Shown: piece by piece, positions 1-64,000 of the stretch | Position numbering within the stretch: the stretch's first letter is position 1 | Layout of the letters: every line of letters begins with the position of its first letter | Source of the DNA: Candidatus Melainabacteria bacterium | Lineage (GTDB): Bacteria; Cyanobacteriota; Vampirovibrionia; Obscuribacterales; Obscuribacteraceae | Assembly (NCBI GenBank): GCA_963767815.1 | Contig: CAVYFJ010000004.1 | Span: 501,800 to 565,799, forward strand | Length of the DNA: 64,000 bases | Direction: 5' to 3' | The notes under the pieces: generated by a model | Told to the model about the DNA's origin: nothing | What the model saw: only the letters and a program-made list of their open reading frames with translations | Databases searched by the model: none | Position numbers and translations under genes: made by a program

Positions 1-95
1 TCCACTGAATAACGTTCCAAGGCAAGCCACTTGGTGATTCTTAAGACTAAATCCTGATCGTCCTCGACTAATAGAATTTTTGCCATATTTGCCAA
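1..95 (-). CDS. response regulator, N-terminal fragment (gene runs off the window start)
   Basis: Reverse strand has ATG at 95-93, then MAKILLVEDDQDLVLRITKWLALERYSV, a classic receiver-domain N-terminus. It lies 36 nt downstream of the kinase stop. Confidence 0.6.
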   Translation of the reverse strand, partial: MANMAKILLVEDDQDLVLRITKWLALERYSV

Positions 96-131
96 TAAAT
101 AACCCTGCGATACCTCATTTATACCCTGATT

Positions 132-1955
132 TTAGATTTTCTTATCTTCTAATGATTGATTTACCGAGATTACAGGAATTTTAAACCAGAAGGTGCTCCC
201 TTGCCCCGGAGAGCTGGTGACACCAATATCCCCGCCATGAGCTTTAACAATTGCCCGGCAGATAGTAAGTCCAAGCCCAGTGCCGGTTTCGGCAGCATTA
301 CCTGAGCCCTTTACCTGCTTATAACGGTCAAAAATTGTCTGTTGAAATTCTTCTGAAATTCCCGGACCCTGATCTTTGACCTCGCATATCAGATGTCCAT
401 CAAACATATGGGCAGTAAGTTTCACCTCACTTTTAGGAGGCGAAAACTTAATCGCGTTGCCAAGTAGATTTATTAAAACTTGCAAGAGCCTATCTTCATC
501 AGCAGCAATAATCGCTTCTTCTAGATTGCGCACCAATTTAACTTGATGTTGTTTGGCATAAGCATTGACGGCATCTTCAGCGCGCGTAATCAAAGCGGAA
601 AGCTTGAACATGCTTTGCACAAGCTCTATTTGCCCGGACTCCATCTTTTCGATAATCAGTATGCTGTCAATCATTTTTAGTAAATGAGCACAATTTCTTT
701 CAGAGGCTTTTAGTTCTTCAGTAAGTTCGCTGGCCGTTTCGGCAGCCTGGCGCCCAGCCAATTGCCCGGCTAGATTTTCTATACGCTTGGCGGCGATGCT
801 TAGGGAAAAAAGTATGCTGTTTAAAGGTGTGCGCAAATCATGACTGATCATAGCGAAGAAATCGCGCTTCAAACGCTCTATTTCTTTACGCTGAGTAATA
901 TCGTGGGCGACACAAAAAAGGCTTTCTTCCATTTTGGACCAGGTGGCTGACCAAAGCAAATCAATAATTCTGCCGTCTTTGCGCACCAATCTTGTTTCGA
1001 AAGTACGGCTCAATGACCCTCTCATCAATTTATTGATCAAGACCATGGTTAACGAATGGTCGGCCTTGTGAAGAACTTTGGTAATCGGCTGGCCAATTAA
1101 TTCGTTGGGTTCGTATCCCCAGGATTGCCGGCAGGCATTGTTAATCATGCTGAAGCAGCGGTTGTCGTCGATGGTAAAAATGACGTCTATGGTATTATCC
1201 ATTATTGCTTTTTGTTTGCGTGTCATTTCCTCCAGTGTTTCAGCCATCTTGTGAAACACCAGATCTACGCGCGCTATTTCATCGTGCCCTTCTTGAGTGG
1301 GCAATAACGGCAGTCCTTTAGCCAGGCGTTTGCTGTTTTCAAATACTAATGCCAGTCGTTGAGTTATGCCTTTGCTGAAATAAATGGCCATCAATAACGC
1401 TAATACTATATTTAGTATCACTGCCGCGTACAATCCATTGCGAACAATTGCCCGCGTGGCACTGCTCTTTAGCAGTCCCTTGTTTAACTCTTCTTGCTCT
1501 TCATTTTCAATGTTTTTCACCTGGATATTTAAATCGCGCTCTAGGTGGTCGATTTGTTCTTCAATCTTTTCCTTGTTCTTTGCTCTGTCTGCTTGTTCAC
1601 GTAAATCAAGACCCCGGTTGATAACTTGTTCCAGATTGGCCACATTGATTAATTGTGTTGGATTATCCATGGACAATTCTTTCAAAGTCTCTATTTTTTC
1701 GCTAATCTCAGACGGTGCCGCCTGCGGGAAACTGCGGCTCAAGGCATTGGCTGTGGCAATGATCATCTTTGATTCTGACTGTCGCCAGACATCACTTTCT
1801 GCTTCATTTAAGAGAGCAACCAGATAAAACATAATAATCAGCACAAATGACATGGGCACAAAAACAAGAATTAGCCCCTTGCGAGCGAGCTTTAAATCAA
1901 CTTTAAGCCATTGTCTGATTCGCCTATATGGACTGTAGAGTGCTTTAAAATTCAT
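132..1955 (-). CDS. sensor histidine kinase (TM, coiled coil, PAS, HisKA, HATPase_c)
   Basis: 607-aa ORF. H-box FFAMISHDLRTPLN, PAS-like segment DNTIDVIFTIDDNRCF..GYEPNELIGQ, G-box GTGLGLTICRAIVKAHGGDI. Confidence 0.9.
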   Translation of the reverse strand: MNFKALYSPYRRIRQWLKVDLKLARKGLILVFVPMSFVLIIMFYLVALLNEAESDVWRQSESKMIIATANALSRSFPQAAPSEISEKIETLKELSMDNPTQLINVANLEQVINRGLDLREQADRAKNKEKIEEQIDHLERDLNIQVKNIENEEQEELNKGLLKSSATRAIVRNGLYAAVILNIVLALLMAIYFSKGITQRLALVFENSKRLAKGLPLLPTQEGHDEIARVDLVFHKMAETLEEMTRKQKAIMDNTIDVIFTIDDNRCFSMINNACRQSWGYEPNELIGQPITKVLHKADHSLTMVLINKLMRGSLSRTFETRLVRKDGRIIDLLWSATWSKMEESLFCVAHDITQRKEIERLKRDFFAMISHDLRTPLNSILFSLSIAAKRIENLAGQLAGRQAAETASELTEELKASERNCAHLLKMIDSILIIEKMESGQIELVQSMFKLSALITRAEDAVNAYAKQHQVKLVRNLEEAIIAADEDRLLQVLINLLGNAIKFSPPKSEVKLTAHMFDGHLICEVKDQGPGISEEFQQTIFDRYKQVKGSGNAAETGTGLGLTICRAIVKAHGGDIGVTSSPGQGSTFWFKIPVISVNQSLEDKKI

Positions 1956-2734
1956 GGTTTTTGCTGATTTGTTTTATATGCAGCTGCTGGAGGAACAATG
2001 CAACCAAGCTTGGCCGCATAGTTCTTCATTTCACTTGTTGAGGTGTCTGGAATCTGGCAAAAATGATCCGCCAATTTATCTCTTAGCATAGATGGCAATC
2101 CTCTCGCTATGCCATTTTCGGTTATGCTTAAATATGCTTGTCTTGCTTCTTTAAGTTGGCCAAGTTCTCTATAAGATGTTCCCAGTCCATCAACCACTTG
2201 AGCCAGGTGAGAACCGATTATGTAATTGCTCGATATCATCATTTTCGAGCGCTGATATAAATCAACAAACATGGCTCTCGCTTCGCGGTAACTGATTGCC
2301 GCTTGATCATATTTTTTTGCTTGCGCTAGAACTTGTCCCACGTTGGACAAGCACTGGGCAAGTGATGATTCTATGGCGTCTACTTGTTTTGCCGGCGCTT
2401 TTGTGCGCTGATTAGCTAATGCCAGAGCCTGCGCGGAAATGGACACAGCTTGATCAACATCAGAGGTGGCGAGACAAACCTTTGAAAGATCATGGAGCGA
2501 AACCGCCTCACGTATTGGTTGAGAATGTATAGGTTCAGCTATTTTAAGGGCTTCCAGGAATGATTTTTCTGCGGTAGCAAAATCGCGCTTACCCATTGCC
2601 GCATCGCCTTTAGCTCTCAGTTCATGCCAGGTTTCAATCTGCTGCTTATAGCGAATAGCGCTGCAACCGTAAAGGTTAAATGTCAGACTGGATAAGAGGA
2701 AGAATATCAATAAATTGACTGCAAACTTAGTCAT
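1952..2734 (-). CDS. TPR-like lipoprotein
   Basis: 260-aa ORF. Signal peptide with lipobox (LYGC), repeated TPR-like helical pairs. Its stop overlaps the kinase start by 4 nt. Confidence 0.65.
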   Translation of the reverse strand: MTKFAVNLLIFFLLSSLTFNLYGCSAIRYKQQIETWHELRAKGDAAMGKRDFATAEKSFLEALKIAEPIHSQPIREAVSLHDLSKVCLATSDVDQAVSISAQALALANQRTKAPAKQVDAIESSLAQCLSNVGQVLAQAKKYDQAAISYREARAMFVDLYQRSKMMISSNYIIGSHLAQVVDGLGTSYRELGQLKEARQAYLSITENGIARGLPSMLRDKLADHFCQIPDTSTSEMKNYAAKLGCIVPPAAAYKTNQQKP

Positions 2735-2799
2735 CTAACTGCCTTTATATAAACCATTTGTAAAATTTGACATTTGGATAATTGCACACCGTCGGAATC

Positions 2800-3012
2800 G
2801 TAGGGGCGGGTGCTCGGTGGCCGTGAGGCATATGAGATATGCCGAGCGGGTGCCACTGAATCCAAAGCATAAATGCTCCGCCCGCTAGCCTGGCAGGTCC
2901 GAGATCCGATCGTCGGAATTGTTCCAAAGCATAAATGCGCGCCATGTTCTCTGCGCCCGTTTAAATTGGCGACGTCCGATAAACTTACGGGCGGACTCGC
3001 GCCCGCCCCTAC
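2800..3012. repeat. REP cluster: one long (~85 nt) REP variant 2800-2885 plus inverted short REPs up to 3012
   Basis: GTAGGGGCGGGTGCTCGGTGGCC..GGCATATGAGATATGCC..GCCACTGAATCCAAAGCATAAATGCTCCGCCCGC, and ACGGGCGGACTCGCGCCCGCCCCTAC at the right end. Same family as about 14 other sites in the window. Confidence 0.85.
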
Positions 3013-3151
3013 GAATTTGACGGGATATGTCATTTCATCCAAATGAGACGGCTCATGTATCGCCTGTTCTATCAGAATTATTTACCCAAGAGCATTCCTA
3101 TCTCAGTATAAAGCCAACCACGCCATTAATTTTGCTTGACATATATGGTTA

Positions 3152-4729
3152 TTACTTTGGATGCGGTAAATTTTCCATCTGCAGGCGAAAAATGGGGTCT
3201 TCGTTTGGCTTTTTGGGGTTAGGGTTATAAGACTTAAATGGGTCGCTACGCGGCGAGATTTTATGGGAACAGTTGGCGTCTTTCCACACGGCGCTGCTTG
3301 GGTTGCGCAGATCAAGGCGAGCCTGGCGTAATTTTTGCCGCTCCTGGTGGTCGGCTTCGGTATCACCTGGTTGATTAGTCTGTTCTTTATAAAACTCCTT
3401 GGAATCAAGACTTCTTCTAATCTTAACCTGGCGCGCATCATCGTGATGATTACAATACCAAAAAGGATCTTCACTTAAGGCTACTTGCTGAGCCCGAGCG
3501 GTCATATCGTCCGGGAATTTGTTGCGCAGATGCGCAGAGGCGTATTTTTGTTGCGATGAAATTTTTCCGTAGGCATGCCAATCGGCTAAACTTTTCTTTT
3601 CCAAATCATCTATTTGCGGTTTTATGATTTGCTTAGCAATAGAATTTGATCCGGCAATTAAATTACGTTCGTATTGGCGACGCGCTTCTCTGTATGGCAT
3701 CGTGGGATTATGGAATTCAGCATAAGCCATCATGTGCGCGTGATCGGGAAGTCTGAGCTCCGTGTCTCTGCGGAGTCCGACTGTTGGCAATCCTGGTCCG
3801 CTCAAGACATACGCTCTCTCTTGTTGTTCAACTTTGAAATATATAGCTTCTGACCGCTCAAGATCTTCTTTCAATAATTCAGCATCGGCAAGCAGCTTCG
3901 TGTCCCATAACTGATCTAAGCTTGTTAACTGACCAACGCGCATCGCTTGCACTAAAGTTGGAAATTGACTCAAGGCTTGCTGCTGATAATTTCTCCATTG
4001 CCTTTCACCGACAGTGCGTGCTGATAACTCAGGATCCGATCTCCGATATACTTCGGTATATTGGTCTATGATTGCCTGCCGGGCATTTTTGGACTGGGCA
4101 TCGTCATCCAAAAGACTTCCTGGCAGCACTTGATCCAAAACCTGATTATAAAAACCAACTACCGCCCGTTCTTTAGGATCCAAAGGAGTTTTATATGTGC
4201 CCTGAAAAATGGCAAACATGTGCTCTTCATAAAGTTTTCTTGGATTAAACTTCTCGTCTGCCCTAGCCTGCTTATTGAAGACTATAAATTTTTCCGGCAA
4301 ATGATGCTTATCACCTGCCAGCGGATGATCGCCCTTTCTCGCATTTTTGTGATCACGATGAATCTCATCATCGTTATGTTCGTAATCGTGATCATTTTTA
4401 AGCAGGCTGGCAATTTTAGCCTTGAGGTGATTTTCTTCTTCTAATTCCTTAGCTTCCTTCTCATTCTTTGGGTTTATAGGTTTGCCATTGCGAGCGAGGA
4501 CTGATGCTAGGAGTTCACCCACCATGTCTCTGCCTTCCTGACATTCATCGTCCATTTCTGGGAAAAGCATCCAGCCGGCTAATTCTAGTCTGTCATCTTT
4601 ATTGAGTGAACATTCCCTATGCTGCATCTGGTCTGTGCGCATTTGTTTGTAATTGTCTTTAATGCGCTTTTGATCAGCATCGGGAACATGGGAAAAAAGA
4701 CGATCCACTTCATCATCCAAATCCACCAC
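3152..4729 (-). CDS. hypothetical protein (charged, His/Asp-rich N-terminal part)
   Basis: 525-aa uninterrupted ORF with no family I recognise. The reading frame stays open upstream to a TGA next to ORF 4788..5054, suggesting a frameshift-split N-terminus. Confidence 0.6.
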   Translation of the reverse strand: MVDLDDEVDRLFSHVPDADQKRIKDNYKQMRTDQMQHRECSLNKDDRLELAGWMLFPEMDDECQEGRDMVGELLASVLARNGKPINPKNEKEAKELEEENHLKAKIASLLKNDHDYEHNDDEIHRDHKNARKGDHPLAGDKHHLPEKFIVFNKQARADEKFNPRKLYEEHMFAIFQGTYKTPLDPKERAVVGFYNQVLDQVLPGSLLDDDAQSKNARQAIIDQYTEVYRRSDPELSARTVGERQWRNYQQQALSQFPTLVQAMRVGQLTSLDQLWDTKLLADAELLKEDLERSEAIYFKVEQQERAYVLSGPGLPTVGLRRDTELRLPDHAHMMAYAEFHNPTMPYREARRQYERNLIAGSNSIAKQIIKPQIDDLEKKSLADWHAYGKISSQQKYASAHLRNKFPDDMTARAQQVALSEDPFWYCNHHDDARQVKIRRSLDSKEFYKEQTNQPGDTEADHQERQKLRQARLDLRNPSSAVWKDANCSHKISPRSDPFKSYNPNPKKPNEDPIFRLQMENLPHPK

Positions 4730-4787
4730 TGCGCCTTTGCATACTTCAGGTATCGAGCTTGTCGCTAACTCTTCAAATTCCGGCTTT

Positions 4788-5054
4788 TCATCTAGATAGG
4801 CTCAATTCAATAGTTGGTACGAGTAATTTCGTATTTGATCTGTCCTCAGTTTTTTCGACCGAAAAGGGATTCTCCCGACCAATCTTTATTCCCAGATTCT
4901 TAAATAACCCATTAAACAAACTAGCCGCATCATGTGTGCCGGCATTCGTTGCCTGATCCGATTCCCCAGGGTTGCCGCCAGATGTTGTTTTACCATCCCG
5001 GTCAATCTGCTTGCCGGTTGCCGGGTTTTGAGAATTGTCGCCAATGCCGCCCAT
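4788..5054 (-). CDS. hypothetical, possible frameshifted N-terminal piece of the 3152..4729 gene
   Basis: 88-aa ORF ending a few nt from where the downstream ORF frame opens. Gly/Asn/Thr-rich. Confidence 0.3.
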   Translation of the reverse strand: MGGIGDNSQNPATGKQIDRDGKTTSGGNPGESDQATNAGTHDAASLFNGLFKNLGIKIGRENPFSVEKTEDRSNTKLLVPTIELSLSR

Positions 5055-5200
5055 GCTCTGATGGCCTCAAAATTAGCTCTTTCTTAAATCTTAGCCTTCA
5101 GTATCTTACCCGTTTATCCTGCTCTTTTCTGTATTTTAGCTTTCTATTTAATGCGAAAAACCGGCACCGCCTTACGACAACAACATATATGACCAGGATC

Positions 5201-5470
5201 GTAGGGGCGAGCGCAAGTCCGCCCGCATTGGAACGACGCACATCACCAAGATCGTAGGGGCGAGCGCAAGTCCGCCCGTTTATATACGAGCGCGCATGCC
5301 GCGCTCCCGTAATCAACGACATCTTGGACCATTGTGCTGTGCCTGCATCGAAGCGACGTACATGACCAATATTGTGGCGGCGGGCGCGTAGGGGGGCGCA
5401 AGTGCCCCCGTAACCGAATACCGTGCCGGTTGAAACGATGTACTGGATCGGAATCGTAGCGGCACACTCT
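5201..5470. repeat. REP cluster (BIME-like) upstream of the RAYT gene
   Basis: Two direct copies of GTAGGGGCGAGCGCAAGTCCGCCCG (GTAG at 5201 and 5254), plus degenerate inverted copies up to about 5470. Confidence 0.85.
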
Positions 5471-5574
5471 ATGCATTTATTTACATAAGTTCCATTTGAA
5501 TGAACTAAATCACTTGTCCTGACGTATATGAATACGTGAACGCAATTGGCTAATACAAAACAGGAGCTAGGGTC

Positions 5575-6087
5575 ATGAATTCTCAATATTGCAACAGAAA
5601 ATCCGCTCGCCTATCAGGCTTTGACTATTCGCAAGCCGGTGCTTATTTTGTCACTGTGTGTTCTCATAACAAAAATTGCATTTTTGGTCGTATTGTTGAT
5701 ACGAATATGCGCTCAAACAAACTGGGGATGCTTGTAGTTTCTGCCTGGAAAGAGCTTCCTCAAAGGTATCCATTTATTTCCCTGGATCGCTGGGTGCTTA
5801 TGCCTAATCACTTTCATGGCATCGTATGCTTGAACGGAGACAATCTCAATAAGAAATCTCTTTCAGAGATCATATCTGCGTTTAAGGCCATTTCTACATC
5901 TCAAGCACGGAAAATATTTAATCGATATTCTAGTCTGTGGCAGCGAGGCTTTTACGAGCATATAATTCGTGATGATGATGATCTTTTTCGGGTTCGTCAA
6001 TATATAGTCGATAATCCTGTTCAATGGGCTGTGGATTCCGAAAATCCGGATCGTTGCCCCGAACTGTTGAAACGATACATGCCCTAG
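5575..6087 (+). CDS. rayT: REP-associated tyrosine transposase (RAYT; IS200/IS605-like Y1 HUH transposase)
   Basis: 170-aa ORF with SD CAGGAG. HUH motif in LMPNHFHGIV, catalytic-Tyr region WQRGFYEHIIRDDDD. Flanked on both sides by REP copies. Confidence 0.85.
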   Translation: MNSQYCNRKSARLSGFDYSQAGAYFVTVCSHNKNCIFGRIVDTNMRSNKLGMLVVSAWKELPQRYPFISLDRWVLMPNHFHGIVCLNGDNLNKKSLSEIISAFKAISTSQARKIFNRYSSLWQRGFYEHIIRDDDDLFRVRQYIVDNPVQWAVDSENPDRCPELLKRYMP

Positions 6088-6092
6088 AAATT

Positions 6093-6148
6093 GTAGGGGC
6101 GGATTGCATCCGCCCGCATATAAACGGGCGCGTATACTGCGCCCCTAC
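6093..6148. repeat. REPIN (inverted REP doublet)
   Basis: GTAGGGGCGGATTGCATCCGCCCG-catataa-ACGGGCGCGTATACTGCGCCCCTAC, starting 6 nt after the RAYT stop. Near-identical doublets at 45820-45876 and 53305-53360. Confidence 0.9.
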
Positions 6149-6183
6149 AATTTTTGAATACGTCGTTTTATCGCGCGGAGGCG

Positions 6184-6522
6184 TTAAATCGCTCGCAGGC
6201 GGTGCTGCAGGGCGGTCACTCGGTGGGTGGAGCGTTTATTGTGGGTAGCGATTGCTAGCGCTTTTTGTTGGCCGATAATTACCACTAGCTTTTTGCCTCT
6301 GGTGATGCCGGTATAAAGTAAATTGCGTTCCAACATCATATAGTGTGCCATTGCTAATGGTATCACTACCGCTTTATATTCCGACCCTTGCGCTTTGTGA
6401 ATGGAGGCGGCGTAAGCGAGAGCCACTTCATCTAATTCACTTATTTCATATTCTACCAGCCGACCATCAAAATCTATGGTCGAGCATTCCTTCCTCAAGA
6501 TCGATACTAGATATGGTGCCAA
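6184..6522 (-). CDS. recD2: RecD2-like SF1B helicase, C-terminal fragment (frameshifted gene)
   Basis: ALAYAASIHKAQGSEYKAVVIPL..LLYTGITRGKKLVVIIG (helicase motifs V/VI). A further frame between 6523-6602 reads KVIQLVNNYDKEVFNGDIGTISSIDLEEG. Confidence 0.8.
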   Translation of the reverse strand: MAPYLVSILRKECSTIDFDGRLVEYEISELDEVALAYAASIHKAQGSEYKAVVIPLAMAHYMMLERNLLYTGITRGKKLVVIIGQQKALAIATHNKRSTHRVTALQHRLRAI

Positions 6523-6602
6523 TATCGCCGTTAAAAACTTCTTTGTCGTAATTATTGACTAGCTGTATTACTTTGTCCCGGCAGGCATAAGTCGATCCAA
6601 AT

Positions 6603-7421
6603 TTAGTTATTTGGCCCATCGCCAGTATTCAAGCGTTTTTGCAGTTCAACATTTAATGCTCTGGCGCCCAACCCGCCTCTATTCATCGGCGTTAAAACTT
6701 GAATATCATTGATTGGATGAAAACCAAATCGCTTTGGAATGCGCTCGCAAACAACGGTCAACAATTTATCCATAATTTCATCTGCTGTTTCGGCGGCAAT
6801 AAAATAAAAATCAGAAAGCTCATCACGTCCTGATTTTACCCCTTGCGCCAAGTCTAATTCAGGCATTAGACCTTGATTAATGCGATGGGCATTAACCACA
6901 ATTTTAGACGCTGCCGCCTGGCGAAAAATTTCAGTCAAGCGTACTGTTGTTATTGCTTCACTATTGATAATATCTGCTAAAACAGAACCCGGACCAACAG
7001 ATGGTAATTGATCCACATCGCCAATTAATAAAAGTGATGAGCGATCAGGAAGGGCTCGCAAAAGTTGATTCATCAAAACAATATCAATCATTGATGCTTC
7101 ATCGACCACCAGCACATCCGTTGCCAGGCAATAATCTTGATTGCGCCTGAAGCCCCCATGTTTTGGGTCAAATTCCAGCAGGCGATGAATTGTTTTTGCT
7201 TCCAGTCCGGTTGATTCACTCAAGCGTTTAGCTGCGCGTCCGGTAGGAGCGCATAACAAAACTTGGGCTTCTTGGGCGCGAAATATCTGCAGAATACTTT
7301 TAACCAATGTGGTTTTCCCTACACCAGGTCCGCCTGTGATCACCAAGTACTTTGTGACGCAGCGCCAACTGGAGCGCATTTTGTTGGGAGTGAGATAGTT
7401 CGATTTCACATTGCTGATCAA
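6603..7421 (-). CDS. recD2: RecD2-like helicase, central P-loop fragment (frameshifted gene)
   Basis: Walker [24 protein letters not shown], Walker [23 protein letters not shown]. Confidence 0.8.
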
Positions 7422-8616
7422 GAATGCTTAGCGCTTGATCAAGCTCCATAGCTGACCAGGGTGAGGTCCCTGTATTTAGCCGCTTTAAGTGACTGGCCAC
7501 GCCAATTTCAGCCTGATTTAGCGATTTTAAATAAACTAGCCGCTTGCTCTCTATTTCTTCCATGACTAAATTGCCGGCGGCTATTTCATGTTCAATAGCA
7601 GCCAAAGTCAATGCTTCCGGAATGGCCAGCAATTTAGCGCTCATTTGAGCTAAGTCTTCATAGACGCAAGCGCAATGTCCCTGGTTGGATAATTCTTGCA
7701 AGGCATGCCTGACACCGGCTTGGGCGCGCATCGGAGAATCACTAGGAATACCGAGTTTGCCGGCAATTGTGTCTGCAGTTTTAAAGCCAATGCCATAAAT
7801 ATCCAAGGCCAATTGATAAGGATTTTCGCTCACTTTAGCGATAGCCTCATTGCCGTATGTTTTGTAAATGCGCACGGCGCGCGATGGGCCCACACCATAA
7901 GATTGCAAAAAAATCATTATTTCTCTAATTGCTTTTTGCTCTGCCCAACCCGCGGCTACGCGCTGCATGCGGATCTGTCCAATTCCCGGCAGGGCCCGTA
8001 ATTTATTTGGTTCTTGTTCAATGACTGTAAAAACTTCTTCACCAAAAGCTTTGATCAACTTTTTAGCGAAATGTGGGCCAATGCCTTTAATCATTCCTGA
8101 AGCCAAATACTTTTCTATACCGTCAAGCGTGCCCGGTGGCACAATTGATAACCGCTGCGCTTTAAACTGCAACCCATACTGGCGATCATTGATGAATTGT
8201 CCATCGCAATCTATGTACTCACCAGGTGCTACAGAAGCAGCAGTACCGGTAATCGTGATCAAGTCATGATGCCCGCGCACCTTTACACGCAGGACACAAA
8301 AGCCGCTCTCTTCGCTATGGAAGGTGACCCGCTCGATGGAGCCTACTAAGCGCTCTGTCGCCTTCGGCTCCTCCGCGCGTATTTGGGGCTTCAACGGCGT
8401 AAGTTCTACGCCGTTGTGCACGGCTCCTCGCCGCGCTGCATTCTCGCTGCTCGTCTGTCTGTTCAGCTTTAAGCGCTCCGTCGGTTTCGCTCCGCTCACT
8501 TTCTCCGCGCGTGTCCTCGCTCCACTTTGCACGGCTCCTCGCCGCGCTCCGTTCTCGCTATCCGTCTGTCCTTCCGGCTTTAGGCGCTCCGTCGGTGATT
8601 GAATCTGTTCGTTCAT
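7300..8616 (-). CDS. recD2: RecD2-like helicase, N-terminal fragment (OB/HhH region plus repeat-containing extension)
   Basis: [21 protein letters not shown].., HhH-type [13 protein letters not shown] and [12 protein letters not shown]. The frame breaks near 7335, just before the P-loop. Confidence 0.75.
8349..8596. repeat. imperfect tandem repeat (~111-nt period, about 2.5 units) inside the recD2 5' end
   Basis: GCACGGCTCCTCGCCGCGCT..AAGCGCTCCGTCGGT at about 8418-8483 recurs at about 8529-8596. It encodes PTERLK..SENxARRGAV twice. Locally GC-rich. Confidence 0.75.
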
Positions 8617-9107
8617 CAAGAATTATCTGCTTAGTATCAATTGCTCCTGCCCATTATAAGGGTCAGGGTTGTCTTAAATAATGCTTGGAAAGACTGCCAA
8701 GATCATCCATTTTGCTGGTTTATTAACGAGTTTACGTGCTTAAAAATATTAATTGTTCCAAGATCAACCTTAAATGGGCGAATATAGAACGCGTTAAGAA
8801 ATAAAAATGGCTTGATCTCGAGAATATATGCCAGAAAGCAAAAATATTAATCAATATGGGCTTTATCTCACAAATTTCTCACAATTAGCATTTAACATAA
8901 TAGGTGATGCAGTTTGTCTGCAATATCGAATCCCTTACCAGTCATTAAGTCCTACGTTACATGTAAGATGAAAATGGGCAATACTATATCAGCGGTACTG
9001 TAGATGCCAAAGGCAATTCGGTACAATTTAGGAGAGCAGTGTGCTAATTCGAACGCTTACTAAAAACCGTATCCAATCGCCGCTTAATTGTGGTTGAGGA
9101 GGATTGA

Positions 9108-10049
9108 ATGTTTGGTTTCGGCCGTCCAGAAATTAAGAAATTGCAGCAGCACAACAGCAGGGCTGAAGAGCAGTTGCGCAAATATAAGGGCTCCAATAGG
9201 CGTGCCATTTCGCTCATGCCAGGTCCTGCCTTACGTGATACGCAAGATATTCCAGTTAGTGATCAAACCAAATTCAGACAAATGCTGCTTTCTATTGAGG
9301 CCAATCAAAGTAGTTGTTGCATCAAAATTACTTCACCCAAGCATAAGTCGCGGGGTGCGGTTCTGGTTTTCAGAGGGCGAATAGTTGGTTGCATATATGG
9401 CAACAAGCGGTTGGAACATCAGTTGTTTGGACAAGAAGCGTACAGTTGTATATTGGCTGATGTGAACCATCAAAATAATGCCATTGATGCTTATCTTTTA
9501 AGTGAAGATCTTGTTTTATCGGCTGCCTCTTTGTTTAATGGTGAAGTTTTTAATGCGGCTGCCAATAATAACCCTGAGCAAGTTTTCGAGACAGCTCATC
9601 GTGGATTAGTACATTCGGGCATGCCTGGTTGTATTGTGATTAAGAGTGCTGAAAGCGTGCCAGTGGCAATCATCTATCTTTTTGGAGGCAAAATAATTGG
9701 TGTTTTCTCCCACAAAGATGGTTGGGTGTCTAATTCATATGAGAAAGCATGGCAATATCTCACCCAAAGTCCAGGTGCTAAAGTTTCTGCCAGCATGTTG
9801 GCGGCGCGCAATATAGAAGAGGTTTTGAAATTATCCTTCAGCCTTTCTGGTTTGGACAATTGCCGACAAGAAGGCAATACTGCCAGCACTTCCGCATTCT
9901 CCAATTTTGAATTGAGTTATGCTTTAGTCACTAATTACGATCGCAAAAAGGCTTTGCAATTGACAGCCCCATTTTCGGTTGCCAATCCTTTCATGCCTAA
10001 AACGAAAAATCCTACTGCGCACAATAGTCGCAATATTCTGAGCAAGTAG
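9108..10049 (+). CDS. hypothetical protein
   Basis: 313-aa ORF with strong SD (GAGGAGG 6 nt before ATG). No family recognised with confidence. Confidence 0.65.
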   Translation: MFGFGRPEIKKLQQHNSRAEEQLRKYKGSNRRAISLMPGPALRDTQDIPVSDQTKFRQMLLSIEANQSSCCIKITSPKHKSRGAVLVFRGRIVGCIYGNKRLEHQLFGQEAYSCILADVNHQNNAIDAYLLSEDLVLSAASLFNGEVFNAAANNNPEQVFETAHRGLVHSGMPGCIVIKSAESVPVAIIYLFGGKIIGVFSHKDGWVSNSYEKAWQYLTQSPGAKVSASMLAARNIEEVLKLSFSLSGLDNCRQEGNTASTSAFSNFELSYALVTNYDRKKALQLTAPFSVANPFMPKTKNPTAHNSRNILSK

Positions 10050-10054
10050 CCAAT

Positions 10055-10120
10055 AGCTGCGCTAGCTAGCGCAAGAGTTTACAATCGTTTTAATGTGCGC
10101 TTAACGATTAATATTGTTTA
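10055..10120 (+). promoter_or_regulatory. conserved island leader, copy 1 (palindrome plus promoter-like box)
   Basis: Perfect 16-nt palindrome TGCGCTAGCTAGCGCA at 10058-10073. GCGCAA-N16-TAATGT (10091-10096). Closely resembles copy 4 at 31993. Confidence 0.55.
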
Positions 10121-10485
10121 GGCTTATTGTCTGTATATAGAGAGATTTCTTTTCATACATCTTTTCTGAAAGCTGAAACTAGGCTTCTATAGAGCCATGG
10201 CTTCACTTTCTAACACTCTCGCTTTGTTTGCTTATTTAAAAACAATCTTTGATGGAAAAGCTTTTTTTGTCTAGGGCAAATCTTGTAAGTTATCAATGAG
10301 TATTTTGCGTTTTATATTCCCGAGGTTCAAACCAAGCCCCAATTTTCAAAAGAGTTGAGAAGCTTTATGCCAAATGGGGAGGCTTTGTCCTGAGGAAGAC
10401 TCAGCAATTTGAACGACTGATCTTGTTGGTCGGTTGTGGCAGTTTTGCTTGCTGAGCGAATATTACTTGCGCGAGGAGCTAGACT

Positions 10486-11025
10486 ATGAGTAGCGAACAT
10501 GAGCAGCGTCGAATCGAGGCGACGTCGGTTGTTGGTGTGGGAAACCAATTGGATCTCGCGGCACTTTCGGACGATCAAGGGCCATCCGATCCAACGTTGC
10601 CTGCCGCAACTTCGCCATTGCACGGCGAAGACTCTCTCGACACTCCTGCTGAGATGTCGACTGATCTGTCCACCGCAAATCTGATTCGGGATCTCGACTG
10701 CGAGATTAGCCTAACAGTCCCAATCGGAGCCAATTCAGCCGGACTCGCACAGCGGATAACTAAGCCCAGATCTATCAGGTGCGACCGCGATGTCTACACA
10801 GATCCAGTGATCGAATTCCAAGTGGCCACAGGACTCATCGGCCTGCTACCTACTCCTTGCGCGGTGGTGGCATCGTCAGATCCTGCCTTGACACCTGAGT
10901 CCGGGCGCGGCTCTCCTGGACTGAACGCTGGAGAGATTGGCATTTTTGACGGCACCGGACGGCTTCTCAGCAAACGAAGCGCCCAAGGTTCATCTGAACG
11001 GCCAAGCAAGGCGGAGCAGCCGTAG
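10486..11025 (+). CDS. ORFan in GC-rich island A
   Basis: 179-aa ORF, SD GAGGAG 8 nt upstream. One 60-nt line spot-counts at 67% G+C. Followed by a hairpin terminator. No recognisable domain. Confidence 0.45.
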   Translation: MSSEHEQRRIEATSVVGVGNQLDLAALSDDQGPSDPTLPAATSPLHGEDSLDTPAEMSTDLSTANLIRDLDCEISLTVPIGANSAGLAQRITKPRSIRCDRDVYTDPVIEFQVATGLIGLLPTPCAVVASSDPALTPESGRGSPGLNAGEIGIFDGTGRLLSKRSAQGSSERPSKAEQP

Positions 11026-11066
11026 TCCACGGCGGTAAAGGACAATCCAAAGATTAAGCCACGTCC

Positions 11067-11105
11067 CCGAAGGTCTGCAGATGCGGACCTTCGGTCTTTG
11101 TTTCT
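11067..11105 (+). terminator. rho-independent terminator closing island A
   Basis: CCGAAGGTC-10 nt loop-GACCTTCGG followed by TCTTTGTTTCT. Confidence 0.65.
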
Positions 11106-11244
11106 ATTGTTATTTCTTCTTTTTCTTGTTTGTTTCGGGAATTATGCATTCTGTCAGGCCCCGACTATCGAAGGTCCGCTTGTTTTAAGATCTGAAATGG
11201 GATATACTTTGTATAAACATTTATTTTTTTACGGGGTATATTTA

Positions 11245-11481
11245 ATGGAATCTCGAGTCGCAAAATGGGGCAATAGTCTTGGCGTTCGTATTCCGCGCGG
11301 TATAGCTAAGGCCGTGGCTATTGACGAAAATACAACTGTAAATCTTGTGGTTGAAAATGATTACATTGTCATTTCTAAAAGTAAATCATATAAATTAGGT
11401 GAACTGCTCTCTGGCATTAAGCCTAAAAATCATCATAGAGAAATAAATACAGGCTCTCCCGTCGGAGAAGAAATTTGGTAA
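11245..11481 (+). CDS. mazE: MazE-type antitoxin (AbrB/SpoVT fold)
   Basis: MESRVAKWGNSLGVRIPRGIAKAV.. matches the MazE signature KWGNS..VRIP. Overlaps the toxin gene. Confidence 0.85.
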   Translation: MESRVAKWGNSLGVRIPRGIAKAVAIDENTTVNLVVENDYIVISKSKSYKLGELLSGIKPKNHHREINTGSPVGEEIW

Positions 11482-11828
11482 GGATAAAGTCGGTGGCAAA
11501 ACCATATACCCCTGAGCGCGGAGACATTGTCTGGCTAAATTTTGCTCCTCAATCTGGTCATGAACAAAGTGGACTCAGACCAGGATTGGTGATATCGCCA
11601 AAAAATTACAACGGATTAGCAGGTCTTGCTCTTCTTTGCCCTATTACCAGCAAGATAAAGGGTTATCCTTTTGAGGTTATTTTGGGTAACCAAGCAAAGA
11701 TTTCGGGAGCCGTTCTTTGCGATCAAGTTAAAAGTCTTGATTGGCGCTCACGCCGAGCAAGATTTATTATTAAAGCTAGCCCGGAAATTACTAATGAAGT
11801 ATTGGCGAAATTGAGAACACTTATTTGA
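11475..11828 (+). CDS. mazF: MazF/PemK-type endoribonuclease toxin
   Basis: PERGDIVWLNFAPQSGHEQSGLRPGLVISP..CPITSKIKGYPFEV, close to E. coli MazF motifs. TTG start overlaps the mazE stop. Confidence 0.85.
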   Translation: MVRIKSVAKPYTPERGDIVWLNFAPQSGHEQSGLRPGLVISPKNYNGLAGLALLCPITSKIKGYPFEVILGNQAKISGAVLCDQVKSLDWRSRRARFIIKASPEITNEVLAKLRTLI

Positions 11829-11852
11829 ACGGCAGAGTATGCGGCTTCACTT

Positions 11853-12104
11853 TTAATGAGCATTGCTTGATACCGGCCGAATTTTATCGTTGATTGGTGG
11901 CGGATTATTAGGGTTGTATGGCCGATATACCGAATAAGGATTGCCAGCCTTGGTGATTGGTTTGCTTAACTTAGATTTGCCTTTTCGCTCGCCTTGAGTT
12001 GGAAAAGGCAGTTTTCTTTTATTGATAGCAAAAGCAGATAGCGTGACGCAGGGCACTAAATTCAGTACCATTAACAAAGGGAAAAGTCTACTGAGGTTCT
12101 TCAT
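11853..12104 (-). CDS. small secreted protein, hypothetical
   Basis: 83-aa ORF with N-terminal signal-like segment MKNLSRLFPLLMVLNLVPCVTLSAFA. Confidence 0.45.
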   Translation of the reverse strand: MKNLSRLFPLLMVLNLVPCVTLSAFAINKRKLPFPTQGERKGKSKLSKPITKAGNPYSVYRPYNPNNPPPINDKIRPVSSNAH

Positions 12105-12278
12105 AAAGTTGTCTTTGTTCTGAAACTTCTACTGTATGACTGGTGTACAAATTGTTCGATTGCTTAAACAGATGACCCAGCCAACCGTAGTATAACTTTT
12201 CTCATGCATATTCTAATAGTAGATGGTAACTTTATGACATGTCGCTTGTCTGGGCAATGAGCAATTTTTTCGATTCCA

Positions 12279-12902
12279 ATGTATATAGTTAGGCTTTTTA
12301 CGCTTCCTTCTGTTTTTTGGGGAAGCCCAATTCTCTTACTAACCCTTTTCCTTATCACCGACATATATATACAGCCTGCTTTTGCTGAGCTGACAACCAT
12401 AATATTGCCTTTGCATACAATTTTGCCACAATCCAGTTCACCACAATCTAATTTGTCCCCATACAAAATTGCGCCTGTCGATTCTCAGGGGAGTGCTTCC
12501 CATGACATTTGGGCAACGGCTCAATCCACGACAAACACTCCAACTGAAACAATTGCCGATTCTAATAGCTCACAGCTAGCAACGCCCCCCCTTAAGGAAA
12601 ACCAGCCAGCCAGTAATGCCCCAAAATTAAAAGGACGAGTTACTGTACCGGCAAATCCATATCGCGGCGTAAATAATTCATCCACCCCCTTTGCACCAGA
12701 AGGCACATTGCGTCGAGGCTTGCCGGCTCCGCTTGATCCGGTATTTCCCAGCACTGAGTATATTGGTATTGCCAGTCAATTACAAATTGGTATTCCAGAT
12801 CAAGATCCAATGTTTCCTCTAGAAAAAGCTATTTATAAAGCCTGTCCGTTTCTGGCTAAAAATAGAATCAAGTTTTATGGCTGGGTTAATCCTGGCGTCT
12901 GA
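12279..12902 (+). CDS. outer-membrane beta-barrel (BBP2-like porin), N-terminal fragment of a frameshifted gene
   Basis: Signal-like N-terminus, Pro/Thr-rich linker, ends ..RIKFYGWVNPGV where the next frame continues. Confidence 0.6.
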   Translation: MYIVRLFTLPSVFWGSPILLLTLFLITDIYIQPAFAELTTIILPLHTILPQSSSPQSNLSPYKIAPVDSQGSASHDIWATAQSTTNTPTETIADSNSSQLATPPLKENQPASNAPKLKGRVTVPANPYRGVNNSSTPFAPEGTLRRGLPAPLDPVFPSTEYIGIASQLQIGIPDQDPMFPLEKAIYKACPFLAKNRIKFYGWVNPGV

Positions 12903-13395
12903 TTACAGTACATCTCATCACGCCAATACACCTTTATCTTATTTTACTGTTCCCAATCATATAGAGTTAGATCAATTGGTTTTTCGTGCAGAACGGGTAC
13001 CGGATACAGTGCAAACTGAGCATATGGATTGGGGATTTCGCTCTACCTGGTTATATGGCATTGACTATCGTTGGACAACAGCTCAGGGATGGTATCCGGC
13101 TAGTGGTCAGCTATTGAAGCACAATCAACTTTATGGATTGGATCCAGTCGAGCTTTATACATGTCTTTACATACCCAAAGTTGCTGACGGTATGGTACTC
13201 AAATTTGGCCGTTATATTTCACCACCAGATATTGAAGCTCAATTGGCGCCAGATAATTATTTGTGGACGCATTCATTGATGTTTGACTATGATGCCTATA
13301 CCCAAACAGGTCTTCTAGCCAGTATCAAGCTTAATGAGTCATGGATGGTACAAGCTGGTATTAGTGCTGGCTGCAGATATTGCCCCTTGGGCTAA
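12877..13395 (+). CDS. beta-barrel porin, central fragment (frameshifted)
   Basis: DYSTSHHANTPLSY..DWGFRSTWLYGIDYRWT..KFGRYISPPDIEAQLAPDNYLWTHSL, alternating beta-strand pattern. Confidence 0.6.
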   Translation: MAGLILASDYSTSHHANTPLSYFTVPNHIELDQLVFRAERVPDTVQTEHMDWGFRSTWLYGIDYRWTTAQGWYPASGQLLKHNQLYGLDPVELYTCLYIPKVADGMVLKFGRYISPPDIEAQLAPDNYLWTHSLMFDYDAYTQTGLLASIKLNESWMVQAGISAGCRYCPLG

Positions 13396-13768
13396 AGCCG
13401 GCAATTCCCACAGGATCATTACTGCTTCGCTGGCAAGCACATAATAACAAAGACATGCTTTATGGTGGCTGTAATTCGATCAATAATGGACAGTACAGAT
13501 TGTAGTGGACGAAAAGATAATTTGCAGCAGTTCAATCTTACTTGGTTTCATAGATTCAACAGGCGATTTCATATATGCCACTGAAGGTTATTTTCTTTAT
13601 ACATTCAATGCTCTACAAGGTGGAACAGTAAATAACGGTACCACCAAGGAATTTTGATACTTTGACAGGACCAGGTGCGATTCTTCCTGGTTTCTCTGAA
13701 GCATGGGGAATTGTCAGTTATTGGAATACCAAGATTACTGACAGAGACTATATAACGGTTCGGCCCAG

Positions 13769-13984
13769 TTGATTATCTGTATGGACCCCAGGGGTTGGCG
13801 AGCGGTTTTCCGGGATATTATGCAAGTTGGACAGTTGGCTGGATACATCGCTTTAGTGATTTACTTACTATTCGTCCGGAAATTAGATATGAGCGGGCAT
13901 TGGATAGCTTACAGTGCGCCCTGGGACAATGGTAAACGACGATATCAATTTACATTTGGTGCTGACTTAATTCAAAGATTCTAA
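13769..13984 (+). CDS. beta-barrel porin, C-terminal fragment (frameshifted; more breaks between 13396 and 13800)
   Basis: Ends ..YSAPWDNGKRRYQFTFGADLIQRF with a terminal aromatic residue, typical of OM barrels. Confidence 0.45.
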   Translation: MIICMDPRGWRAVFRDIMQVGQLAGYIALVIYLLFVRKLDMSGHWIAYSAPWDNGKRRYQFTFGADLIQRF

Positions 13985-14041
13985 AGGCAGATATTGAAAA
14001 AGACATGAACAAGATTTTTATAGCTCAGTCTAAGCCTTATA

Positions 14042-14287
14042 GTGCTCAGCGTATTAATAAGCAAACCCGTATTTGCTGATGCTGATGCTCTTAAAACAGT
14101 TGATAAGCTGTCATTGAGTGCGGCTAGTATGGCTACCGGTACTGTGGTTGGCGCACCGATTGCTATAGTACGCAAAACAGGCAGCCAATATATAGGTTGC
14201 GTAAAAGAATTTAAGAAGGACAGCAATACTTATAAATTTTGGGGGCGCTATGCTCAGCGCCTGTTGCTGCTGTTGCAGGACCAATGA
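14042..14287 (+). CDS. small hypothetical protein, frameshifted paralog of 15950..16237
   Basis: KLSLSAASMATGTVVGAPIAIVRKTG resembles KKVFSVATALLVGTPVCIVRRSK in the paralog. The similar tail continues in other frames to about 14430. Confidence 0.4.
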   Translation: MLSVLISKPVFADADALKTVDKLSLSAASMATGTVVGAPIAIVRKTGSQYIGCVKEFKKDSNTYKFWGRYAQRLLLLLQDQ

Positions 14288-14483
14288 AAGGCACTGTCAT
14301 ATGGTGCCAAAAACGCGGTTCACTATTCAGTTGATAAACCATTTAGCAAAGAAGCGTTTAGCTTGGGCAGAATTGAGAAGAACGACCCTGCCAAAGCAAA
14401 CGACAAAAACAAATTTACAGCCGAACGCGGATAAACCGGAAAACCAACCATGGGGAACGCCAAGATAAGAGGACATGGCAATG

Positions 14484-15701
14484 CATGAAAGCAAATAATT
14501 TTAATAGCTGCAACTGGTGGCAATAGTCTTAAATGGGTCTGCTGCTCAGTCAGCTGAGATCTTTGATATTGCTCAGGCGACGCAACCACGTATTGCTGCA
14601 GACACCGCTAACAATATACATGCAGTGTTTGAAGGATACGCGAAAGATTCAAATATTAGGGAAATTTTTTATTCTAAAAGTACTGATATGGCCCATACCT
14701 GGACATGCCTTTAAATATTTCCAAAACTGCCAGTGTATCAACCGTGCCAGCAATTGCTGTTGAACCTAGCGGAGCCATTGATGTTGTATGGCGTGATACA
14801 ACATCTGGTGAATTGCATCCGGATATATATTTCGCCCGATCTACTGATGGTGGACAGACATGGACTAAAGCATTAGACATTTCGAATACCACTGGCATTT
14901 GCAGTGAGCCTGCTATTGCTACTGGTCCTGATAATTCAATTCATGTAGTTTGGGTGGATACAAGGCCGGCGTAATGGCCGTCCAGATATTTTTTACTCTT
15001 ACTCTATTGATGGCAAAAGTTGGTCACCGTGTGTAAGCATCAGTCCTACGCCAGGGAGTTTCAAGCGAGCCAACAATTGTTGCTTCTGAAGATGGCATTG
15101 TTCATTGTGCCTGGCTGGACACTATGTTCTGGTGAAGAACGTCCGGATATTTTTTATATGCGAAAAATAAATAATATTTGGACAATACCTTTTAACGTCA
15201 GTGATAGTCCAAGAATATCTGATCACCCATGGTTGGCTTGCGGCTCCAAAGGAAAAATATTTTTGTGTTGGTCTGACAATTCTCAAAAGTGAATGCTGCT
15301 GATATTTGGTGTGCTATTGGTAAAAATGGTCGATTTGCCAAGCCAATCAATATTTCTGATACTCCAGGCGTATCCAGCCAGCCAATAGTCGGTAGCAGAT
15401 GGGGCTGGCCGAGTCGCTGTTGTTTGGTCTGATACAAGCTTGAAAATATCAAAACCGGATATATATGCTAGAGTATCAACAGACAATGGTGATGATTTTT
15501 CAAACGTTTTGTATGTTACCCAATACTCCAGGTATTTCAAAGCATCCCACGGCCGCATTGGTCGGGACAAAGATGATTGTTGTTTGGGAAGAAGTTACAG
15601 GGTTTATTAGTATGGTCAAGGCAACAACAGTTGAGTTGAAGGGCATCGCTACTGGACCGGTTGATCAAGTTAATCCCACAGTCCATAGAGTTAATAGATA
15701 A
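14484..15701 (+). pseudogene. BNR/Asp-box repeat (sialidase-fold) protein, broken into at least 6 frame segments
   Basis: Asp-boxes SKSTDMAHTW, ARSTDGGQTW, YSIDGKSWS, RVSTDNGDDF and repeated P.IA....IHVVW blades are spread over ORFs 14517.., 14705.., 15020.., 15465.. in different frames. Confidence 0.7.
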
Positions 15702-15949
15702 TAGAGAGAGGTCTTTATGGCAAAGGATAAAATTATATATTTCCTTTTAATTTATGTGACTTAATCTCATGTTCATCCATCCTGGGCTAACGACTCATCG
15801 GCATCGGGAAAGGCAGCCTCAATCCGTGATAGGTAGTAATGCAACCGCTAGTAGTATCAGTCAGATGAGGACAGAAAGAGCCTGACGAAAATACTATTGC
15901 GGCAGCGCAAACAAATAATCCAGCGCCCGGGAAAGGCAACAAGGCAAGC

Positions 15950-16237
15950 ATGTCCAGCTTACCCAAAAAAGTATTTAGCGTAGCGACAGCTTTGCTTGTC
16001 GGTACCCCAGTTTGCATTGTCCGTCGGAGCAAATATGAAGTCTGGTATGGTGTGAATGGTATGGTTGGCGATTCGGCCAGCAAAGGCAAAAAGGTTTTGG
16101 CAGGAATATTTTGGTTTCCCTTTGCTGTTGTAACTGGAACCTGCGAAGCACCCTTTGATGCCTTAGCGAATGGTCTAATGTATCCCGCATTTACTCATGA
16201 TCAATTAAGTCAGGGCAAGCTTGTACAAAATAATTAG
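15950..16237 (+). CDS. small hypothetical membrane-associated protein
   Basis: 95-aa ORF, paralogous to 14042... The competing antisense ORF 15787..16089 lacks this support. Confidence 0.5.
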   Translation: MSSLPKKVFSVATALLVGTPVCIVRRSKYEVWYGVNGMVGDSASKGKKVLAGIFWFPFAVVTGTCEAPFDALANGLMYPAFTHDQLSQGKLVQNN

Positions 16238-16476
16238 CACATCGATTGATCCTTAAGCATATGGTATCTTTCCGGCTGTTACCCCTGCTTTCGATATATT
16301 GTTCGGACATAGCATCGGTATTCTGTGACCGGGCGTTAATTAACTGCATTAAAAAAGATGTTCTAAGCTATATGCCATGTCAGAATTAACTTAGAGATTG
16401 ATCTACCACATGTCGCATTAGAAATATTGGACAGAAAGAAGCGAATTGTATAATTCATTTGGGTGAGGAATCGATA

Positions 16477-16869
16477 ATGAAAAGAGAAATTGCTAGCGTT
16501 GTGCTTTGCTTTCTGCTTGGTTTGCCTTTGGCAATACCGTCTTGGGCTAGTAATAGTACTGATCAAAAGGGGTACAGTTCAACAAAAGGGACAAATGTCA
16601 TTGTACCCAACCCCGCACAGTCCACTCCGCTTAGCTCGCGTAAAAGCTATGATATTGGTGCCCCCCCTAAGCCGGCAAGGCTTGTAAATCCTAATCCTTC
16701 AATGGTTGGCAAAAGCAAAAATTATATACCGGGTATTGCTACACGCGAACCGGCCGATACCCGAGCGACGCTTTCTGACGTGCAAGTTCGTGAGCCAAGA
16801 GGTCGAGGACAGATAATGCCAGGGGTTAGAGGGCGTCCATTTATGTCCAGACCGAGGCCGAGGCATTAA
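16477..16869 (+). CDS. secreted Pro/Arg-rich hypothetical protein
   Basis: MKREIASVVLCFLLGLPLAIPSWA signal peptide. SD-like GAGGAA upstream. Confidence 0.55.
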   Translation: MKREIASVVLCFLLGLPLAIPSWASNSTDQKGYSSTKGTNVIVPNPAQSTPLSSRKSYDIGAPPKPARLVNPNPSMVGKSKNYIPGIATREPADTRATLSDVQVREPRGRGQIMPGVRGRPFMSRPRPRH

Positions 16870-17059
16870 TGGACCAGGAAGAAATCTTGCCCCAGGACCA
16901 AAGCATCCTTAATCATTTTGGAGCTTGAATTATTCTTCGACCTTGAAAACTATTTTTAATTAGAATAATGCCTATGCAAGATTTGGCTTTTGTAGGCTTG
17001 ATAGTCGTACTTTTTTATTTGTCCGGGCTTTATGTCCGGGCTTGCGAGCGCTTGTAATC

Positions 17060-17155
17060 ATGCTAAATGGGCTTGACTTGATCTTGGGTGCTTTGGCGGC
17101 TGCGGGGCTAGCATTGTATTTGTTTTACGCTCTTCTGCATCCCGAAAGCTTCTAA
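17060..17155 (+). CDS. kdpF: K+-transporting ATPase subunit F
   Basis: 31-aa hand-translated ORF MLNGLDLILGALAAAGLALYLFYALLHPESF, the KdpF consensus (..YL.YALL.PE.F), directly upstream of kdpA. Confidence 0.65.
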   Translation: MLNGLDLILGALAAAGLALYLFYALLHPESF

Positions 17156-17216
17156 ATGTACCTTTAGTGTAGGAGTCTATGACCTTAATTGGCTGTTTAC
17201 AAATTGCTTTTTCGCT

Positions 17217-17579
17217 GTGCTTGTCCTTCTTGTGACCAAGCCGCTTGGTTTATATGTGGCGCATATCGTAGAGGCAGATCAACCGGGACTGCCACTGCTT
17301 TTAAGAAAATTTGAAAATATGCTTTATAGGTTCTGCGGCGTAAATCCGCACCAAGAAATGTCTTGGGGCGAATATACGGCCGCCATGCTTTCGCTTTCTT
17401 TGGTTTCTTGTATTTTTTCTTATTCGATCATGCGCCTGCAGGGCTTTCTGCCCTTGAATCCCATGCATTTTGGCACTACGCAAACGCCGGCATTTTCTAC
17501 AGCGATGACCGCTGATTTGGCCTTTAACACTGCCATGTCATTTACGGCCAATACTGAATTGGCAAGCTTATGGCGGTGA
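17217..17579 (+). CDS. kdpA: KdpA, N-terminal fragment (frameshifted)
   Basis: ..[18 protein letters not shown] then the frame breaks. Shifting one base restores [18 protein letters not shown] further break is likely near 17215, since the ATG at 17179 is in another frame. Confidence 0.8.
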
Positions 17580-17586
17580 AAGCACA

Positions 17587-18969
17587 ATGTCTTATTTATC
17601 GCAAATGCTTGCACTCGCCTTTCACAACTGGCTATCAGCGGCAGTGGGTATCGCTTGTGCCATGGTGGTCATCCGTGGCTTTAGTCGCAGCAAGTCTGCG
17701 ACCATTGGTAATTTTTGGCGTGATTTAGTACGCATTACTTTTTATGTACTTTTTCCGATCACGCTGTTTTATGCAATTTTTTTAGTTTCTCAAGGGGTGA
17801 TCCAAACATTTGCTCCGTATTTAACTGTTGCCACCGTGGAAGGGGTGAAACAATTGATTGCTCTGGGCCCGGTGGCCTCTCAGGAGGCAATTAAAAATCT
17901 TGGCACTAATGGTGGTGGCTTCTTTAATGCCAACAGTGCTCATCCATTTGAAAATCCTACGCCACTCAGTAATTTAATTGAAATGCTTTCCATTTTTGCC
18001 ATCCCCGCTGCTTTGACTTACACTTTTGGTTGTCTGGTCAAAGACACGCGCCAGGGGTGGGCCTTGCTTCTGTGCATGTTCGTTTTATTTTTTGCTGGTA
18101 TTGCCGCATGTTATGCGGCCGAAGCCAGCGGCAATCCGCTCATTGCTGGACAGCAAGTTGAAACCTCTACCGGTGTTCTGGGCGATTTAGGCGGCAATAT
18201 GGAAGGCAAGGAAGTACGCTTTGGTCTGGCGGCTTCAACATTATTTGCTGTGGTGACAACTGATGCCAGTTGCGGGGCGGTTAATTGTATGCATGATTCA
18301 TTTACACCATTGGCGGGAATGATTCCACTGCTTAATATGCAATTAGGCGAGCTTATTTTTGGCGGTGTTGGAGCGGGGCTCAATGGCATAATTGTTTTTG
18401 CTGTGTTAACGGTTTTTATTGCCGGCTTAATGGTCGGGCGTACCCCAGAATATTTGGGTAAGAAAATAGAGCAAAAAGAAGTAAAAATGGCGATGCTTTT
18501 TGTCCTCATTGCCGCGTTTTCCATTTTAATTTTTACTGCCGTGGCTACCGCGATCAATTTACCAATTGGCAGTGCATTGAATCCGCCCGGTGCTCCCGTC
18601 AATAATACAAACAATGCCGGGGCGCATGGTTTTTCAGAAATACTTTATGCCTTTTCTTCCGGCACTGCCAATAACGGCTCTGCCTTTGCCGGACTGAATG
18701 CTAATACGCCTTTCTATAATATCTGCCTTGGTGTGGCGATGTTTATTGGCCGTTTCCTCATGCTTGTACCGGTATTGGCTCTAGCGGGATCACTTGCCCA
18801 AAAGAAATCTATTCCAGCCGGCAGTGGCACTTTCCCGACGCATGGCGGTTTATTTATTAGCCTGCTCATTGCCGTTATATTATTAGTCGGTGCTTTAACT
18901 TTCTTCCCGGCACTTTGTCTTGGACCAATTGTCGAACATTTACTCATGCAAAAACATGTACTCTTTTAA
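17587..18969 (+). CDS. kdpA: KdpA, C-terminal 460 aa (frameshifted gene)
   Basis: [67 protein letters not shown]. Confidence 0.9.
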
Positions 18970-18994
18970 AATGACGAAACACATGGAAGAAATC

Positions 18995-19135
18995 GTAGGG
19001 GCACATTGCGTGTGCCCGCTTGAAACGACGTATCCGAATAGAATCGTAGGGGCGAAGCTTCAACGGCATCACTCAGATGCCGTTGTGCCCGCTGTCGCGG
19101 AGAATCGACACCCAAGTGACGAAATATAGGGGCGT
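18995..19135. repeat. REP cluster in the kdpA-kdpB spacer
   Basis: GTAGGGGCACATTGCGTGTGCCCG and GTAGGGGCGAAGCTTC.. variants. Confidence 0.75.
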
Positions 19136-19141
19136 GCTTAT

Positions 19142-19888
19142 ATGGCATCTAATTTGAACATTATTCCCAATAAACGCAAAATAGCTCTCTGGCAGCCGCA
19201 ATTGATTAAGCGGGCGATTTTTGATGCTCTAATCAAGCTTAATCCGGTAACACTGGCCAAAAACCCGGTCATGTTCGTTGTTGAAGTGGGTAGTGTTTTA
19301 ACAAGCATTTTATTTGTGCGCGATTTGCTGGAGCACATACCGATCTCTGATTTGATCTATCAGGGGCAAATTAGCCTCTGGTTATGGTTTACTGTTTTGT
19401 TTGCTAATTTTGCCGAGGCTATGGCCGAAGGCCGGGGAAAAGCGCAAGCCGATAGTTTAAGGCGCAGTCGTCAGGAAACTGCTGCTCGCCTGGAGACAGG
19501 CAACAATAAACACGAGATGATTCCGGCGACTAAACTTAAAAAAGGCAATATTGTACTTGTGCAAGCGGGAGAACTGATTCCTGGCGATGGAGAAGTGATC
19601 GAAGGCGTGGCCAGCGTAAACGAAAGCGCCATCACTGGCGAATCAGCGCCGGTAATTAGGGAAAGTGGCGGCGATCGCAGTGCCGTTACCGGCGGTACCA
19701 CAGTATTATCCGATTGGCTGCGCATAAAAATTACCGCTGAAGCCGGTGAGACTTTTATAGATCATATGATTGCTCTAGTGGAAGGAGCGCAAAGGCAAAA
19801 AACCCCCAATGAAATCGCGCTGAATATCTTACTTGCAGGGTTGACGATTATTTTTCTATTGGCGGTAGTCACGCTTGTTTCCCTATAG
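19142..19888 (+). CDS. kdpB: KdpB P-type ATPase, fragment 1
   Basis: [11 protein letters not shown].., [31 protein letters not shown]. Confidence 0.85.
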
Positions 19889-20828
19889 TGTTTATGCCGT
19901 TCAAGCTGCCAATACTGGTAAGCCGCCTGATATTTATTCTCTGGTTTCTCTTTTGGTCTGCCTCATTCCTACCACTATTGGTGGCTTGCTTTCCGCAATT
20001 GGTATAGCTGGTATGGATAGAGTATTTCAGGACAATATTTTAGCCATGAGCGGTAAGGCTGTAGAAGCGGCTGGTGACGTGGATACTATACTGTTAGACA
20101 AGACCGGGACAATTACCTTGGGCAATCGACAGGCGGTTGAATTTATTCCGGCAGCTAATGTGCCCACTCTTGAATTTACCGATGCTGCTCAATTATCATC
20201 TCTTGCTGATGAAACACCGGAAGGTCGATCAATTGTTGCTCTAGCTAAACAACAAGGTTTTCGTGAGCGCGAACTCGCCAGCGTCAATGCCCACTTTATT
20301 TCGTTTAGTGCTCAAACGAGAATGAGCGGTGTTGATATTGATGGCCGGCAGATTCGCAAAGGGGCGGCGGAGGCAATCGCTAAATTTCTTAAGGCGAACG
20401 GGCTAGACTTGCCCGTGGACGTTGAACAGGAAGTACGGCGCATAGCTCAATCCGGTGGCACACCGTTGGTGGTGGCGGATAATAAAAGCGGCGCTCTGGG
20501 AGTGATTTATCTAAAAGACGTAGTCAAAGGGGGCATGAAAGAGAGGTTTCAGCAATTGCGAGCGATGGGTATTCGCACAGTAATGATCACCGGCGATAAT
20601 CCGCTTACTGCTGCTGCCATTGCCGGCGAAGCCGGTGTCGATGACTTTCTTGCCGAAGCTACGCCGGAAGCTAAAATGCAACTGATTCGCAAAGAACAAA
20701 TTGGCGGTCAGGCTTATTGCCATGACTGGCGACGGCACAAACGATGCTCCAGCTCTTGCGGCTGCCGATGTTGGCTTGGCGATGAATACCGGCACGCAAG
20801 CAGCCAAAGAAGCCGGCAATATGATTGA
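19875..20828 (+). CDS. kdpB: KdpB, fragment 2 (phosphorylation/nucleotide domain)
   Basis: [33 protein letters not shown]. The true frame ends near 20705. Confidence 0.85.
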
Positions 20829-21036
20829 TCTTGATTCTAATCCGACAAAATTGATTGAAGTGGTGCAAATTGGCAAGCAACTGTTGATGACCCGCGGTGC
20901 TTTAACCACATTTTCTATTGCCAATGATGTGGCCAAATATTTTGCTATTTTACCCGCCATGCTAGGCAGCCTTTATGCCATAAAGACAAATGCTAGCGTC
21001 GCCAATAGTCTAACTGCGTCAAGTGGCGAATGCTGA
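20701..21036 (+). CDS. kdpB: KdpB, fragment 3
   Basis: [48 protein letters not shown]. Confidence 0.85.
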
Positions 21037-21307
21037 TTTCACCGCTATGCATGGACCGCTCTGGCTTTTAAATATTATGTCTTTGCATTCACCACAATCG
21101 GCCATTTTGGCAGCGGTAATTTTTAACGCTCTTATTATCGTCGTCTTGATACCACTTGCTCTTAGAGGTGTCTCTTATCGCCCGATGAGTGCCCAGGCCC
21201 TTTTGCGCCGCAATTTGCTCATTTATGGGCTAGGCGGACTGATTATTCCCTTTCCGGGCATCCTTCTAATCGATCGTCTCATTGTTGCTTTACACCTGGT
21301 AAATTGA
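21023..21307 (+). CDS. kdpB: KdpB, fragment 4 (C-terminal TM helices)
   Basis: [39 protein letters not shown]. Confidence 0.8.
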
Positions 21308-21351
21308 TGTTGCGCTATGTTGATGTTGAAACGCGGTACGTACCCGAAATC

Positions 21352-21376
21352 GTAGGGGCGGGGCTTGCTCCGCCCG
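21352..21376. repeat. single REP in the kdpB-kdpC spacer
   Basis: GTAGGGGCGGGGCTTGCTCCGCCCG. Confidence 0.8.
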
Positions 21377-21412
21377 CTGTCCTGGAAATATGATAATGCT
21401 AGAAGGAACGAC

Positions 21413-21622
21413 ATGACGATTTTAAATAATAATGGACTGACAAAACATTTATTACCCGCCATGCGTACGACCCTTGTTATGGCCGTCTTAACCGGTTTAC
21501 TTTTTCCGGCGCTTGTCTATGCACTTGCTCACTTGCTTTTCCCCGACCAGGCTGAAGGATCTTTTGTGCGCAATCAAAATAGATCTGATTATTGGCTCTC
21601 GTTTAATTGGGCAAAACTTTAG
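21413..21622 (+). CDS. kdpC: KdpC, N-terminal fragment (frameshift near 21575)
   Basis: [50 protein letters not shown]. Confidence 0.75.
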
Positions 21623-22079
21623 CCGTCCTCAGTATTTTCATCCTCGCCCATCAGCTGCCGGCTCCGGTTATGGCGCTGGAGCATCTGCTGGTACCAATTT
21701 GGGACCAACATCAAGAAAGCTTATTCAGGGGCAAGAAGACGATCCGTCAACAAAGCTGGCGGATGAATCATTTGCTGGTATTAAACAACTAGCGGAAAAA
21801 TATCGTCATGAAAACAATTTATCGATAGGAATTTTAATTCCTGTCGATGCTGTCACTCGTTCAGGCTCAGGTCTTGATCCGCACATTTCTCGACAAAATG
21901 CTTTGCTGCAGGCGCCCCGGGTTGCTCGCATCAGAGGTATAACAGTGCAGTCGATAATCCCATTAATAGATGCGCACACTGCGCGCCGGCAGCTTGGATT
22001 TTTAGGTGAACCAGGTGTAAATGTTTTGGAATTAAATCTGGCTTTAGATCAAAATGCCAAAGCGGCTGGGTCGCGATGA
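21513..22079 (+). CDS. kdpC: KdpC, C-terminal fragment
   Basis: [38 protein letters not shown]. Only the part after about 21590 is the true frame. Confidence 0.75.
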
Positions 22080-22127
22080 CAATATTTAGATGTCGTTGCA
22101 CTCCAACAAAGAAGAGCAGGGGTAGAG

Positions 22128-22526
22128 ATGAACGATAACCATGATACAAGACAAAAGGAACGGCGGCGAGCAGGAGCGAAGACGCGCCGTCCGGACCCGG
22201 AAAAGCTTCTAGCGAAGATAAAGGCGAAAGAGACTGAATCCGCTAAGGGTAAACTAAAAATTTTTCTTGGCTTTGCTGCCGGTGTTGGTAAAACTTATGC
22301 CATGCTTGAATCCGCGCATAAACTTTTGAAAGCCGGCATGGATGTTGTAGCTGGCTGCGTCGTCACGCACGGGCGGGCCGAAACTGAAGCCTTATTATCT
22401 GGTTTGGAAGTGATACCGCCCAAGGTGCTGGAGTACAAAGGCGCAAAGTTGGAGGAGTTTGATCTGGATGCGGCACTTAGCCAGGCGTCCTTCTTGTGTG
22501 CTTATAGACGAATTGGCTCATACTAA
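22128..22526 (+). CDS. kdpD: KdpD sensor, N-terminal fragment (frameshift near 22480)
   Basis: GKLKIFLGFAAGVGKTYAMLESAHKL (KdpD N-terminal P-loop). Confidence 0.8.
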   Translation: MNDNHDTRQKERRRAGAKTRRPDPEKLLAKIKAKETESAKGKLKIFLGFAAGVGKTYAMLESAHKLLKAGMDVVAGCVVTHGRAETEALLSGLEVIPPKVLEYKGAKLEEFDLDAALSQASFLCAYRRIGSY

Positions 22527-24168
22527 TGTTACCGGTTCACGTCATGAAAAGCGCTACCAGGATGTGGAAGAACTGCTCGACGCTGGTATTAACGTCTATG
22601 CCACTTTAAATGTACAACACATTGAAAGTTGCAACGATATTGTTGCTCAAATTATCAATGTTGTTGTGCGCGAAACTGTTCCTGACTCTATTGTTGAAAG
22701 GGCACATGAAATCGAACTTGTAGACATCACGCCGGATGAATTAATTGAGCGCCTGCATGAAGGCAAAGTTTATGTGCCGGATCAAAGTCAAAAAGCATTG
22801 GAGAATTTTTTTAAAAAGGGCAATCTCATTGCCTTGCGTGAGCTTTCACTGCGAGTGGCAGCAGAGAAAGTTGATGTGGACATGCAGCGCTACCGTGAAG
22901 ACCAGGAAATAGAGGCGGTCTGGCCGGTTTCAGAAAAAATTGCCGTCTGTATTAGCGCCAACCCGCTTTCAGCACGGCTTGTGCGAGCCGCCAAGCGCAT
23001 GGCTACTAGCTTACACGCCGAATGGCTTGTGGTTTATGTGGAGACCCCTCGACACTTGAGGCTAACTGCGCGCGAAAAAGACAGATTATATAAGACAATC
23101 AATCTAGCTGAGCGACTAGGTGCGCAATCGGTCACTCTAAGCGGCACAGCAATTGCTGAGGAGTTGATTGCCCTTGCGCAGGCGCGCAACGTGACAAAAA
23201 TAGTGATTGGTAAGGCAACAGGCGGATGGCTGAAGCGAATTGAAGGCAGAATATTTGGTTCGCTTGTTGATCGGGTGATTCGTCTGAGCGGCACAATTGA
23301 CGTTTATGTGATTACCGGTTATCCAATACAACCGGAGCCAACCCAGCGGTATAACTTGCCGGTCAGCCGCTTGAAGATTGAACAATATCTCTATGTTATT
23401 GCAATTGTCGCCCTGGCAACGATTGTTGATCATTTAGTTTTCCACAAATTAAAGCAAGTCAATCTGGTGATGATTTACTTGCTGGCAATTATTTTTTCTG
23501 CCACAAGATATGGTCCTGGCCCATCGGCGCTTGCCTCAATTTTAAGCGTTTTATGTTTTGATTTCTTTTTTGTTCCGCCGTATAACTCATTTGCAATCTC
23601 TGATATCCAGTACTTTCTCACTTTGCTGGTAATGCTCACAGTTGCGCTCACTTTGAGTAGTATCACTGTGCGCAGTAGGCAACAAGCTCAATTGGCCAAG
23701 CACCGTGAACGCCAAACGGCGGCTCTTTATGCTATGACCAGAGAACAAGTAACAGCTGCAAATGTGGAATCAATTCTTGCCGCTTCTTTGAAGCATTTAA
23801 ATGAAGTATTTGACAGCAAAGCTGCTGTCTTACTAGCCAACGAAAATGACTCTTTGAACGTGGACTTTCCATCAGTAAATTCTTATAAAATAGATTCACA
23901 CGAAATGGGGGTTGCCCAATGGGTATTTACCAACAAGCAAATGGCTGGAGCGGGAACATCAACCCTGCCGGGTGCAAAAGCTATCTACTTACCGTTGATT
24001 ACGCCGCGGGGCATCATTGGTGTAATCGGCTTATTACCGGAGCAAAGAGAAAGATTATTGAATCCAGAAGAAATGCATTTTCTTGAGACATTCGTCTATC
24101 AAATTGCCCTCGCTGTGGAGCGTGCCTCAGGAACAGAAATCAAGTCGGATCAACGACCGGACTCGTAG
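22459..24168 (+). CDS. kdpD: KdpD sensor (KdpD-N, Usp, TM, GAF-like) lacking the kinase transmitter domain
   Basis: LIDELAHTN.., Usp-like segment, 4 TM helices, GAF-like end. Stops just before where the H-box should begin. The TAG stop is the TAG of a REP GTAG motif. Confidence 0.8.
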   Translation: MIWMRHLARRPSCVLIDELAHTNVTGSRHEKRYQDVEELLDAGINVYATLNVQHIESCNDIVAQIINVVVRETVPDSIVERAHEIELVDITPDELIERLHEGKVYVPDQSQKALENFFKKGNLIALRELSLRVAAEKVDVDMQRYREDQEIEAVWPVSEKIAVCISANPLSARLVRAAKRMATSLHAEWLVVYVETPRHLRLTAREKDRLYKTINLAERLGAQSVTLSGTAIAEELIALAQARNVTKIVIGKATGGWLKRIEGRIFGSLVDRVIRLSGTIDVYVITGYPIQPEPTQRYNLPVSRLKIEQYLYVIAIVALATIVDHLVFHKLKQVNLVMIYLLAIIFSATRYGPGPSALASILSVLCFDFFFVPPYNSFAISDIQYFLTLLVMLTVALTLSSITVRSRQQAQLAKHRERQTAALYAMTREQVTAANVESILAASLKHLNEVFDSKAAVLLANENDSLNVDFPSVNSYKIDSHEMGVAQWVFTNKQMAGAGTSTLPGAKAIYLPLITPRGIIGVIGLLPEQRERLLNPEEMHFLETFVYQIALAVERASGTEIKSDQRPDS

Positions 24169-24304
24169 GGGCGGGCACAAGTCCGCCCGTGTACTTTCAA
24201 CCGACAGCGCCGGTTAAAGCAGGCGGAGCATTTATGTTTTTGGATTCAGTGGCACCCGCTCGGTATAACTCATATACCTCACGGCCACTGAGCCCCGCCC
24301 CTAC
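24165..24304. repeat. REP cluster: short REP 24165-24190 plus a long-variant REP (reverse orientation) 24219-24304
   Basis: GTAGGGGCGGGCACAAGTCCGCCCG. Reverse complement of the long variant has central hairpin GGTATAT..TTATACC. Confidence 0.85.
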
Positions 24305-24368
24305 GATCTTTTTGATGTCTTCTATCTATCTACGCAACCAACTGAATACTTACCTTCCTCTTAACAGA

Positions 24369-24430
24369 TAGCGCTAGCCGCGCTAACTATGTCTGGAATT
24401 TAATTTCAGAAATACAATTATATTTTGCTT
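24369..24430 (+). promoter_or_regulatory. conserved island leader, copy 2
   Basis: TAGCGCTAGCCGCGCTA at 24369-24385. GCGCTA-N15-TAATTT (24401-24406). Points into island B. Confidence 0.5.
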
Positions 24431-24674
24431 ATATGGGACGGTTATCTGATTGGGCCATTGGTTTGGCTAAATCGATCCTCTTGAATTTGCTATCGACAAA
24501 TTGCCAGAATAAAAACAGTATTGATTCCATTCTCTTACGGACTACACACGCAGCAGACAACCCATTAGCTCAGCCAAGCTTCAAGATTCTTTCACCTCGT
24601 TGGTGACTGAAGGAAGCTTCGTTTTCGCTCGTCGTCGATCTGATCCATTCAACCGCTATCACGAGGAGTCCCCG

Positions 24675-25583
24675 ATGTCCATGAAACCTACCCACCCGAT
24701 GCACAGAGTTGACGTCTTCGAACTTCTGATCAATGAGGTCATTTGCTTCTGGAGAAGACAGAAAGCCGGCGAATTCAAGAGACCTGAACAAGCCCTCAGA
24801 ATTGCCCTCTCCAAGCCATTGGTGTTGGCTGGTTTTCCGGCGTTACGCCGAGTGCGAATAGAAACCCCTGACGATTATATGACCGTGGCCATCGAAGAGG
24901 GCAGCGGAGCGATCAAGTTTTATTACGATCTGACAAGTGCAGACGTCGGCGACTTTCTCGAGAGTGCAGCAACGGCGGTATTTTATTGCGCTGAGGACAC
25001 CGATGCAATTTTGTTGTCGGTCCGCTCGGTTCTGGGCAGTTCTCTGCGTAAGCCTACTCGCCTGCAGTTAGCGCGGATACGTGCAGAATATGATGCACAA
25101 AGTTTTGATGACTTGATTCTGGAGTTTTTACGGCGCGTACTGGCTTGCCCTCGCCGCAAAAACTTCACTGAGGCGGATGCGCACAGAGCTCGTCGAGTCA
25201 AAGCGTCTCGATTGAATAGTCACGAGGTGGAACGCCCATTGCGTTACCTGCACACGATTCAAGAATGGATAGCCCATCTGAAAGGAGATAAGAGTTTCGC
25301 TTGGGCGGCGACTATACTGGGGCATTTACGAGAAGCCTTTATTACCCGCTGCAATGTCGAGGCCTCCACCTGCGACAAAATTCTCGTATTAGATCCCGGC
25401 GCAAGAGTTGTCGCCCTGCTGAAGTTGCTCAATGCGCGAGAAAAGGAGCTACTAGCAAAGGATCCTGTTGCACGGTATAACAAGCAGCTCTGCGTGGCGG
25501 CAGCAGATAACTTCGCTATCAGAGTGTTAGCGTGGGCGGCAGTCGGAAACGATACTCGCAAACGCAGCGAATCTACTGGCTAA
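24675..25583 (+). CDS. ORFan in GC-rich island B
   Basis: ORF 24600..25583. Preferred start is ATG 24675 with SD GAGGAG 6 nt upstream. Helical-looking protein, no family recognised. Confidence 0.55.
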   Translation: MSMKPTHPMHRVDVFELLINEVICFWRRQKAGEFKRPEQALRIALSKPLVLAGFPALRRVRIETPDDYMTVAIEEGSGAIKFYYDLTSADVGDFLESAATAVFYCAEDTDAILLSVRSVLGSSLRKPTRLQLARIRAEYDAQSFDDLILEFLRRVLACPRRKNFTEADAHRARRVKASRLNSHEVERPLRYLHTIQEWIAHLKGDKSFAWAATILGHLREAFITRCNVEASTCDKILVLDPGARVVALLKLLNAREKELLAKDPVARYNKQLCVAAADNFAIRVLAWAAVGNDTRKRSESTG

Positions 25584-25948
25584 GCGAACATTGGTCTTCG
25601 TTTCTTTCACAGAAAGGAAAGGATTAGAAGCAAAGCACACGCTTCGGGGCGTTTGGAGCAGGACGCTCTAGCGCCCATTACTTCTTTTCACTTTTATGTT
25701 TTTTGTAAGAACAAAAATGCCAAAGAAAAATCATTTATATTGAATTTAGCTGGAAATACTATAAACAATAGTAGATATTACTCGAAAATAAAAGCCGACA
25801 AAGTTTGATCGACTGCTTGAGGTCTGATATTTAGAAGAATAAAAAATAACTAAAAAACGGACGATCAAACCCAACATCATGTTGAGCTCGATCGCCGCCA
25901 CCGCCAATTTTCAGATGCTGTCCTTATGGTTGGCGGATGCGTGCGCTT

Positions 25949-26842
25949 TCAACCGACCGCATCTTGCTTCTGCCGCGAGCGCATGAGGATGCGCAAGCCA
26001 GCGCGAAATCTGGACTGAAGACCCGCAACTGCCGCGCCTGGTAGAATTTTTGCTTCCTTTGCCGCGAACTCGAACAAGTTACGCAGTTCTCGCAGCAAAT
26101 TAACTTCTTGTCTGTCGTAGTCGCTAAACGGCGTGACGTAAACACCTCTTTCTTCAAGAGGCTTAGCGCCGAATCCGGTCACCCAGGTTCGAGTAGCGTC
26201 CAGCTCGTCAAATAAGGGCAATGCCTGTTCCTTCTGGCGTTGAATTAATGCCGTTAGATGAGGCAGCGCCCTATCCGTGATCCTTGTGTTGTTCAATTTG
26301 AGGGATCTCAGCCTGAGCGAATCACTCAAATAGGACACGCTGATATCATCGAACCAGGTGCCCGATGCATCCAATATGCTTAGGCTTGGCAATCCCTTTA
26401 AATGTTGGAAACCCTTACTAGTGACCCGGGTATCGGACACATTAAGGGTGTGGAGCCTATTCAAGCCTGCTAGATAGCTCATGCCCGAATCGTTGACATA
26501 CGTATCTTGTATATCGAGAACCTCTAGCCGAGCTAACTTTCGCATACAAGGCATGATCTCATTGCCAATGCGCAGGCTTTCAAGCTTGAGCACCCGCAAA
26601 TTGGGCATTGCCTTGAGAGCCGTGATGAGATTAGCTTGGGCTACGCTTGTTTGCCAAAGGTTGAGTTCCTCAACGGCTTCCGGATGCCTGATCGCTGATA
26701 AGCAGCGCCCAGTTATCTGTGCGGCGATAAGAATCAACCTGCGTACTCCAGCCAAATCGTACAGTTGCACGGCAAGCTGATCATCGGTTATGTCTGCGGA
26801 GTGCACCTGGACGGTGCCGTCAGCTGAAACTGACAGTTTCAT
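25949..26842 (-). CDS. leucine-rich repeat protein (RI-like ~24-aa LRRs) in island C
   Basis: Repeats such as LRVLKLESLRIGNEIMPCMRKLARLEVLDIQDTYVNDSGMSYLAGLNRLHTLNVSDTRVTSKGFQHLKGL. Start ATG 26842 has SD AAGGAG. Confidence 0.75.
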   Translation of the reverse strand: MKLSVSADGTVQVHSADITDDQLAVQLYDLAGVRRLILIAAQITGRCLSAIRHPEAVEELNLWQTSVAQANLITALKAMPNLRVLKLESLRIGNEIMPCMRKLARLEVLDIQDTYVNDSGMSYLAGLNRLHTLNVSDTRVTSKGFQHLKGLPSLSILDASGTWFDDISVSYLSDSLRLRSLKLNNTRITDRALPHLTALIQRQKEQALPLFDELDATRTWVTGFGAKPLEERGVYVTPFSDYDRQEVNLLRELRNLFEFAAKEAKILPGAAVAGLQSRFRAGLRILMRSRQKQDAVG

Positions 26843-27134
26843 CTCTGTCTCCTTTTCAATCGTGCCTAGCTGCGCCCTTGAAACAAACACCCCACATCTC
26901 ATAAATATGGGAGCGGGAGCAGCTGAAGTGGTTGATTGATCCGTTGTTTGAAGAATTCTAGTAAATAAGGAAGTGTGTCTTTATTTACACATTTTGATTG
27001 AGGCTAAAGCAAGCCCCTATATCTGGTGCGCACGCTGAAGATAATCACTCGATATCCCCACTTGCAAATTGGGTTAAACAGTCTATTCGTCGTCTGTTTG
27101 ATTTGATGACAAGCTCTATTGAAGGATTTCTTTG

Positions 27135-27206
27135 CTCGCAAAGGCAAGAATTAATCAAAAATGGCAATATTAATTGACTGCGATAAGGTTAGCGCAGCGG
27201 CGCTAA
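27135..27206 (-). promoter_or_regulatory. conserved island leader, copy 3 (reverse orientation, faces the LRR gene)
   Basis: TTAGCGCAGCGGCGCTAA at 27189-27206. On the minus strand, GCTGCGCTAAC-N..-TAATAT with a 17-nt spacer (box at 27172-27167). Aligns almost base for base with copies 5 and 6. Confidence 0.55.
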
Positions 27207-27230
27207 CTTGACTGCCTCCATGAATAATAC

Positions 27231-27255
27231 ACGGGCGCGCATGCCATGCCCCTAC
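27231..27255. repeat. single REP (reverse orientation)
   Basis: ACGGGCGCGCATGCCATGCCCCTAC. Its CTA (27252-27254) is the stop codon of the minus-strand kinase-like gene. Confidence 0.75.
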
Positions 27256-27659
27256 GGAAAGAAGAAGTTAAAACCGTCGTCCTTGCCTGGTTTGACAATC
27301 ACCAGCCGTCCTTCATGCGCTTTTGGTTTGCCGCGTGAATTAAGCTCATTGAATAAATTGACTAATACGCTTTCATCTACTTGCCGGCTGCGTTCTTTAT
27401 TTCGTTGCAAACATATTTCCAGCGGTACATCAAGAATCCACAATTGAATGTCTTGATAGCCGAATTTATTTGCGCGCTCTAAAATTTGGCGGCGATGATC
27501 GCTTCTCACATTTGTATTGTCGATCACTACATCTTTGCTTGCTTGAAATAGTGCTTCCCAGACGCTGAAAAAATATTTGGAAAACTTCCTTCGGATTGCC
27601 TTGCTCCGCCTCATTGCCGTAAAGCTCCAGGCGAATATCATCAGCGCATAGACGCTCAA
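27252..27659 (-). CDS. AAA_33/polynucleotide-kinase-like ATPase, C-terminal fragment (frameshifted)
   Basis: VVIDNTNVRSDHRRQILERANKFGYQDIQLWILDVPLEICLQRNKER. Confidence 0.65.
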   Translation of the reverse strand: MSVYALMIFAWSFTAMRRSKAIRRKFSKYFFSVWEALFQASKDVVIDNTNVRSDHRRQILERANKFGYQDIQLWILDVPLEICLQRNKERSRQVDESVLVNLFNELNSRGKPKAHEGRLVIVKPGKDDGFNFFFP

Positions 27660-27738
27660 AGCCTTTGGTGGTCAATCTCTTGGCCAGCGTCGTTTTGCCT
27701 GATCCAGGAATACCCACGAGCATTATCAATCTTTGCAT
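27466..27738 (-). CDS. AAA_33-like ATPase, N-terminal P-loop fragment (frameshifted)
   Basis: MQRLIMLVGIPGSGKTTLAKRL (Walker A). Confidence 0.65.
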   Translation of the reverse strand: MQRLIMLVGIPGSGKTTLAKRLTTKGFERLCADDIRLELYGNEAEQGNPKEVFQIFFQRLGSTISSKQRCSDRQYKCEKRSSPPNFRARK

Positions 27739-27768
27739 ATTGTTAGCCTGAGCACTGAAAATCAGATT

Positions 27769-28185
27769 CTATTTTTTTCTTTCCTGATAAAAGCGCCACC
27801 ATACATAAACAACCAGAAAGGAGACTAAGAAATAATTGCCGGTCATTATTCTAGTAAACAATTTTTGTTCTTCAGTCTGCAAGCCGATTTTTGAATCGAG
27901 CCATGGACTGCTGATAAAATAAACGGCAATAGAGATAAAAAAGGCAGCGCTAACAAAATAACTTCTTCGTCCCCATTTTTTTATGCTGTTCCAGCTAACA
28001 ATGCCCTGCAGCAAATAACTAGTGCCAAAAATTAGGCATGCTAACCCATAATGCTGAAACCGGCTCAAGGTAATAAATTTTTGCAGAGGGATCATTAAGA
28101 GCCCGCAAGCGAGAATAAAACCAATCAAGCAAATTAACTCACTCGACTTAAAATTTATGCCCGCCAATTTTATGTCTTTATTCAC
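27769..28185 (-). CDS. integral membrane protein, hypothetical
   Basis: 138-aa ORF with about 4 hydrophobic helices. Confidence 0.55.
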   Translation of the reverse strand: MNKDIKLAGINFKSSELICLIGFILACGLLMIPLQKFITLSRFQHYGLACLIFGTSYLLQGIVSWNSIKKWGRRSYFVSAAFFISIAVYFISSPWLDSKIGLQTEEQKLFTRIMTGNYFLVSFLVVYVWWRFYQERKK

Positions 28186-28192
28186 AAATTAC

Positions 28193-29542
28193 CTACGGTC
28201 GCCCGGTTTTTGTTCCTGTCTTTGTTTCGGCGCTAGTTCCATGTCGTTGGAAAACAATTTTGCCCTTGTACAAAGTAAGCATTGGTCTGGCCCTTAATTC
28301 CCTGGCGTGAAAAGGCGAGTTGCGGCTTTTGGAAGGACTTTTATTGACGTCATAAGTCCATTTGGCATTCAAATCGAATATTGCCAAACTGGCTTCTTTA
28401 CCCGATTCTATTTGTCTGTCGGGCAGCCCTAGTATTTTGGCTGGTTCAGAGGTAAACAATTCAATTAGGCGCTCAAGAGAAATAATTTTTGATAAAACTA
28501 ATTTTTCATACATTAAAGGAAAAGCTGTTTCAAAACCTAATATGCCTACAGCGCAATGTTCAAATGGCCTGGTTTTATATAAGGCGCTCCACGGTGCATG
28601 ATCCGTGGCGATAGCATTGATTGTGCCATCGCTGATCGCTTCCAAAAGCGCATTTTGATCTTTTTGCGAACGTAACGGCGGATTCATTTTGTAATTAGAA
28701 TCATAGGTGATTATGTCTTCGTCCCTCAGTGTTAAATGATGAGGAGTGACATCGGCAGTGACATGAAGTCCGTCTTTTTTCGCTTGCCTTATCAAGGCAA
28801 GCGCCGCTTCTGTAGAAACATGTGTAAAATGTATATGGCCACCAGCCAAGCGCAGGACCTCTATTTCACGTGCCACCGCCACCGCTTCAGAAGCTGCCGG
28901 TATACAGGGAAGTCCGAGGCTGGTTGATTGTGGTGATTCATTCATCACTCCACCGCCGGAGAGATGCTTATCTTCCGCATGACTGATGATAAAAGATTTT
29001 GTTAGAGCAACATATGATAAGGCCCGCCTTAGTACTGCCATATTCATGATCGGCATACCATCGTCCGAAAATGCCACAGCGCCGTTTTCCGCTAATTCCA
29101 CCATTTCTGTTAAATGTTCACCGGCTAGTTCTTTGGTTACTGATGCTACGGGTAAAATTTCAATGCAAGCATTTTGTTTTGCGCGCTCAAGAGTGTCTTT
29201 AAGCACATTCAAATTGTCTCGTGGTGGTTTGGTGTTCGCCATGGCGACAACGGAAGTAAATCCGCCCGCCGCTGCGCTTCTTGATCCTGTACAGAAATCA
29301 TCCACATCTTCCTGATCAAAATCTCTCATATGCGCATGCAAATCAATCAATCCTGGCATAACTGTTAAACCAGAGAGATCTATAATTTCTTCGTTAGTGG
29401 TTGTTAGCTTCTCGCCGATATCAGATATGATACCATTATCGATTCGTATATCGACTAAATCTCTGCTCAGGCACTGGATTTTGCCTTTCTTATTGGCTGT
29501 ATATACCGTAGCATTTTTGAGCAGTAATTTTTTTGTATTCAT
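28193..29542 (-). CDS. pyrC: dihydroorotase
   Basis: 449 aa. IDLHAHMRD, HFTHVSTEAAL, ATDHAPW metal-ligand motifs. Adjacent to pyrB. Confidence 0.9.
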   Translation of the reverse strand: MNTKKLLLKNATVYTANKKGKIQCLSRDLVDIRIDNGIISDIGEKLTTTNEEIIDLSGLTVMPGLIDLHAHMRDFDQEDVDDFCTGSRSAAAGGFTSVVAMANTKPPRDNLNVLKDTLERAKQNACIEILPVASVTKELAGEHLTEMVELAENGAVAFSDDGMPIMNMAVLRRALSYVALTKSFIISHAEDKHLSGGGVMNESPQSTSLGLPCIPAASEAVAVAREIEVLRLAGGHIHFTHVSTEAALALIRQAKKDGLHVTADVTPHHLTLRDEDIITYDSNYKMNPPLRSQKDQNALLEAISDGTINAIATDHAPWSALYKTRPFEHCAVGILGFETAFPLMYEKLVLSKIISLERLIELFTSEPAKILGLPDRQIESGKEASLAIFDLNAKWTYDVNKSPSKSRNSPFHARELRARPMLTLYKGKIVFQRHGTSAETKTGTKTGRP

Positions 29543-29548
29543 AACTAA

Positions 29549-30526
29549 TCAGCTCTGGGTCAACAGTGTGTGTAAAACGGCCATGCGTATAAAAAATCCA
29601 TTGGCTACTTGTTTTTCGATTAAAGAAAAAGCAGGATCGTCCGCCAGCTCAAAAGTGATTTCTATATCGCGATTAATCGGGCCAGGAGCCATAACTTTAA
29701 CGTTTGGCTTGGCGAGTGCGAGACGATTATGATCTACCCTAAAAACAGATTGATATTCTTCGATGCTGGGAATTAAACCACTTTGTTGTCTTTCAAGCTG
29801 TAATCTAATGGCCATTACGAAGTCCGCGTCTTTTATCGCTTGTTCCGGCCGCAGATGTACATGTGCTCCCAGCTCGCGTAGATAGCTGGGCATCAATGTC
29901 GGTGGTCCGGCAAAATGCACTTGCGCTCCCAGAAGTTGTAATAACCATAAATTAGAATGAGCGACACGGCTATGGGTAATATCACCGATAATTGCTACTT
30001 TTGCTCCCTCGAGGTTTTTCCTGAACTCAAGCATGGTCATCGCATCAAGTAAAGCCTGAGTGGGATGCGCACTTGCGCCTTCACCGGCGTTAACAATATG
30101 GATTTTGTCACCGATTACTTTTACTAGTTGCTGGCAACATCCGGCACTGGCATGTCTTTGTACAATAATTTGGAAGCCCATTGCCGCCAAAGAGCGTCCG
30201 GTATCTTCTATTGATTCACCTTTATTAACCGATGATGCCTTAGCGTCTAGATTGACTACATTCAGACCTAACATTTTGCCGGCAAATTCAAAACTGCTGC
30301 GTGTGCGAGTGGAATTTTCATAAAATACATTGGCCATGCCCTGACCCTGAAATTCTGGCGGCAACGGTACCGCTTCTGGTCCACCTTCTTTGTATTTGCG
30401 GGCCAGAGCAAATAAAAATTCTACTTCTTCTATAGTTAAATCTCTCGTGTCAAGTATATGACGCCTGCCCGACCAGGCTAATTTATCTGTTGATTTTTTT
30501 GATTGCGAATGTGCAGTTGTTTTCAT
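29549..30526 (-). CDS. pyrB: aspartate carbamoyltransferase catalytic subunit
   Basis: 325 aa. ENSTRTRSSFE, HPTQALLD, MAPGPINR. Confidence 0.92.
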   Translation of the reverse strand: MKTTAHSQSKKSTDKLAWSGRRHILDTRDLTIEEVEFLFALARKYKEGGPEAVPLPPEFQGQGMANVFYENSTRTRSSFEFAGKMLGLNVVNLDAKASSVNKGESIEDTGRSLAAMGFQIIVQRHASAGCCQQLVKVIGDKIHIVNAGEGASAHPTQALLDAMTMLEFRKNLEGAKVAIIGDITHSRVAHSNLWLLQLLGAQVHFAGPPTLMPSYLRELGAHVHLRPEQAIKDADFVMAIRLQLERQQSGLIPSIEEYQSVFRVDHNRLALAKPNVKVMAPGPINRDIEITFELADDPAFSLIEKQVANGFFIRMAVLHTLLTQS

Positions 30527-31896
30527 TATTTCGAACTATTTTTTTCTGTAGCCAATTCAAGCAAAGTGAGTAAAAGAATTTTTGTGCCTAAAATAATATC
30601 GTCTATATCTGTCCATTCAGCATGGTGATGGCTAACGCCTCCTTTACTGGGCACAAAGATCATACCCACTTCTTTTATCCGATTGGACATGTTGCAGGCA
30701 TCATGTCCAGCCCGGCTTGGCAATGTCATGTTGGGGATCTTTAGTGCCTCACAAATTTTCTTGCTTATCTCCATTATATTAGCTGAAAAAGTTTTTGGAT
30801 CATCTTCCGAAATGACATTATGAGTAAAAGTAACCTTATGCCGTTCACAAATTTCGGTTATTTCCTTAAGTAGTTTTGCTTTCACTTTGTCTTTTGACTG
30901 CTTGTCGGTGCTGCGTAAATCCAAAAACATTGTACATTTACCCGGCACCGTATTCATAGCGTTTGGTGCAACTGTCATTTTAGTTATTGCGCCCACTGTG
31001 CCCTGCGCGGATTCTTCCTTGCACAATTGATCGACCAATAATACACATTCAGAAGCTGCCACCAGAGCATTTTTGCGGTGCTCCATTGGTGTGGCACCGG
31101 AATGTGCTTGCTCACCAGTGATTTCAATCGCCCAGCGGGTAGGCATTGCTGCACCGCTGACGATACCAATCGGTATGCCCGCTTCTTCTAAAAAACCGGC
31201 CTGCTCAACATGAAACTCGACATAGGCATGTACTTTATCCATTTGCCCACGCGATTGCTCGACAGCGTTCATTGCCTTTTGCACATCCGAGCCGCCAGCC
31301 GATTTCCCGTTCACCTCGGAAAATGGTAGCGACTGCATTTTTTCTATTGCTTGTCCTAAGCTTACGCCCTGAGAATCTTGTAAAAGCAAAGTACTTTCAC
31401 TTATTTTCTCGCCGGTAAAAACTCTACTACCAAAAAGCCCCACGCCAAAGCGTGAAGATTCTTCCATGGCAAAATCTATAGCTTCAAGCGGATGAATCAA
31501 TTCATCTTTGACCTGCTGCAAAACCCTGAGCGCTTCAATGGCACAAACGACGCCCACCACACCATCAAAATGCCCGCCATTAATTACTGAATCTGTATGC
31601 GATCCGCTGAGTACTGGCTTATCGTCTGATTGGGCTCCCTGTAATCGGCCAAATATATTGCCCATCGGCGACACGCGAACTTCTAGTCCTGCCTCGGACA
31701 TAAGTTGGGTGATATAAGTTTTGCCTTTTATATCTAAGTCTGAATATGCAAGTCTGGTGACACCATCAGGTCCAAAACTTGAGTCTGAGATTTTAGCTAA
31801 ATAATCGAGAGATTTGGCTATTCGTTCTTTGTCAATTAAATCAGCCAGTTCCTTATAACGACTTAAGGCTGTACCGGTGCTAGCCATTCTTCTCAC
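30526..31896 (-). CDS. M20-family Zn-dependent amidohydrolase (carbamoylase / allantoate amidohydrolase type)
   Basis: 456 aa. SGSHTDSVINGGHFDGVVGV, GEQAHSGATPM, SKGGVSHH. Its stop overlaps the pyrB start. Confidence 0.8.
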   Translation of the reverse strand: MRRMASTGTALSRYKELADLIDKERIAKSLDYLAKISDSSFGPDGVTRLAYSDLDIKGKTYITQLMSEAGLEVRVSPMGNIFGRLQGAQSDDKPVLSGSHTDSVINGGHFDGVVGVVCAIEALRVLQQVKDELIHPLEAIDFAMEESSRFGVGLFGSRVFTGEKISESTLLLQDSQGVSLGQAIEKMQSLPFSEVNGKSAGGSDVQKAMNAVEQSRGQMDKVHAYVEFHVEQAGFLEEAGIPIGIVSGAAMPTRWAIEITGEQAHSGATPMEHRKNALVAASECVLLVDQLCKEESAQGTVGAITKMTVAPNAMNTVPGKCTMFLDLRSTDKQSKDKVKAKLLKEITEICERHKVTFTHNVISEDDPKTFSANIMEISKKICEALKIPNMTLPSRAGHDACNMSNRIKEVGMIFVPSKGGVSHHHAEWTDIDDIILGTKILLLTLLELATEKNSSK

Positions 31897-31992
31897 TTAT
31901 CTCTTGCAGACTCTTGCCAGTGTACATCAGGATTACCCGCTTCAGCAAATTTGTTACGCATCTCTTTTAATCATTGGCGCGTAAATTTAGGG

Positions 31993-32050
31993 TTGCGCTA
32001 GCTAGCGCAAGTGTAAAGTGCGTTTTAATAAAGCAAAAAATTGATTATAT
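31993..32050 (+). promoter_or_regulatory. conserved island leader, copy 4
   Basis: Perfect 18-nt palindrome TTGCGCTAGCTAGCGCAA at 31993-32010. GCGCAA-N15-TAATAA (32026-32031). Confidence 0.55.
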
Positions 32051-32430
32051 ATATCTAGTCTTACCGTTTGTCGCACAGTCCAGCGTCGCTGAAAATTATC
32101 AGCCAGTATTAAAAATGCGGCTAGTTGCTTCTACAAGACTGATTTTTTTCTTCCCATTTATTTGGCTTGCAGTTGACATTCTCGCTTGACTTCGCATGGG
32201 CAGAACAGGTTAAGCTAAGGCATCGTGTTTTTTGAGAGTCGAAATTCTTCCTAGTCCTGATTGAATGTCTATTTGTGCTGCCAAACTGAGTGCCTGCGGG
32301 CGCAAGTTGTGTGCTAGTCGCAAATAGGAATTTATTTCGGGACGACGAGGATGACGACGAGTTGTTTGCTCCGGCGAGATCGAGTCGTTCGGTTTGCGCG
32401 GAGCGTGGTGACTTTACGAAGGAGATTGAG

Positions 32431-32793
32431 ATGGGGATCATTCGACGCCGGTTTCAGTTTGGTTCATTAGGGGTCGAAGAGACGCTGGGTGCGGTCAACA
32501 GCCGCTTTCACAATCATGGATGCAGTGGACCGGAGACGGTCTTGCTCATACAGAGTCCAAGTTCGCTGGAGCTGTCAATCAGGGAGCGAGGATCCTCGAC
32601 GCATGTGTCCGGAACGGCAAGATCTCGCGAGGGCGGCTTAGCTGTATTAAACGGCGACCTTGCTGCCTGTCCGGGCTGGCTGCAGGATTATGTTGCCAGG
32701 GCCAGGTACCACCCCGTACACGGCCGGGCGAAAGCTGAACTACCAGGTTCGGCGAACAGTGTATTCAGGACAGGTTCAGGACCGTCAGCTTGA
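32431..32793 (+). CDS. island D protein 1, N-terminal part (probably continues by frameshift into 32660..33010)
   Basis: SD AAGGAG 6 nt before ATG 32431. MGIIRRRFQFGSLGVEETL resembles the N-terminus of island D protein 4. Confidence 0.4.
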   Translation: MGIIRRRFQFGSLGVEETLGAVNSRFHNHGCSGPETVLLIQSPSSLELSIRERGSSTHVSGTARSREGGLAVLNGDLAACPGWLQDYVARARYHPVHGRAKAELPGSANSVFRTGSGPSA

Positions 32794-33010
32794 TTGTGCC
32801 GTGGTGGAACTCTTGAGTCAGCAAGGCGACTTTCAAGCGGCCTTTCTGGAGGTTGACGGCGCGTCCAGCTTCGCCGATTCGCCGGATGACATCGCCGTTT
32901 TTCAGCAGCGGCTTGTGGATTTGCTTGACGAAATTTTCCGTGGTGCGCTCAGGGAAGAGACGCGCACGGAAGAACAGATCGCCTGGCAGTCCATGTATAA
33001 CGCAGTCTAG
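32660..33010 (+). CDS. island D protein 1, C-terminal part
   Basis: The frame shows G-rich first codon positions. C-terminal motif AAFLEVDGASSFADSPDDIAVFQQRLVDLLDEIF is shared with D2-D4. Confidence 0.4.
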   Translation: MLPVRAGCRIMLPGPGTTPYTAGRKLNYQVRRTVYSGQVQDRQLDCAVVELLSQQGDFQAAFLEVDGASSFADSPDDIAVFQQRLVDLLDEIFRGALREETRTEEQIAWQSMYNAV

Positions 33011-33073
33011 CCCCGACCCGGAGGTGTTGTTCGGCGAGCTTGTTTCTGACAGTGCGCGGCTCCGTGCCATGAT

Positions 33074-33262
33074 ATGGGGCATGTCCGGATCCACAAATCA
33101 TACCCCATCGACTTTGTGATCAGCGTCTGCCCCGGTGAGGTCGAGCCACATGCGTGGCTCGACGCCGGGGCATATACAAGTTTCCGTTTGTTCGCTTTCG
33201 AGGAGAATGCACGTGCACGATCCGAAAACTGTCCGGCGTACCTGGGTGATCAATTCCAATGA
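33074..33262 (+). CDS. island D protein 2, N-terminal fragment (likely linked through 33135..33413 to 33394..33834 by frameshifts)
   Basis: ATG-initiated ORF 64 nt after D1. Three overlapping plus-strand frames tile 33074-33834. Confidence 0.3.
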   Translation: MGHVRIHKSYPIDFVISVCPGEVEPHAWLDAGAYTSFRLFAFEENARARSENCPAYLGDQFQ

Positions 33263-33393
33263 GGAGGCTTCCAGAATTCGAGATCGGCTCGAGCACCCTG
33301 GTGCTCTTGAGAGGCATTACCGGTATTGTGGTGCATACACTGAACGTCGCCTGCTGCGCCGGGAACCTGGACCCCTGGGACCCATGATGCAAA

Positions 33394-33834
33394 TTGTTGT
33401 TGTCGATCGTTGACGACGATCTCGAGGATGGAAGCAGTCGGACAATTTCTTGGACGCAACCTACTTCGGTCGGTGCGCCGACAAGTTACTCGTATGACTT
33501 GAGCGATCTTGTCCCGCCGCTATGGGAGTTAATCCGGACGGCAATCAACCCCACGATTGAGTACTCGCTGAATCGTGAGTATTTCCAGGGGCATGCTGAT
33601 AATCTCCGGTCGGCGAATTGTTCTATTGTTCGTTTGACCGCGCCGGGTGCGCAAGAGTCGTGGTTCCTCGACTTCGAGGTCAGCATGATGTGCGACGATG
33701 GCGACGATCGTGTACTTCAGGTTGAGCATGCCCTCGACGTGCTGGTATGTGCGTTGATGGGGCAGGCTCGTCCGCCAGAAGTGACGGTCGACTTTGATCG
33801 CATCATCCTTGAATCCCAGCCGCAACCTGCCTGA
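33394..33834 (+). CDS. island D protein 2, C-terminal part
   Basis: 146-aa ORF containing SWFLDFEVSMMCDDGDDRVLQVEHALDVLVCAL. Its stop is 3 nt before the next ATG. Confidence 0.45.
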   Translation: MLLSIVDDDLEDGSSRTISWTQPTSVGAPTSYSYDLSDLVPPLWELIRTAINPTIEYSLNREYFQGHADNLRSANCSIVRLTAPGAQESWFLDFEVSMMCDDGDDRVLQVEHALDVLVCALMGQARPPEVTVDFDRIILESQPQPA

Positions 33835-33837
33835 AGA

Positions 33838-34614
33838 ATGCCGGACTGTGCGACCAGCAATCGTCGCACAGTGAAAAACGTCCAGCCAATCGAATCCTAC
33901 GCAGTAGCATGGCGCGGTGGATCAAGTCATACGACTTACACCGCGCCATGGCATTTCCCGAGATCGGAGAACCCACAAATGCTATTTCGCCAATCGTGCC
34001 GCTTCCGCATCAGTGATGTGTCCTGCGCCCTTGCGGCTGAGACACTGCAAGGCAATGATCCAAACGGACGTCCTTACCGGCGCCAGGGTACCGAGCAGTT
34101 TCAGTGCTTGCTGTGCCCTGAGCGAATTGGTTCGGCCGAGTGCCTCCTGCTCACGAATGGTCATGACCTGTGGGGCACAACTCGGTCCACCCTGAGCGGA
34201 ATTCTCAGTCGGTGCAGCCGCGAACCCACGGGAAGCACTGGCCCAATGGAGTTCAGGACCGAATTGGGCTCGGACCAGACCCACGACATACTGTCGACTC
34301 TCCTCACCGATACTACGGGCAGACAACTTCTGTCTTACCGACTCACACGTGAAATTTACTTCGGTACCGCCGAATGCTGGGATACCGAAATCGCTCTTAC
34401 CTCCTTGACCGACGGCAGCGAAACCATTGGTGATTATATCGAAATTACCATATGGGGACGGCTGGAGGACAGTAACGAAGAGTGCGAAAAAGCAGGCCGG
34501 TTGATTCCCGGCTTGCGATCGATCATAGCTCAGGGCGTGCGGCAAGACGAGCTGCGTGACTGGCCGCAGATTGCCTACCAGTACCAGCTCGCCAGGTGGG
34601 CGGCAATCACCTGA
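33838..34614 (+). CDS. island D protein 3
   Basis: 258-aa ORF starting 3 nt after the D2 stop. The C-terminal half looks protein-like (GDYIEITIWGRLEDSNEECEKAGRLIPGLRSII). The N-terminal half is less convincing. Confidence 0.4.
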   Translation: MPDCATSNRRTVKNVQPIESYAVAWRGGSSHTTYTAPWHFPRSENPQMLFRQSCRFRISDVSCALAAETLQGNDPNGRPYRRQGTEQFQCLLCPERIGSAECLLLTNGHDLWGTTRSTLSGILSRCSREPTGSTGPMEFRTELGSDQTHDILSTLLTDTTGRQLLSYRLTREIYFGTAECWDTEIALTSLTDGSETIGDYIEITIWGRLEDSNEECEKAGRLIPGLRSIIAQGVRQDELRDWPQIAYQYQLARWAAIT

Positions 34615-34784
34615 ACTGGCCGCAGTCACGCTGATTCCTCACAATGCAGGCTGCTTCTGCAGGAGATGAAAGGTTCTCAAAAGTGATCGCGTCGGAGAGT
34701 ATGCCGAAGACGACAGAGCTGCGTTCATGCGAGTCGCGCGTGCGGCTTGCACCGCAGCATAACCATGTTTCTGGAGGAAATGCG

Positions 34785-35456
34785 ATGATCACAAAGCGCT
34801 TCGCGCTGACAAGTTTCGAGCTTGCTGGAGTCCGACATCAACTAATTGGAAGATCAGATCTATATGCTCATGACACTGGCCAACGTGCTGAACAGGTCCT
34901 TTACCCAGGACCGTTCGGCGAGATCCAGTGGGTCATATGCCAGAAAAATCAATCAGGAATTGCGGAATTGACCTGTCTTCGATACGGTGCGGGAAACCGT
35001 CTGCTGGAAGAGCACCACCAACCGACATCCAGTGCCGGCAACGACGAGCGGATTCTCTATCGCGTGCTTGAGGGCTTGGGGGCGGTGCATGCCATTTCCC
35101 ACTACGTAAATAGGCGCATCTGGACTTTCACTGCGCCTAAGGCACAAGACCAGTTCTGCACCCTCCTCGATGGTCGAGTGTCCGAACTCACGCTTGTCGG
35201 TATCGCGGACCGAAATCAGGAAGAAGTCGCTGGCTATCTCGATGTGTCCATAGAGCGGAGACTAACGGACTTTCCGCAGAAAATGGCGGCACTCTCGCTT
35301 CTGCCTGGCCAGTTGTATCTTTATCTGCTGAACAGTTCTGGCAAAGACGAGCCGCGCAGCCATGAGCAGATCGTCTTTCAGTGCCTGGCAAGCGAAGAAG
35401 TACTCCACGGCGGGACTGTGGGTAAACCGAGGACTCGCATGATCGAATCGGACTGA
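34785..35456 (+). CDS. island D protein 4
   Basis: ATG 34785 with SD GGAGGA. MITKRFALTSFELAGVRHQL.. and AGYLDVSIERRLTDFPQKMAALSLLPGQLYLYL. Confidence 0.5.
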   Translation: MITKRFALTSFELAGVRHQLIGRSDLYAHDTGQRAEQVLYPGPFGEIQWVICQKNQSGIAELTCLRYGAGNRLLEEHHQPTSSAGNDERILYRVLEGLGAVHAISHYVNRRIWTFTAPKAQDQFCTLLDGRVSELTLVGIADRNQEEVAGYLDVSIERRLTDFPQKMAALSLLPGQLYLYLLNSSGKDEPRSHEQIVFQCLASEEVLHGGTVGKPRTRMIESD

Positions 35457-35547
35457 AAACCGATTGCCGCTGCATACGTAAGATCCGGACATCAATGATC
35501 AGGCGAAGCCGGATCCAAGCAAAATGCCCGAGCAATCTTCGGAGGGC

Positions 35548-35600
35548 GAAAGGAAGTGATGGCACCGCCACCACTTCCTTTCGTTTACCTTGGTTTTCTT
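35548..35600 (+). terminator. rho-independent terminator closing island D
   Basis: GAAAGGAAGTG-loop-CACTTCCTTTC followed by a T-rich tract. Confidence 0.7.
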
Positions 35601-35687
35601 TTCTATTTTTGTTTTGCCAAATAAAATTATGCGAGGAGTACTTTTCTTTCACTTAATCAAAAGGACACTGCCAGTGATTCGAAATTG

Positions 35688-35716
35688 TTGCCAATATAAG
35701 TAAGATATGGTATAAA
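35688..35716 (+). promoter_or_regulatory. sigma70-like promoter of the second TA pair
   Basis: TTGCCA-17 nt-TATAAA, about 35 nt upstream of the antitoxin ATG. Confidence 0.4.
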
Positions 35717-35751
35717 GTAATATTGTAAGGAAGTAATACAAGACTACTTTT

Positions 35752-35982
35752 ATGTTAACGCAATCCAGTCGCCTGACGAAAAAATTTCAAACTACTATTC
35801 CCCTGTCCATTCGAAAAGAACTTGGGTTGAAGTCTGGCGATATTATTCACTTCGAACTCCGTGATGGTGAGGCGGTTCTTCATAAAGAGACGCCGTTGGA
35901 TCTAGCCTTTCTGCAAGCACTTGAAGGACAGCTGACTGAATGGCAGTCCGAAGCCGATGAGGAAGCTTATCGTGCCCTTTGA
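35752..35982 (+). CDS. AbrB/MazE-family antitoxin
   Basis: SRLTKKFQTTIPLSIRKELGLKSGDIIHFEL (SpoVT/AbrB swapped-hairpin signature). Overlaps the toxin. Confidence 0.75.
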   Translation: MLTQSSRLTKKFQTTIPLSIRKELGLKSGDIIHFELRDGEAVLHKETPLDLAFLQALEGQLTEWQSEADEEAYRAL

Positions 35983-36319
35983 AGCCGGTGAGATTGTATC
36001 GGTGCCGTTTCCGTTTACTGACCGCTCGGCGCATAAACGCCGTCCTGCTCTTGTGTTGAGTACGAAGTCCTTCAATGATCGGCATATGCATTTAATTTTA
36101 GCCATGGTGACAAGCGCTAAAAATCCGCCCTGGCCAAGTGATATTGGCATTACTGATGAATCGAGTGCAGGACTTTCAAGCCCCTCAGTTATTCGCCTGA
36201 AATTATTTACGCTCGACGAAAGATTGGTGCTTGGTACATTAGGGAAGCTTTCAAAATCTGATAAGGCAGCAATGATGAAACGTATTGCTGTCACTTTGGG
36301 AATAACTGGGCACCGATAA
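35957..36319 (+). CDS. PemK/MazF-family toxin
   Basis: GEIVSVPFPFTDRSAHKRRPALVLS..LILAMVTS. A GTG at 35972 is an alternative start. Confidence 0.75.
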   Translation: MRKLIVPFEAGEIVSVPFPFTDRSAHKRRPALVLSTKSFNDRHMHLILAMVTSAKNPPWPSDIGITDESSAGLSSPSVIRLKLFTLDERLVLGTLGKLSKSDKAAMMKRIAVTLGITGHR

Positions 36320-36490
36320 GCGGATTGCTTTTCTGGCTATGACTATGGTAACTAACTATGGTCTTTCTATCACATTCGGTCAATCTTTCGCTTAAAAGAC
36401 GCTATTATATACAAGCGAAAATTAATCACCCTTTCGGGTGATCTTGTCGATAACAAAAATGGGGAGCACGGACTCCTATCGTCGCCCAAG

Positions 36491-36515
36491 CGGGCGGAGC
36501 AAGCCCCGCCCCTAC
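36491..36515. repeat. single REP (reverse orientation)
   Basis: CGGGCGGAGCAAGCCCCGCCCCTAC. Confidence 0.8.
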
Positions 36516-36589
36516 AAATCCAATGGGCAGGAACCAGTTCAAACAAACGGAACAGGCCTGCATTACCGAAAGGAAAATAACAACGACCC

Positions 36590-38668
36590 ATGACAGCCAG
36601 ATACGATGTAATTGTTATAGGCGGTGGGCATGCCGGTATTGAGGCGGCGCATGCGGCAGCTAAGCTTGGCTGTGAAACTTTATTGCTGGCGGTGAATTTA
36701 GACACAATCGGCGCCATGCCCTGCAATCCAGCCGTCGGCGGTCCCGGTAAATCGCATTTAGTCAAAGAAGTGGACGCTCTTGGCGGAGTGATGGGCATTG
36801 CTGCTGACGCCACTTATTTGCAGATGCGCACATTAAACATGAGTCGCGGGCCTGCTGTGCAGTCTTTGCGTGCCCAATCAGACAAGCGCGAATATAGCGC
36901 CTATATGAAACGCTTTATTGAGTCATTGCCCAAAGTAAGTTTGCGCCAGGGCATGGTAAAAAAAATATTGAGCGAAAATAATTGCTTAACTGGCGTGGAA
37001 CTGGCATTTGGCGAGCAAATTAACGCTAGAGCAGTAGTGCTTTGTGCCGGCACTTTTTTGGAAGGCACCATCTGGATTGGTCAGGAGACTATGCCTGCCG
37101 GACGAGCGGGCGAATTTCCTGCTCAGGGTTTATCACAAGTTCTCAAAAGCCTCGGCTTTGAGCTGGGCAGGCTTAAAACCGGCACCCCGCCGCGCATTGA
37201 TGGGCGGACGATTGATTACAGCCAATTATCTCTTGTGCCAGGCGATCCTCCCGGTCAATTTTTTTCCTTTTTAAAAGACCGCCCGCAGCTGCCGCAAATA
37301 CCCTGCCATCAAACCCGCACTACAGAGGCGACGCATGAAATAATCAGGCAAAATTTGCATCTATCGCCAATGTATTCGGGCTTAATTCATGGCGCTGGGC
37401 CCCGTTATTGCCCATCAATTGAAGATAAAATAGTCCGTTTTGCGCAAAGAGATAGCCATGGTCTATTTTTAGAGCCGGAAGGGCGCTCCACCTATGAAGT
37501 CTATTTGCAAGGCTGCTCAACAAGCCTGCCCATTGCCGTGCAACAGCAAATTGTTAATTCATTGCCTGGACTGGAAAAGGCAGTTATGATCCGCCCTGCT
37601 TATGCGGTGGAATATGATTATTTGCCGGCTATCCAGTTTAATCATGCTTTAATGGCCAAAAATTTGCCAGGCTTTTTTGCTGCCGGACAGATGTTAGGCA
37701 CTAGTGGTTATGAAGAAGCCGCTGCCCAGGGCATTATGGCAGGCATCAATGCTGCTCTATATGCTTTGAATAAAGCCCCTTTTACTTTGCCCCGCTCATC
37801 TAGTTATCTGGCAACTTTGGTCGATGATTTGGTTACCAAAGAGATTGCCGAGCCTTATCGTATGATGACTTCGCGCTCTGAATATCGCCTCCTTTTGCGC
37901 CAGGATAATGCTGATATCCGCCTGACACCGGCTGGTCGAGAAATTGGACTTGTTGATGAGCAGCGCTGGTCTGCTTTTAATGAAAAATATGAGGCCATAG
38001 ACAAAGAACGCCGCCGCCTGCAATCCACGCGCATCAACCCCACGCCTACCTGGCAAAGAGAGCTGGAGCCCTACGGCGAAGAGTTAAGACAGACAGTCAC
38101 TTTGGAAGAATTATTGCGGCGCCCAAAACTGCCGTATGCCGTGATTGAAAATCTTGCTCCCGGCTATGCCGATCAGGCATTTCCCTGGGCGCAAGAATTG
38201 GAAACCGAGATTAAATATGCAGGCTATATCGAAAGGCAAAAAAACCAAGTTGAGCAACTAGAAAAGTTAGATGGGTTGCCACTGCCGCAAGATATTTCTT
38301 ATCAGTCACTGCTTAATTTGTCTAAAGAAGCGCGCGAAAAGCTCACCCGTATTAAACCTGAAACCGTTGGTCAGGCGGGTAGAATTGCTGGTGTAAGCCC
38401 AGCAGATATTTCAGTGCTTATTGTTGCTCTGGAGATTAACCGCCGCCGACGCTGGAGCGAAGAATCAACGCCTGTCGAAGAACTCGTAGGGGCGGGGCGC
38501 AGTGGCCGAGGCAGGCATCAGGACTCAGCGGCATATGATATATGCCGCCAACGGTCGTCCTGTGCGTCACGGGTGCCACTGAATCCAAAGCATAAATGGT
38601 CCGCCCGCTCGGGGCTACCGGGCGACTCTTCTTTAAACGAGCAGAAACCTGCCCTGGTTTTGGGGTAA
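36590..38668 (+). CDS. mnmG: tRNA uridine-5-carboxymethylaminomethyl synthesis enzyme MnmG, with a REP-encoded C-terminal extension
   Basis: YDVIVIGGGHAGIEAA, GPRYCPSIEDK, AGQMLGTSGYEEAAAQG, GRIAGVSPADISVL. The last ~60 codons read through the REP at 38486-38608. Confidence 0.92.
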   Translation: MTARYDVIVIGGGHAGIEAAHAAAKLGCETLLLAVNLDTIGAMPCNPAVGGPGKSHLVKEVDALGGVMGIAADATYLQMRTLNMSRGPAVQSLRAQSDKREYSAYMKRFIESLPKVSLRQGMVKKILSENNCLTGVELAFGEQINARAVVLCAGTFLEGTIWIGQETMPAGRAGEFPAQGLSQVLKSLGFELGRLKTGTPPRIDGRTIDYSQLSLVPGDPPGQFFSFLKDRPQLPQIPCHQTRTTEATHEIIRQNLHLSPMYSGLIHGAGPRYCPSIEDKIVRFAQRDSHGLFLEPEGRSTYEVYLQGCSTSLPIAVQQQIVNSLPGLEKAVMIRPAYAVEYDYLPAIQFNHALMAKNLPGFFAAGQMLGTSGYEEAAAQGIMAGINAALYALNKAPFTLPRSSSYLATLVDDLVTKEIAEPYRMMTSRSEYRLLLRQDNADIRLTPAGREIGLVDEQRWSAFNEKYEAIDKERRRLQSTRINPTPTWQRELEPYGEELRQTVTLEELLRRPKLPYAVIENLAPGYADQAFPWAQELETEIKYAGYIERQKNQVEQLEKLDGLPLPQDISYQSLLNLSKEAREKLTRIKPETVGQAGRIAGVSPADISVLIVALEINRRRRWSEESTPVEELVGAGRSGRGRHQDSAAYDICRQRSSCASRVPLNPKHKWSARSGLPGDSSLNEQKPALVLG
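38486..38608. repeat. long-variant REP with an internal insertion
   Basis: GTAGGGGCGGGGCGCAGTGGCC..GGCATATGATATATGCC..GGGTGCCACTGAATCCAAAGCATAAATGGTCCGCCCGC. Confidence 0.85.
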
Positions 38669-38788
38669 CCAAACATTTGTAAATAGCCTTAATTCACATG
38701 AATTTGTCATCAAATATCGCCACGGATGATTATAGAAGCCTGTGGCGTGGCAGGTTAATAAATGATTAGTATGAGGTGATACCCATCT

Positions 38789-40135
38789 GTGTCGTTTGAC
38801 CTTCGCAAAACCAGACAGACAATATTTGGCCAGAACACAGATTTTTTAATTGGCGAATTGCTCGTAAGAGCTGGGGTAATAAAACAAAGCCAGCTTGATG
38901 AAGCCTTGAAACTGGCCGGTAATAAGCATATGCAGCTCGGGCAGATGCTTATTATGGCTCGCCATATTAGCCCGCGAGATTTACAAGTAGCAATAGATGC
39001 TCAATCCGCGGTACGAGATCATGTTGTGGAGATGAATGTTGCTTTACGCGCTTTAACCAGAGCTTGCCGCTCGGGCACATCTTTTGCTGAAGCGCTGGAC
39101 ATGCAAAGCCAGGAAAGGACTGCTGTCCAACCGACCAATAGACTGGGGGAGTTATTACTTGAGGCAGGTTTGATCGACAATGACCAATTGTCTAAAGCCA
39201 TGCAAAAAAGCCTGTCTACTGGGTTGCCGCTAGGACGAATGCTGGTTCTCAACAGCGTGATTAACGAGGCAATCTTATCCTCTGCTTTGGAGATTCAAAT
39301 TCAGCTCAGGGATGGCACACTTTCGCGGTCAGATGCTATTAGCCGTTTGCGAGTGGTGGCTGGAGCAAAAGTCATTGATCATGCAGGTTCTGCTGATCTG
39401 GAAGAAGCTTTTTTGGTGCACACCAATTTGCCAGCACCACGAAAACAAGGCATTCGCTTGGGTGAACTCTTTGTTCTGGCTGGGATTTTGAGTGAAACAG
39501 ATGTGATGAATGCTTTGGAATTGAGTCTGGTCAACGAGCAGCCAATGGGGCAGGTGTTAGTCGGACATGGCTATATTACACAGCCATTACTTGATGCGGC
39601 AGTTCTACTGCAAGCTCTTGTTGATGGTTCCACCCTGCAGTGCACTCAAGCTGGTCAGTGTTTAGGTAGAGTATATAGTTCTGGAGTTGCTTTGGCTGCA
39701 GCCATAGAATCAGTACTCAGTGAGTCTCCTGACGGCAGCTCCGTTAAATTTCAGGACTTACTCGTCGAACGGCAATTGGTGAGCAGCGAAGGTATAGAAA
39801 CAGCTTTTCAATTGGCCATGGCTAATCCTCGTGTTCTAGTTAAAGTTTTAGAGATGACCGGCTATTTAGATCAGGTTCGCGGCAACCTTACACTTGAATG
39901 CTTTGACACAATCATCAATAACCAGATGAGCAAAGAGGATGCTTTAGCGGTGTTAGATTATTGTCTGCAAACCATACCGCAAAGAATAATTACATTTGAG
40001 GAGGCTGTGCAGGAAATGCAGGGGACAGGGCAATCTGATCCAGCTCAATCTACTGAAGCACCACCGATAACCGCAGAATCGGCCGGTATTATCTATAGTA
40101 CCACTTCTTATCAGTCGGGCCTTCCCCACCATTGA
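38789..40135 (+). CDS. protein with four T2SSE_N/MshEN-like repeats
   Basis: LGELLVRAGVIKQSQLDEALK, LGELLLEAGLIDNDQLSKAMQ, LGELFVLAGILSETDVMNALE, FQDLLVERQLVSSEGIETAFQ. Confidence 0.75.
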   Translation: MSFDLRKTRQTIFGQNTDFLIGELLVRAGVIKQSQLDEALKLAGNKHMQLGQMLIMARHISPRDLQVAIDAQSAVRDHVVEMNVALRALTRACRSGTSFAEALDMQSQERTAVQPTNRLGELLLEAGLIDNDQLSKAMQKSLSTGLPLGRMLVLNSVINEAILSSALEIQIQLRDGTLSRSDAISRLRVVAGAKVIDHAGSADLEEAFLVHTNLPAPRKQGIRLGELFVLAGILSETDVMNALELSLVNEQPMGQVLVGHGYITQPLLDAAVLLQALVDGSTLQCTQAGQCLGRVYSSGVALAAAIESVLSESPDGSSVKFQDLLVERQLVSSEGIETAFQLAMANPRVLVKVLEMTGYLDQVRGNLTLECFDTIINNQMSKEDALAVLDYCLQTIPQRIITFEEAVQEMQGTGQSDPAQSTEAPPITAESAGIIYSTTSYQSGLPHH

Positions 40136-40923
40136 ACCGCCGAAAGAAAATCCAGCAGTTGTTCAGGAACCAACAAGCAGAAGTGGCAGGACGACTGGAA
40201 ACATACCAGCCCTTACGCAATTACAGGCGGAAGCAGAGCTGCTAAATCAAACTACCGAGCCTCCACAGGCAGCGGAGCAAGCCGCACCGCCTGTAGTGCC
40301 CTCTCTTCCCAAACAGCCGCCCAGGGGTAGTCGAACAGGCAAAACAACAGGAAATATACCCGCTCTTACTCAATTGCAATTAGGCTCTGATTTGTTAAGG
40401 CCAACTCCCGCGCAATCTGATCAAGAAAAGCCATCGGCATCATCAGCCTCACTGTCTGGCACTGAACAATCGCTGGCCAATAAACCTTCTGGCTCAGCGG
40501 CCCAACGAAAAACGGTGAGCCTAAAGGCACTACTTACAGGTGAACACATCGGCCGTTGCCACTGCCGGCGGCACAAAAGTGGGATCTGAGCAGCCAGCTG
40601 GCAAAGCAGGTGCCAAACCGGCGCGCGATCCAGGAGGTGCGGCGGATGCGGAAGCGGATGTGGCCACCTCGAAAAAAGATGATGCTCTTGAATTGTCGGA
40701 AAACGAAAAGGCTCTTATTAAAGCAGCCTCGTCATTAACTGCCAGTCCGGAAGATATCCTGACAGCTATGCAATTGGCGGCTCAAAAGGGAAAAGATGTT
40801 CATTCTGAGGAGGAAGATCAGGAACCGGAAACATAGGCTTCTTCCCGCCATTTGATCCGACGTCCGGTCATTGGCATTGGCATGCTCCGGGCCAATTTGG
40901 ATTGATGCCAGATCGTTGGCATC

Positions 40924-41079
40924 GTAGGGGTCGATGCAAGTCGACCCGTGTTCGATGCGCCTCCTCTAAACGACGATTTTGGTTAAATCTAAACGGGCGG
41001 GCTTGCGCCCGCCCCTACGAGTTCGGTCGTATGCGTCGTTCCAACAGGGACAGTGGAGCGGACTTGCGCTCGTCCCTAC
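40924..41079. repeat. REP cluster
   Basis: GTAGGGGTCGATGCAAGTCGACCCG .. ACGGGCGGGCTTGCGCCCGCCCCTAC .. GGAGCGGACTTGCGCTCGTCCCTAC. The last CTA is the stop of the minus-strand kinase. Confidence 0.85.
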
Positions 41080-42317
41080 GATTTTAATGGCAGATAGACA
41101 CTAATGGTGGTGCCGATGCCGGGAGTACTCTGGACTTCGATGCGACCTTTATGGGCGTCGACTATCGCTTTGACTATTGATAGACCTAGTCCGGAACCGC
41201 CGGCTGCCCGCGAACGCGATGGATCTACACGATAAAAACGGTCAAAAACTTGGGGTAAGTTTTCTGCTGGAATACCGATCCCGCTGTCAGATACACAGAC
41301 TTTTGCTTGACGGACATGGGACTCCACCGATATTTTTACAGTGCCACCACTATCGGTGTATTTAAGAGCGTTCTGCAGGAGATTGGCAATGAGTCGTTTG
41401 ATCGCTTCCGTGTCGCCATACAGTTTAATAGATTCGACCGGACTTGCTTTTAAAGTCACTGCCTGCGCTTTGAATAATTCCTCAAAATCGCTTACCACGC
41501 CGGTGACAATGACATCAAGTTCCAGCCAATTTCTGCGTCTTAGAATAAGTGGGCTTTCCATTTTGGCTAACAGCATTAAGTCCCTCACCAGAGTGCTCAT
41601 TCTTTCTGTCGAACGAGTAATTGTCGCCAATCGCGTTTTTGTCTCGTTATTGTTGTCTATATCGGACTCAATCGACTCAGCATTGGCTTGGATGATACTG
41701 ATTGGCGTACTGAGCTCATGCCCCGCGTCGGCCATAAAACGTTGTAATACGGAAAAACTTTTTTCCACTGGGTGAGCTGCTTTACTGGAAAACAAATAAC
41801 CTGCCAGTCCAAATCCTAAAAGAAGAAATGGTGCAATCCTTCCCATGGTGATGCCAAATTGATGAATCGCCCCATCAACATTTTTTAAAGCCAGCTCAAG
41901 CTGCAAATAGCCAATCAGGTTATGTCTCTCATACAGAGGGACTGCATGGACACGAATGTGATAAGTCTCTTCCTTTATATCCTTTTTCTCGCCCTTGAGG
42001 CGCGAGAAGAGCATGGGAATGCCGATGGGACCGTGCACTTCTATTAGCTTTTCGTCTTTATCATAGAGCTGAATTGTGGGCAGTGATCGAAATGGGCCCC
42101 TGTGCATTATTTTCGCCCAATCCTCAAGGCTTGGACGGCTATTGATTGTGCGCACGGCTGGCACTAATTCATCGGTGAGGGCGCTTAGCTCATCATCGAC
42201 CAGTCTGGTCATTGCTGCTCCAAAAATCCAGCAGCCAAACGCGGCTGAAATCGTATAGACAATCATGGTTAGAAAAATAAACCAGAAAGTTAATTGCCAG
42301 CGTAAATTTCGGAACAT
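41076..42317 (-). CDS. sensor histidine kinase (2 TM, HisKA, HATPase_c)
   Basis: 413 aa. FMADAGHELSTPIS, NALKYT, DSGIGIP, GGSGLGLSIVKAIVDAHKG. Confidence 0.9.
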   Translation of the reverse strand: MFRNLRWQLTFWFIFLTMIVYTISAAFGCWIFGAAMTRLVDDELSALTDELVPAVRTINSRPSLEDWAKIMHRGPFRSLPTIQLYDKDEKLIEVHGPIGIPMLFSRLKGEKKDIKEETYHIRVHAVPLYERHNLIGYLQLELALKNVDGAIHQFGITMGRIAPFLLLGFGLAGYLFSSKAAHPVEKSFSVLQRFMADAGHELSTPISIIQANAESIESDIDNNNETKTRLATITRSTERMSTLVRDLMLLAKMESPLILRRRNWLELDVIVTGVVSDFEELFKAQAVTLKASPVESIKLYGDTEAIKRLIANLLQNALKYTDSGGTVKISVESHVRQAKVCVSDSGIGIPAENLPQVFDRFYRVDPSRSRAAGGSGLGLSIVKAIVDAHKGRIEVQSTPGIGTTISVYLPLKS

Positions 42318-42329
42318 TATATATTTAAA

Positions 42330-43001
42330 TTATTGTTCAAACTTGTATCCCACACCATGAATAGTGCGAATGACCGTATCGGATCCGTCCCCGCCTAGTT
42401 TCTTTCGCAGAAGTTTTATGTAGGTTCTAATTGTGTCTGAACAAGCCATTGTGTCGGATGCCCAGATGCGCTCTAGTAATGCCTCTGCGCTAAAAACTTG
42501 ATTAGGGTGGCGCATAAAAAATTCCAACAAACTATACTCACGTGGTACCAAATGTATTTCCTTGCCAGCCAGCGTTACTTTTCGGGCCAAAGTATCCAGT
42601 TTTAGTTCACCACTTTTTAAAACCGAATCACTCGATTGTATATTCCTTCTCAGCAATGCTCGCACACGAGCGGAAAGCTCTTTCAAATGAAATGGCTTGG
42701 TCAAATAATCATCTGCGCCGGCGTCTAGTCCCATTTCTTTGTCTTCAATTTGGGACTTGGCCGTCAACATAAGAATGGGCGTTGTTCCACCTGCCTGGCG
42801 AAAACGTTGGCAAACTTCCATGCCATTTAGTCCTGGGATCATCCAATCAAGGACAATCAAATCAAATTTGTAGACACGCAATTTGTCCAGCGCATCCAAA
42901 CCATTCTCGCTCAGCTCTACGATATGCTGATCTTTGGATAGCCAGTCTCTAACTGGATAAGCCAGATCAAGTTCGTCTTCAACTATTAGTATTTTAGCCA
43001 T
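42330..43001 (-). CDS. OmpR-family response regulator
   Basis: 223 aa. MAKILIVEDE, DLIVLDWMIPG, LTAK, winged-helix end IRTIHGVGYKFE. Confidence 0.92.
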   Translation of the reverse strand: MAKILIVEDELDLAYPVRDWLSKDQHIVELSENGLDALDKLRVYKFDLIVLDWMIPGLNGMEVCQRFRQAGGTTPILMLTAKSQIEDKEMGLDAGADDYLTKPFHLKELSARVRALLRRNIQSSDSVLKSGELKLDTLARKVTLAGKEIHLVPREYSLLEFFMRHPNQVFSAEALLERIWASDTMACSDTIRTYIKLLRKKLGGDGSDTVIRTIHGVGYKFEQ

Positions 43002-43182
43002 TGGTTCTCACACAATTATATGGCCTCTTGGCATTGGACTTCACAAATTCGCCACAAACTCTAGTTACTATGACAATTATTGACCGTTATCAAATTAGTT
43101 GCAGTAGATCAATTATCCAATTGATTTCTTCTTCTAGTGATAACTGAAAAGTACCGTCCTAAATTATATAGAGGTGATGATC

Positions 43183-43404
43183 ATGAACACGAAACAAATT
43201 CTAGCTTCCTGCCTGAGCTTATCAGCTTTAGTGGCAACTAGCTTACCGGCTTTTGCTATTAAGTCTGCTCCAGTTTCCGGTAAATCCCCAGCTGTGCAAT
43301 CAGCCAAGGTTAAAAGCGCAAAGATTAAATGCACAAAGATGGGTGGCAAGAAATCGGCAAAAATCAAAGCCACTACTTTAGTTGCCACAAAGAAAAGCAA
43401 ATAA
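43183..43404 (+). CDS. small secreted Lys-rich protein
   Basis: MNTKQILASCLSLSALVATSLPAFA signal peptide, then KSAK repeats. Confidence 0.5.
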   Translation: MNTKQILASCLSLSALVATSLPAFAIKSAPVSGKSPAVQSAKVKSAKIKCTKMGGKKSAKIKATTLVATKKSK

Positions 43405-43448
43405 TTAGCACGAACACCAGACCCTCACACGAATCGTAATGGCAAATC

Positions 43449-43496
43449 GTAGGGGCAGATTGTAGGGGCGGGCGCAAGTCCGCCCGCTTCTGCAGA
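43449..43496. repeat. REP copies (one truncated, one full)
   Basis: GTAGGGGCAGATT followed by GTAGGGGCGGGCGCAAGTCCGCCCG. Confidence 0.85.
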
Positions 43497-43510
43497 ACGA
43501 AGCCCGCTCT

Positions 43511-44977
43511 TTAATTGACAAGCGGTATTTTTACTATTCTATGCTTATCTTTTTCTACTGCCGATTCTTTAATCGCCGGTATCAGAGTATTGGAGCTATA
43601 GTCTGCCTGAGCACTAACTATTTTTGGCGATTCAGATTTTCCAGTTAAATTGCCAATTACTTCTTCGGAGAAGGTCATTAAAGGCGGATTTTTAGTTACC
43701 AGTGCAAAGCGATAACTATCAAGTGCAAGCGCACTTTCTTGGCTTAATACTTTTAAGCGGCTTTGAATTCTTTTGTCTAATAATAATTCGCGCTCTAGTT
43801 TGTTTAGCTCTGTGCCGCCGGTGCTCAATTTATAACCAATTTCAGCCGCTCCAGCTGCAACAGATGGGATTATCCCTGGAGCGAACAAAGCAATGGCATC
43901 GAGGGTGGCCTGAATGACATTGGAAGAGTACTGGAACGTTTTAGATGGATGACCGTATTTGTATACTTTCTTTGTTACTTTAGTAATTACTGGATCCTTT
44001 TCCACAGCAGCTTTCAATACTTCTTCAAGCTTCTTAGAGCGCTCCATGGTTGTCCATGGTGTTTGATTAAAACTGGCATAAGAAGCTGGTATATTTCCTA
44101 GCCACTGTGTCATGGCTTTAACAGCGCGTGCGGCTTCTTCATCACCTACCAAAGTTACAAGCGCTTCTTTGCCTGCTGTAATTGACTTGGCGCCACGCTC
44201 GGATTCATTATTGCCAATACCTTCGGCTATTTCCATTAGACTGGACACAATCTGGAAATGAATTTGGTCAATATATTTTTGCCTTACATATTCTGCCCAG
44301 GCATTATTGCGAATTTTATAATCATGTGACTCACAAATTAGCCTGCCTGCGCGCATAGACGGCTCAATACCTTGGTATTCAATCTCCTGATTTACACCAT
44401 CTTTGATAACGGCAACGGACTTATGCACAAAATTATTTTGACGCTTAACTTGCTCATCTAATTTCTTGCCTTCCGGTGAATTTTCAAAATGAGTGTCAAC
44501 AAGATAATTAACCAGGCGGTCAACATCAAATGGACCTTCAAAGTCAGAAACACTACCGCTAATCAATTTACTATTTTTGCCAATATTGGCTGTTGTGCCA
44601 GCCGAATCTGCACTGGCGATCAGTGTGTTTTGCAGAGTTTCGGGCGCTGAAAGTGTCAACACTTCATATTTTTTTGGTTTGAACAAATCAAGGCCGCTAT
44701 TTTGCGCAGCTGCGCTTGCTTTTGCCTCATTCGAGGATGCTACGGCTTGATCAGGTTGTGCGCCCAATTGTCCTTGAAAAGGAAGTGACCATTTGGGGAC
44801 TAACAAAACTGAACGTTTTTTATCAGTGCCAGAATTTGAATGGGATCCAGAATTACTCGGTGCTGCCGTTACAGAAATTTCGCTCACCAGTACATTTGGC
44901 TGAGCTTGATTTACTGCTGCTATTGAAGCAGTAGTACAAAGAAAATAACTGGCAGCCGCTAAATATTTGACTTTCAA
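43511..44977 (-). CDS. exported hypothetical protein
   Basis: 488-aa ORF, signal peptide MKVKYLAAASYFLCTTASIAA. No family recognised. Confidence 0.65.
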   Translation of the reverse strand: MKVKYLAAASYFLCTTASIAAVNQAQPNVLVSEISVTAAPSNSGSHSNSGTDKKRSVLLVPKWSLPFQGQLGAQPDQAVASSNEAKASAAAQNSGLDLFKPKKYEVLTLSAPETLQNTLIASADSAGTTANIGKNSKLISGSVSDFEGPFDVDRLVNYLVDTHFENSPEGKKLDEQVKRQNNFVHKSVAVIKDGVNQEIEYQGIEPSMRAGRLICESHDYKIRNNAWAEYVRQKYIDQIHFQIVSSLMEIAEGIGNNESERGAKSITAGKEALVTLVGDEEAARAVKAMTQWLGNIPASYASFNQTPWTTMERSKKLEEVLKAAVEKDPVITKVTKKVYKYGHPSKTFQYSSNVIQATLDAIALFAPGIIPSVAAGAAEIGYKLSTGGTELNKLERELLLDKRIQSRLKVLSQESALALDSYRFALVTKNPPLMTFSEEVIGNLTGKSESPKIVSAQADYSSNTLIPAIKESAVEKDKHRIVKIPLVN

Positions 44978-45255
44978 TCTAAATTTTTCACGTGTGTTTG
45001 TGCTGCGTCCAGCTTAACTCTCTCTGGACCAAGTGAAGCTTAAAGTTTTCTATTTATTTCCAGCTATCCCATGACAAGCAAATAAAACACGCAACCAGGC
45101 TTAAAAGTTGTTCGATGAAACAAAGTGAACAAATATCAAGAGAAACCGGTTTGTTCAACCAATTCAACCCTTTTAGACAAACTCTATTTCGGATTATTAT
45201 AATGCCCATGTAAGCATATGGATTGGATGCGTTGCGGCAATGAGGAAAATATTCT

Positions 45256-45789
45256 ATGGAACTAACTGGCAAGAAAGTATTGATTTTAGCTGGACCGGAC
45301 TTCGAAGATAGGGAGCTTTTTTATCCGCTCTATCGTTTACAGGAAGCAGGCGCAACGGTGAAAGTAGCTGGCTTGGGTGAAAAAACCTACAAAGGGAAAT
45401 ATGGCGTGCCGATAGACGTTGATGGCAACGCGCAAGACTTTGTTCAGGAAACTTGGCATGCGGTGTTTATTCCTGGTGGCTGGGCGCCGGATAAGATACG
45501 CGCTGATAAGGCAGCGTTAGAAATTGTGCGCAAAGCAATGAGCAGCGGCAATATTGTCGCTGCAATTTGTCATGCCGGCTGGGTGCTGGCGTCGGCTGAT
45601 GTGGTGCGCGGCAAAACTGTTACCAGTTTCGTTAACATCAAAGACGATCTAATTCACGCTGGTGCTAAGTGGGTGGATCAAGAAGTGGTTATTGATGGCA
45701 ACCTGGTCACATCGCGCAAGCCTGCAGATTTGCCTGCCTTTTGCCGCGAAGTAATAAAACTGATGGCCAAAACAAAAGTGGCCGTGTGA
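45256..45789 (+). CDS. DJ-1/PfpI-family protease/deglycase
   Basis: 177 aa. FEDRELFYP, VAAICHAGWVL nucleophile elbow, LVTSRKPADLPAF. Confidence 0.88.
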   Translation: MELTGKKVLILAGPDFEDRELFYPLYRLQEAGATVKVAGLGEKTYKGKYGVPIDVDGNAQDFVQETWHAVFIPGGWAPDKIRADKAALEIVRKAMSSGNIVAAICHAGWVLASADVVRGKTVTSFVNIKDDLIHAGAKWVDQEVVIDGNLVTSRKPADLPAFCREVIKLMAKTKVAV

Positions 45790-45819
45790 CAGGATAAGAC
45801 GGCGTACATGCTTGAAATT

Positions 45820-45876
45820 GTAGGGGCGGATTGCATCCGCCCGTTGATGTAACGGGCGCACATGCCGCGCCCCTAC
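45820..45876. repeat. REPIN (inverted REP doublet)
   Basis: GTAGGGGCGGATTGCATCCGCCCG-ttgatgta-ACGGGCGCACATGCCGCGCCCCTAC. Confidence 0.9.
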
Positions 45877-45906
45877 AAATAGTCCCACATTCGAATCACT
45901 TTATCG

Positions 45907-45934
45907 AATGATGCCAAGCATGCTTGGCATCATT
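45907..45934. terminator. perfect 28-nt palindrome (possible bidirectional terminator or insulator)
   Basis: AATGATGCCAAGCATGCTTGGCATCATT. Only a weak T-tract follows (GAATTTTA). Confidence 0.35.
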
Positions 45935-45944
45935 GAATTTTACT

Positions 45945-46005
45945 TTGCGCTAGCTGCGCTAGTCTTGAAGGTCCGAATTAATATCTTATTTTTATCCAAT
46001 CTGGG
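45945..46005 (+). promoter_or_regulatory. conserved island leader, copy 5
   Basis: TTGCGCTAGCTGCGCTAG at 45945-45962. GCGCTA (45956-45961)-N17-TAATAT (45979-45984), then TTATTTTTA. Confidence 0.6.
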
Positions 46006-46274
46006 GCTGAGTTTGTATGAGGCTAGAGCATATGTCTCAGTTATCTAAAGTTCGATAAGAATATTCTGCTCTCGGAAAACTTGATTTTATCTGCTTCTTG
46101 TCATTAGGCTGCAGGTATCGATTTGGTTTTCAATTTTTTTTCGAAGGGAGGTCTGCATGCAATGAGAATGTTTTCTGTCGCAGTTGTTCTGTGACGGAAA
46201 ACAACCGGGAAAGTCGCGCAGGCTTTCTTGAACGAAAGTGATTAGACATTTCAGACAAGGAAAGCGAGGTCCCT

Positions 46275-46670
46275 ATGGGGACGGATGTGGATGCACAAGC
46301 ACAAGCAGAGCCAGAAGCGCCTTTTCTTGCGGCGATTGCCAAACGCCAACGGCAGGCTGAAGAGGACTTCGACGCACTGTGGGAGCGGGTGAAGTTCAAT
46401 CTGCAGGGCGACGCAGCCGAAGAGTTCTGGCAGCAATGGATGCTGCCGCTCAAGCGGCGCGTCCGACAGACGGAGGACAATTTCTTTGTTCTGGCTGCCA
46501 AAGGACTCTTGCAGAAAGAGCCGCATCAATGGGTCGCGTGGACGGCCCAAGTCTGTCACGTCGCGTCCCTGTTGCGGGACGCAAGAGAGTTTTACATCCA
46601 GGATGGCATGCAAGACGTGTGCCAGAGTTTCCTGGGAGAAGCAGCCTCCCGATGTATGAATCTCTATTAG
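46275..46670 (+). CDS. ORFan 1 in GC-rich island E
   Basis: 131-aa ORF on the strand the leader points to. Competing overlapping ORFs exist in other frames and on the other strand. Confidence 0.45.
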   Translation: MGTDVDAQAQAEPEAPFLAAIAKRQRQAEEDFDALWERVKFNLQGDAAEEFWQQWMLPLKRRVRQTEDNFFVLAAKGLLQKEPHQWVAWTAQVCHVASLLRDAREFYIQDGMQDVCQSFLGEAASRCMNLY

Positions 46671-46820
46671 TTGCCGAACCCGGCGACCAATCCGCTGCTT
46701 GCGGCGGGCAATGTCAGAATGCCTCGGGCGGACACAGCCCCTTCAGCCCTTGTTTGAGAACGAGGGCTGACGCTCAACTTCGGATCAGTAGCACTCTCAC
46801 TCTAACCACAAAGGCAAACG

Positions 46821-47228
46821 ATGCCCAAGACTCGCACGGAGCAGGCTACAGAGATCGAATTGGATCTCCGCAATGATCTAACTGCACTTCTAGCGGAGAT
46901 ACGAGCTGCCGGTGGTGATTGGCAAATGCCAAGCCGTCCGGACCTGGATCGACTTTCAGAGATCTTGCCGCCCGCGCGGGGCAATATTTTTGAGAGAACT
47001 GTACGGTTGATTGAGACTCTGCCGGAGGATGAGGCAGAGACCTTGATCAGAGGACTGGCTATGATTCACGCGTTGCTCGGGCTTACGCTGGATGCTCGCC
47101 GTAAGCATCGCCACGAACGTTTCGGAATCGACGTCATGATGACGACCCTCCATCCCGCCCGACAAAGGGCGGATCAGTTTCTAGAACGTCTCGACGTTCT
47201 CGTGAAACGCTTCTGTACCACCACCTGA
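46821..47228 (+). CDS. ORFan 2 in GC-rich island E
   Basis: 135-aa helical-looking ORF ending 27 nt before a strong GC hairpin. Confidence 0.5.
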   Translation: MPKTRTEQATEIELDLRNDLTALLAEIRAAGGDWQMPSRPDLDRLSEILPPARGNIFERTVRLIETLPEDEAETLIRGLAMIHALLGLTLDARRKHRHERFGIDVMMTTLHPARQRADQFLERLDVLVKRFCTTT

Positions 47229-47254
47229 AGCGCTTCTGACGATATGTTTTCCCA

Positions 47255-47282
47255 CCCCGGACGGACGCCACTCCGTCCGGGG
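47255..47282 (+). terminator. GC hairpin at the end of island E
   Basis: CCCCGGACGGA-cgccac-TCCGTCCGGGG. No clear U-tract, so terminator function is uncertain. Confidence 0.4.
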
Positions 47283-47383
47283 ACAGCATCATTCGATTAT
47301 TGCCATAATTTTCTTTTTCCAGTCAATTCTATCGGACATTTCCTGCCGCGCGCTTGGCAAAAACAACAGATGTTGCTTGCCGG

Positions 47384-47686
47384 CTAACTCATCTTTGCTG
47401 ATGTGTTTGAAGACATCAGTGTTCTTTTCTTTTCTGTGAGCAAAAAAGCAAAAGGTATGCGAGCGATTTCCGCGTCATTTTTTGTTTCATAGAATAGAGC
47501 TAGTCCATCGCCGTCAACTAATTGCATTTGCGAGATGATCAAATGAGGCTGATTTTTGCGTGCTAAGAAAAGGGCTAAGGCTATTGAATTAGCCGTGATC
47601 ACCACAGCATCTTCTTGATCCAATGAATCTTTTATCGGTTGAAAATAGGAAGCTTCTTTGCCAGCCGCCAGCAGTTTTAAAGTCAT
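47384..47686 (-). CDS. stand-alone receiver-like domain (probable pseudo-receiver)
   Basis: 100 aa with a CheY-like fold pattern. The N-terminal acidic pair is absent (LLAAGKE) and the phospho-acceptor position reads ISQ instead of the usual D. Confidence 0.55.
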   Translation of the reverse strand: MTLKLLAAGKEASYFQPIKDSLDQEDAVVITANSIALALFLARKNQPHLIISQMQLVDGDGLALFYETKNDAEIARIPFAFLLTEKKRTLMSSNTSAKMS

Positions 47687-47773
47687 TTTTCTTTTAAATC
47701 AAATATTGAGCTTATGATTAAACCGGCGAGTAATTAATCGCATGCGATAATTATGCCAGGCAGGATGGATGAT

Positions 47774-48670
47774 ATGGAAAAACGTGTCTTAGGCAAAACT
47801 GGTTTATCAGTAAGCATTCTTGGCTTTGGTGGCGCAGAAATTGGTTTTCAAAACGCCACGCCAAAAACTGTTGAGAAGCTATTGGCTGAGGCGCTCGAAG
47901 CCGGCTTGAATGTTATTGACACCGCTGAATGTTATGTCAATAGTGAAGAGTTAATTGGCAACGCGCTTGGCAAGCGGCGAAAGCATGTGCATATATTTTC
48001 GAAATGCGGTCATGATACAAATTATATGGACAATGCCTGGACGGCCAAAGATATCGAAATGTCTATCGATCGAAGTTTGACGCGCCTGAAGACTGATTAT
48101 TTGGATCTCCTCCAATTGCATAGCTGTTCGGAAAATATTCTCAAACAAGGCGAAGTGGTTGAGGCTGTGCGCAAAGCCAAACGTGCCGGCAAGACCCGCT
48201 TTATTGGCTATAGTGGTGACGGGCAGGCTGCTTTGTATGCCATCAAGTCTGGTGCTTTTGACACTTTGCAAACATCAATAAATATTGCCGATCAAGAAGC
48301 GCTAGAGCTGACATTACCTCTGGCGATGGAACAAAATATGGGTGTGATCGCCAAAAGACCATTGGCTAATGCCGCTTTTAGATATAAGAGCAAGCCGGAT
48401 AATGAATACCATGCTCCTTACTGGGAACGCTTGCAGAAGCTCCAATATGACTTTGTTAATGGTGATATTAACTTGGCAGCGGCCACTGCCTTGCGGTTTA
48501 CTCTCAGCGTGCCGGGCGTGCATACAGCCATAGTGGGGACAGCAAATGCCGGGCGATACGCAAAAAATGCTAAACTTCTTGCCGCTGGACTTTTATCAAA
48601 AGACGAATTTGACTCTATTCGCTCTCGCTGGCAAAATGTGGCAAAGCCGCAATGGATTGGGCAACAATAA
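47774..48670 (+). CDS. aldo/keto reductase
   Basis: MEKRVLGKTGLSVSILGFGG, IDTAECY, YLDLLQLH, IGYSG. The ORF is open from 47753. Confidence 0.88.
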   Translation: MEKRVLGKTGLSVSILGFGGAEIGFQNATPKTVEKLLAEALEAGLNVIDTAECYVNSEELIGNALGKRRKHVHIFSKCGHDTNYMDNAWTAKDIEMSIDRSLTRLKTDYLDLLQLHSCSENILKQGEVVEAVRKAKRAGKTRFIGYSGDGQAALYAIKSGAFDTLQTSINIADQEALELTLPLAMEQNMGVIAKRPLANAAFRYKSKPDNEYHAPYWERLQKLQYDFVNGDINLAAATALRFTLSVPGVHTAIVGTANAGRYAKNAKLLAAGLLSKDEFDSIRSRWQNVAKPQWIGQQ

Positions 48671-49374
48671 AACGAGATCAAGAAGTGGAAGAAACTAAAG
48701 CAGCAGAAACGAAAACTTTTAAAGAATTGGTTAAACGATTGCAGGAGCAAAAAGGGTTAGTCACCGGTGCCTTTGCCGGCAATTCTGAAATCTTGAAGCG
48801 AGTGCGTGAATATGAGCAGTCCCAACAAGCGGTGACCCAGCAGATTAATTTAGCAGCAGCTCGCGGTGAGGATTTGGAAAAGCTTGCTTTGCTGGATCCG
48901 TTAACTGATTTATATAATCATCGCAGTTTTATAAAGGAATTGAAGTCGGAGCTTAATCGCGCTCGCCGTTACCAGCATGCTGTCGCTTTGTGTGTGCTAA
49001 GCATTGATCATTTCGATGACCTAGTAAAACAATATGGACAGCTTACTGCCGATGCCATATTGAAAATAGTAGGCAATGTTGTGAAGCATGGCGTTAGAGA
49101 AGTGGATATTTCGGGACGTTACCATGGTCCTCAATTTATTATCGCTTTAACAAGATCTGGTATTTCAGGTGGCGCGATAGTTGCAGAGCGTATCAGACAA
49201 CGCATTGGCGCTCAGGCAATTAGCCATAACTGGCAAAGTTTTTCTCTAACGGCCAGCTTTGGTGTTGCCGCTTATCCAGAGCAAGCAATGGAATACGATG
49301 AGCTGATTGCTCGCGCCTTGGAAGCCCAGGAGCATGCCACTGCCCGTGGTGGCGATCGTGTCCTGGCCGTTTAG
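48652..49374 (+). CDS. GGDEF-domain protein with a degenerate active site
   Basis: DPLTDLYNHRSF.. then REVD-ISGRY-HGPQF where RxxD-x5-GG(D/E)EF is expected. Confidence 0.8.
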   Translation: MDWATIKRDQEVEETKAAETKTFKELVKRLQEQKGLVTGAFAGNSEILKRVREYEQSQQAVTQQINLAAARGEDLEKLALLDPLTDLYNHRSFIKELKSELNRARRYQHAVALCVLSIDHFDDLVKQYGQLTADAILKIVGNVVKHGVREVDISGRYHGPQFIIALTRSGISGGAIVAERIRQRIGAQAISHNWQSFSLTASFGVAAYPEQAMEYDELIARALEAQEHATARGGDRVLAV

Positions 49375-49401
49375 TCCCCATTGACATCGGCTTATCAAGA
49401 T

Positions 49402-49460
49402 ACGCTAGCTGCGCTAACATTGAAGGCTTGATTTAATACTTTATTTTTAGTCAATCTTGC
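49402..49460 (+). promoter_or_regulatory. conserved island leader, copy 6
   Basis: ACGCTAGCTGCGCTAAC at 49402-49418. GCGCTA (49411-49416)-N17-TAATAC (49434-49439), then TTATTTTTA. Confidence 0.6.
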
Positions 49461-49782
49461 ATGCTAGCCGGATGCGTTTTTGGCTGGTTATGTCTATGCC
49501 TAAAGGGCATGGATGATACATTTGCAAAAAATTGAGTTCTTGATAATCGTTAAAAAATTCTGGTGCAGCAGATATTGTTTCGCCGGCAATCAATACGTTA
49601 GGTTAGGGAATCGGTTGTCATTACAGGGAAACAAACAGGACTAGGCGAAGAAGCAAAACAGCGCAGAGCACGTGCATAGAATTTCCAGTTATTTTTGACT
49701 GGAGGTTAATGCTTGGCATTGATACAACCGCTGGGATGTCACCGGTGGTCGCACGAAGATTCATTTGTACAGGAGCAAAACT

Positions 49783-50889
49783 ATGGATCGCGAAGCTTAT
49801 CACAGCGATTTGCTGATTTACCAAAGGTGGCTTAAAGAGAAATTGATCGCCTTGCGTATAAAAGTGCCAGGGATAAATGATTCCTATCCCGGTTTGTTGG
49901 AGGCGCTGAGTGAAGTGGTTGCGGTAATAGACATCAAGGATGGCAGATCGTCATTGATTGATTCTCTATTACGCAGGGAAGATGGCGCAGAAACGGACTT
50001 CAATTGCGCTATCGGACTGCTGAAAACCGGTGACGAAACAATTGGTGCTGCGTTGAAAAAGTTGTCTTCCAGCCCGCCATCGGGCTTTGCCGGCAAGAGC
50101 GATCTGACGAAGGCAGTCGGCTTCTTCCGTCCCCTCACGCACTTTGCCGCGGCTGGTCGCTGGCTGCCAGAAACTGCACCCAAAGGCGTAAAGCTTCCGC
50201 GCCGTGAGCGGGTGCCACGGAGCACAGCTTCGGAAGCGCGACGTCCGCGGACTCCACCAAGTTCTGGGGCAGGGGAACCGAGGGCGACTGTGGAACAGGA
50301 TTCGAGCTCATCACTGTCGTCGCGGCCGACACCAAGTCTAGCGTCGAATCCGAGGGCAAGACAGCCCGAGCCGGCTCCCAGCCCGACTCCCGCGCCACCT
50401 CCGCGGCCGATGCTGCAGGATCCCGCGCTTGGTGCGAAGCCCGCGGCAGCACCATTGCCATCTCCATCATCAAATGGGGTGCCTAAAGCGGATTCAATGC
50501 TCTCGATATTCCAACAGCTCAATGCCAGGGCTTTGGACTGTCTAGGGGCAATCAAAGAGCAATTCGGGACTGAGCAGCCCGCTGCTTTGGTTGAGTTGGA
50601 AATGCTCCTTCAACCACCCTATGATCATCAGGCAGATTCAATCAAATTGCCGGACCTCATTGAGAGTGTCGGGCATACCCTCGAATATCTCCGCAGTAAG
50701 TCCCTTCGGTTGCCGGATGTTGAAGCAATTATCCAAAAAACCGGGCAAGGGATAAGGCGAATGTGGGAAGTTGCTGCTAGCCTCGGTCATGATGCACCTC
50801 TCGATTTCGATGAGGCTGCGCAAGAACTTTCCAGAGCTCAGGCAGAATTTATGGAAGTCCCCTTCCTTGTGTTTCCCAAGCGCAAGTAA
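49783..50889 (+). CDS. ORFan in GC-rich island F (helical ends, Pro/Ser/Arg-rich disordered centre)
   Basis: ATG 49783 with SD AGGAG. 368 aa. The long antisense ORF 49884..50555 is judged an artefact of high G+C. Confidence 0.55.
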   Translation: MDREAYHSDLLIYQRWLKEKLIALRIKVPGINDSYPGLLEALSEVVAVIDIKDGRSSLIDSLLRREDGAETDFNCAIGLLKTGDETIGAALKKLSSSPPSGFAGKSDLTKAVGFFRPLTHFAAAGRWLPETAPKGVKLPRRERVPRSTASEARRPRTPPSSGAGEPRATVEQDSSSSLSSRPTPSLASNPRARQPEPAPSPTPAPPPRPMLQDPALGAKPAAAPLPSPSSNGVPKADSMLSIFQQLNARALDCLGAIKEQFGTEQPAALVELEMLLQPPYDHQADSIKLPDLIESVGHTLEYLRSKSLRLPDVEAIIQKTGQGIRRMWEVAASLGHDAPLDFDEAAQELSRAQAEFMEVPFLVFPKRK

Positions 50890-50951
50890 GTCGACTTCCT
50901 GTGCATGACCGATGAGAGCCGGAGGTCTCTAACGAAGGTTAAGCGATCGAT

Positions 50952-51007
50952 GACCCGCAGGGACGGCACGGACTGCCGGCCTTCCGGGTCAATTTTCTTT
51001 TTTTATT
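50952..51007 (+). terminator. rho-independent terminator closing island F
   Basis: GACCCG..(nested GGCA/TGCC)..CGGGTC followed by AATTTTCTTTTTTTATTT. Confidence 0.65.
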
Positions 51008-51080
51008 TGGCGATCAAAATCTATAACGGTGCCACCAGTATGCTAGTAGTCCAAAAATGATTATTTTGGAGAAGCAAAGA

Positions 51081-52571
51081 CTAACGATACGAAGTTGTGC
51101 TCAACGCATGGCGTAATAATTCGATTGCCCAGTCCTGTAATTGATTGCCGCTGACTGTTTGCCTAAGCTGAGACATACGATTTTTTCTATCTTCTTTTTT
51201 CATTGCTAGACTTTTGCTGATTGCCTGAGTCAACTCAGCAACGTTAGTGGGATCCACAAGCAAAGCACCATTGGCTAATTCATCAGCGCTACCGCACTTT
51301 TTGCTCAAGATCAATATGCCCTGCTCGTCCTGACGGCAAGCGATAAATTCTTTACCCATTAAAGTCACGCCTTCGGTGAGTGGGTTAATCATCAGAATGT
51401 CTGCGGATTGATACCAGGCAGCCAATTCCTCCGGACTGAGTCTTCCTTCTATTAAGCTTATCGGTTGCCAATTTTTTTTGCCATACTGCTCATTGATGCG
51501 AGTAATTTCTGCTTTTATCGAGTCGTAATAACTAGCTGCGGTTTGATTGTCCGGTTGATTTGAGCGCGGTAGATCATATAAAACTTGTATATAACGGAAG
51601 CAAGTCGCCTGCCCGTCATTGTCTTTCAAGAACTGATTTATAGCTGCCAGCTTTTCTAAAACTCCTCTGGATGAAATGAGCCTGTCAATACTTAAAATTA
51701 ATTGTTCATCCTGTTGATATTCTGCTCGCAAATTCTTAACGGTGGATTGACTGCTATTGGATAGTGCTTGCCAGCGTAGCCAATCAATGCCAAGCGGCAT
51801 TACTTTTACTTTGGTCAGGTGTTGTTCATAGCGAATTTCTTTCAGATGTTTGTTTATGTTTGCCTTTGGCGCTATCGCCTCCACAGTTTTGAGAAAATTT
51901 GCAGCGTATTTTTCAGACTGAAAGGCAATCACATCATTGCTAAGCATTGCCTGGACAATATCTTCAATTATCGGTGAATGTAAAAGCATTTTTGGTGCTG
52001 GCCAGGGGGATTGCCAATAGTGGGCAAGAATTGTCCCAGCTTGCATGGACAAAAGTGGAGCAGCCAGAGCTAATTGATAATCATGCAACCAGAATAAAAT
52101 TGGGAAGCTATCTGACGAGACTGCTAAAACGGAGCCGGCTACCAGCTCATTTAGTTGTCGCAAAGACTTCCATTCATTTGTGTCAAAGGGTTTTGTAGAA
52201 GGCAGTCCTTGAAATAATGGAAATAAATATTCGCTAAGAAAATTGGCGCAGGTGTTTAATAAGCCAGGCTGTATTTTTAAAGGATAGAAAGAGAAGCTGA
52301 GATCATGCTCTAAAGATTCCTGGTCGTTGGCAGTAGCAAACCACATCACTCTTGTATCAAGCGAACGCATGACAGGCTCAAGGCTATCGACAATTTCACT
52401 TGATTGCCCACTCATTTTTTCAGGCGAATCAAAAGAGATTACCTTTAAAACTGGCAACGGCAAGTCCAGTTCAAGTCTTTGCTTAAATGAGCTAAGAGGT
52501 AAACTTAAAATTGAGCTAGCACTAATAGCCATAAGCTGCCCCAAAACACAGCCAAGCAGGTTGGCTGCCAC
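51081..52571 (-). CDS. otsA: glycosyltransferase family 20 (trehalose-6-phosphate synthase-like)
   Basis: 496 aa. FWLHDYQLALAAPLL, DVIAFQSEKYAANFL, LILSIDRLISSRGV, INPLTEGVTLMGKEFIA. Confidence 0.7.
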   Translation of the reverse strand: MAANLLGCVLGQLMAISASSILSLPLSSFKQRLELDLPLPVLKVISFDSPEKMSGQSSEIVDSLEPVMRSLDTRVMWFATANDQESLEHDLSFSFYPLKIQPGLLNTCANFLSEYLFPLFQGLPSTKPFDTNEWKSLRQLNELVAGSVLAVSSDSFPILFWLHDYQLALAAPLLSMQAGTILAHYWQSPWPAPKMLLHSPIIEDIVQAMLSNDVIAFQSEKYAANFLKTVEAIAPKANINKHLKEIRYEQHLTKVKVMPLGIDWLRWQALSNSSQSTVKNLRAEYQQDEQLILSIDRLISSRGVLEKLAAINQFLKDNDGQATCFRYIQVLYDLPRSNQPDNQTAASYYDSIKAEITRINEQYGKKNWQPISLIEGRLSPEELAAWYQSADILMINPLTEGVTLMGKEFIACRQDEQGILILSKKCGSADELANGALLVDPTNVAELTQAISKSLAMKKEDRKNRMSQLRQTVSGNQLQDWAIELLRHALSTTSYR

Positions 52572-52699
52572 TCCTAAATAAGCATTACAATTAAACTCTA
52601 ATTGGCATAAAGATAATTGATATTCTTTATGGAATCAACTAAAGATGGCTTGAGTTTATAAGAATATAATTCAAGGATTCAGCAGCTTACAACATGGTC

Positions 52700-53251
52700 C
52701 TATAACTCGAGAAGCCCAGGTGGGACCTGCATTTCAATTCTGCCGGCCTTTACATCGACAACCGGAAAAATTTGTTCGACGAAAGAAACAATAATTGTTT
52801 TATTTTTTGGATCATTAGCTATTTTAATTTCCAAAAAATCGCCATGTTCTCCTGGCGCACCACATATAGTGCCAATCAATACACCCTCTTTTGTCCATAC
52901 GTTTAATCCAATTAAATCATTGAGCCACCATTCATTGGCTGAGAGGGATTCCAGCTCTGATTTTGGTGTAAAAATACTGGCACCAATAAGTGATTCGACT
53001 GCCGTGCGTGAATCATAGTCGTCGAGCTGAATTTGAAATTGCTTCTTGATAATCTCTATTTTCTTGATGCTAGTGCGCACTTCCGCTTCTAATGTTTTGC
53101 TGCGCAGCAAAACATTTTTTATTTTGAGGAATAATGCCGGGTTATTGGAGCTGGGACTAACTTTGACTATTCCCTTTAGCCCAACCGCACTTACTATTTC
53201 CCCGACACGTTGATCAAAAGCAGAACTGGGTAGATTGTTGTTTTTGATCAT
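52700..53251 (-). CDS. rimM: 16S rRNA processing protein RimM
   Basis: 183 aa. VGEIVSAVGLKGIVKV and a C-terminal PRC-barrel pattern. Confidence 0.8.
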   Translation of the reverse strand: MIKNNNLPSSAFDQRVGEIVSAVGLKGIVKVSPSSNNPALFLKIKNVLLRSKTLEAEVRTSIKKIEIIKKQFQIQLDDYDSRTAVESLIGASIFTPKSELESLSANEWWLNDLIGLNVWTKEGVLIGTICGAPGEHGDFLEIKIANDPKNKTIIVSFVEQIFPVVDVKAGRIEMQVPPGLLEL

Positions 53252-53304
53252 ATTATTTGGAATAGTGATCTGTGCACTTGAATCGACATATCGATCGTTA
53301 TATT

Positions 53305-53360
53305 GTAGGGGCGCGGCATGCGCGCCCGTTTATAAGCGGGCGGATGCAATCCGCCCCTAC
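53305..53360. repeat. REPIN (inverted REP doublet, opposite orientation to 6093 and 45820)
   Basis: GTAGGGGCGCGGCATGCGCGCCCG-tttataag-CGGGCGGATGCAATCCGCCCCTAC. Confidence 0.9.
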
Positions 53361-53369
53361 AAGGTAACG

Positions 53370-54014
53370 TCATGTTTTTACCAATGGCAGCGGATGCTCC
53401 GCTGCGCACCAGCGCTTAAAGAGGCTATGATCAAAATCAAATTGATCAAGAACACGCCCGACGACAAAATCAATTTGATCGGCTACCGTTTTTGGTTTGT
53501 GATAAAACCCCGGCGATGCGCAAGAAACGATGCCGCCGGCTTCAGATAGCGCAAGCATATTTTTTAATTGAATGTGGCCGAACGGCATTTCTCTTATGAC
53601 TATCATTAGCTTACGTTTTTCTTTCAGTGTAACCGCCGCTGCTCGGTGAATTAGATTTTCTGTTAATCCATTGGCAAGCGCTCCTAATGTGCCCAGACTA
53701 CAGGGCACTACCGCCATGCCTATTGTTTTATAAGAACCGCTGGCAATGCTAGCCCCATAATTAGTTAAGCTGTGCACCGTCAGTGGTGCCGATTCCGAAA
53801 CATTCAAATGCTCAAGCAGCTCAAGTTTTAAAGCATTGCCGAAATTCAAACCATTTTCTTCTTGCATCACTCGCAACGCTGCGTGCGAGACCACTAGTTC
53901 TGTTGGTTGATCTTGCTCAAGCAAATATTGTAATAAGCGCAACCCATAGATGGCGCCGCTCGCTCCGGTGATCGCTAAAACAAAAGGATATTTATCTGCT
54001 GAGTCTTTCATCAA
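53370..54014 (-). CDS. ubiX: UbiX-family flavin prenyltransferase
   Basis: 214 aa. LAITGASGAIYGLRLL, VVPCSLGTLGALANG. Confidence 0.88.
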   Translation of the reverse strand: MMKDSADKYPFVLAITGASGAIYGLRLLQYLLEQDQPTELVVSHAALRVMQEENGLNFGNALKLELLEHLNVSESAPLTVHSLTNYGASIASGSYKTIGMAVVPCSLGTLGALANGLTENLIHRAAAVTLKEKRKLMIVIREMPFGHIQLKNMLALSEAGGIVSCASPGFYHKPKTVADQIDFVVGRVLDQFDFDHSLFKRWCAAEHPLPLVKT

Positions 54015-55150
54015 AAATTACTATCTTGTACAGGTTTGTTCGGTCTGCTTGAATTCGTCTGGGCAGGATTACCAGGATTGGGCTGAGCATTATTATAATG
54101 CATAGGATTAAGCGTAGTATTTGCGGGCGGCGGTGCAGATCCCGACGGCGGATAGTTCAAAGGAAGGGCACCATCAGGCGGCAGATGCCTGGGTGTCCAA
54201 TAATTATAATTGGGTGTTGGCATTGTAGGGGCGGGGCTCAGTGACCCTGAGGCATATGGGTTATGCCGAGCGGGTGCCGCTGAATCCAAAGACGTAAATG
54301 CTCCGCCCGCTGCCACAGGCGCTGACCGATTTTCAGGGTTTCTAGGAGACGTGTTGATTCCGGTATTGTCCGGAGATTGCGAACTAAAAGGCGTTGCGTC
54401 TAAAGCAGACTCTTGGCCGGATGATGCGCTCACACCCATTTTGAATGGCGCCTCCAGACGAACAGTTAATGGAGAGCCGACATAAATATACAAATCACGA
54501 TTTTTCTTCACTAGCGATCGAATTGCCATTTTTTCCGAACTGTCCATGTCCTTCTCTCGTCCCATGATTGGATCGTTGAGTAATTCTTCCTTCGTCACTA
54601 CCCCAGATGAATTGTTGCCTCTATAGCCTCTGTTTGTTCGGCCAGGCTGTACCGTTTGAAAGCCTTGTTGCGTGCCCACATAGCCTATTCCGGAACCAAG
54701 GTGAGATTTTGATTGGCCGTATCGACCGCCATAGCCACCATACGGACCAGCGACTTCTTCTTCGCCAATAAGATTAGCTACCATAGGGAAAGTCATGCCA
54801 TCGGGCATTCTTAAGGCGGTGATTTGTATGCGTAATTCACCCGGCGGTTTTTCCTTCTTTTTGTGCGGGACTTGACTGGCTGGAATTGCTTGCACTACTT
54901 CTCCCAGCACTTGTGCGCCCGCTGGAATGAGCACATCTGTGCCATTAGCTAAGACAGGGCTCGATAGGCTAATGGTAAAACTTGTTCCTTGTTTGCTAAC
55001 CGAAGATCCAATTGTGCGATCAATGCGTCCTTCAAAGGTTGTGCCAGCTGGAATAATCACCGTTTTGCCAGCCAGGCTATCTGGTGTTTTGTAATAAGGA
55101 CTAACGCCCGGTTGCCCGAAAGCCAATGGAGGAGAGAGGATTATCAGCAT
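54011..55150 (-). CDS. secreted hypothetical protein with a Pro/Asn-rich tail that contains an in-frame REP
   Basis: The ORF is open to 55420, but that upstream part translates REPs. Likely start is near the signal-like MLIILSPPLAFG (ATG 55150). Its stop overlaps the ubiX start. Confidence 0.55.
   Translation of the reverse strand: MLIILSPPLAFGQPGVSPYYKTPDSLAGKTVIIPAGTTFEGRIDRTIGSSVSKQGTSFTISLSSPVLANGTDVLIPAGAQVLGEVVQAIPASQVPHKKKEKPPGELRIQITALRMPDGMTFPMVANLIGEEEVAGPYGGYGGRYGQSKSHLGSGIGYVGTQQGFQTVQPGRTNRGYRGNNSSGVVTKEELLNDPIMGREKDMDSSEKMAIRSLVKKNRDLYIYVGSPLTVRLEAPFKMGVSASSGQESALDATPFSSQSPDNTGINTSPRNPENRSAPVAAGGAFTSLDSAAPARHNPYASGSLSPAPTMPTPNYNYWTPRHLPPDGALPLNYPPSGSAPPPANTTLNPMHYNNAQPNPGNPAQTNSSRPNKPVQDSNF
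54225..54310. repeat. long-variant REP inside the 54011..55150 reading frame
   Basis: GTAGGGGCGGGGCTCAGTGACC..GGCATATGGGTTATGCC..GCCGCTGAATCCAAAGACGTAAATGCTCCGCCCGC. Confidence 0.85.
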
Positions 55151-55221
55151 TGCAGCAGCCAATATAGTGGACAGATGTAAGACGTTCTGAACATCTGGAC
55201 CGGCGCCAGATCGTTGGAATC

Positions 55222-55350
55222 GTAGGGGCGGGTGCTCAGTGGCGGGGAGGCATATAGGATATGCCGAGCGGGTGCCACTGAATCCAAAACATAAATGCTC
55301 CGCCCGCTGATCACGAATCCGACGGTGGGCGGACTTGCGCCCGCCCCTAC
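55222..55350. repeat. REP cluster: long variant 55222-55307 plus an inverted short REP ending at 55350
   Basis: GTAGGGGCGGGTGCTCAGTGGCG..GGCATATAGGATATGCC..CCACTGAATCCAAAACATAAATGCTCCGCCCGC, and GGGCGGACTTGCGCCCGCCCCTAC. Confidence 0.85.
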
Positions 55351-55416
55351 GATCCTGGGGATGTACTTCGGGCGAACGTGATTCGCTCCCGCAAAATTTT
55401 GCATTATCTCGTGTTG

Positions 55417-55659
55417 TCATTTTAATTCTTTATTTTCGCCTGTTCTTTCTATTTTACTGTGCGAGCTGTTCTTAAGTTTACGCAAATATTTTACTCGCAA
55501 ATATGAAATGCTTACGGCTATACCTACTATTAAAACTATAAGAATTGCCATGCGTCCCAGTCCAGCGAAAAAACTTAACAACTGAGGCAACATGATCAGG
55601 GCAGCAGCGATAAAAATTATACTGCTGAGAATGGTTTGCCAGCGTTTTGCATTAGTCAT
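55417..55659 (-). CDS. small 2-TM membrane protein
   Basis: 80-aa ORF, two hydrophobic helices. Overlaps its neighbours by 4-8 nt (operon-like). Confidence 0.5.
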   Translation of the reverse strand: MTNAKRWQTILSSIIFIAAALIMLPQLLSFFAGLGRMAILIVLIVGIAVSISYLRVKYLRKLKNSSHSKIERTGENKELK

Positions 55660-56098
55660 TCAAATATTTACTGAGGCGTTCAATTACTATTCCAGAGACA
55701 ATTCTTTTACCAAACCAGTAAGCGGCACCAAGGCTGATTGGGAAAGCAAATACCCGAATAATCGGGTGGAACAGAGAATAAATCTGACACCAAACTAAAA
55801 GAACCCCACCGACAGAAATAATCCAGCAATATTTGGTGATCAGTTCTTCCTGTTCATCGCGTGACATCTTCTGAAAATATGACGATAATAATTTGAGATA
55901 GCTGTCCCACAGTTTTTGCACAAGGCCAACCGTATCTTTCCAGATTATGGTTTCTTTTAAATTAAATTTGCCCGGGCTATTGGTGGGTCTGACCGGCATA
56001 TTACCCGGTGGGCGGCGAGCATTATTATCTGTGGTATTACCCATAGTGCTACCGGTAAAATTACCTTGGCTTTTTATTTTGCCTTCAGGGTCAACCAT
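55652..56098 (-). CDS. membrane protein, hypothetical
   Basis: 148-aa ORF with two C-terminal TM helices. Confidence 0.5.
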   Translation of the reverse strand: MVDPEGKIKSQGNFTGSTMGNTTDNNARRPPGNMPVRPTNSPGKFNLKETIIWKDTVGLVQKLWDSYLKLLSSYFQKMSRDEQEELITKYCWIISVGGVLLVWCQIYSLFHPIIRVFAFPISLGAAYWFGKRIVSGIVIERLSKYLND

Positions 56099-56157
56099 AA
56101 TTCAAGACCTCATTTCCGATTCTTATTCTATTATCCCATTTACTACCCAGAATTGCC

Positions 56158-57645
56158 CTATTTATTCGTTTTTGTTTGGCGTTTGGGCCAGATCCGCTTA
56201 CTGGGCTTCTCATTTTCCAACCGTTGTTGCAACCTGGTGACATCATCTTCTACTATCTGCCGCAATTGGTTATTATCTTCTGCTGCTTCAAGAAAACACA
56301 GCCCATTGCTAATTGCCAGCTTGGGATCTGCTCTATTTGATTTAGTGAACATCGAAAATAATCCGTAGTATGCGCTTGGATACTGGGGATCAGCAATCAA
56401 TGCTTGTTGATAATGGTCAATTGCCACATCCGGCATTCTTGCGGTGGCGTCGCCTAATTTCGTTTGTCTAGCTGCCTCATTGCGCTGGGTAACAATTTTG
56501 CTTAAGCCTTGTTCCGCTCTGGGAGCAACTTCTGGAATTTCTTTGGCAAAATCATAAGCTTGCTGGGCTGCTGTTAAATCGCCATCATTAAAGGCCTGTT
56601 CCCCTAAAGTTAAAAGACCATAGGCATCCTGGCGATGATTTTTGATCACGTTGGTAAAATGCTGGCGCGCATCTCGAAAATGATTTTTCGCCAGAGATTT
56701 TTCTGCCTCCGATAGTTCTATGTTTTCCTGTAGGCTTTTGGCGCCTGCTTTGATCACTTGCCCGCGCACAGACTGTTCAGTGACAATATTTTGTAATTGT
56801 TCCATTAATTGTTGCCAGTCTGGAGGATATTGTCCATCACGTCTTGCTTTGCGAAAATAGACTCTCGATAAGCCAAGCAAGCCCTGAGCATCATCTGGCT
56901 GGCTGGCCAAGATTGTGCGATATTCAGCTTCGGCGATATCCAGCTTGTCTTGTCGCAAAGCCAGTTCCGCTAATTGATTGCGCAAATTGAAGTCATTGGG
57001 CAGAATTTCTAGCGCATTGTGCATTTCACCGATCGCTAGTTCACCGTCTCCGCGTAAAGTATAGTATTCCGACAGGCGCCGATAAGAATCTGGATTGTGT
57101 GGATCCATCCTGATCGCCTCTTGCCAGGCAGCTAAAGCTGCTGGCCCATCACCCTGCTTTCGATAAACATCCCCGTCAATTAAATGCCAATCGGCGCCAC
57201 GATAAACATCCGGCACACCATGCAATTTCATATAGGCGTCTTCATTTTTGCCTTTCTGCAACAAGACAAGCGCTTTTTGAATATAGGCTGGATAATAATC
57301 ACCGTTCTTTTCCAAAGCTTGATCAATTAAGCTCTCCGCCTCTTCATCTTTGGGATCGGTGCGCAAAAGAGCCTGAGCAAGCAATGTTAGATTGGTGGGA
57401 TCTGCAGATAACGAAACCGCATTGCGTAAAGGATCAACAGCGTCACTTGCTTGATCTTGAGCCAGTCTGGCTAATCCAATAGTTTGCTGAGCGATGACAA
57501 TATTGGGATTATCTTGCACTGCTTTGCTGCACAAAGAATCTGCCGCTTGTAAGTATAAGATCTCGCCTGGCCGGAGAGGCAACACTTTTAGAATGAACAT
57601 ATGAAACATAGCCGCCTGCCGCCAATACATTGGGATTGTCGGCAA
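56158..57645 (-). CDS. TPR-repeat protein, C-terminal fragment (frameshift near 57560)
   Basis: Many TPR units (e.g. AYIQKALVLLQKGKNEDA, DSYRRLSEYYTLRGD). Confidence 0.75.
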   Translation of the reverse strand: MPTIPMYWRQAAMFHMFILKVLPLRPGEILYLQAADSLCSKAVQDNPNIVIAQQTIGLARLAQDQASDAVDPLRNAVSLSADPTNLTLLAQALLRTDPKDEEAESLIDQALEKNGDYYPAYIQKALVLLQKGKNEDAYMKLHGVPDVYRGADWHLIDGDVYRKQGDGPAALAAWQEAIRMDPHNPDSYRRLSEYYTLRGDGELAIGEMHNALEILPNDFNLRNQLAELALRQDKLDIAEAEYRTILASQPDDAQGLLGLSRVYFRKARRDGQYPPDWQQLMEQLQNIVTEQSVRGQVIKAGAKSLQENIELSEAEKSLAKNHFRDARQHFTNVIKNHRQDAYGLLTLGEQAFNDGDLTAAQQAYDFAKEIPEVAPRAEQGLSKIVTQRNEAARQTKLGDATARMPDVAIDHYQQALIADPQYPSAYYGLFSMFTKSNRADPKLAISNGLCFLEAAEDNNQLRQIVEDDVTRLQQRLENEKPSKRIWPKRQTKTNK

Positions 57646-57976
57646 ATTTGTCGCGTGCTTCTTTTAGCACTTTTTCCGCTTCCAGAATTTTGTCCGGAAG
57701 ATTTTCTTTGGCTAGAGCGACAGCCAATCCGGCCAAAGCATCTCCGGTTGTGTCTTTGTCTACAAGCGAGCGATAGACATCTTCCGCTTGTTTGTATTTA
57801 TTTTCTAAAAGTAGTTGATCGGCATCTGCGATGCTCTGCCCGGCAAGGGCTTGGTTGTCTTGTTTTGCCAACCGTTGCTTATCTTTCGTGTGATGATGAT
57901 TGGCAAAAGCCGCAGGCATAATTGGCCAGCAAAGACAGGTACAGATAAAAATAATATCAATTCTTTTCCAATTCAT
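57509..57976 (-). CDS. TPR-repeat protein, N-terminal fragment with signal peptide
   Basis: MNWKRIDIIFICTCLCWPIMPAAFA. The frame joins the 56158..57645 ORF after ..SKSVASP. Confidence 0.65.
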   Translation of the reverse strand: MNWKRIDIIFICTCLCWPIMPAAFANHHHTKDKQRLAKQDNQALAGQSIADADQLLLENKYKQAEDVYRSLVDKDTTGDALAGLAVALAKENLPDKILEAEKVLKEARDKFADNPNVLAAGGYVSYVHSKSVASPARRDLILTSGRFFVQQSSAR

Positions 57977-59894
57977 CGGCTCGTTTCGCTTCTTTCTGTG
58001 CTGCTTTAGTGTCACCCAATTGTTTGAGAACTTCAGATAATTTTCTATGCACGATGGCCAGATTAGGAGCAATGCTGACAGCGTCTTTTAAACTGGCCGC
58101 AGCCATTACTGGATTGCCTTTCTGAGTGGCTAGTTCTGCTTCTTTTAACATCGGCTGCACGCGTGAACTATCGATTTGGTTTAGGGCATCTTTGGCCTCA
58201 GGTTCTTTTAGATTGGCAGCTTGACGATAACTAACTGAGGCGCTGTCTAAATCACCTTTTTTCTCGGCGATACGCCCAAGCATTAACCAGGCTTTGCCGT
58301 TGCGTGGATCTTTTTCCACTAAAGAAGAAGCTAGTTTCTCCGCTCCTTCTAAGTCATTGCTGCGCATTTTATTTTCAATCTCAGCATAAGTGTTCAAGTT
58401 TTTGATCAGATCTTCGCCGGATAACCCAGTGAGAATGTTGTCGCCTTTTGTTGTTGCTCCGCCTGCCGGCCGCGCACTGCTGGTGGTGCCAGGACCAGTA
58501 GTAGGCGCGCCCGTAGTTGACGGCGCTGTATTTTTACGATCCGGACTAATTGGAGCACCTGTTCCTGAAGCTAAAGGTTCGGTAGGATTTCCCGCTGCGG
58601 AGCCTGTCGTACTAGTGCTTGCCGGCGCCCCTGTACCACCGCTAGCGAGGCTAATAATGCGATCTTTCAAATCCGGATAAATGAGCGGATTAATTGCCGC
58701 TGCCGCTTCAAACGCTTTTAGAGCCTGATCATAATCTCCTTGCGCTTCTTTGCCTCGCCCATATATATAAAGCAATTCAGGGTCATTCGGTGTTTCTTTG
58801 AGCGAGTCTTCTATTTTCTGCACAGTAGAAGCAAGAATTACCGGCGAGCGCGGATGGCTGACTACAGCCAAATGAAAACTGCGCCGGGCGGCTGATAAAA
58901 TTGGGCTATTATGATCTAATTTCCAACAGGCCTCATATTCCATTTTTGCTCGATCATAGTCGCCCGCTAATTGATATGCTCCTGCCAGCATCAAATGATT
59001 ATCAAAAGAAGGTCTGATTGCTGCTGCTTCTCTTGATACTTCCACTAAGCCGGCGATGGCATCGCTGTTTGATTGATTCAAAGTCACTGCTCGTCTGTAT
59101 TCGATGCCTGCATTGCTCAGCCGTTTCAAAGCTGTATTCATGTCGCCGCGGTCTCTCGCTTTAACGGCAAATTCTTTTAGAATTTCGCCAAGCTGTCTGT
59201 GACAATCGGCGAGATCATTTTTTTCATTATCCGGCCATGGTTTAGCTACTGCCGTTTTCAGTTCTGAATAACCTTCAACTATTTTGCCTTGTTTAAGCAA
59301 AACACGGCCCAGCCTTGCTCTAACTGATCCTGTATCACTCATTCTCACGCATTTGCGATATTCAACTATAGCCACTGGATAGTTTCCGGCTATATCGGCA
59401 TCGTCAGCTATATGCATGCGGGTGTTTAAATCATTTTTCTTCAACGTGCGCTCAACAAGCGCATCCAGCCCCTGATCAGCCTCCGCATTAGTAGGGTCAA
59501 CATATAGCGCTTCTCTATAATGCGTCATCGCTTCATAAATCTTGCCACGGCTGGCTAATTGGCGAGCATAAAGCATCTGGGCGCTAGATAAATTAACGCG
59601 AAACTGATGATTTTCTGGATCGGCATTCAGTGCCAATTCTTGCTCATGTATAGCTGCATCCCAGAGACCTTTCATGCCCAGCTCAACGCCACGATTATTG
59701 TGTTCGATTGGCGTCTTTGGTTCTGGTGACGTTAAGGTTACTGAGCTTGGGTGGCTTGTTTGCCGCGTATGGCTTGCTTGCCTATGCTTGCGCTTTGCCG
59801 ATGTTGTTTGGGCGCCCGCCTTAGGCGCACCCATATATACGTTAGCCAATAATGAAACCAGGCAACTTAAAAGCGGTATATAGACTTTTCTCAA
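57957..59894 (-). CDS. large TPR-repeat protein, secreted
   Basis: 645 aa, signal peptide, at least 10 TPR units and a Gly/Thr/Pro-rich linker. Confidence 0.85.
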   Translation of the reverse strand: MRKVYIPLLSCLVSLLANVYMGAPKAGAQTTSAKRKHRQASHTRQTSHPSSVTLTSPEPKTPIEHNNRGVELGMKGLWDAAIHEQELALNADPENHQFRVNLSSAQMLYARQLASRGKIYEAMTHYREALYVDPTNAEADQGLDALVERTLKKNDLNTRMHIADDADIAGNYPVAIVEYRKCVRMSDTGSVRARLGRVLLKQGKIVEGYSELKTAVAKPWPDNEKNDLADCHRQLGEILKEFAVKARDRGDMNTALKRLSNAGIEYRRAVTLNQSNSDAIAGLVEVSREAAAIRPSFDNHLMLAGAYQLAGDYDRAKMEYEACWKLDHNSPILSAARRSFHLAVVSHPRSPVILASTVQKIEDSLKETPNDPELLYIYGRGKEAQGDYDQALKAFEAAAAINPLIYPDLKDRIISLASGGTGAPASTSTTGSAAGNPTEPLASGTGAPISPDRKNTAPSTTGAPTTGPGTTSSARPAGGATTKGDNILTGLSGEDLIKNLNTYAEIENKMRSNDLEGAEKLASSLVEKDPRNGKAWLMLGRIAEKKGDLDSASVSYRQAANLKEPEAKDALNQIDSSRVQPMLKEAELATQKGNPVMAAASLKDAVSIAPNLAIVHRKLSEVLKQLGDTKAAQKEAKRADELEKN

Positions 59895-60242
59895 TTAACC
59901 AATCCTTTTATTAGATTTCATTCTCTACCTAAGTTTCCCTTCAGACTGTTAGCTAGCTTACAGTTTTCTCTTTGTAGACGCTATTTATATTGACAATCAT
60001 CAGCAAACCATTAACAATAAATCATCTTATCCGGTCTTCAGCAAACTGGCTAAGAAAAGGGGAAATTACTAGGGGGAATTTGTTTTTTCAGAGTTGTAAT
60101 TGGTTTCGTTTGAGCGAAATCTGAGCATAGATCATTTGTTTCCGGCGTTAACTTACTAATTTTGATTATGCCCAGAAAGCACGGCGAGAGACTAACCACA
60201 GGTCTCTGAGAGCAAGTACAGGCAGTAATTACAGGAGCATAT

Positions 60243-61166
60243 ATGCTTAAGTTGCCAGCTAATCTATCAATATTTATATCTTCTATTGCTATATTTGGAC
60301 TAAATATCCCGGTCCTGGCACAACTTCCGCCCACTAATTTGGGGAAATTTGTGCATCAACCAGGGGACAATCAATATACATATCAAACCCAAAGCGAGCG
60401 CCACTCGACTCCCACGCCGGCTATTGGTGTGCCTGTCTCTGTTTCTACTTCTTCGACGCCACCAAGTTCCGGTGATTATAAGCTAACCCCAGCTGCCCCT
60501 AAACCAGATATTTCCTTACTACCAATTGTTGCTGATGAGCCGCTTAAGCCGGCTGGCTTTCCCCCTTTGCCAGATCGCTTAGATTTGCCTACCAATGGTG
60601 TATGGTCTGGTGCTGGTGGCGGAGATAATCAATCTGTTCTTAGCAGTGCCACACTAAATCGTAATTACAATTCTTCTCCTACGGGTGTGCACCAGCATTA
60701 TGTTCATTATGAAGCCGGTGCTTTTATGCCTAAAGAACAAGCGCAATCAGCGCCGCAAATAATCTACAAACCAGCCAGTAGCGATTATTACAATGTAAAT
60801 CCCGGTGCTAGACCAGTTTATGGTCCTGTTCGTGGCGGTGATGCTGGATCTGGTAATTCCGAAACTCCAGCCACCCAAGCTTTGCACAGAATGGGCGCCG
60901 AACCCCAATTAGCAGCTGACGCCATAAGCAAACCGGAAGCACCAGCTGCGGTGACTGTTAATCAAAGCGTCAGTCAGGATTTGTCTTTACCGGAAGATGA
61001 TTTTAATAAGCATTATCCAACTAATATTGGTAATTCGGCTAATAGTCGTGTCGGCAATGGAATTGGTCACATGTTAATGTATCCGGCTAGATCGCTAATG
61101 TATACGGGCATTGGTATGGGAACAGGTATGGCAGCTAGTACAGGCGTTTATGCGCTGCACCGTTAA
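60243..61166 (+). CDS. secreted Pro-rich hypothetical protein
   Basis: 307 aa, signal peptide MLKLPANLSIFISSIAIFGLNIPVLA. Confidence 0.6.
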   Translation: MLKLPANLSIFISSIAIFGLNIPVLAQLPPTNLGKFVHQPGDNQYTYQTQSERHSTPTPAIGVPVSVSTSSTPPSSGDYKLTPAAPKPDISLLPIVADEPLKPAGFPPLPDRLDLPTNGVWSGAGGGDNQSVLSSATLNRNYNSSPTGVHQHYVHYEAGAFMPKEQAQSAPQIIYKPASSDYYNVNPGARPVYGPVRGGDAGSGNSETPATQALHRMGAEPQLAADAISKPEAPAAVTVNQSVSQDLSLPEDDFNKHYPTNIGNSANSRVGNGIGHMLMYPARSLMYTGIGMGTGMAASTGVYALHR

Positions 61167-61275
61167 TTCGTGGGGGAATTTATGATTACTATGAGATATT
61201 TCGCATTCAATATATTAGTTGTGGTAACCGCTCAATCTATAGCATTCGGCCCCAGCGGCCTCTGCTCAGAATTCG

Positions 61276-61860
61276 GTGAGCACAAAAGCTCTGGAAAAGG
61301 CGCGCTTTTACAACGCCCCGCGCCAAATTGATATTCTTGATGATCGTCCGGTAATAAGAGACTTTCGCGAAGCCCCGACTGCTCCAGGACAAATTGGTTT
61401 GCCTAATGGACCTGGGGCGAATCGAGGTGGAGCAGGAGCTGGCGGTGTTGGTGATCTTGGCGGCGGTTCTGGTGCAAATACCACCATCCCTGGTGGCGGC
61501 TTGCCTCTGCAAGGCGGTTCCGGACCAGCCTATAGAACTGCCCCTGGTGGACTGGGCACTTTGCCGCAATCTGGTTTTGGTGGCACTAATATTCCAGCCC
61601 GTGGTCTTGGACCGCGCGGCATTTTGCCTGGAGTCAATCAAAGTGTGGTTGGCAAAGTAATGAATCAAAGCAAACAAGTTAGTCAGGCAGCAGCGGCCAA
61701 TCGAGCTAAGGCTCTGTCCGTTCGAGGTCCTTCAGCTGGACCAACAAAGCCGAGCGCACCAAGTGTTAACAGTTATGGGGGCTACGGGAACAGCCCAACT
61801 GCTTACGGCAGCGGCAACCGTACTGAACAAAAAGTTCGAGGATATTTACTCAATCATTAA
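61276..61860 (+). CDS. Gly/Pro-rich hypothetical protein
   Basis: 194-aa ORF (GTG start), low-complexity GGxG tracts. Confidence 0.45.
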   Translation: MSTKALEKARFYNAPRQIDILDDRPVIRDFREAPTAPGQIGLPNGPGANRGGAGAGGVGDLGGGSGANTTIPGGGLPLQGGSGPAYRTAPGGLGTLPQSGFGGTNIPARGLGPRGILPGVNQSVVGKVMNQSKQVSQAAAANRAKALSVRGPSAGPTKPSAPSVNSYGGYGNSPTAYGSGNRTEQKVRGYLLNH

Positions 61861-61895
61861 CAAGGGCACTTACTGAAGGTTAGGGAACCGATAGC

Positions 61896-62681
61896 ATGTC
61901 ACCAGGAGCCATGTCTAAAACTAATAATATAAAACTAGGCGGCAACATTATTGCCGCTATTTGCGCTTTATTGTTAGCTGGATGCGCTCAGGGTCCGTTT
62001 GGCAATAACATGGCGGACAATCATTCCGCACCAAGAGCCGGCGTTTTAAACAGCTTTAGACCAAGCGCTGATCCAGCTATGGTGGCGCGCATCAGAGAAG
62101 AACAGTTGAAAGAAGCCCAAAAACGGGCCGCTCAGCCTGTTATTGCTGCCCAAACCGGTGGTCCTGAAACCATTCAACCTAATCTAGGCAGAATGCTGCC
62201 TAATGTTTCTACTGATCCCATTTCCCCTTTCACTCAAACAACAGTAGAGTCCATGAATACCAGTGCCTCAGTTTCCAATTCTGCTAATCAAAATGATAGA
62301 GGCAGGCAAGGCAATAATGCCAGAGCTATTTCTAACCCACCTAGCCACGCTGTGCAAGCGGCCAGTTATGAGACTTCCTATTACAATGCCGTGCCGCCAC
62401 CACCCGCTGGTGGTTTAGCCGGTAGTCTTGTACCGCCACCACCGGCAGTGACATTATCTACTCAGGCCTCAGCTTATACTGGAGCCGATTCGGCAGCCAA
62501 TTTTTATAATAACCCTTATTTCAACCCCTATGGTATTCCTGCCCCGCCACAAGCCGCTGCCCTGCCAACCCCCCGGCGGTCGGCTTATTTGGTGAGGGCG
62601 GCCAACGCAATCAATCAGATCGCGATTATGATCGCCAGAGCGCTAAACGCAAAGCTGATTTTGTGCCCATTACCCCGTTAG
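61896..62681 (+). CDS. lipoprotein, N-terminal fragment (frame lost in a C6 run at 62569-62574)
   Basis: Lipobox LLAGC. The downstream ORF frame is already open from 62573. Confidence 0.6.
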   Translation: MSPGAMSKTNNIKLGGNIIAAICALLLAGCAQGPFGNNMADNHSAPRAGVLNSFRPSADPAMVARIREEQLKEAQKRAAQPVIAAQTGGPETIQPNLGRMLPNVSTDPISPFTQTTVESMNTSASVSNSANQNDRGRQGNNARAISNPPSHAVQAASYETSYYNAVPPPPAGGLAGSLVPPPPAVTLSTQASAYTGADSAANFYNNPYFNPYGIPAPPQAAALPTPRRSAYLVRAANAINQIAIMIARALNAKLILCPLPR

Positions 62682-63985
62682 GCATGGAGGCGCGCTCACC
62701 CTATAAACAAAGAGACGATTTCCGTATGCTTTGGAAAGGCGCCCTCAAAGACTCTGGTGCCTTGTCTGAAAATGCTCGCTTAGTGGAACAATTAGGCCGG
62801 CTTGATGTTGGTTTGCCGTCTGAATCAAGCAAAGGCAATTTCAATGTTTCTTCTCGCCAGGTAGAAACTATATTTAAATCGGCGACTATTGATAGACGCG
62901 CTTTCCCCGAAGTGCGCAAACTGCAAACTGAGCTTGTGCAGGCTTATTATCGTTATCTTGCTGCTTATAACAAATTTTCCCTTGCTGAACAAACTGTTGC
63001 CGCTCGCCAACAGGAAGTCGATTTGTCCGATTCCAATCTTGAGCGCCAGCGAGCAACTGCTGATCTCTCACAAGCAAAAAATGATCGTGATTCTTGCAAA
63101 GACGATATGCGCTCAGCTGAAATGGAATTAGCAGCAGCCAGCTCAGCCTCAGCTGCAAGATCTGTCATTAGCCGCGTGGCTGGTGTGGCACCATCAGTAG
63201 AGTCACTTGCTCAGGGATGCTCGCACTCCAACAAGCTGGCGCCCGCAGCCGGTCGCATGGAAGCATTTACCGGCATATTCCATTCTGTTTTCAAACACCC
63301 GAATGAATCAGCCGCTAAGGCAACCGATGTTGACAATGATTTAGTTGCTGACAATACTCAAGCTAATTCTGATAATCAAAGTTGGAGCAGCAAAATCTTC
63401 GGCATTTCAAAAGATAAAAATAAATCCAAAAAGGATGCAAGCCAGGACAAAGCTATTGGCAGTCGAACGAAAAACAAAAAACAAAAAGCAGTCAAAGGAG
63501 AATTAGCTTACAAGGGATCCGCTAAAACTATTTCTGATCGTGCTAAAGACGATGCGCCAAATGCTGATTCTGATACCGACTTAAGCCCTGCCCCAACCCG
63601 CAGACAAGCAGAACGAAGCTCCAGCCATGTAGATAATTCCGAAATCAGTGCCAATGATCTACCAGTAAATATTACTGCTCCTGTCGGTAATAATAATATT
63701 AGTTTTCAACTTAAAAGTGTAAATATCAACCCCCGAAAATCCGTGCTTACAGTATCTGTAAAAAATTCTAGCTCGCAAATGTTTGAATTAAACCCCGATG
63801 CTATATGTATTTCTGAAGGCAATCATAGATTGTCTCAAGCTGCTATGCGAGCCGATTTTGAGACAACTTCAATCGAGCCCAATCATGAAGTGAAAGGGAT
63901 AATAACCGTATTTGGCCGCCCCTGGAATGACCGATTAATGATCTATTTAAACGATGGACCAAAAACAATAGCCCTGAAGCGATAA
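62663..63985 (+). CDS. lipoprotein, C-terminal fragment (coiled coil plus beta-sandwich-like end)
   Basis: 440-aa ORF. C-terminal segment ISFQLKSVNINPRKSVLTVSVKNSS..GIITVFG resembles Ig-like DUF4352-type domains. Confidence 0.65.
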   Translation: MPITPLGMEARSPYKQRDDFRMLWKGALKDSGALSENARLVEQLGRLDVGLPSESSKGNFNVSSRQVETIFKSATIDRRAFPEVRKLQTELVQAYYRYLAAYNKFSLAEQTVAARQQEVDLSDSNLERQRATADLSQAKNDRDSCKDDMRSAEMELAAASSASAARSVISRVAGVAPSVESLAQGCSHSNKLAPAAGRMEAFTGIFHSVFKHPNESAAKATDVDNDLVADNTQANSDNQSWSSKIFGISKDKNKSKKDASQDKAIGSRTKNKKQKAVKGELAYKGSAKTISDRAKDDAPNADSDTDLSPAPTRRQAERSSSHVDNSEISANDLPVNITAPVGNNNISFQLKSVNINPRKSVLTVSVKNSSSQMFELNPDAICISEGNHRLSQAAMRADFETTSIEPNHEVKGIITVFGRPWNDRLMIYLNDGPKTIALKR

Positions 63986-64000
63986 GTAATAATCAAACGT

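Follow-up and report, generated by a model that had tools for sequence, protein, structure and literature searches.

What occupies the junction between a kdpD gene that stops short of its transmitter domain and a P-loop kinase gene of the AAA_33 family, and did its arrival break kdpD? A sequence-only reading had seen two GC-shifted units there, in convergent orientation with a conserved 5' element on the outer side of each, and had taken them for one 2.8-kb block; the units themselves are present in the window (the whole stretch of 64,000 nt that was analysed). The host belongs to the Melainabacteria/Vampirovibrionia and is Obscuribacterales-like. The Melainabacteria, which are related to the cyanobacteria, are non-photosynthetic and uncultured, and to our knowledge nothing is known about their gene regulation. 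Both unit ORFs have a GC content of 0.512–0.518, against 0.435–0.457 in the neighbouring core genes (GC3 0.37–0.43), and the parts of the two units are as follows.

24370–25705, plus strand: unit 1, made up of an outward head, an ORF of shifted GC and a terminator of its own
24407–24674, plus strand: leader of the 302-aa gene (putative 5' UTR), non-conserved, AT-rich (GC ~0.40), ~260 nt, with the SD GAGGAG at its end
24675–25583, plus strand: 302-aa lineage-specific protein behind the SD GAGGAG; GC 0.518, GC3 0.535; no Pfam, PADLOC or PHROG match
25647–25705, plus strand: terminator-like hairpin of the 302-aa gene (hairpin 25647–25676) with a T-rich tail; fold -20 kcal/mol, z -2.25
27207–25860, minus strand: unit 2, likewise made up of an outward head, an ORF of shifted GC and a terminator of its own
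26843–27166, minus strand: leader of the LRR gene (putative 5' UTR), non-conserved, AT-rich, ~320 nt
26842–25949, minus strand: 297-aa RI-like leucine-rich-repeat (LRR) protein; GC 0.512, GC3 0.56; Pfam LRR_4, LRR_8, LRR_6
25860–25896, minus strand: intrinsic terminator of the LRR gene from the terminator scan, a 17–20 bp stem followed by TTTTTT; fold -27.4 kcal/mol, z -6.4

The units had been described as converging on an AT-rich spacer of 230 nt; an AT-rich core of about that length (GC ~0.38) does lie between the two ORFs and holds one terminator hairpin per unit, but the facing stop codons are 365 nt apart. The hairpin at 25647–25676 was spotted by eye, having been missed by a simple terminator scan.

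The outer elements had been counted as copies of one long leader, three in all. The outward heads are indeed shared and the copies noted are real, but conservation is limited to the first ~40–70 nt, which are promoter-like, while the remaining 260–320 nt of the two leaders are unalignable, and the window contains six heads rather than three. Their consensus is CGCTAGCYGCGCTAAC, in its extended form CGCTAGCYGCGCTAAC-tt..aag-N5-ATTTAAT, with GCGCTA placed 17 nt upstream of TAATnT.

10050–10116, plus strand: head 1, of the variant form TGCGCTAGCTAGCGCAAG...TTTTAATGT, leading to a GC-rich 179-aa ORF (10486–11025)
24370–24406, plus strand: head 2, with GC box AGCGCTAGCCGCGCTAAC at 24370–24387, GCGCTA (-35 position) at 24380–24385, -10-like TAATTT at 24401–24406 and a spacer of 15 nt
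27167–27207, minus strand: head 3, with GC box GTTAGCGCCGCTGCGCTAAC from 27207 to 27188, GCGCTA from 27195 to 27190, a spacer of 17 nt and TAATAT from 27172 to 27167
31994–32035, plus strand: head 6, of the same variant form as head 1, followed by four Pfam-less ORFs in a GC-rich island (32290–35456)
45946–45990, plus strand: head 4, leading to GC-rich ORFs (46275–47228); found as a repeat family and by profile search
49401–49445, plus strand: head 5, upstream of a GC-rich ORF of 368 aa (49783–50889) with a long Pro/Ser-rich stretch; found in the same two ways as head 4

Within the window the heads have nhmmer E-values of 1e-10 to 1e-17, and the head pattern matches four times where 0.11 matches are expected from shuffled sequence. 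Consensus and spacing were taken from 24 copies, drawn from the window, six Melainabacteria MAG loci and ~14 metagenome contigs. The spacer between GCGCTA and TAAT is 17 nt in 18 of these, 18 nt in two, 16 nt in one and 15 nt in one (head 2); the two others were mis-scored as having a 12-nt spacer because of a duplicated TTAAT. TAAT is invariant in the -10 hexamer (24/24) and is followed by a T at position 6 in 16 of the 24, giving a hexamer of the TAnnnT type, and across the head copies the spacer is that of sigma-70-family promoters (17 ± 1 bp). At the -35 position a TTGACA-like hexamer is absent and GCGCTA stands in its place, so that the consensus sigma-70 scan, as expected, returned zero sites in 24100–27400, and it is for this reason that we infer an alternative sigma factor or an activator. 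A sigma-54 promoter was also considered and rejected, as TGGCAC-N5-TTGCW with up to two mismatches had no match on the gene strand of any leader. By its 15-nt spacer, head 2 may be a weak promoter. We know of no consensus that fits the box GCGCTAGCYGCGCTAAC, and a literature search found neither the head motif nor head-led units in any paper.

The left arm of the palindrome in the head is often missing and some copies form only a weak hairpin, which points to recognition of the head as double-stranded DNA rather than as a hairpin; a hairpin or attC-like site was rejected on the same unconserved left arm and on the variable DNA fold energies of the copies (-2.8 to -9 kcal/mol).

Behind each of the six window heads comes an AT-rich, non-conserved leader of 260–440 nt, with GC-rich ORFs after it. 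For six positions picked at random, the probability that all show a leader-to-body GC step at least as large as the smallest observed is ~8e-9, and for body GC alone it is ~5e-5. Cargo GC3 is 0.53–0.64 versus 0.32–0.47 in the core genes of the window, and the cargo ORFs are mutually unrelated with the exception of one pair. All window units end in a hairpin, with a T-run after most; a conserved 3' end was sought among the six units and not found, the 3' ends being plain terminators. A defence or phage origin of the cargo was rejected, since PADLOC gave 0 hits on ten cassette proteins and PHROGs 0 hits on three window cassette proteins, and since a scan of viral contigs for the head gave one match that is probably due to chance.

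The same head and layout recur in other Melainabacteria MAGs and in metagenome contigs ahead of unrelated Pfam-less genes, with at least 30 head copies before unrelated ORFs. These comparisons are with MAGs and contigs at ~70% amino acid identity or less, and all window proteins tested are singletons at 90% identity; an exact look-up of the window's own protein found no record. With pyrC as the synteny query, relatives at ~70% amino acid identity are seen to keep a block of pyrB, pyrC, a hypothetical gene and AAA_33, the last of which is the gene beside the LRR unit, and what lies around this block differs. An M20 peptidase gene and pyrB abut both in the window and in relative L011, and are separated in L012 by a gap of 8.2 kb that is filled by a head-led GC-rich island; 3' of AAA_33 comes the LRR unit in the window and a different head-led island of ORFans in L012, and there is none in L009 or L010. 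Relatives thus differ in which head-led islands occupy the same core-gene junctions and, judged from synteny, the kdpD/AAA_33 junction lies in a rearranged, variable region.

The reading we favour, with a probability of roughly 0.55, is that the locus holds two independent, convergent accessory transcription units of a family dispersed through this genome and its relatives, in which a common promoter/operator drives accessory islands that are gained and lost. The head (40–70 bp) would be a promoter of the sigma-70 family with a GC box in place of its -35 region, and this box would be bound by an alternative sigma factor or else by an activator or repressor sitting over -35. Transcription would then run through a long (260–440 nt), AT-rich, unit-specific 5' leader into one or several GC-rich, fast-evolving, lineage-specific genes and stop at an intrinsic terminator. 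A common head would bring all units, as one accessory-gene regulon, under the control of a single input; the units behave as accessory islands that come and go between conserved core genes. The family of head-led units in Melainabacteria is apparently large and undescribed. Neither the consistently high GC of the cargo nor the great length of the leaders follows from a shared promoter alone.

It is possible, if doubtful, that the head-led units form an undescribed class of self-contained cassettes, each with a promoter box, a long leader, cargo of high GC and a terminator, that would make up a fast-turnover gene pool of the Melainabacteria. Such cassettes might number hundreds per genome if a density of ~1 per 10 kb holds, and a single dedicated sigma factor or regulator might switch them on jointly, for instance during a predatory or host-associated phase with LRR and disordered proteins as effectors.

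There is some reason to ask whether the head might instead be a site at which a mobile gene cassette of a new kind recombines or attaches, or else one of its ends, the cassette carrying leader and terminator along and drawing on a GC-rich pool common to the Melainabacteria, with promoter activity secondary. Cargo GC is roughly constant (0.50–0.60) across hosts whose locus GC runs from 0.41 to 0.52, and islands are present, absent or replaced at the same core-gene junctions, both of which speak for such a cassette. So does the homology between units of L005 and L008, which holds from the head onwards and not upstream of it, as does the partial hairpin potential of several copies; the tandem heads of L018 and the "empty" head of L027, directly followed by a terminator, also fit a recombination site. 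Against this, the window ORFs scanned include no recombinase or transposase that goes with the units, save an IS200-like RAYT (5575–6087) that is tied to the REPs; neither a conserved 3' end nor a target duplication nor a second site was found; the left arm of the palindrome is unconserved; and the segment inserted in L012 starts ~750 nt before its head. The fixed 17-bp spacing to TAATnT and the constant orientation and ORF distance are moreover what a promoter predicts, and we regard the mobile-cassette reading as unlikely. It overlaps with the favoured one as "mobile promoter plus cargo".

We return to kdpD, whose surroundings bear on the proposal that the 2.8-kb block, with its inverted leaders and REPs, inserted as a unit and took away kdpE and the 3' part of kdpD.

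22128–24168, plus strand: kdpD pseudogene, with a frameshift near 22484, truncated before the phospho-accepting His; HisKA and HATPase_c absent
24162–24307, unstranded: REPIN-like doublet of the GTAGGGGCGGGC REP family at the kdpD truncation point, in direct and inverted repeats; hairpin 24169–24188
27227–27252, unstranded: single REP directly after the AAA_33 kinase gene, from the repeat search
27252–27738, minus strand: AAA_33 P-loop kinase gene split by one frameshift; Pfam matches on both halves, orthologues in relatives L009, L010 and L012

That kdpD lacks its transmitter and is followed by no kdpE, as had been observed, is borne out by profile, Pfam and tblastn alike: Pfam finds only the KdpD, Usp, DUF4118 and GAF domains, the NCBIfam profile PRK10490 is matched up to position 651 of 895, tblastn covers only residues 7–664 of E. 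coli KdpD, and neither a KdpD C-terminus nor a KdpE remnant was found in 24169–27250. The stop at E. coli-equivalent residue 664 with no kdpE or kinase remnant behind it, the inverted heads at the two ends, and the intact cassette ORFs between frameshifted kdp and AAA_33 neighbours are all in keeping with such an insertion. The point of truncation, however, is the REPIN at 24162 and not the head at 24370, the kdpD frame closing in the TAG of a REP (24166–24168) ~200 nt ahead of head 2. The operon has in addition ~7 frame changes in 7 kb (one in kdpA, three in kdpB, one in kdpC and one in kdpD, plus the truncation), so that the loss of the kdpD 3' end is one lesion among many in what, on its sequence, is a decayed, dead pseudogene cluster. 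Sequencing error is an unlikely source of the kdp frameshifts, given seven in 7 kb, the long intact genes nearby and sites that are not long homopolymers, and it may account for single cases such as AAA_33 and recD2. The kdp genes adjoin pyrBC-AAA_33 in none of the relatives examined, and no target duplication is visible.

The block also dissolves when the rest of the family is considered. Other members stand alone, with a terminator and no second head at the far end, so that the inverted pair is rather two independent members of a dispersed family that happen to converge, and a similar convergent pair exists in L018. A transposon, MITE or IS200/IS605-type element was rejected on like grounds, since the units have no 3' end in common and no conserved hairpin, and since the heads at 24370 and 27207, though inverted, are parts of separate units; the 2.8-kb stretch should not be annotated as a transposon. 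Insertion as a unit is thus improbable, and the truncation of kdpD would appear to be part of kdp decay and REP-associated rearrangement; its attribution to the arrival of a block is not demonstrable and is not favoured. The REPs reported just outside each head are present, with bounds adjusted to 24162–24307 and 27227–27252. The GTAGGGGCGGGC family has many copies in the window, and REPs lie just outside three of the six window heads.

That the leaders are copies of a cis-regulatory RNA (riboswitch, attenuator or sRNA-like) sensing one signal, as their length (260–440 nt) and the like orientation of the 5' element before every cargo ORF might suggest, is very improbable, because conservation ends ~50–70 nt in and lies mostly upstream of the putative transcription start, the leaders show no unusual structure (fold z against shuffles +0.87 for the 302-aa gene and -0.63 for the LRR gene, no excess stability), no enriched k-mers were found in them, and Rfam gave 0 hits at the gathering threshold and 0 even at E<=1.

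Among the cargo, the product of unit 2 is an RI-like LRR protein, as had been supposed (Pfam LRR_4 at E 1.7e-8, plus LRR_8 and LRR_6). Its AF2 model, a confident one (pLDDT 89.9), has 8–9 beta-helix units, with the solenoid at residues ~30–235 (~8 repeats) and a C-terminal helical hairpin after it, and the repeats are of the 24-residue type LxxLxLxxTxITDxGL. The best Foldseek matches in the PDB are ribonuclease inhibitor (7.9e-10), the LRR of NLRP3, internalins (InlA) and Legionella LegL1, with which the protein shares repeat type and predicted fold at an identity of just 15–26%, and from which it differs by the helical hairpin. Sequence homologues are all distant (23–37% identity); LRR proteins as recurrent head-led cargo were rejected, because the nearest homologues sit in contigs of GC 0.59–0.60 that are apparently not melainabacterial and carry no heads. 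The protein is probably a protein-binding module, going by the model. The secretion signal for which a check had been suggested was looked for by eye, and no Sec-type signal peptide is visible at the N-terminus; nor was a secretion system identified in the window, where there is only a weak TrbI-like hit (54011–55417). Unlike the bacterial LRR effectors LegL1 and the internalins, the window protein shows no signal peptide or known translocation signal, and it would be a putative effector at most.

Regulons under alternative sigma factors or activators include the phase-specific regulons of Bdellovibrio and the PmrA/CpxR-controlled effector genes of Legionella. The heads resemble such regulon promoters in that a short box at fixed promoter spacing precedes unrelated, often lineage-specific genes, LRR proteins among them, and the structural match of the modelled LRR protein to LegL1 fits the effector-regulon picture by analogy. 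They differ in having neither the sigma-70 -35 nor the sigma-54 consensus, in the systematic GC shift of their cargo and in their unusually long leaders, and the candidate regulon is known here from sequence alone.

Integron cassettes are alike in comprising many unrelated, mostly orphan genes of deviating composition, each with a short, partly palindromic site, but the head is promoter-like and lies 5' of its gene with a long leader in between, and the units, each with its own terminator, are scattered in either orientation instead of forming tandem arrays. An integron cassette was accordingly rejected: there is no integrase among the scanned ORFs and no RYYYAAC/GTTRRRY core pair, and the site is 5' and not 3'. 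REP/REPIN elements with their RAYT are likewise short, dispersed intergenic repeats in the same genome, but the REPs here (GTAGGGGCGGGC... family) are strongly hairpin-forming and not gene-oriented, and the heads are not REPs.

A closer parallel may be drawn with putative mobile promoters, which were defined by similar upstream non-coding sequence of at least ~50 nt at an 80% identity cut-off in a window from -150 to -50 (Matus-Garcia, Nijveen and van Passel 2012; PMC3575422). In both cases homologous upstream non-coding DNA that is neither an IS nor a known RNA family precedes non-homologous genes, within and between genomes; the heads have such similar upstream sequence before non-homologous genes, with identity over 50 nt often below 80%. 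They are shorter in their conserved part (~40–70 nt) than mobile promoters, lie 260–440 nt upstream of the start codon and hence outside -150 to -50, and come with a compositional signature, terminator-bounded units and conservation across MAGs that are ~70% identical in core proteins.

A 15-nt box that is kept across genomes ~70% identical in their core enzymes, occurs at ~1 locus per 10 kb and always stands before GC-shifted, Pfam-less genes offers a handle on genomic "dark matter", as a candidate regulon that can be counted genome-wide. The head box would predict transcription start sites and supply a bait for the regulator, and it flags orphan genes, including those for LRR and disordered proteins, that are likely to act together. 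It also draws attention to accessory islands that are swapped at fixed core-gene junctions with no recognisable mobile-element machinery.

The product of unit 1 is the 302-aa protein, whose single-sequence AF2 model is unusable (pLDDT 48.5). The ORF is real, but it is not strictly the ORFan it was called, since two remote homologues, and just two among 1.84e9 representatives, make it a tiny lineage-specific family; both come from the closest relative MAG, and both sit within head-led, GC-rich, multi-gene islands.

The convergent arrangement of two GC-shifted genes is real, and it belongs to a wider pattern than the sequence-only reading saw: a promoter-like element conserved across Melainabacteria, called the head here, marks terminator-bounded units of GC-shifted, lineage-specific genes. 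A reading of positions 23800–27700 bore out the proposed layout of the 2.8-kb block, with a plus-strand unit encoding a 302-aa protein and a minus-strand unit encoding a leucine-rich-repeat (LRR) protein. The block and its left neighbor comprise the following features, REPs being a separate dispersed repeat family of the same genome.

17217–24168, kdpABCD pseudogene cluster
24168, end of the truncated kdpD (kdpD')
24162–24307, REPIN-like doublet of the genome's GTAGGGGCGGGC repeat
24370–24387, GC box of head 2, AGCGCTAGCCGCGCTAAC, then an AT-rich stretch
24675–25583, plus strand, 302-aa ORF with GAGGAG just 5'
365 nt, separating the stop codons of the two ORFs, ∼230 nt of it an AT-rich core
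26842–25949, minus strand, 297-aa ORF (LRR protein) with AAGGAGA 5', then an AT-rich leader
27207–27188, inverted GC box of head 3, GTTAGCGCCGCTGCGCTAAC
27227–27252, REP, single copy
beyond that REP, AAA_33 kinase gene, frameshifted

The composition shift is likewise present in both ORFs, with GC of 0.518 (302 aa) and 0.512 (297 aa) against 0.435–0.457 in kdpD, pyrC, and pyrB, and GC3 of 0.535 and 0.56 against 0.37–0.43. The spacer between the convergent units holds one terminator hairpin for each of them.

The leaders had been described as copies of one another, and alignment of four of them upholds this for the first 60–70 nt only, which constitute the head; the remainder is unalignable, with no k-mers enriched downstream of the head across 29 copies, folding no better than that of shuffled sequence, and no matching Rfam family even at E ≤ 1. 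A profile search of the window recovered four strong heads, with E of 1e-13 to 1e-17; two variants lie at 10050 and 31994. All six are followed on the same strand by an AT-rich leader (GC 0.34–0.42) and then by GC-rich ORFs (0.50–0.575), a step expected at six random positions with a chance of ∼8e-9. Every unit in the window ends 3' in a hairpin, mostly with a T-run after it, and these would be complete transcription units. Some have features of their own. The variant head at 31994 reads TGCGCTAGCTAGCGCAAG...TTTTAAT, resembling the copy at 10050, and leads a 3.2-kb island reaching 35456 with four Pfam-less ORFs (GC 0.54–0.57, GC3 0.56–0.63). Directly 3' of the head-led ORF at 10486–11025, and starting ∼70 nt past its terminator-like hairpin, lies a MazE/MazF (PemK) toxin–antitoxin pair (11098–11828). 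The cargo of head 4 (46275–47228) reads as two same-frame ORFs of 131 and 135 aa with in-frame stops between them; a third ORF overlaps them and has a GC3 below its GC2. This cargo could be a pair of small genes or a single gene that has been disrupted.

When 23–24 copies are anchored on GCYGCGCTA, the consensus of the head is CGCTAGCYGCGCTAAC-tt..aag-N5-ATTTAAT, followed by phased AAT boxes. The spacer from GCGCTA to the downstream TAATnT was scored as 17 nt in 18 of 24 copies; two further copies were mis-scored owing to a duplicated TTAAT, other spacers are 15–18 nt, and the sixth position of TAATnT is T in 16/24. Promoters of the sigma-70 family have this spacing, though the −35 is non-canonical here. 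Consensus searches for a sigma-54 promoter and for a canonical sigma-70 promoter were both negative. The left arm of an apparent palindrome in the head is often absent and hairpin energies are inconsistent, so that the head looks like a candidate double-stranded recognition site. We infer that transcription starts near 24413 (plus strand) and 27160 (minus strand), and thus the predicted 5' UTRs are ∼260 nt for the 302-aa unit and ∼320 nt for the LRR unit. The spacer in head 2 is 15 nt, and this head may be the weaker promoter.

The same layout recurs in other genomes. A strict head pattern searched in one genome per species found eight loci, six of them in Candidatus Melainabacteria MAGs, and 16 metagenomic contigs also matched; a single match in viral sequences is probably due to chance. 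In these loci, whose overall GC is 0.41–0.52, a head is again followed by an AT-rich leader of 250–450 nt and by ORFs of GC 0.54–0.60. The window's dihydroorotase has 68–73% identity to proteins of Obscuribacterales and other 'Melainabacteria' MAGs, and no window protein tested clustered with another at 90% identity, so that the source lineage has no close sequenced relative. Irregular copies were also seen, including a head with a terminator hairpin within ∼30 nt and no ORF (L027, 3079–3180), which is either an 'empty' unit or a small RNA, and two tandem heads 53 nt apart (L018, 1788–1911). In one Melainabacteria MAG (L006, 4813–6282) the head-led ORF is of 489 aa and of normal GC (0.44); by eye it resembles a transposase, and an IS may have inserted into a unit there.

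Comparison of core-gene junctions suggests how these islands behave. The block pyrB–pyrC–hyp–AAA_33 is kept in the relatives' loci L009, L010, and L012. What follows AAA_33 varies: the LRR unit in the window, a weak head with three unrelated ORFans in L012, and a methyltransferase gene without any head in L009 and L010. At the block's other end, the window and L011 share an overlap of the M20 peptidase gene with pyrB; in L012 these genes stand 8.2 kb apart, with two small genes on the reverse strand and a head-led, GC-rich island between them. Since content differs at the same core junctions, the head-led islands are variable accessory DNA between fixed core genes. That island (L012, 1576–8000; also L009, 1–8346) includes a NAPRTase-like and a PRPP-synthetase-like gene side by side; the pair weakly matches the phage families phrog_448 and phrog_619 and resembles phage NAD-salvage gene pairs.

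The likeliest mechanism, to which we give a probability of roughly 0.55, is that one promoter/operator common to the accessory islands makes them a regulon, the head being recognized either by an alternative sigma factor or by a regulator that binds over the −35. A mobile cassette with the head as its recombination site is an unlikely explanation, though it could coexist with the promoter/operator. Downstream proteins are mutually unrelated with the one exception of the L005/L008 pair, in which homology starts at the head and there is none upstream of it; the inserted segment in L012 begins ∼750 nt before its head, which is thus no obvious breakpoint. The units come with no recombinase, and among the scanned window ORFs the only one is a REP-flanked, IS200-like RAYT at 5575–6087. 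No description of the head was found in the literature searched, and the nearest concept is the 'putative mobile promoter' (PMC3575422).

Of the two cargo proteins in the block, the 302-aa protein had no Pfam, PADLOC, or PHROG match and no match in a word-seeded search of 5.8e9 proteins. A full HMMER scan of 1.84e9 representatives gave two remote homologues of equal length, P0177 and P0178, the former with 27% identity and the shared motifs LTGLPTLR, FLRRVxACPR, and ERPLR. Both are encoded on contig_4277 of ERZ25039592, the closest relative's 3.7-Mb contig, within head-led, GC-rich, multi-gene islands of Pfam-less ORFs: in L033 a head at 1387–1454 precedes eight genes, and in L035 a head at 3853–3924 precedes four. 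The 302-aa 'ORFan' is thus a recurrent member of this island family. The LRR protein had been called ribonuclease inhibitor-like, and structure prediction agrees: the AF2 model (pLDDT 89.9, 30-sequence alignment) is a predicted 8–9-unit solenoid with a C-terminal helical hairpin, and in the PDB it best matches ribonuclease inhibitor, NLRP3-LRR, internalins, and Legionella LegL1. Its homologues are distant LRR proteins only (23–37% identity), the nearest of those examined lying on contigs of GC ∼0.59–0.60 without a head and in contexts unlike the Melainabacteria loci, and no Sec-type signal is visible by eye.

The kdp operon beside the block is a decayed pseudogene cluster. There are about seven frame changes in ∼7 kb, with kdpA split (one change), kdpB spread over four frames (three), and one each in kdpC and in kdpD near 22484, in addition to the kdpD truncation; the long neighboring genes are intact, which favors genuine decay over an error of assembly. 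It was correctly noted that kdpD is truncated and kdpE missing: the stop corresponds to residue 664 of the E. coli protein, and the block contains no remnant of the KdpD C-terminus or of KdpE. The response-regulator/kinase pair at 41076–43001 is a separate system. It had been proposed that the block's arrival removed the 3' part of kdpD and kdpE. The reading frame of kdpD' takes its final TAG from the REP's GTAGGGG, with the head 200 nt beyond, and kdp adjoins pyrBC in none of the relatives examined. Removal by the block is a possible cause; a deletion or rearrangement associated with REPs, in an operon that was already dead or died later, fits at least as well. REPs also lie in the kdpA–kdpB gap (18986–19055) and the kdpB–kdpC gap (21326–21383).

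The IS200-like ORF at 5575–6087 (Pfam Y1_Tnp, 4.9e-6) has GTAGGGGCGGGC REPs on both sides (clusters 5179–5312 and 6067–6150); it looks like a RAYT with its REPs, and is likely the source of the window's many REP/REPIN copies. A recD2/yrrC-type helicase gene at 6603–8619 is frameshifted, as its split into a pair of overlapping ORFs shows, and its 5' part carries a 69-nt direct repeat (8417–8485 and 8528–8596, 86% identical). Just past a truncated BBP2 porin ORF (12877–13395), 3.5 kb at ∼13400–16900 without an Rfam match, tandem repeat, or convincing Pfam match has only short, fragmented plus-strand ORFs, and may be a heavily decayed large gene.

Follow-up and report, generated by a model that had tools for sequence, protein, structure and literature searches.

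What a GC-rich block of reading frames encodes in the AT-richer genome of an uncultured Obscuribacterales bacterium (host GC ~44%), and whether it still functions, are the questions raised by Island D. In the window, the 64,000-nucleotide stretch of DNA that was analysed, GC content is 0.51-0.60 across 32200-35500 versus 0.38-0.46 in the flanks (300-nt windows), in agreement with the GC-rich block of the original prediction. The island occupies a variable interval between conserved pyrimidine genes and mnmG, and its neighbours are an M20 amidohydrolase, MazEF and MnmG. With moderate confidence, it is read here as a co-regulated and probably horizontally acquired accessory operon of four tandem cistrons, D1-D4, two of which are intact. 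One plus-strand transcription unit of ~3.6 kb would extend from ~32038 to ~35600, its promoter, operon structure and start codons all deduced from the sequence, and each cistron would encode a protein of ~190-225 aa whose N-terminal half varies and whose C-terminal module is conserved. The features of the island and its immediate neighbour are:

31993..32010, plus strand: putative palindromic operator of the leader, TTGCGCTAGCTAGCGCAA (inverted repeat; alignment of copies)
32026..32031, plus strand: -10-like hexamer TAATAA (consensus TAATAT), 15 nt 3' of the operator (spacing fixed across copies)
32038..32430, plus strand: predicted long 5' untranslated leader, AT-rich to ~32200
32431..33010, plus strand: D1, ~192 aa (Shine-Dalgarno (SD) site AAGGAG, ATG at 32431)
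33011..33387, plus strand: D1-D2 spacer and presumed D2 N-terminal half (fragments in frames 2, 0 and 1)
33388..33834, plus strand: D2 C-terminal part with the common module, the most divergent copy (HMM, Smith-Waterman shuffle, codon score)
33845..33950, plus strand: two strong intercistronic hairpins between D2 and the D3 start (inverted repeats, folding)
33979..34614, plus strand: D3, 211 aa, intact (source annotation P0004; GGAG 9 nt before ATG)
34785..35456, plus strand: D4, 223 aa, intact (P0002; GGAGGA 6 nt before ATG)
35547..35610, plus strand: intrinsic terminator with a 17-bp stem, 3-nt loop and U-rich tail (folding)
35752..35982 and 35957..36319, plus strand: MazE-like and MazF/PemK-like genes, a type II toxin-antitoxin pair (Pfam)

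The open reading frame coordinates given earlier for D1, the D2 fragments, D3 and D4 were reproduced, and a C-terminal module of ~100 aa is common to all four, with 14-27% identity among the four modules. An HMM built from D3 and D4 matched D1b (E=3.4e-5) and nothing else among the window's 1161 six-frame segments, and an HMM of D1, D3 and D4 matched D2c (E=0.0023). Smith-Waterman shuffle tests gave p values of 3e-5 for D1-D3, 2e-5 for D3-D4, 7e-4 for D1-D4 and 3e-4 for D1-D2. Profile comparison and shuffling thus show significant similarity, and the proposal of four paralogues stands for the C-terminal ~100 aa but not for the N-terminal halves, where the claimed resemblance of D1 to D4 is no better than that of shuffled sequence (p 0.5-0.98). 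Neither DNA-level repeats or similarity among D1-D4 nor conserved intergenic repeats were detected by blastn, and because the module is recognisable even though DNA similarity is saturated, the array is likely to have been under constraint for a long time.

In five of six pairs, nucleotide identity is higher at the first two codon positions (0.27-0.51) than at the third (0.25-0.30); D2c-D4 departs from this, its identity being 0.27 at position 1 but 0.29 at position 3. Codon log-odds are 0.185 for D1b, 0.129 for D2c, 0.088 for D3 and 0.136 for D4, all within the span seen for genuine genes, compared with means of 0.19 for held-out Obscuribacterales genes and -0.55 for off-frame windows; D1a, at -0.03, scores below real genes. 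The frame plot follows the proposed D1-D4 frames, and paralogy was detected only among plus-strand frames, none being found among minus-strand segments, which favours plus-strand coding over the minus-strand reading frames. A plus-strand unit that runs from a candidate promoter to a terminator and encodes four tandem paralogues is supported.

The SD sites described before D1 and D4 were recovered: AAGGAG occupies 32419-32424 and GGAGGA occupies 34773-34778, with 6 nt between each and its ATG. For D3, a start at 33979 is favoured over one at 33838, given the source annotation and the SD-like GGAG at 33966-33969; the alternative long forms would be 258 aa for D3 (start 33838) and 270 aa for D4 (start 34644). 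The strong terminator also proved correct: a GC-rich hairpin with a 17-bp stem at 35547-35583 lies directly 5' of a U-tract, UUUACCUUGGUUUUCUUUUC, as in intrinsic (Rho-independent) terminators, and has a folding energy of -31.4 kcal/mol (z -5.4).

D1 and D2 are disrupted in this assembly. The D1 reading frames span 32431-32793 (frame 1) and 32660-33010 (frame 2), and a single +1 frameshift from frame 1 to frame 2 lies between 32651 and ~32710; the C-terminal module is at 32705-33007. Of D2, only the C-terminal half can be recognised; no frame of 33011-33387 matches the N-terminal profile, the frame plot there is ambiguous, and the frame-1 path through D2 (33259-33834) has an in-frame TGA at 33385-33387. 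The three frames originally given to D2 are therefore valid as a description of open reading frames, but its N-terminal half can be assigned to none of them by homology. With these two cistrons broken, half or more of the array may not be functional.

A stronger version of this idea, in which Island D is an acquired paralogue cluster that no longer functions, with D3 and D4 left open only by the scarcity of stops in GC-rich DNA and the short time since decay set in, is somewhat unlikely as a joint account. Besides the D1 frameshift and the untraceable D2 N-terminal half with its TGA, it draws on the density of ~3 disruptions per 3.2 kb against a host background of ~1 per 8-9 kb, the lowish codon scores of D3 and D1a, and the lack of homologues that would show constraint. 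However, D3 (211 codons) and D4 (223 codons) are intact and retain an SD site and an ATG, the promoter motif and the terminator are also intact, and the C-terminal module has been kept despite saturated DNA similarity. Host housekeeping genes are frame-broken as well, so some of the disruptions may be assembly indels. The frame-broken genes observed in the host are kdpB, recD2, a TPR gene and a porin.

Under the preferred reading of an accessory operon, Island D was most likely acquired by horizontal transfer long ago, given that the whole block, including spacers of 55-61% GC that are similar to the cistrons, has a foreign composition; this reading is made on compositional grounds alone, and neither a donor nor an integrase, tRNA or flanking repeat was detected for the island. 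Homologues of the D family were not found at the syntenic loci of relatives. Island D resembles ORFan tandem paralogue islands in the atypical composition of genes and spacers, the lack of outside homologues, deeply diverged tandem duplicates, and a variable interval between conserved genes adjoining a toxin-antitoxin module. Most bacterial ORFan islands are AT-richer than their host, whereas Island D is GC-richer, and it differs further in having no integrase, tRNA or flanking repeats and in a putative promoter/operator that is common to several unrelated islands.

The D family is without a detectable relative outside this genome. Searches of 5.8e9 clusters and an exhaustive profile search of 1.84e9 representative proteins returned only self matches; no match was found in Pfam, NCBIfam, PADLOC, PHROGs or the PDB, nor in phages, plasmids or the metagenome contig collection, so the metagenome search that had been proposed yielded no relatives. 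The proteins are soluble and acidic (pI 4.3-6.1), with no hydrophobic or transmembrane span and no signal peptide, and their variable N-terminal halves are predicted to be disordered. Structure prediction with AlphaFold followed by Foldseek, also proposed at the outset, produced no recognisable fold (pLDDT 41.2 and 40.6 for two models), and the module is modelled only at low confidence as a helix, a three-stranded meander and further helices. Its invariant residues are limited to R, D, L, E and I, none of which looks catalytic. The absence of conserved catalytic-looking residues and of a signal peptide, together with the variable N-termini, prompts the most speculative guess made here, one built on absent features: that the D proteins bind partners, as adaptors, inhibitors or immunity-like or effector-like proteins, and are not enzymes. 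With two intact copies that could be expressed, the family would be a sensible choice for solving a structure experimentally.

The original prediction had proposed an immunity or effector family, which finds no backing in an adjacent polymorphic toxin, in a Pfam, PADLOC, PHROGs or NCBIfam match, or in a recognisable fold. An array of orphan immunity genes, whose products would neutralise the toxins of competitors, is improbable. D1-D4 do have the character of such arrays, as small, soluble paralogues of the cytoplasm that lie in tandem, have diverged strongly and lack conserved catalytic residues or motifs, in a variable region adjoining a toxin-antitoxin module. Unlike polymorphic-toxin orphan immunity arrays, however, the island has no toxin, recombinase or conserved intergenic repeats: no polymorphic toxin (Rhs, CDI, T6SS/T7SS effector) was found among the neighbours or the other scanned reading frames of the window, and no recognised immunity family (Imm, SUKH) or defence model was matched in Pfam, PADLOC or NCBIfam. 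Immunity families are usually widely shared among genomes, whereas the D family is confined to one and absent from all others.

The leader upstream of D1 consists of an inverted repeat, TAGCGC-N5-GCGCTA, followed after 17 nt by TAATAT; TTGCGCTAGCTAGCGCAA at 31993..32010 is a local variant of this lineage consensus, which was derived from 18 aligned copies, six from the window and 12 from metagenome contigs. The operator would overlap the -35 position, with a near-consensus -10 downstream (31993-32031), and transcription is predicted to start near 32038. The motif at 31993-32031 and the AT-rich stretch to ~32200 match the leader and spacer first described. The 5' leader is ~250-390 nt long, and no conserved motif is present among the 14 such leaders compared; 32290-32430 is open in the D1 frame and could be an N-terminal extension of D1.

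All six copies in the window are directed at GC-richer reading frames, and in seven of the nine metagenome contigs with enough DNA downstream of the motif to be evaluated, a block of 54-66% GC begins ~250-350 nt past it. Downstream of the motif lie, among others, genes for a GGDEF cyclase, an MFS transporter and an LRR protein, along with orphans, and the two GGDEF orthologues share 46% identity, versus 74-77% for the flanking host gene. One box with a fixed -10 spacing is thus oriented towards multiple unrelated genes, as in a promoter-box regulon, and the leader is best described as a putative lineage-wide promoter/operator that would also drive ordinary genes (the GGDEF cyclase and MFS transporter) in related metagenome contigs. 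Control by this leader is therefore no sign, on its own, of a conflict system. The acquired block would have been placed under this lineage-wide, regulator-dependent promoter, which would drive other GC-rich, fast-evolving accessory genes as well. An OmpR-type two-component pair is encoded at 41076-43001, with no demonstrable link to the leader motif.

Island D alone is one more genome-restricted protein family of an uncultured lineage, which is common and offers little mechanistic insight. The context is more informative: the motif is a simple, searchable promoter/operator, and in related metagenome contigs it is predictive of accessory genes that are GC-rich and diverge rapidly. Identification of its regulator would give a handle on acquired-gene control in non-photosynthetic cyanobacterial relatives and might also explain the persistence of GC-richness in an AT-richer genome. 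It is an unlikely, more far-reaching possibility that the palindrome-plus-TAATAT promoter is a dedicated expression system for genes of foreign composition, with one regulator serving dozens of islands; on that combined reading, island GC would be actively maintained, Island D would be the largest member, and the D proteins would form a family with a new fold, serving as effectors or immunity proteins in conflicts between organisms.

Known promoter-box regulons include those of the hrp box (HrpL), the PIP box (HrpX) and the PmrA box of Legionella and Coxiella. The leader shares with them a short box at a fixed distance from the -10, upstream of scattered, unrelated, fast-evolving and often orphan genes, but differs from boxes of the sigma or direct-repeat type in being an inverted repeat, TAGCGC-N5-GCGCTA. 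By this analogy D1-D4 could be secreted effector paralogues, a proposal of low probability that is favoured by the sharing of the box by many unrelated, fast-evolving and often orphan genes, including the LRR protein, and by the variable, predicted disordered N-terminal halves. Yet the box also appears to drive genes for two membrane proteins that are not effectors, an MFS transporter of the inner membrane and a GGDEF cyclase, and no secretion system is linked to it, the 64-kb window containing none besides a sub-threshold TrbI-like match.

That the four cistrons are a single long gene with four repeats, fragmented by assembly indel errors, is very improbable. D1a, D2b, D2c and D3 do share frame 1, with a single TGA separating D2c from D3, and single-base frame breaks occur in host genes, one of them in a TTTCCC run. 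The spacers, however, contain stops in all frames; D1 ends in TAG, after which no frame is traceable for 60-150 nt; SD sites and ATG codons are conserved ahead of D1, D3 and D4; and the extensions into the spacers have low coding scores (D3x -0.04, D4x 0.03). The D2-D3 spacer is, moreover, filled by strong hairpins, with a 10-bp stem at 33845-33872 and a perfect 12-bp stem at 33908-33950 (folding z -5.0 for 33835-33981 and -4.1 for 33660-34000).

A large structured non-coding RNA, or minus-strand genes that would make the plus-strand frames artefacts of GC-rich DNA, is largely refuted, for although reading frames occur on both strands (e.g., 33982-34629, minus), antisense frames score similarly in places and mean fold z is -0.65 in the island versus -0.03 to -0.28 in controls, no Rfam family was matched even at E<=10, paralogy is restricted to plus-strand frames, the codon-position asymmetry fits coding, the terminator and SD sites are oriented with the plus strand, and the same leader precedes bona fide protein genes elsewhere.

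A SecB-like chaperone was considered for D3 and rejected. Foldseek matches of the D3 model (pLDDT 41) to SecB and Rv1957 are not significant (E 0.03-0.07, TM 0.16-0.29), hhalign gave a probability of 0.2% against E. coli SecB, and there is no Pfam match to SecB (PF02556). These matches and the adjoining toxin-antitoxin pair recall SecB-like TAC chaperones, but the D genes lie in a separate upstream transcription unit. The MazEF-like pair originally placed at 35752-36319 was confirmed by Pfam matches to a PrlF/MazE antitoxin (2.5e-8) and PemK (5.2e-16). Its two genes overlap by 26 nt, as in type II MazEF modules, their GC content is host-like, and the pair forms a transcription unit separate from Island D. 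An orthologous MazEF pair (74% nucleotide identity) lies beside another copy of the leader on metagenome contig L085.

Island D is a plus-strand unit that extends from a promoter to a terminator and comprises four cistrons (D1-D4) with a common C-terminal module of ~100 aa. The feature is real, and the structural description in the original prediction proved largely right, with all of its listed D ORFs recovered in place.

31993-32031, plus strand, leader, a promoter/operator-like motif
32431-33010, plus strand, D1 (D1a in frame 1, D1b in frame 2)
up to 33834, plus strand, D2 (D2c being the C-terminal part)
33979-34614, plus strand, D3
34785-35456, plus strand, D4
35547-35583, terminator stem

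The anticipated GC-rich block was seen as a GC content of 0.51-0.60 across 32200-35500, compared with 0.38-0.46 in the flanks (300-nt windows) and a mean of ~44% for the window; related Obscuribacterales loci lie at 52-57%. The spacers of Island D are 55-61% GC, so the atypical composition is not confined to the cistrons; the island as a whole is foreign in composition and is probably of horizontal origin. The Shine-Dalgarno (SD) sites proposed for D1 (AAGGAG, 32419-32424) and D4 (GGAGGA, 34773-34778) both lie 6 nt 5' of an ATG, and a GGAG lies 9 nt 5' of the ATG of D3 at 33979. The terminator, likewise expected to be strong, consists of a 17-bp stem followed by a U-tract (dG -31.4 kcal/mol, z -5.4), and the MazEF-like pair noted downstream was identified as an antitoxin of the MazE/PrlF type with a toxin of the PemK/MazF type. 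The four cistrons are likely to be expressed polycistronically.

Paralogy through the C-terminal module, originally proposed by eye, was upheld by profile comparison and shuffling. BLASTP matches D4 with both D3 (E=2e-4) and D1b (E=1e-3), and an HMM built from D3 and D4 recovers D1b (E=3.4e-5) as the sole match among 1161 six-frame segments of the window; with D1 added, the HMM also recovers D2c (E=0.0023). Smith-Waterman shuffle tests give p=2e-5 to 7e-4 for D1-D3, D3-D4, D1-D4 and D1-D2, and only R, D, L, E and I residues are invariant in the four-way alignment. The further claim that the N-termini of D1 and D4 resemble each other was not upheld, as D1, D3 and D4 match each other N-terminally at the level of shuffled sequences (p 0.5-0.98). 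In an all-against-all comparison of six-frame segments, similarity was found among plus-strand frames only, and blastn detected no internal DNA repeat in Island D. When nucleotides are compared along the amino-acid-guided alignment, identities range over 0.27-0.51 for the first two codon positions and 0.25-0.30 for the third; the first two lie above the third in five of six pairs (the exception is D2c-D4, with 0.27 at position 1 and 0.29 at position 3). A codon log-odds score trained on Obscuribacterales genes of 52% GC, which averages 0.19 for held-out genes and -0.55 for off-frame windows, gives 0.185 for D1b, 0.136 for D4, 0.129 for D2c, 0.088 for D3 and -0.03 for D1a. Along the island, a sliding frame plot passes through frames 1, 2, ambiguous, 1, 1 and 0.

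Three of the cistrons are preceded by in-frame extensions of equal length, each from a start codon to the SD-preceded ATG, and a pair of hairpins lies in the D2-D3 spacer.

32290-32430, plus strand, 141-nt (47-codon) extension of D1
33838-33978, plus strand, 141-nt (47-codon) extension of D3 (D3x)
34644-34784, plus strand, 141-nt (47-codon) extension of D4 (D4x)
33845-33950, hairpin pair, stems of 10 bp and 12 bp (the latter perfect), no U-tract, z -5.0

The equal lengths could be coincidental, or could stem from dual starts or from a spacer of fixed length; homology of the three extensions was dropped, given that their similarity is weak (p=0.036). Two of them have poor codon scores (D3x -0.04, D4x 0.03) and the short starts of D3 and D4 agree with the source annotation (P0004 and P0002, respectively). 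The short forms are favoured over the long forms because the D2-D3 spacer contains two strong hairpins, which could serve in RNA processing or stability, or act as an attenuator between broken upstream and intact downstream cistrons.

D3 and D4 are intact, accounting for two of the four cistrons. D1 requires a +1 shift, located between 32651 and ~32710, and the N-terminal part of D2 (33011-33387) does not match the profile in any frame, one frame-1 path through it having a TGA at 33385. Single-base frame changes likewise split several conserved host genes of the window, and the interval 13400-17590 holds short ORFs only.

6603-8619, recD2, split
12279-13395, porin gene, split
13400-17590, short ORFs with BNR-like fragments
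19142-20828, kdpB, split at a TTTCCC run
56158-59894, TPR gene, split

Given that conserved host genes are broken too, the frame breaks in the window reflect either assembly indel errors or a pseudogene-rich genome, which bears on how the breaks in D1 and D2 are read. The alternative that Island D is itself decaying retains appreciable weight because both D1 and D2 are broken, and breaks per kb in the island exceed the host background, on small counts. The alternative of a giant non-coding RNA, which ORFs on both strands and broken frames might favour, fails, as Rfam returned no match at the gathering threshold in the whole window or at E<=10 in the island, and fold z-scores are unexceptional, with a mean of -0.65 differing only slightly from the -0.03 to -0.28 of control genes; a tRNA scan was also empty.

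The D cistrons thus read as coding belong to a new protein family restricted to one genome, in a locus of a generic kind. In a word-indexed search of 5.8e9 clusters, D4 matched only itself and stands as a singleton. An exhaustive profile search of 1.84e9 representatives led back to this genome alone (D3, D4 and a fragment of D1), apart from P0006, a Kelch/BTB protein rejected as a spurious repeat artefact. No match to any D ORF or antisense ORF was found in Pfam, PADLOC, PHROGs or NCBIfam, and no relative was found in metagenome contigs queried with D4 or by tblastn in phages and plasmids. The corresponding syntenic intervals of relatives differ and hold no D homologue. Proteins of Candidatus Obscuribacterales MAGs share 73-75% identity with the neighbouring MnmG (36590-38668), which assigns the window to a cyanobacterial relative that is non-photosynthetic.

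The AlphaFold models score pLDDT 41.2 for D4 and 40.6 for D3; at this low confidence (pLDDT ~41), each shows the module as one helix leading into three successive strands, with helices after them. A PDB profile search gave only a marginal match (1xvi, E=0.03), Foldseek gave no match at E<=0.001, and a SecB-like reading of the D3 model was rejected (hhalign probability 0.2%). With pI values of 4.3-6.1 the D proteins are acidic, and they lack any hydrophobic span; speculatively, their role may be in binding rather than enzymatic. The suggestion that they form an immunity array is unlikely: one of its three defining features is present, but neither an adjacent toxin nor membership of a known immunity family, the two that matter, was found. 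Effector regulons offer another likeness, since their promoter-box logic fits the Island D leader, but the analogy is weakened because membrane proteins share the leader box.

The leader consensus consists of the inverted repeat TAGCGC-N5-GCGCTA, 17 nt and TAATAT, and looks like a putative dimeric regulator site overlapping the -35 and followed by a good -10. Six copies are present in the window.

10051, plus strand, leader copy
24372, plus strand, leader copy
27208-27142, minus strand, leader copy 5' of an LRR gene
31993, plus strand, leader copy of Island D
45948, plus strand, leader copy
49403, plus strand, leader copy

Similarity between copies is limited to ~45-55 nt (nhmmer, blastn), and no k-mer in the 5' leaders is enriched above shuffles. 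Every copy in the window faces GC-richer ORFs that start 230-440 nt downstream; among these only the LRR protein has a Pfam domain, and one ORF besides D is a database singleton. The ORFs are unrelated among themselves and to the D family, and no paralogy was found between the separate leader-driven islands of the window. The motif is absent from 80 Obscuribacterales or cyanobacterial mnmG loci, and no report of it was found in the literature.

An exact-pattern scan identified the leader in 12 metagenome contigs (L081-L092). A block of 54-66% GC and 0.6-2.4 kb is present in seven of the nine with enough downstream DNA, beginning ~250-350 nt after the leader in a background of 40-45% GC. Island D shares its leader with further GC-rich genes, both elsewhere in the window and on related contigs, and these genes are probably co-regulated by one regulator.

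L083 and L084, downstream of the leader, orthologous GGDEF cyclases
L090, downstream of the leader, MFS transporter
contigs of this set, downstream of the leader, several orphans

The GGDEF orthologues are 46% identical, compared with 74-77% for the flanking host gene (pN 0.42 versus 0.22). The MFS transporter has close orthologues inside the clade; its next matches are 31-42% identical, the few organism-named ones being high-GC Actinomycetota. In a more distant relative (L093, 8500-14200), DAO, arginase and phosphatase genes accompany the MFS orthologue; the 5.7-kb block that they occupy is 50-56% GC and lacks the leader motif, so the clade also has GC-rich islands that do not depend on the leader. 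Skew does not differ from that of host genes, and a mutational bias of one strand was therefore rejected as the source of the GC richness. The most interesting aspect, which lies partly outside Island D, is this lineage-wide tie of a palindromic promoter to GC-rich, fast-evolving genes.

A second, unrelated MazE/MazF pair (11098-11828; MazF, NCBIfam 1.1e-36) lies directly 3' of the leader-driven island ORF 10486-11025, an arrangement like that of the MazEF pair downstream of Island D. An orthologue of the latter (window 35712-36270) is present in contig L085 (615-1205, 74% nt identity), where a leader copy lies ~95 nt from mazE and faces away; leader-driven units thus seem to recur beside this mazEF module.

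Copies of a REP-like element (ATCGTAGGGGCGGGCGCAAGTCCGCCCG) and of a longer repeat of 64-102 nt are also numerous in the window.

2774-3037, REP-like or 64-102 nt repeats
5175-5465, the same
6067-6116, the same
18986-19055, the same
21326-21376, the same
24143-24189, the same
38570-38609, the same
40895-41104, the same
43440-43486, the same
45811-45843, the same
54228-55375, the same

An IS200/Y1-transposase-like ORF (5575-6087) lies beside a cluster of these repeats, suggesting a REP/RAYT system. Three c-di-GMP-binding motifs of the MshE type (NCBIfam 2.1e-33) and a weak match to DUF4388/PATAN are present in the protein at 38789-40135, and a GGDEF protein is encoded at 48652-49374; together with the GGDEF payloads behind the leader in L083 and L084, these hint at c-di-GMP signalling around leader-driven islands.

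Follow-up and report, generated by a model that had tools for sequence, protein, structure and literature searches.

Several bacterial regulons are defined by an activator box that replaces the -35 element of the promoter, as is the case for the pho box of PhoB and for the PmrA box (cTTAATatT-N2-cTTAATatT) that controls Icm/Dot effector genes in Legionella and Coxiella. In plant pathogens and symbionts, effector regulons are marked by the hrp box (read by HrpL, an ECF sigma factor), the PIP box (HrpX) and the tts box (TtsI). Integron cassettes, by comparison, are promoterless, carry a 3' attC site, lie in a single array and need IntI. The Melainabacteria are the closest non-photosynthetic relatives of the cyanobacteria and are known almost only from metagenomes; to our knowledge nothing is known of gene regulation in the group, and we know of no effector regulon of the hrp or PIP type described in it. 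Analysis of a 64-kb stretch of a Melainabacteria genome, probably of the Obscuribacterales (hereafter the window), together with related genomes indicates that in one group of these bacteria a box, GCGCTAGCTGCGCTA, followed after 16 bases by TTTAAT, precedes dozens of predicted genes that are GC-rich, very fast-evolving and of unknown function. The GCGCTAGCTGCGCTA box is most likely the mark of a large and undescribed group of accessory genes that are regulated together. Each site is read here, with a probability of roughly 0.6, as the promoter of a self-contained unit, the promoters forming a class specific to the lineage, with the box standing in for the -35 element and being read by some regulator or sigma factor that controls accessory, fast-diverging genes.

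The element resembles the PhoB and PmrA systems in that tandem units lie at a fixed distance upstream of the -10 element with no recognisable -35 element and, as with the PmrA box, in that one box is common to many unrelated, fast-evolving, lineage-specific genes. It differs from both in that the sequence is unrelated, the two units are 8 to 10 nt apart among the window copies (mostly 9, as against a period of 10–11 nt in those systems) and no response regulator is linked to the box; moreover, the genes that it precedes (the cargo) are GC-richer than the genome and stand behind a leader of 250–400 nt, neither of which is a feature of those regulons. The likeness to the hrp, PIP and tts boxes is that one short cis element marks scattered accessory genes, often of atypical composition, whereas sequence and geometry are different; we know of no secretion system in these Melainabacteria. 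Phage morons are comparable in that they combine their own promoter, one or more genes of shifted G+C and a factor-independent terminator between unrelated genes, but here the units sit between chromosomal housekeeping genes (kdp, pyrimidine-synthesis, mnmG) with no prophage and no PHROGs or viral-contig matches, and one special promoter is common to all of them. Integron cassettes are like the units in consisting of small, variable ORFs, mostly orphans, which come and go together; however, the units have a 5' promoter box, no attC-like 3' element and no integrase, and are scattered. The author of an earlier note on this DNA had known of no described element of this architecture, and this agrees with searches of Rfam, PHROGs, PADLOC and the literature, in which no published account of the motif or of Melainabacteria or Obscuribacter promoters was found, only cloning primers or unrelated papers.

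The same note had listed six copies of a short palindrome, each followed at promoter-like spacing by a TAAT box and each pointing into a GC-rich block. All six are present in the window at the positions claimed (Table 1), clustered within 40 kb, and the composite motif GCGCWA-N15-17-TAAT has exactly six matches on both strands, each of which is one of these sites; shuffled windows contained a mean of 1.8 matches and none of 100 reached six. A stricter form, CGCTAGCT-N0-1-GCGCWA-N14-16-TTAAT, has four matches in the window against 0.00 expected, and no seventh site was found there with a profile built from 17 sites. The GCGCTAGC core, on which the palindrome was said to be built, fared less well: alone it is not significantly enriched (7 occurrences against 2.9 expected), and two of the six sites are without the exact octamer. 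One of the seven occurrences, at 6254, is unrelated to the six sites. As to the two subfamilies that had been proposed, 10058 and 31993 are indeed 84% identical across 38 nt and 45945 and 49402 are 80% identical across 55 nt, but 27206 (minus strand) is a looser member of the latter than claimed. Beyond these 38–55 nt at the 5' end the copies cannot be aligned, 2.5 kb of downstream sequence having been compared. Such short similarity, together with the lack of transposase domains and of a consistent flanking repeat, led to the rejection of an IS200/IS605-type element or a MITE as an identity for the sites.

Table 1. Features of the six box-headed units (A–F) in the 64-kb window, in window positions.
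Feature	Position	Strand	Description
Promoter module A	10058..10096	+	box TGCGCTAGCTAGCGCAA (inverted-repeat variant), 16 nt, TAATGT
Leader A	10103..10485	+	~385 nt, GC 0.38, ends GAGGAG-N7-ATG
Cargo A	10486..11025	+	orphan ORF, 179 aa, GC 0.57
Unit A terminator	11064..11125	+	hairpin CCGAAGGTCTGCA/TGCGGACCTTCGG and T-rich tail
Promoter module B	24369..24406	+	box TAGCGCTAGCCGCGCTAA, 14-15 nt, TTTAAT
Cargo B	24675..25583	+	302 aa counted from the ATG behind a ribosome-binding site; 327 aa if begun at the upstream TTG
Promoter module C	27167..27206	-	box TTAGCGCCGCTGCGCTAA, 16 nt, TTAATA
Cargo C	25949..26842	-	leucine-rich-repeat protein, GC 0.51; convergent with B
Promoter module D	31993..32031	+	perfect 18-nt palindrome TTGCGCTAGCTAGCGCAA, then TTTTAATA
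Cargo D	32290..35456	+	GC 0.555; 32290-33400 is a fragmented ORF region
Cargo D, intact ORFs	33394-33834, 33838-34614, 34644-35456	+	
Unit D terminator	35545..35605	+	hairpin CGAAAGGAAGTGATGGC/GCCACCACTTCCTTTCG and T-rich tail
Promoter module E	45945..45984	+	box TTGCGCTAGCTGCGCTAG, 16 nt, TTAATA; conserved in L018
Leader E	45991..46274	+	core 46028-46165
Cargo E	46275..47228	+	E1 46275-46670, 131 aa; E2 46821-47228, 135 aa
Unit E terminator	47253..47320	+	hairpin CCCCGGACGGA..TCCGTCCGGGG and T-rich tail
Promoter module F	49402..49439	+	box ACGCTAGCTGCGCTAA, 16 nt, TTAATA; stop codon of GGDEF gene 28 nt before
Cargo F	49783..50889	+	orphan ORF of ~368 aa, GC 0.55, Pro/Ser-rich middle
Unit F terminator	50953..51012	+	terminator and T-tract GGGTCAATTTTCTTTTTTTATTTGG

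Palindromy did not survive as a conserved feature. Over 36 distinct sites the consensus takes the form of a tandem repeat, CGCTAGCT-GCGCTA, in some cases of three units; the conserved property is the tandem GCGCTAGCT-GCGCTA box, two window copies are inverted rather than direct repeats, and hairpin potential is missing in the commonest form. These properties bear on the suggestion that the palindrome is a terminator or insulator of the upstream gene, common to insertion hot spots. It is true that five of the six window sites follow a same-strand gene, 9–200 nt past its stop codon, and that hairpins of 7–8 bp form at 27206 and 31993, but there is no consistent hairpin and no U-tract behind the box. 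The z-scores of the box folds lie between -2.9 and +0.5 and, for the consensus form, fall short of significance, the commonest version (45945, 49402 and most sites elsewhere) folding no better than shuffles (z -0.7 and +0.5). Real terminators or REP hairpins are already found upstream of several boxes, and the D site, which diverges from an amidase gene at 30526-31896, belongs to a divergent promoter region and does not stand behind a gene. The terminator reading is thus rejected as very improbable.

The compositional claim of the earlier note was borne out, as a 300-nt profile marks all six blocks and GC3 is higher in the cargo (0.53-0.65) than in neighbouring genes (0.38-0.47). The distances from the palindrome to the first start codon that it gave (428, 306, 364, 438, 330 and 381 nt) are correct, a GGAG-type ribosome-binding site precedes each ATG, and the units end as described: A, D and F with a hairpin and T-tract, E with a hairpin. 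Each of the six window sites is intergenic and oriented towards the cargo, and the neighbours of the units include kdpD, dihydroorotase, mnmG, PfpI, an aldo-keto reductase and a GGDEF protein. A MazEF pair (11098-11828) follows the terminator of unit A, and a MazEF-like pair (35752-36319) that of unit D. Two other GC-rich stretches, 39992-41310 and 61199-61844, were considered as further units and dismissed, being Pro/Ala/Gly-rich parts of ordinary genes without a box.

The motif recurs beyond the window in at least six other genomes, with cargo that is unrelated between them. In its strict form it was found at eight further sites in four other Melainabacteria MAGs and at 16 sites in metagenomes, all of the same form; a scan of 185,579 species genomes gave 17 exact matches, eight of them in Melainabacteria, and the other nine look like chance because they have no taxon in common and no rise in G+C downstream. 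A collection of viral contigs contained no match. Clustering is also seen elsewhere, with four sites on one 358-kb contig and tandem units in L001, L013 and L030. Where the downstream sequence suffices, the layout is a common one: TTTAAT stands 16±1 nt behind the box, and there follow a leader of low GC, a strong ribosome-binding site, ORFs of high GC and a terminator. Among 27 such sites, mean GC is 0.40 for the leader, 0.54 for the cargo and 0.47 for the locus; at 24 of them the cargo lies above the locus mean (Wilcoxon p about 1e-5), at 22 by at least 0.05, compared with 22% of random positions, a GC-rich block on the same strand lies downstream at 24, and cargo GC3 across the motif loci is 0.53-0.73. 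On these data it is extremely improbable that the sites repeat by chance or are left over from an ordinary dispersed repeat (REP or MITE) unconnected to the downstream genes: a separate, abundant REP-like family does exist in the genome, and three boxes lie 40–80 nt from one of its copies, but the box sequence is unrelated to that family, shuffles never match the observed count, and 27 independent sites from at least six genomes agree in orientation, spacing and downstream composition.

The idea that the sites are the promoters or operators of a regulon is the best supported of those put forward in the earlier note, by the fixed spacing, by the intergenic placement facing the cargo and by the recurrence with unrelated cargo. 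The element is bipartite and its spacing to the -10-like element is fixed (±1): the box is followed by TTAAT after 16 nt in 27 of 36 sites, after 15 nt in six and after 14 nt in three. Across these sites ATTTAAT is nearly invariant, and in TAATnn the expected T at the sixth position is present in only about half. It is not a canonical sigma-70 promoter, as GCGCTA matches TTGACA at two of six positions. The box could instead be the operator through which a global repressor or silencer shuts off foreign or fast-evolving genes that might do harm, with the promoter itself read by the housekeeping sigma factor. Its centre near -38 would suit a repressor too, since the box spans the whole -35 region in the way typical of repressor occlusion; some copies are good palindromes, as are the operators of dimeric repressors, and the cargo is both accessory and compositionally unlike the remainder of the genome. 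Yet a housekeeping sigma factor would find no TTGACA-like -35 element under or beside the box, the repeat in the family consensus is direct and not inverted, and a sigma-70 consensus scan of 44000-52000 did not report the E and F sites, so that we regard repression as decidedly unlikely.

The cargo has the signs of coding DNA, namely codon-position periodicity in G+C, GGAG-type ribosome-binding sites before starts and terminators closing the units, and its description as ORFan has been upheld. No homologues of ORF B or E2 exist among billions of proteins: cargo B finds only itself among 5.8 billion, and E2 has no relative among 1.84 billion representative proteins. Approximately 85% of 37 cargo ORFs have no Pfam domain, PADLOC and PHROGs searches gave no defence or phage family matches, and cargo A has no match in any of the three. 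FHA, GGDEF and S41 domains do occur in cargo outside the window. In the window, the leucine-rich-repeat protein of unit C has a Ralstonia GALA effector as its best sequence match in the PDB, a likeness to the hrp and PIP regulons that is generic, and in unit D three stretches (32660-33010, 33838-34614 and 34644-35456) have a common C-terminal domain of ~90 aa at 22-29% identity. AlphaFold2 models of cargo B (pLDDT 48.6) and of D4 with its paralogues (35.3) were too poor for a fold search.

Comparison with the sister genome L018, in which the flanking AKR protein is 93% identical to that of the window, reveals that the regulatory DNA of locus E is far more conserved than the cargo proteins that it precedes. 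Promoter and leader are 81-95% identical, with only ~50% identity at four-fold sites of the flanking genes; the terminator hairpin of the unit is kept with compensatory changes; E1 and E2, by contrast, are only 23-38% identical to their counterparts as proteins, with codon position 2 more conserved than position 3. Promoters and some leaders are shown to be subject to strong purifying selection, and the cargo is shown to consist of accessory, lineage-restricted proteins that evolve near the neutral rate yet keep their open reading frames. The qualification of the cargo as horizontally acquired, which the earlier note had attached to the regulon reading, is not supported: there are no cargo homologues anywhere, and the cargo of locus E was inherited vertically and diverged at a near-neutral rate.

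The blocks are accessory and not syntenic in all relatives, and loss of cargo by deletion is shown. The whole of unit F (~49417-50980) is missing from L018, in which the box is retained, with the breakpoint directly 3' of GCGCTA(G), and the tail of the F terminator is retained at the deletion site. Island E is absent from two more distant relatives (L022 and L023), and island D from L021; a search with dihydroorotase for relatives of the B-D region gave best matches of at most 73% identity, in which D is not conserved and no clean empty site was seen. The E and F promoters, 3.4 kb apart, are similar beyond the family consensus, which suggests duplication, and the cargo apparently multiplies by duplicating locally.

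Gain, loss and apparent duplication of units would also be expected of mobile or semi-mobile cassettes, the box being a recombination or insertion site, or a 5' end recognised by a recombinase acting in trans, and its promoter activity being secondary. The L018 breakpoint is one point for this reading, as a single deletion boundary exactly at the 3' edge of the box could indicate recombination there; the absence of E from the two more distant relatives, the likeness of the E and F promoters, the clustered sites and tandem units, a 13-nt repeat (11 of 13 positions matching) that flanks island E, and the shuffling of internal modules of island E between genomes are further points in its favour. 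Against it, no integrase, transposase or HUH enzyme was found in or beside any unit (the earlier note had seen neither of the first two), the 3' ends have no conservation beyond a generic terminator, leaders and cargo are dissimilar between units, and the flanking repeat of E is not conserved in L018 and has no consistent equivalent, nor is there a target duplication, at the other five islands or in L018. CTGC microhomology between box and terminator at the L018 junction means that ordinary deletion explains it. In addition, unit F occupies the same locus in L022 (flanking AKR protein 74% identical) and leader E was inherited orthologously, which points to units that stay in place for long periods and argues against frequent movement, and a recombination site would not be expected to keep an invariant distance from TTTAAT. 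We therefore consider mobility at the box unlikely as the primary explanation.

Under the promoter reading, a unit would consist, in order, of the box, a -10-like TTTAAT, a 5' leader of 250–400 nt, a strong ribosome-binding site, one to five GC-rich ORFs and an intrinsic terminator. The GCGCTAGCT-GCGCTA box would lie at about -46 to -30, in the place of the -35 element and, since it is unlike TTGACA, would need a lineage-specific DNA-binding protein. Candidate readers are an activator that binds in tandem in the manner of PhoB and PmrA, or an alternative sigma factor that takes GCGCTA as its -35 element; negative control, by a repressor over the -35 position, would be less likely. The units would then together form a regulon that answers to one signal. 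An OmpR-type regulator encoded at 42330-43001 was considered as the reader and gives no lead, being conserved even in relatives without islands E and F. A distance between box units that varies from 8 to 10 nt, together with two inverted copies, is awkward for a rigid dimer, and the GC-rich cargo and very long leaders fall outside what a promoter explains.

The leaders of different units cannot be aligned and have no word above shuffle level and no common leader peptide. The core of leader E is ~95% identical to that of L018, and this leader folds better than its shuffles (z -4.35), as does leader F (z -2.9); the other four do not. Leader E contains a ribosome-binding site, a mini-ORF (ATG-CAA-TGA, 46157-46165) and then a hairpin. 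Rfam gave no match at the gathering score in the whole window and none at E≤1 in 45900-49850.

It is possible, though we hold it to be doubtful, that these observations belong together in an unrecognised class of box–leader–orphan gene–terminator units carried by Obscuribacterales-type Melainabacteria, an innovation compartment or effector arsenal with a single box-reading regulator, leader switches and a G+C content raised by turnover. Such units, ~16% of the window, may duplicate locally, shuffle modules, diverge near-neutrally and get deleted. One lineage-specific regulator would switch them on via the GCGCTAGCTGCGCTA box, the conserved long leaders would be individual translational switches, and the raised G+C would be a by-product of turnover, for example through GC-biased gene conversion in a recombination-prone compartment.

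Fast divergence behind conserved promoters and leaders, combined with duplication and deletion, would fit an effector-like arsenal used in biological conflict or in interaction with a host or prey. With one cis element tagging a large number of orphans, a regulon could be defined from sequence alone, its regulator sought by phylogenetic co-occurrence and a guess made at lifestyle; Vampirovibrio, which belongs to the group, is a predator. The units also provide a case of orphan-gene evolution in which duplication, shuffling and deletion of units are visible between sister genomes. The systematically raised G+C of the cargo, preceded as it is by an AT-rich leader, may be a sign of mutation or recombination that is biased in a compartment-specific way.

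The six boxes that the earlier note had reported in the window, each a short palindrome followed by a TAAT element, were all found at the positions claimed for them. On both strands GCGCWA-N15-17-TAAT has these six matches and no others, against a mean of 1.8 in shuffled windows, none of 100 of which reached six, and a stricter form, CGCTAGCT-N0-1-GCGCWA-N14-16-TTAAT, matched four of the six sites where 0.00 matches were expected. The octamer GCGCTAGC, proposed as the common core, did not hold up in that role, being absent from two of the six sites and not significantly enriched alone (seven matches versus 2.9 expected, one of them unrelated). The two subfamilies were recovered, 45945 and 49402 being 80% identical over 55 nt and 10058 and 31993 84% identical over 38 nt; beyond this subfamily similarity of 38–55 nt, no alignment was found between the leaders and ORFs of different units. 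A second over-represented palindrome in the window (8 copies of TTGCCGGCAA, 24 of TTGCCGGC/GCCGGCAA) is unrelated to the box.

All six sites have a low-GC leader directly downstream, and each of the start codons assigned earlier has a GGAG-type ribosome-binding site 5–8 nt upstream. The raised G+C was borne out: the units (A–F, in the order of their boxes) carry one to five ORFs each at 0.51–0.57, with a GC3 of 0.53–0.65 versus 0.38–0.47 in neighbouring genes, and these ‘cargo’ ORFs show the codon-position periodicity typical of coding sequence. Hairpin ends had been described for A, D, E and F, three of them with a U-tract; a hairpin with a T-rich tail was found at all four. Island D encodes three paralogues with a common C-terminal domain (22–29% identity). 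Together the units occupy ~10 kb of the 64 kb, and the GC-rich patches elsewhere fall in low-complexity stretches of ordinary genes; a GC-rich patch lacking a box is accounted for by Pro/Ala/Gln-rich ORFs, perhaps a low-complexity C-terminal extension that has been frameshifted. Among the neighbours of the units are kdpA, kdpD, mnmG and dihydroorotase, together with genes for histidine kinases and for GGDEF and TPR proteins. In several cases one gene seems to be divided between two ORFs, which may be long-read assembly frameshifts or real pseudogenes; this may also be why island D begins with fragmented ORFs. These and other features are collected in the table.

Coordinates of features in the window and in loci from other genomes (L numbers)
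Feature	Sequence	Position	Remark
Cargo ORF E1	window	46275-46670	
Cargo ORF E2	window	46821-47228	
Leader E, conserved core with mini-ORF and hairpin	window	46028-46215	
Conserved leader E core	L018	3522-3658	
Further hairpin copy	L018	5375-5440	within island
Receiver-domain-like ORF	window	47384-47686 (-)	between E and reductase gene; weak Response_reg match
Receiver-domain-like ORF	L018	5949-6347	
Receiver-domain-like ORF	L023	6496-6900	
MazE/MazF (PemK) toxin-antitoxin pair	window	11098-11828	directly 3' of terminator A
MazE/MazF (PemK) toxin-antitoxin pair	window	35752-36319	directly 3' of terminator D
kdpA	window	17217-18969	two adjacent/overlapping ORFs
kdpD	window	22128-24168	two adjacent/overlapping ORFs
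RecD2	window	6603-8619	two adjacent/overlapping ORFs
Island D, first part	window	32290-33400	two adjacent/overlapping ORFs
MshE-like c-di-GMP-binding domain protein, then Pro/Ala/Gln-rich ORFs	window	38789-40836	latter ~700 nt, other frames (40296-40836)
Tandem promoter boxes	L030	428-520	
Back-to-back units	L001	2118, 702	own box each
Back-to-back units	L013	3083, 4643	own box each
REP-like copies (examples)	window	24165/24297, 45820/45869, 53305/53353, 6093/6141, 41011, 41072	
REP-like copies inside ORFs	window	38486 (ORF 36590-38668), 54225, 55222	
REP-like copy	L018	9750-9808	59 nt, kept from window
GC-rich tandem repeats, ~105 nt	L021	1-600	end of metagenome contig; related genome, 41% G+C

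The earlier note had proposed a search of related genomes for enrichment before GC-shifted blocks, and the motif does recur in other Melainabacteria. When the strict motif was scanned over 185,579 species, one genome each (a collection outside which the source genome lies), 17 matches were obtained, eight of them in four Melainabacteria MAGs, with four of the eight matches on one 358-kb contig; the other nine look like chance, since they have neither a common taxon nor a downstream rise in G+C. All eight Melainabacteria matches with enough sequence show low G+C for ~200–400 nt, then a block at 0.55–0.68 whose ORFs start at +280 to +440, then baseline again. A metagenome scan with CGCTAGCTGCGCTA-N14-16-TTTAAT gave 16 loci, with the same G+C profile in all that have downstream sequence, and with a profile search the number of sites rose to 39, some being second sites inside the same 8–12 kb loci and others, in L020 and L021, degenerate variants. 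For the 27 sites that are followed by 1 kb or more of sequence, mean G+C is 0.40 in the leader, 0.54 in the cargo and 0.47 over the locus; the cargo lies above the locus mean at 24 of these sites (Wilcoxon p ~1e-5), with a margin of 0.05 or more at 22 of them, as compared with 22% of random positions. The viral collection gave 0 matches. MAGs of ‘Candidatus Obscuribacterales’ or Melainabacteria supply the named relatives of two window proteins, the dihydroorotase and the aldo-keto reductase (AKR) adjoining E and F.

Alignment of 36 distinct sites on the −10-like element yielded the consensus ttgCGCTAGCTGCGCTAa-N14-ATTTAAT, with a box-to-TTAAT spacing of 16 nt in 27 sites, 15 in six and 14 in three. 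The palindrome is perfect at 10058 and 31993, but there it is a local variant: the family consensus is most readily seen as a tandem repeat, GCGCTAGCT followed by GCGCTA, to which several sites add a third unit, GCGCTAGCTGCGCTAGCTGCGCTA or GCTAGCGCTAGCTGCGCTA. If TAATnn is taken as the −10, GCGCTA occupies the −35 position with a 17-nt spacer, yet it matches TTGACA at two of six positions, and a sigma-70 consensus scan of 44000-52000 did not call the E and F sites. Judged from sequence, an activator box would be arranged in this way, as would the −35 element of an alternative sigma factor. The box could also bind a repressor that covers the −35 position, although this would leave the housekeeping sigma factor without any −35. 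The suggestion that the box is a terminator fails, because the consensus form as RNA folds no better than shuffles and is followed by no U-tract. L030 has two complete box-plus-TTTAAT modules in tandem, at a distance of 47 nt.

The cargo proteins of different units and genomes are mutually unrelated, except for tandem paralogues inside a unit. Those of the window gave no Pfam, PADLOC or PHROGs match save leucine-rich repeats in C, whose closest sequence in the PDB is that of a Ralstonia GALA effector (E 2e-8), a generic LRR similarity. ORF B found only itself among 5.8 billion proteins, and E2 had no homologue when 1.84 billion representatives were searched exhaustively with HMMER. At most six (16%) of 37 cargo ORFs from other genomes carry a Pfam domain (FHA in two; GGDEF, S41 peptidase, PDZ and NnrS in one each).

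ENA contig L018, which carries a 93%-identical relative of the AKR, is colinear with window positions 42789–60373 at 77–82% DNA identity; four-fold degenerate sites of flanking genes are only ~50% identical, and neutral sites are therefore near saturation. Despite this saturation, a 125-nt core of leader E is ~95% identical, within an alignment of box, −10 element and ~210 nt of leader at 81–95%. The conserved stretch reaches a ribosome-binding site followed by a mini-ORF (ATG-CAA-TGA in the window, ATG-TAA in L018), past which DNA alignment is lost. E1 and E2 are, by their sequences, distant homologues of L018_3729 (38% over 60 aa, E 9e-9) and L018_4148 (28% over 88 aa, E 3e-10), and the island holds four cargo ORFs in L018 and two in the window. 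Identity is 0.51–0.57 at codon position 2 and 0.33–0.36 at position 3, so the E proteins are under weak constraint rather than none. The hairpin after the mini-ORF (GTTTTCTGTC..GACGGAAAAC) has a further copy, with compensatory changes, inside the L018 island, and modules have thus been shuffled. Of the leaders in the window, E and F alone have a clear structure; in leader E the ribosome-binding site is predicted to pair with an upstream CUC stretch, as one compensatory change supports. The small receiver-domain-like ORF beside E is also present in L018 and L023 and absent in L022.

E is absent from L022 and L023 (AKR proteins 74% and 70% identical), where PfpI almost adjoins the reductase. F is missing from L023 and from L018, in which the site reads ACGCTAACTGCGCTAG-CCTACTTGC-GGGTCAATTTTCTTTTTTT, that is, box, nine bases and terminator tail. 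L022 has F at the same locus, where the box is degenerate, the −10 region is similar and two ORFs of ~140 aa, paralogous to each other, are unrelated in sequence to the window cargo; F is therefore old and was lost from L018 by deletion, for which microhomology suffices, CTGC being common to box and terminator at the junction. The promoters of E and F resemble each other in further stretches (CTTGAAGG, TTATTTTTA, CAATCT) that L022-F has too, so E is likely to have originated as a duplicate of the F promoter next to it. In L021, other genes replace island D and its MazEF pair. Gains, losses and clustering would all fit the earlier idea that the units are mobile cassettes, but no enzyme, conserved 3' end or target duplication accompanies them, and they stay at one locus for long periods; as first noted, the window has no integrase or transposase, nor does it have a tRNA gene. 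Integron cassettes, IS200- or MITE-type elements, REP elements, terminators and known RNA families were rejected as identities, the defining features of each having been looked for and not found.

An abundant REP-like element (~ATCGTAGGGGCGG-N6-10-CCGCCCG, 26 matches in the window) is often intergenic and paired head to head, and three copies lie 40–80 nt upstream of promoter boxes. The copy at 38486 coincides with a ~75-aa C-terminal extension of MnmG (692 aa versus 616 family-model positions).

The finding is genuine, and it was reproduced across genomes. A promoter-like module of ~65 bp, of constant orientation, spacing and downstream architecture, occurs throughout the lineage before accessory orphan cargo that diverges near-neutrally, whilst the promoter, and at locus E also the leader, is under purifying selection. 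This much of the proposed regulon promoter stands; we infer that the module is a promoter and would need a dedicated factor, in which case the units would form a regulon. By the same logic, the PmrA box of Legionella/Coxiella, the hrp box and the PIP box each define a regulon made up of accessory genes, and in pho-box-type promoters a box likewise replaces the −35 element; the unit also resembles a phage ‘moron’, but is set in the chromosome. The box description was not found in the searchable literature, in keeping with the earlier statement that no described element of this architecture was known. Why the cargo is so rich in G+C and why the leaders extend over 250–400 nt is not explained, which leaves room for something more unusual. 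The evolutionary pattern suggests that the cargo are conflict or interaction proteins, and the whole is best accounted for by a new class of promoter that serves, in Melainabacteria, a regulon of orphan genes in rapid evolution.
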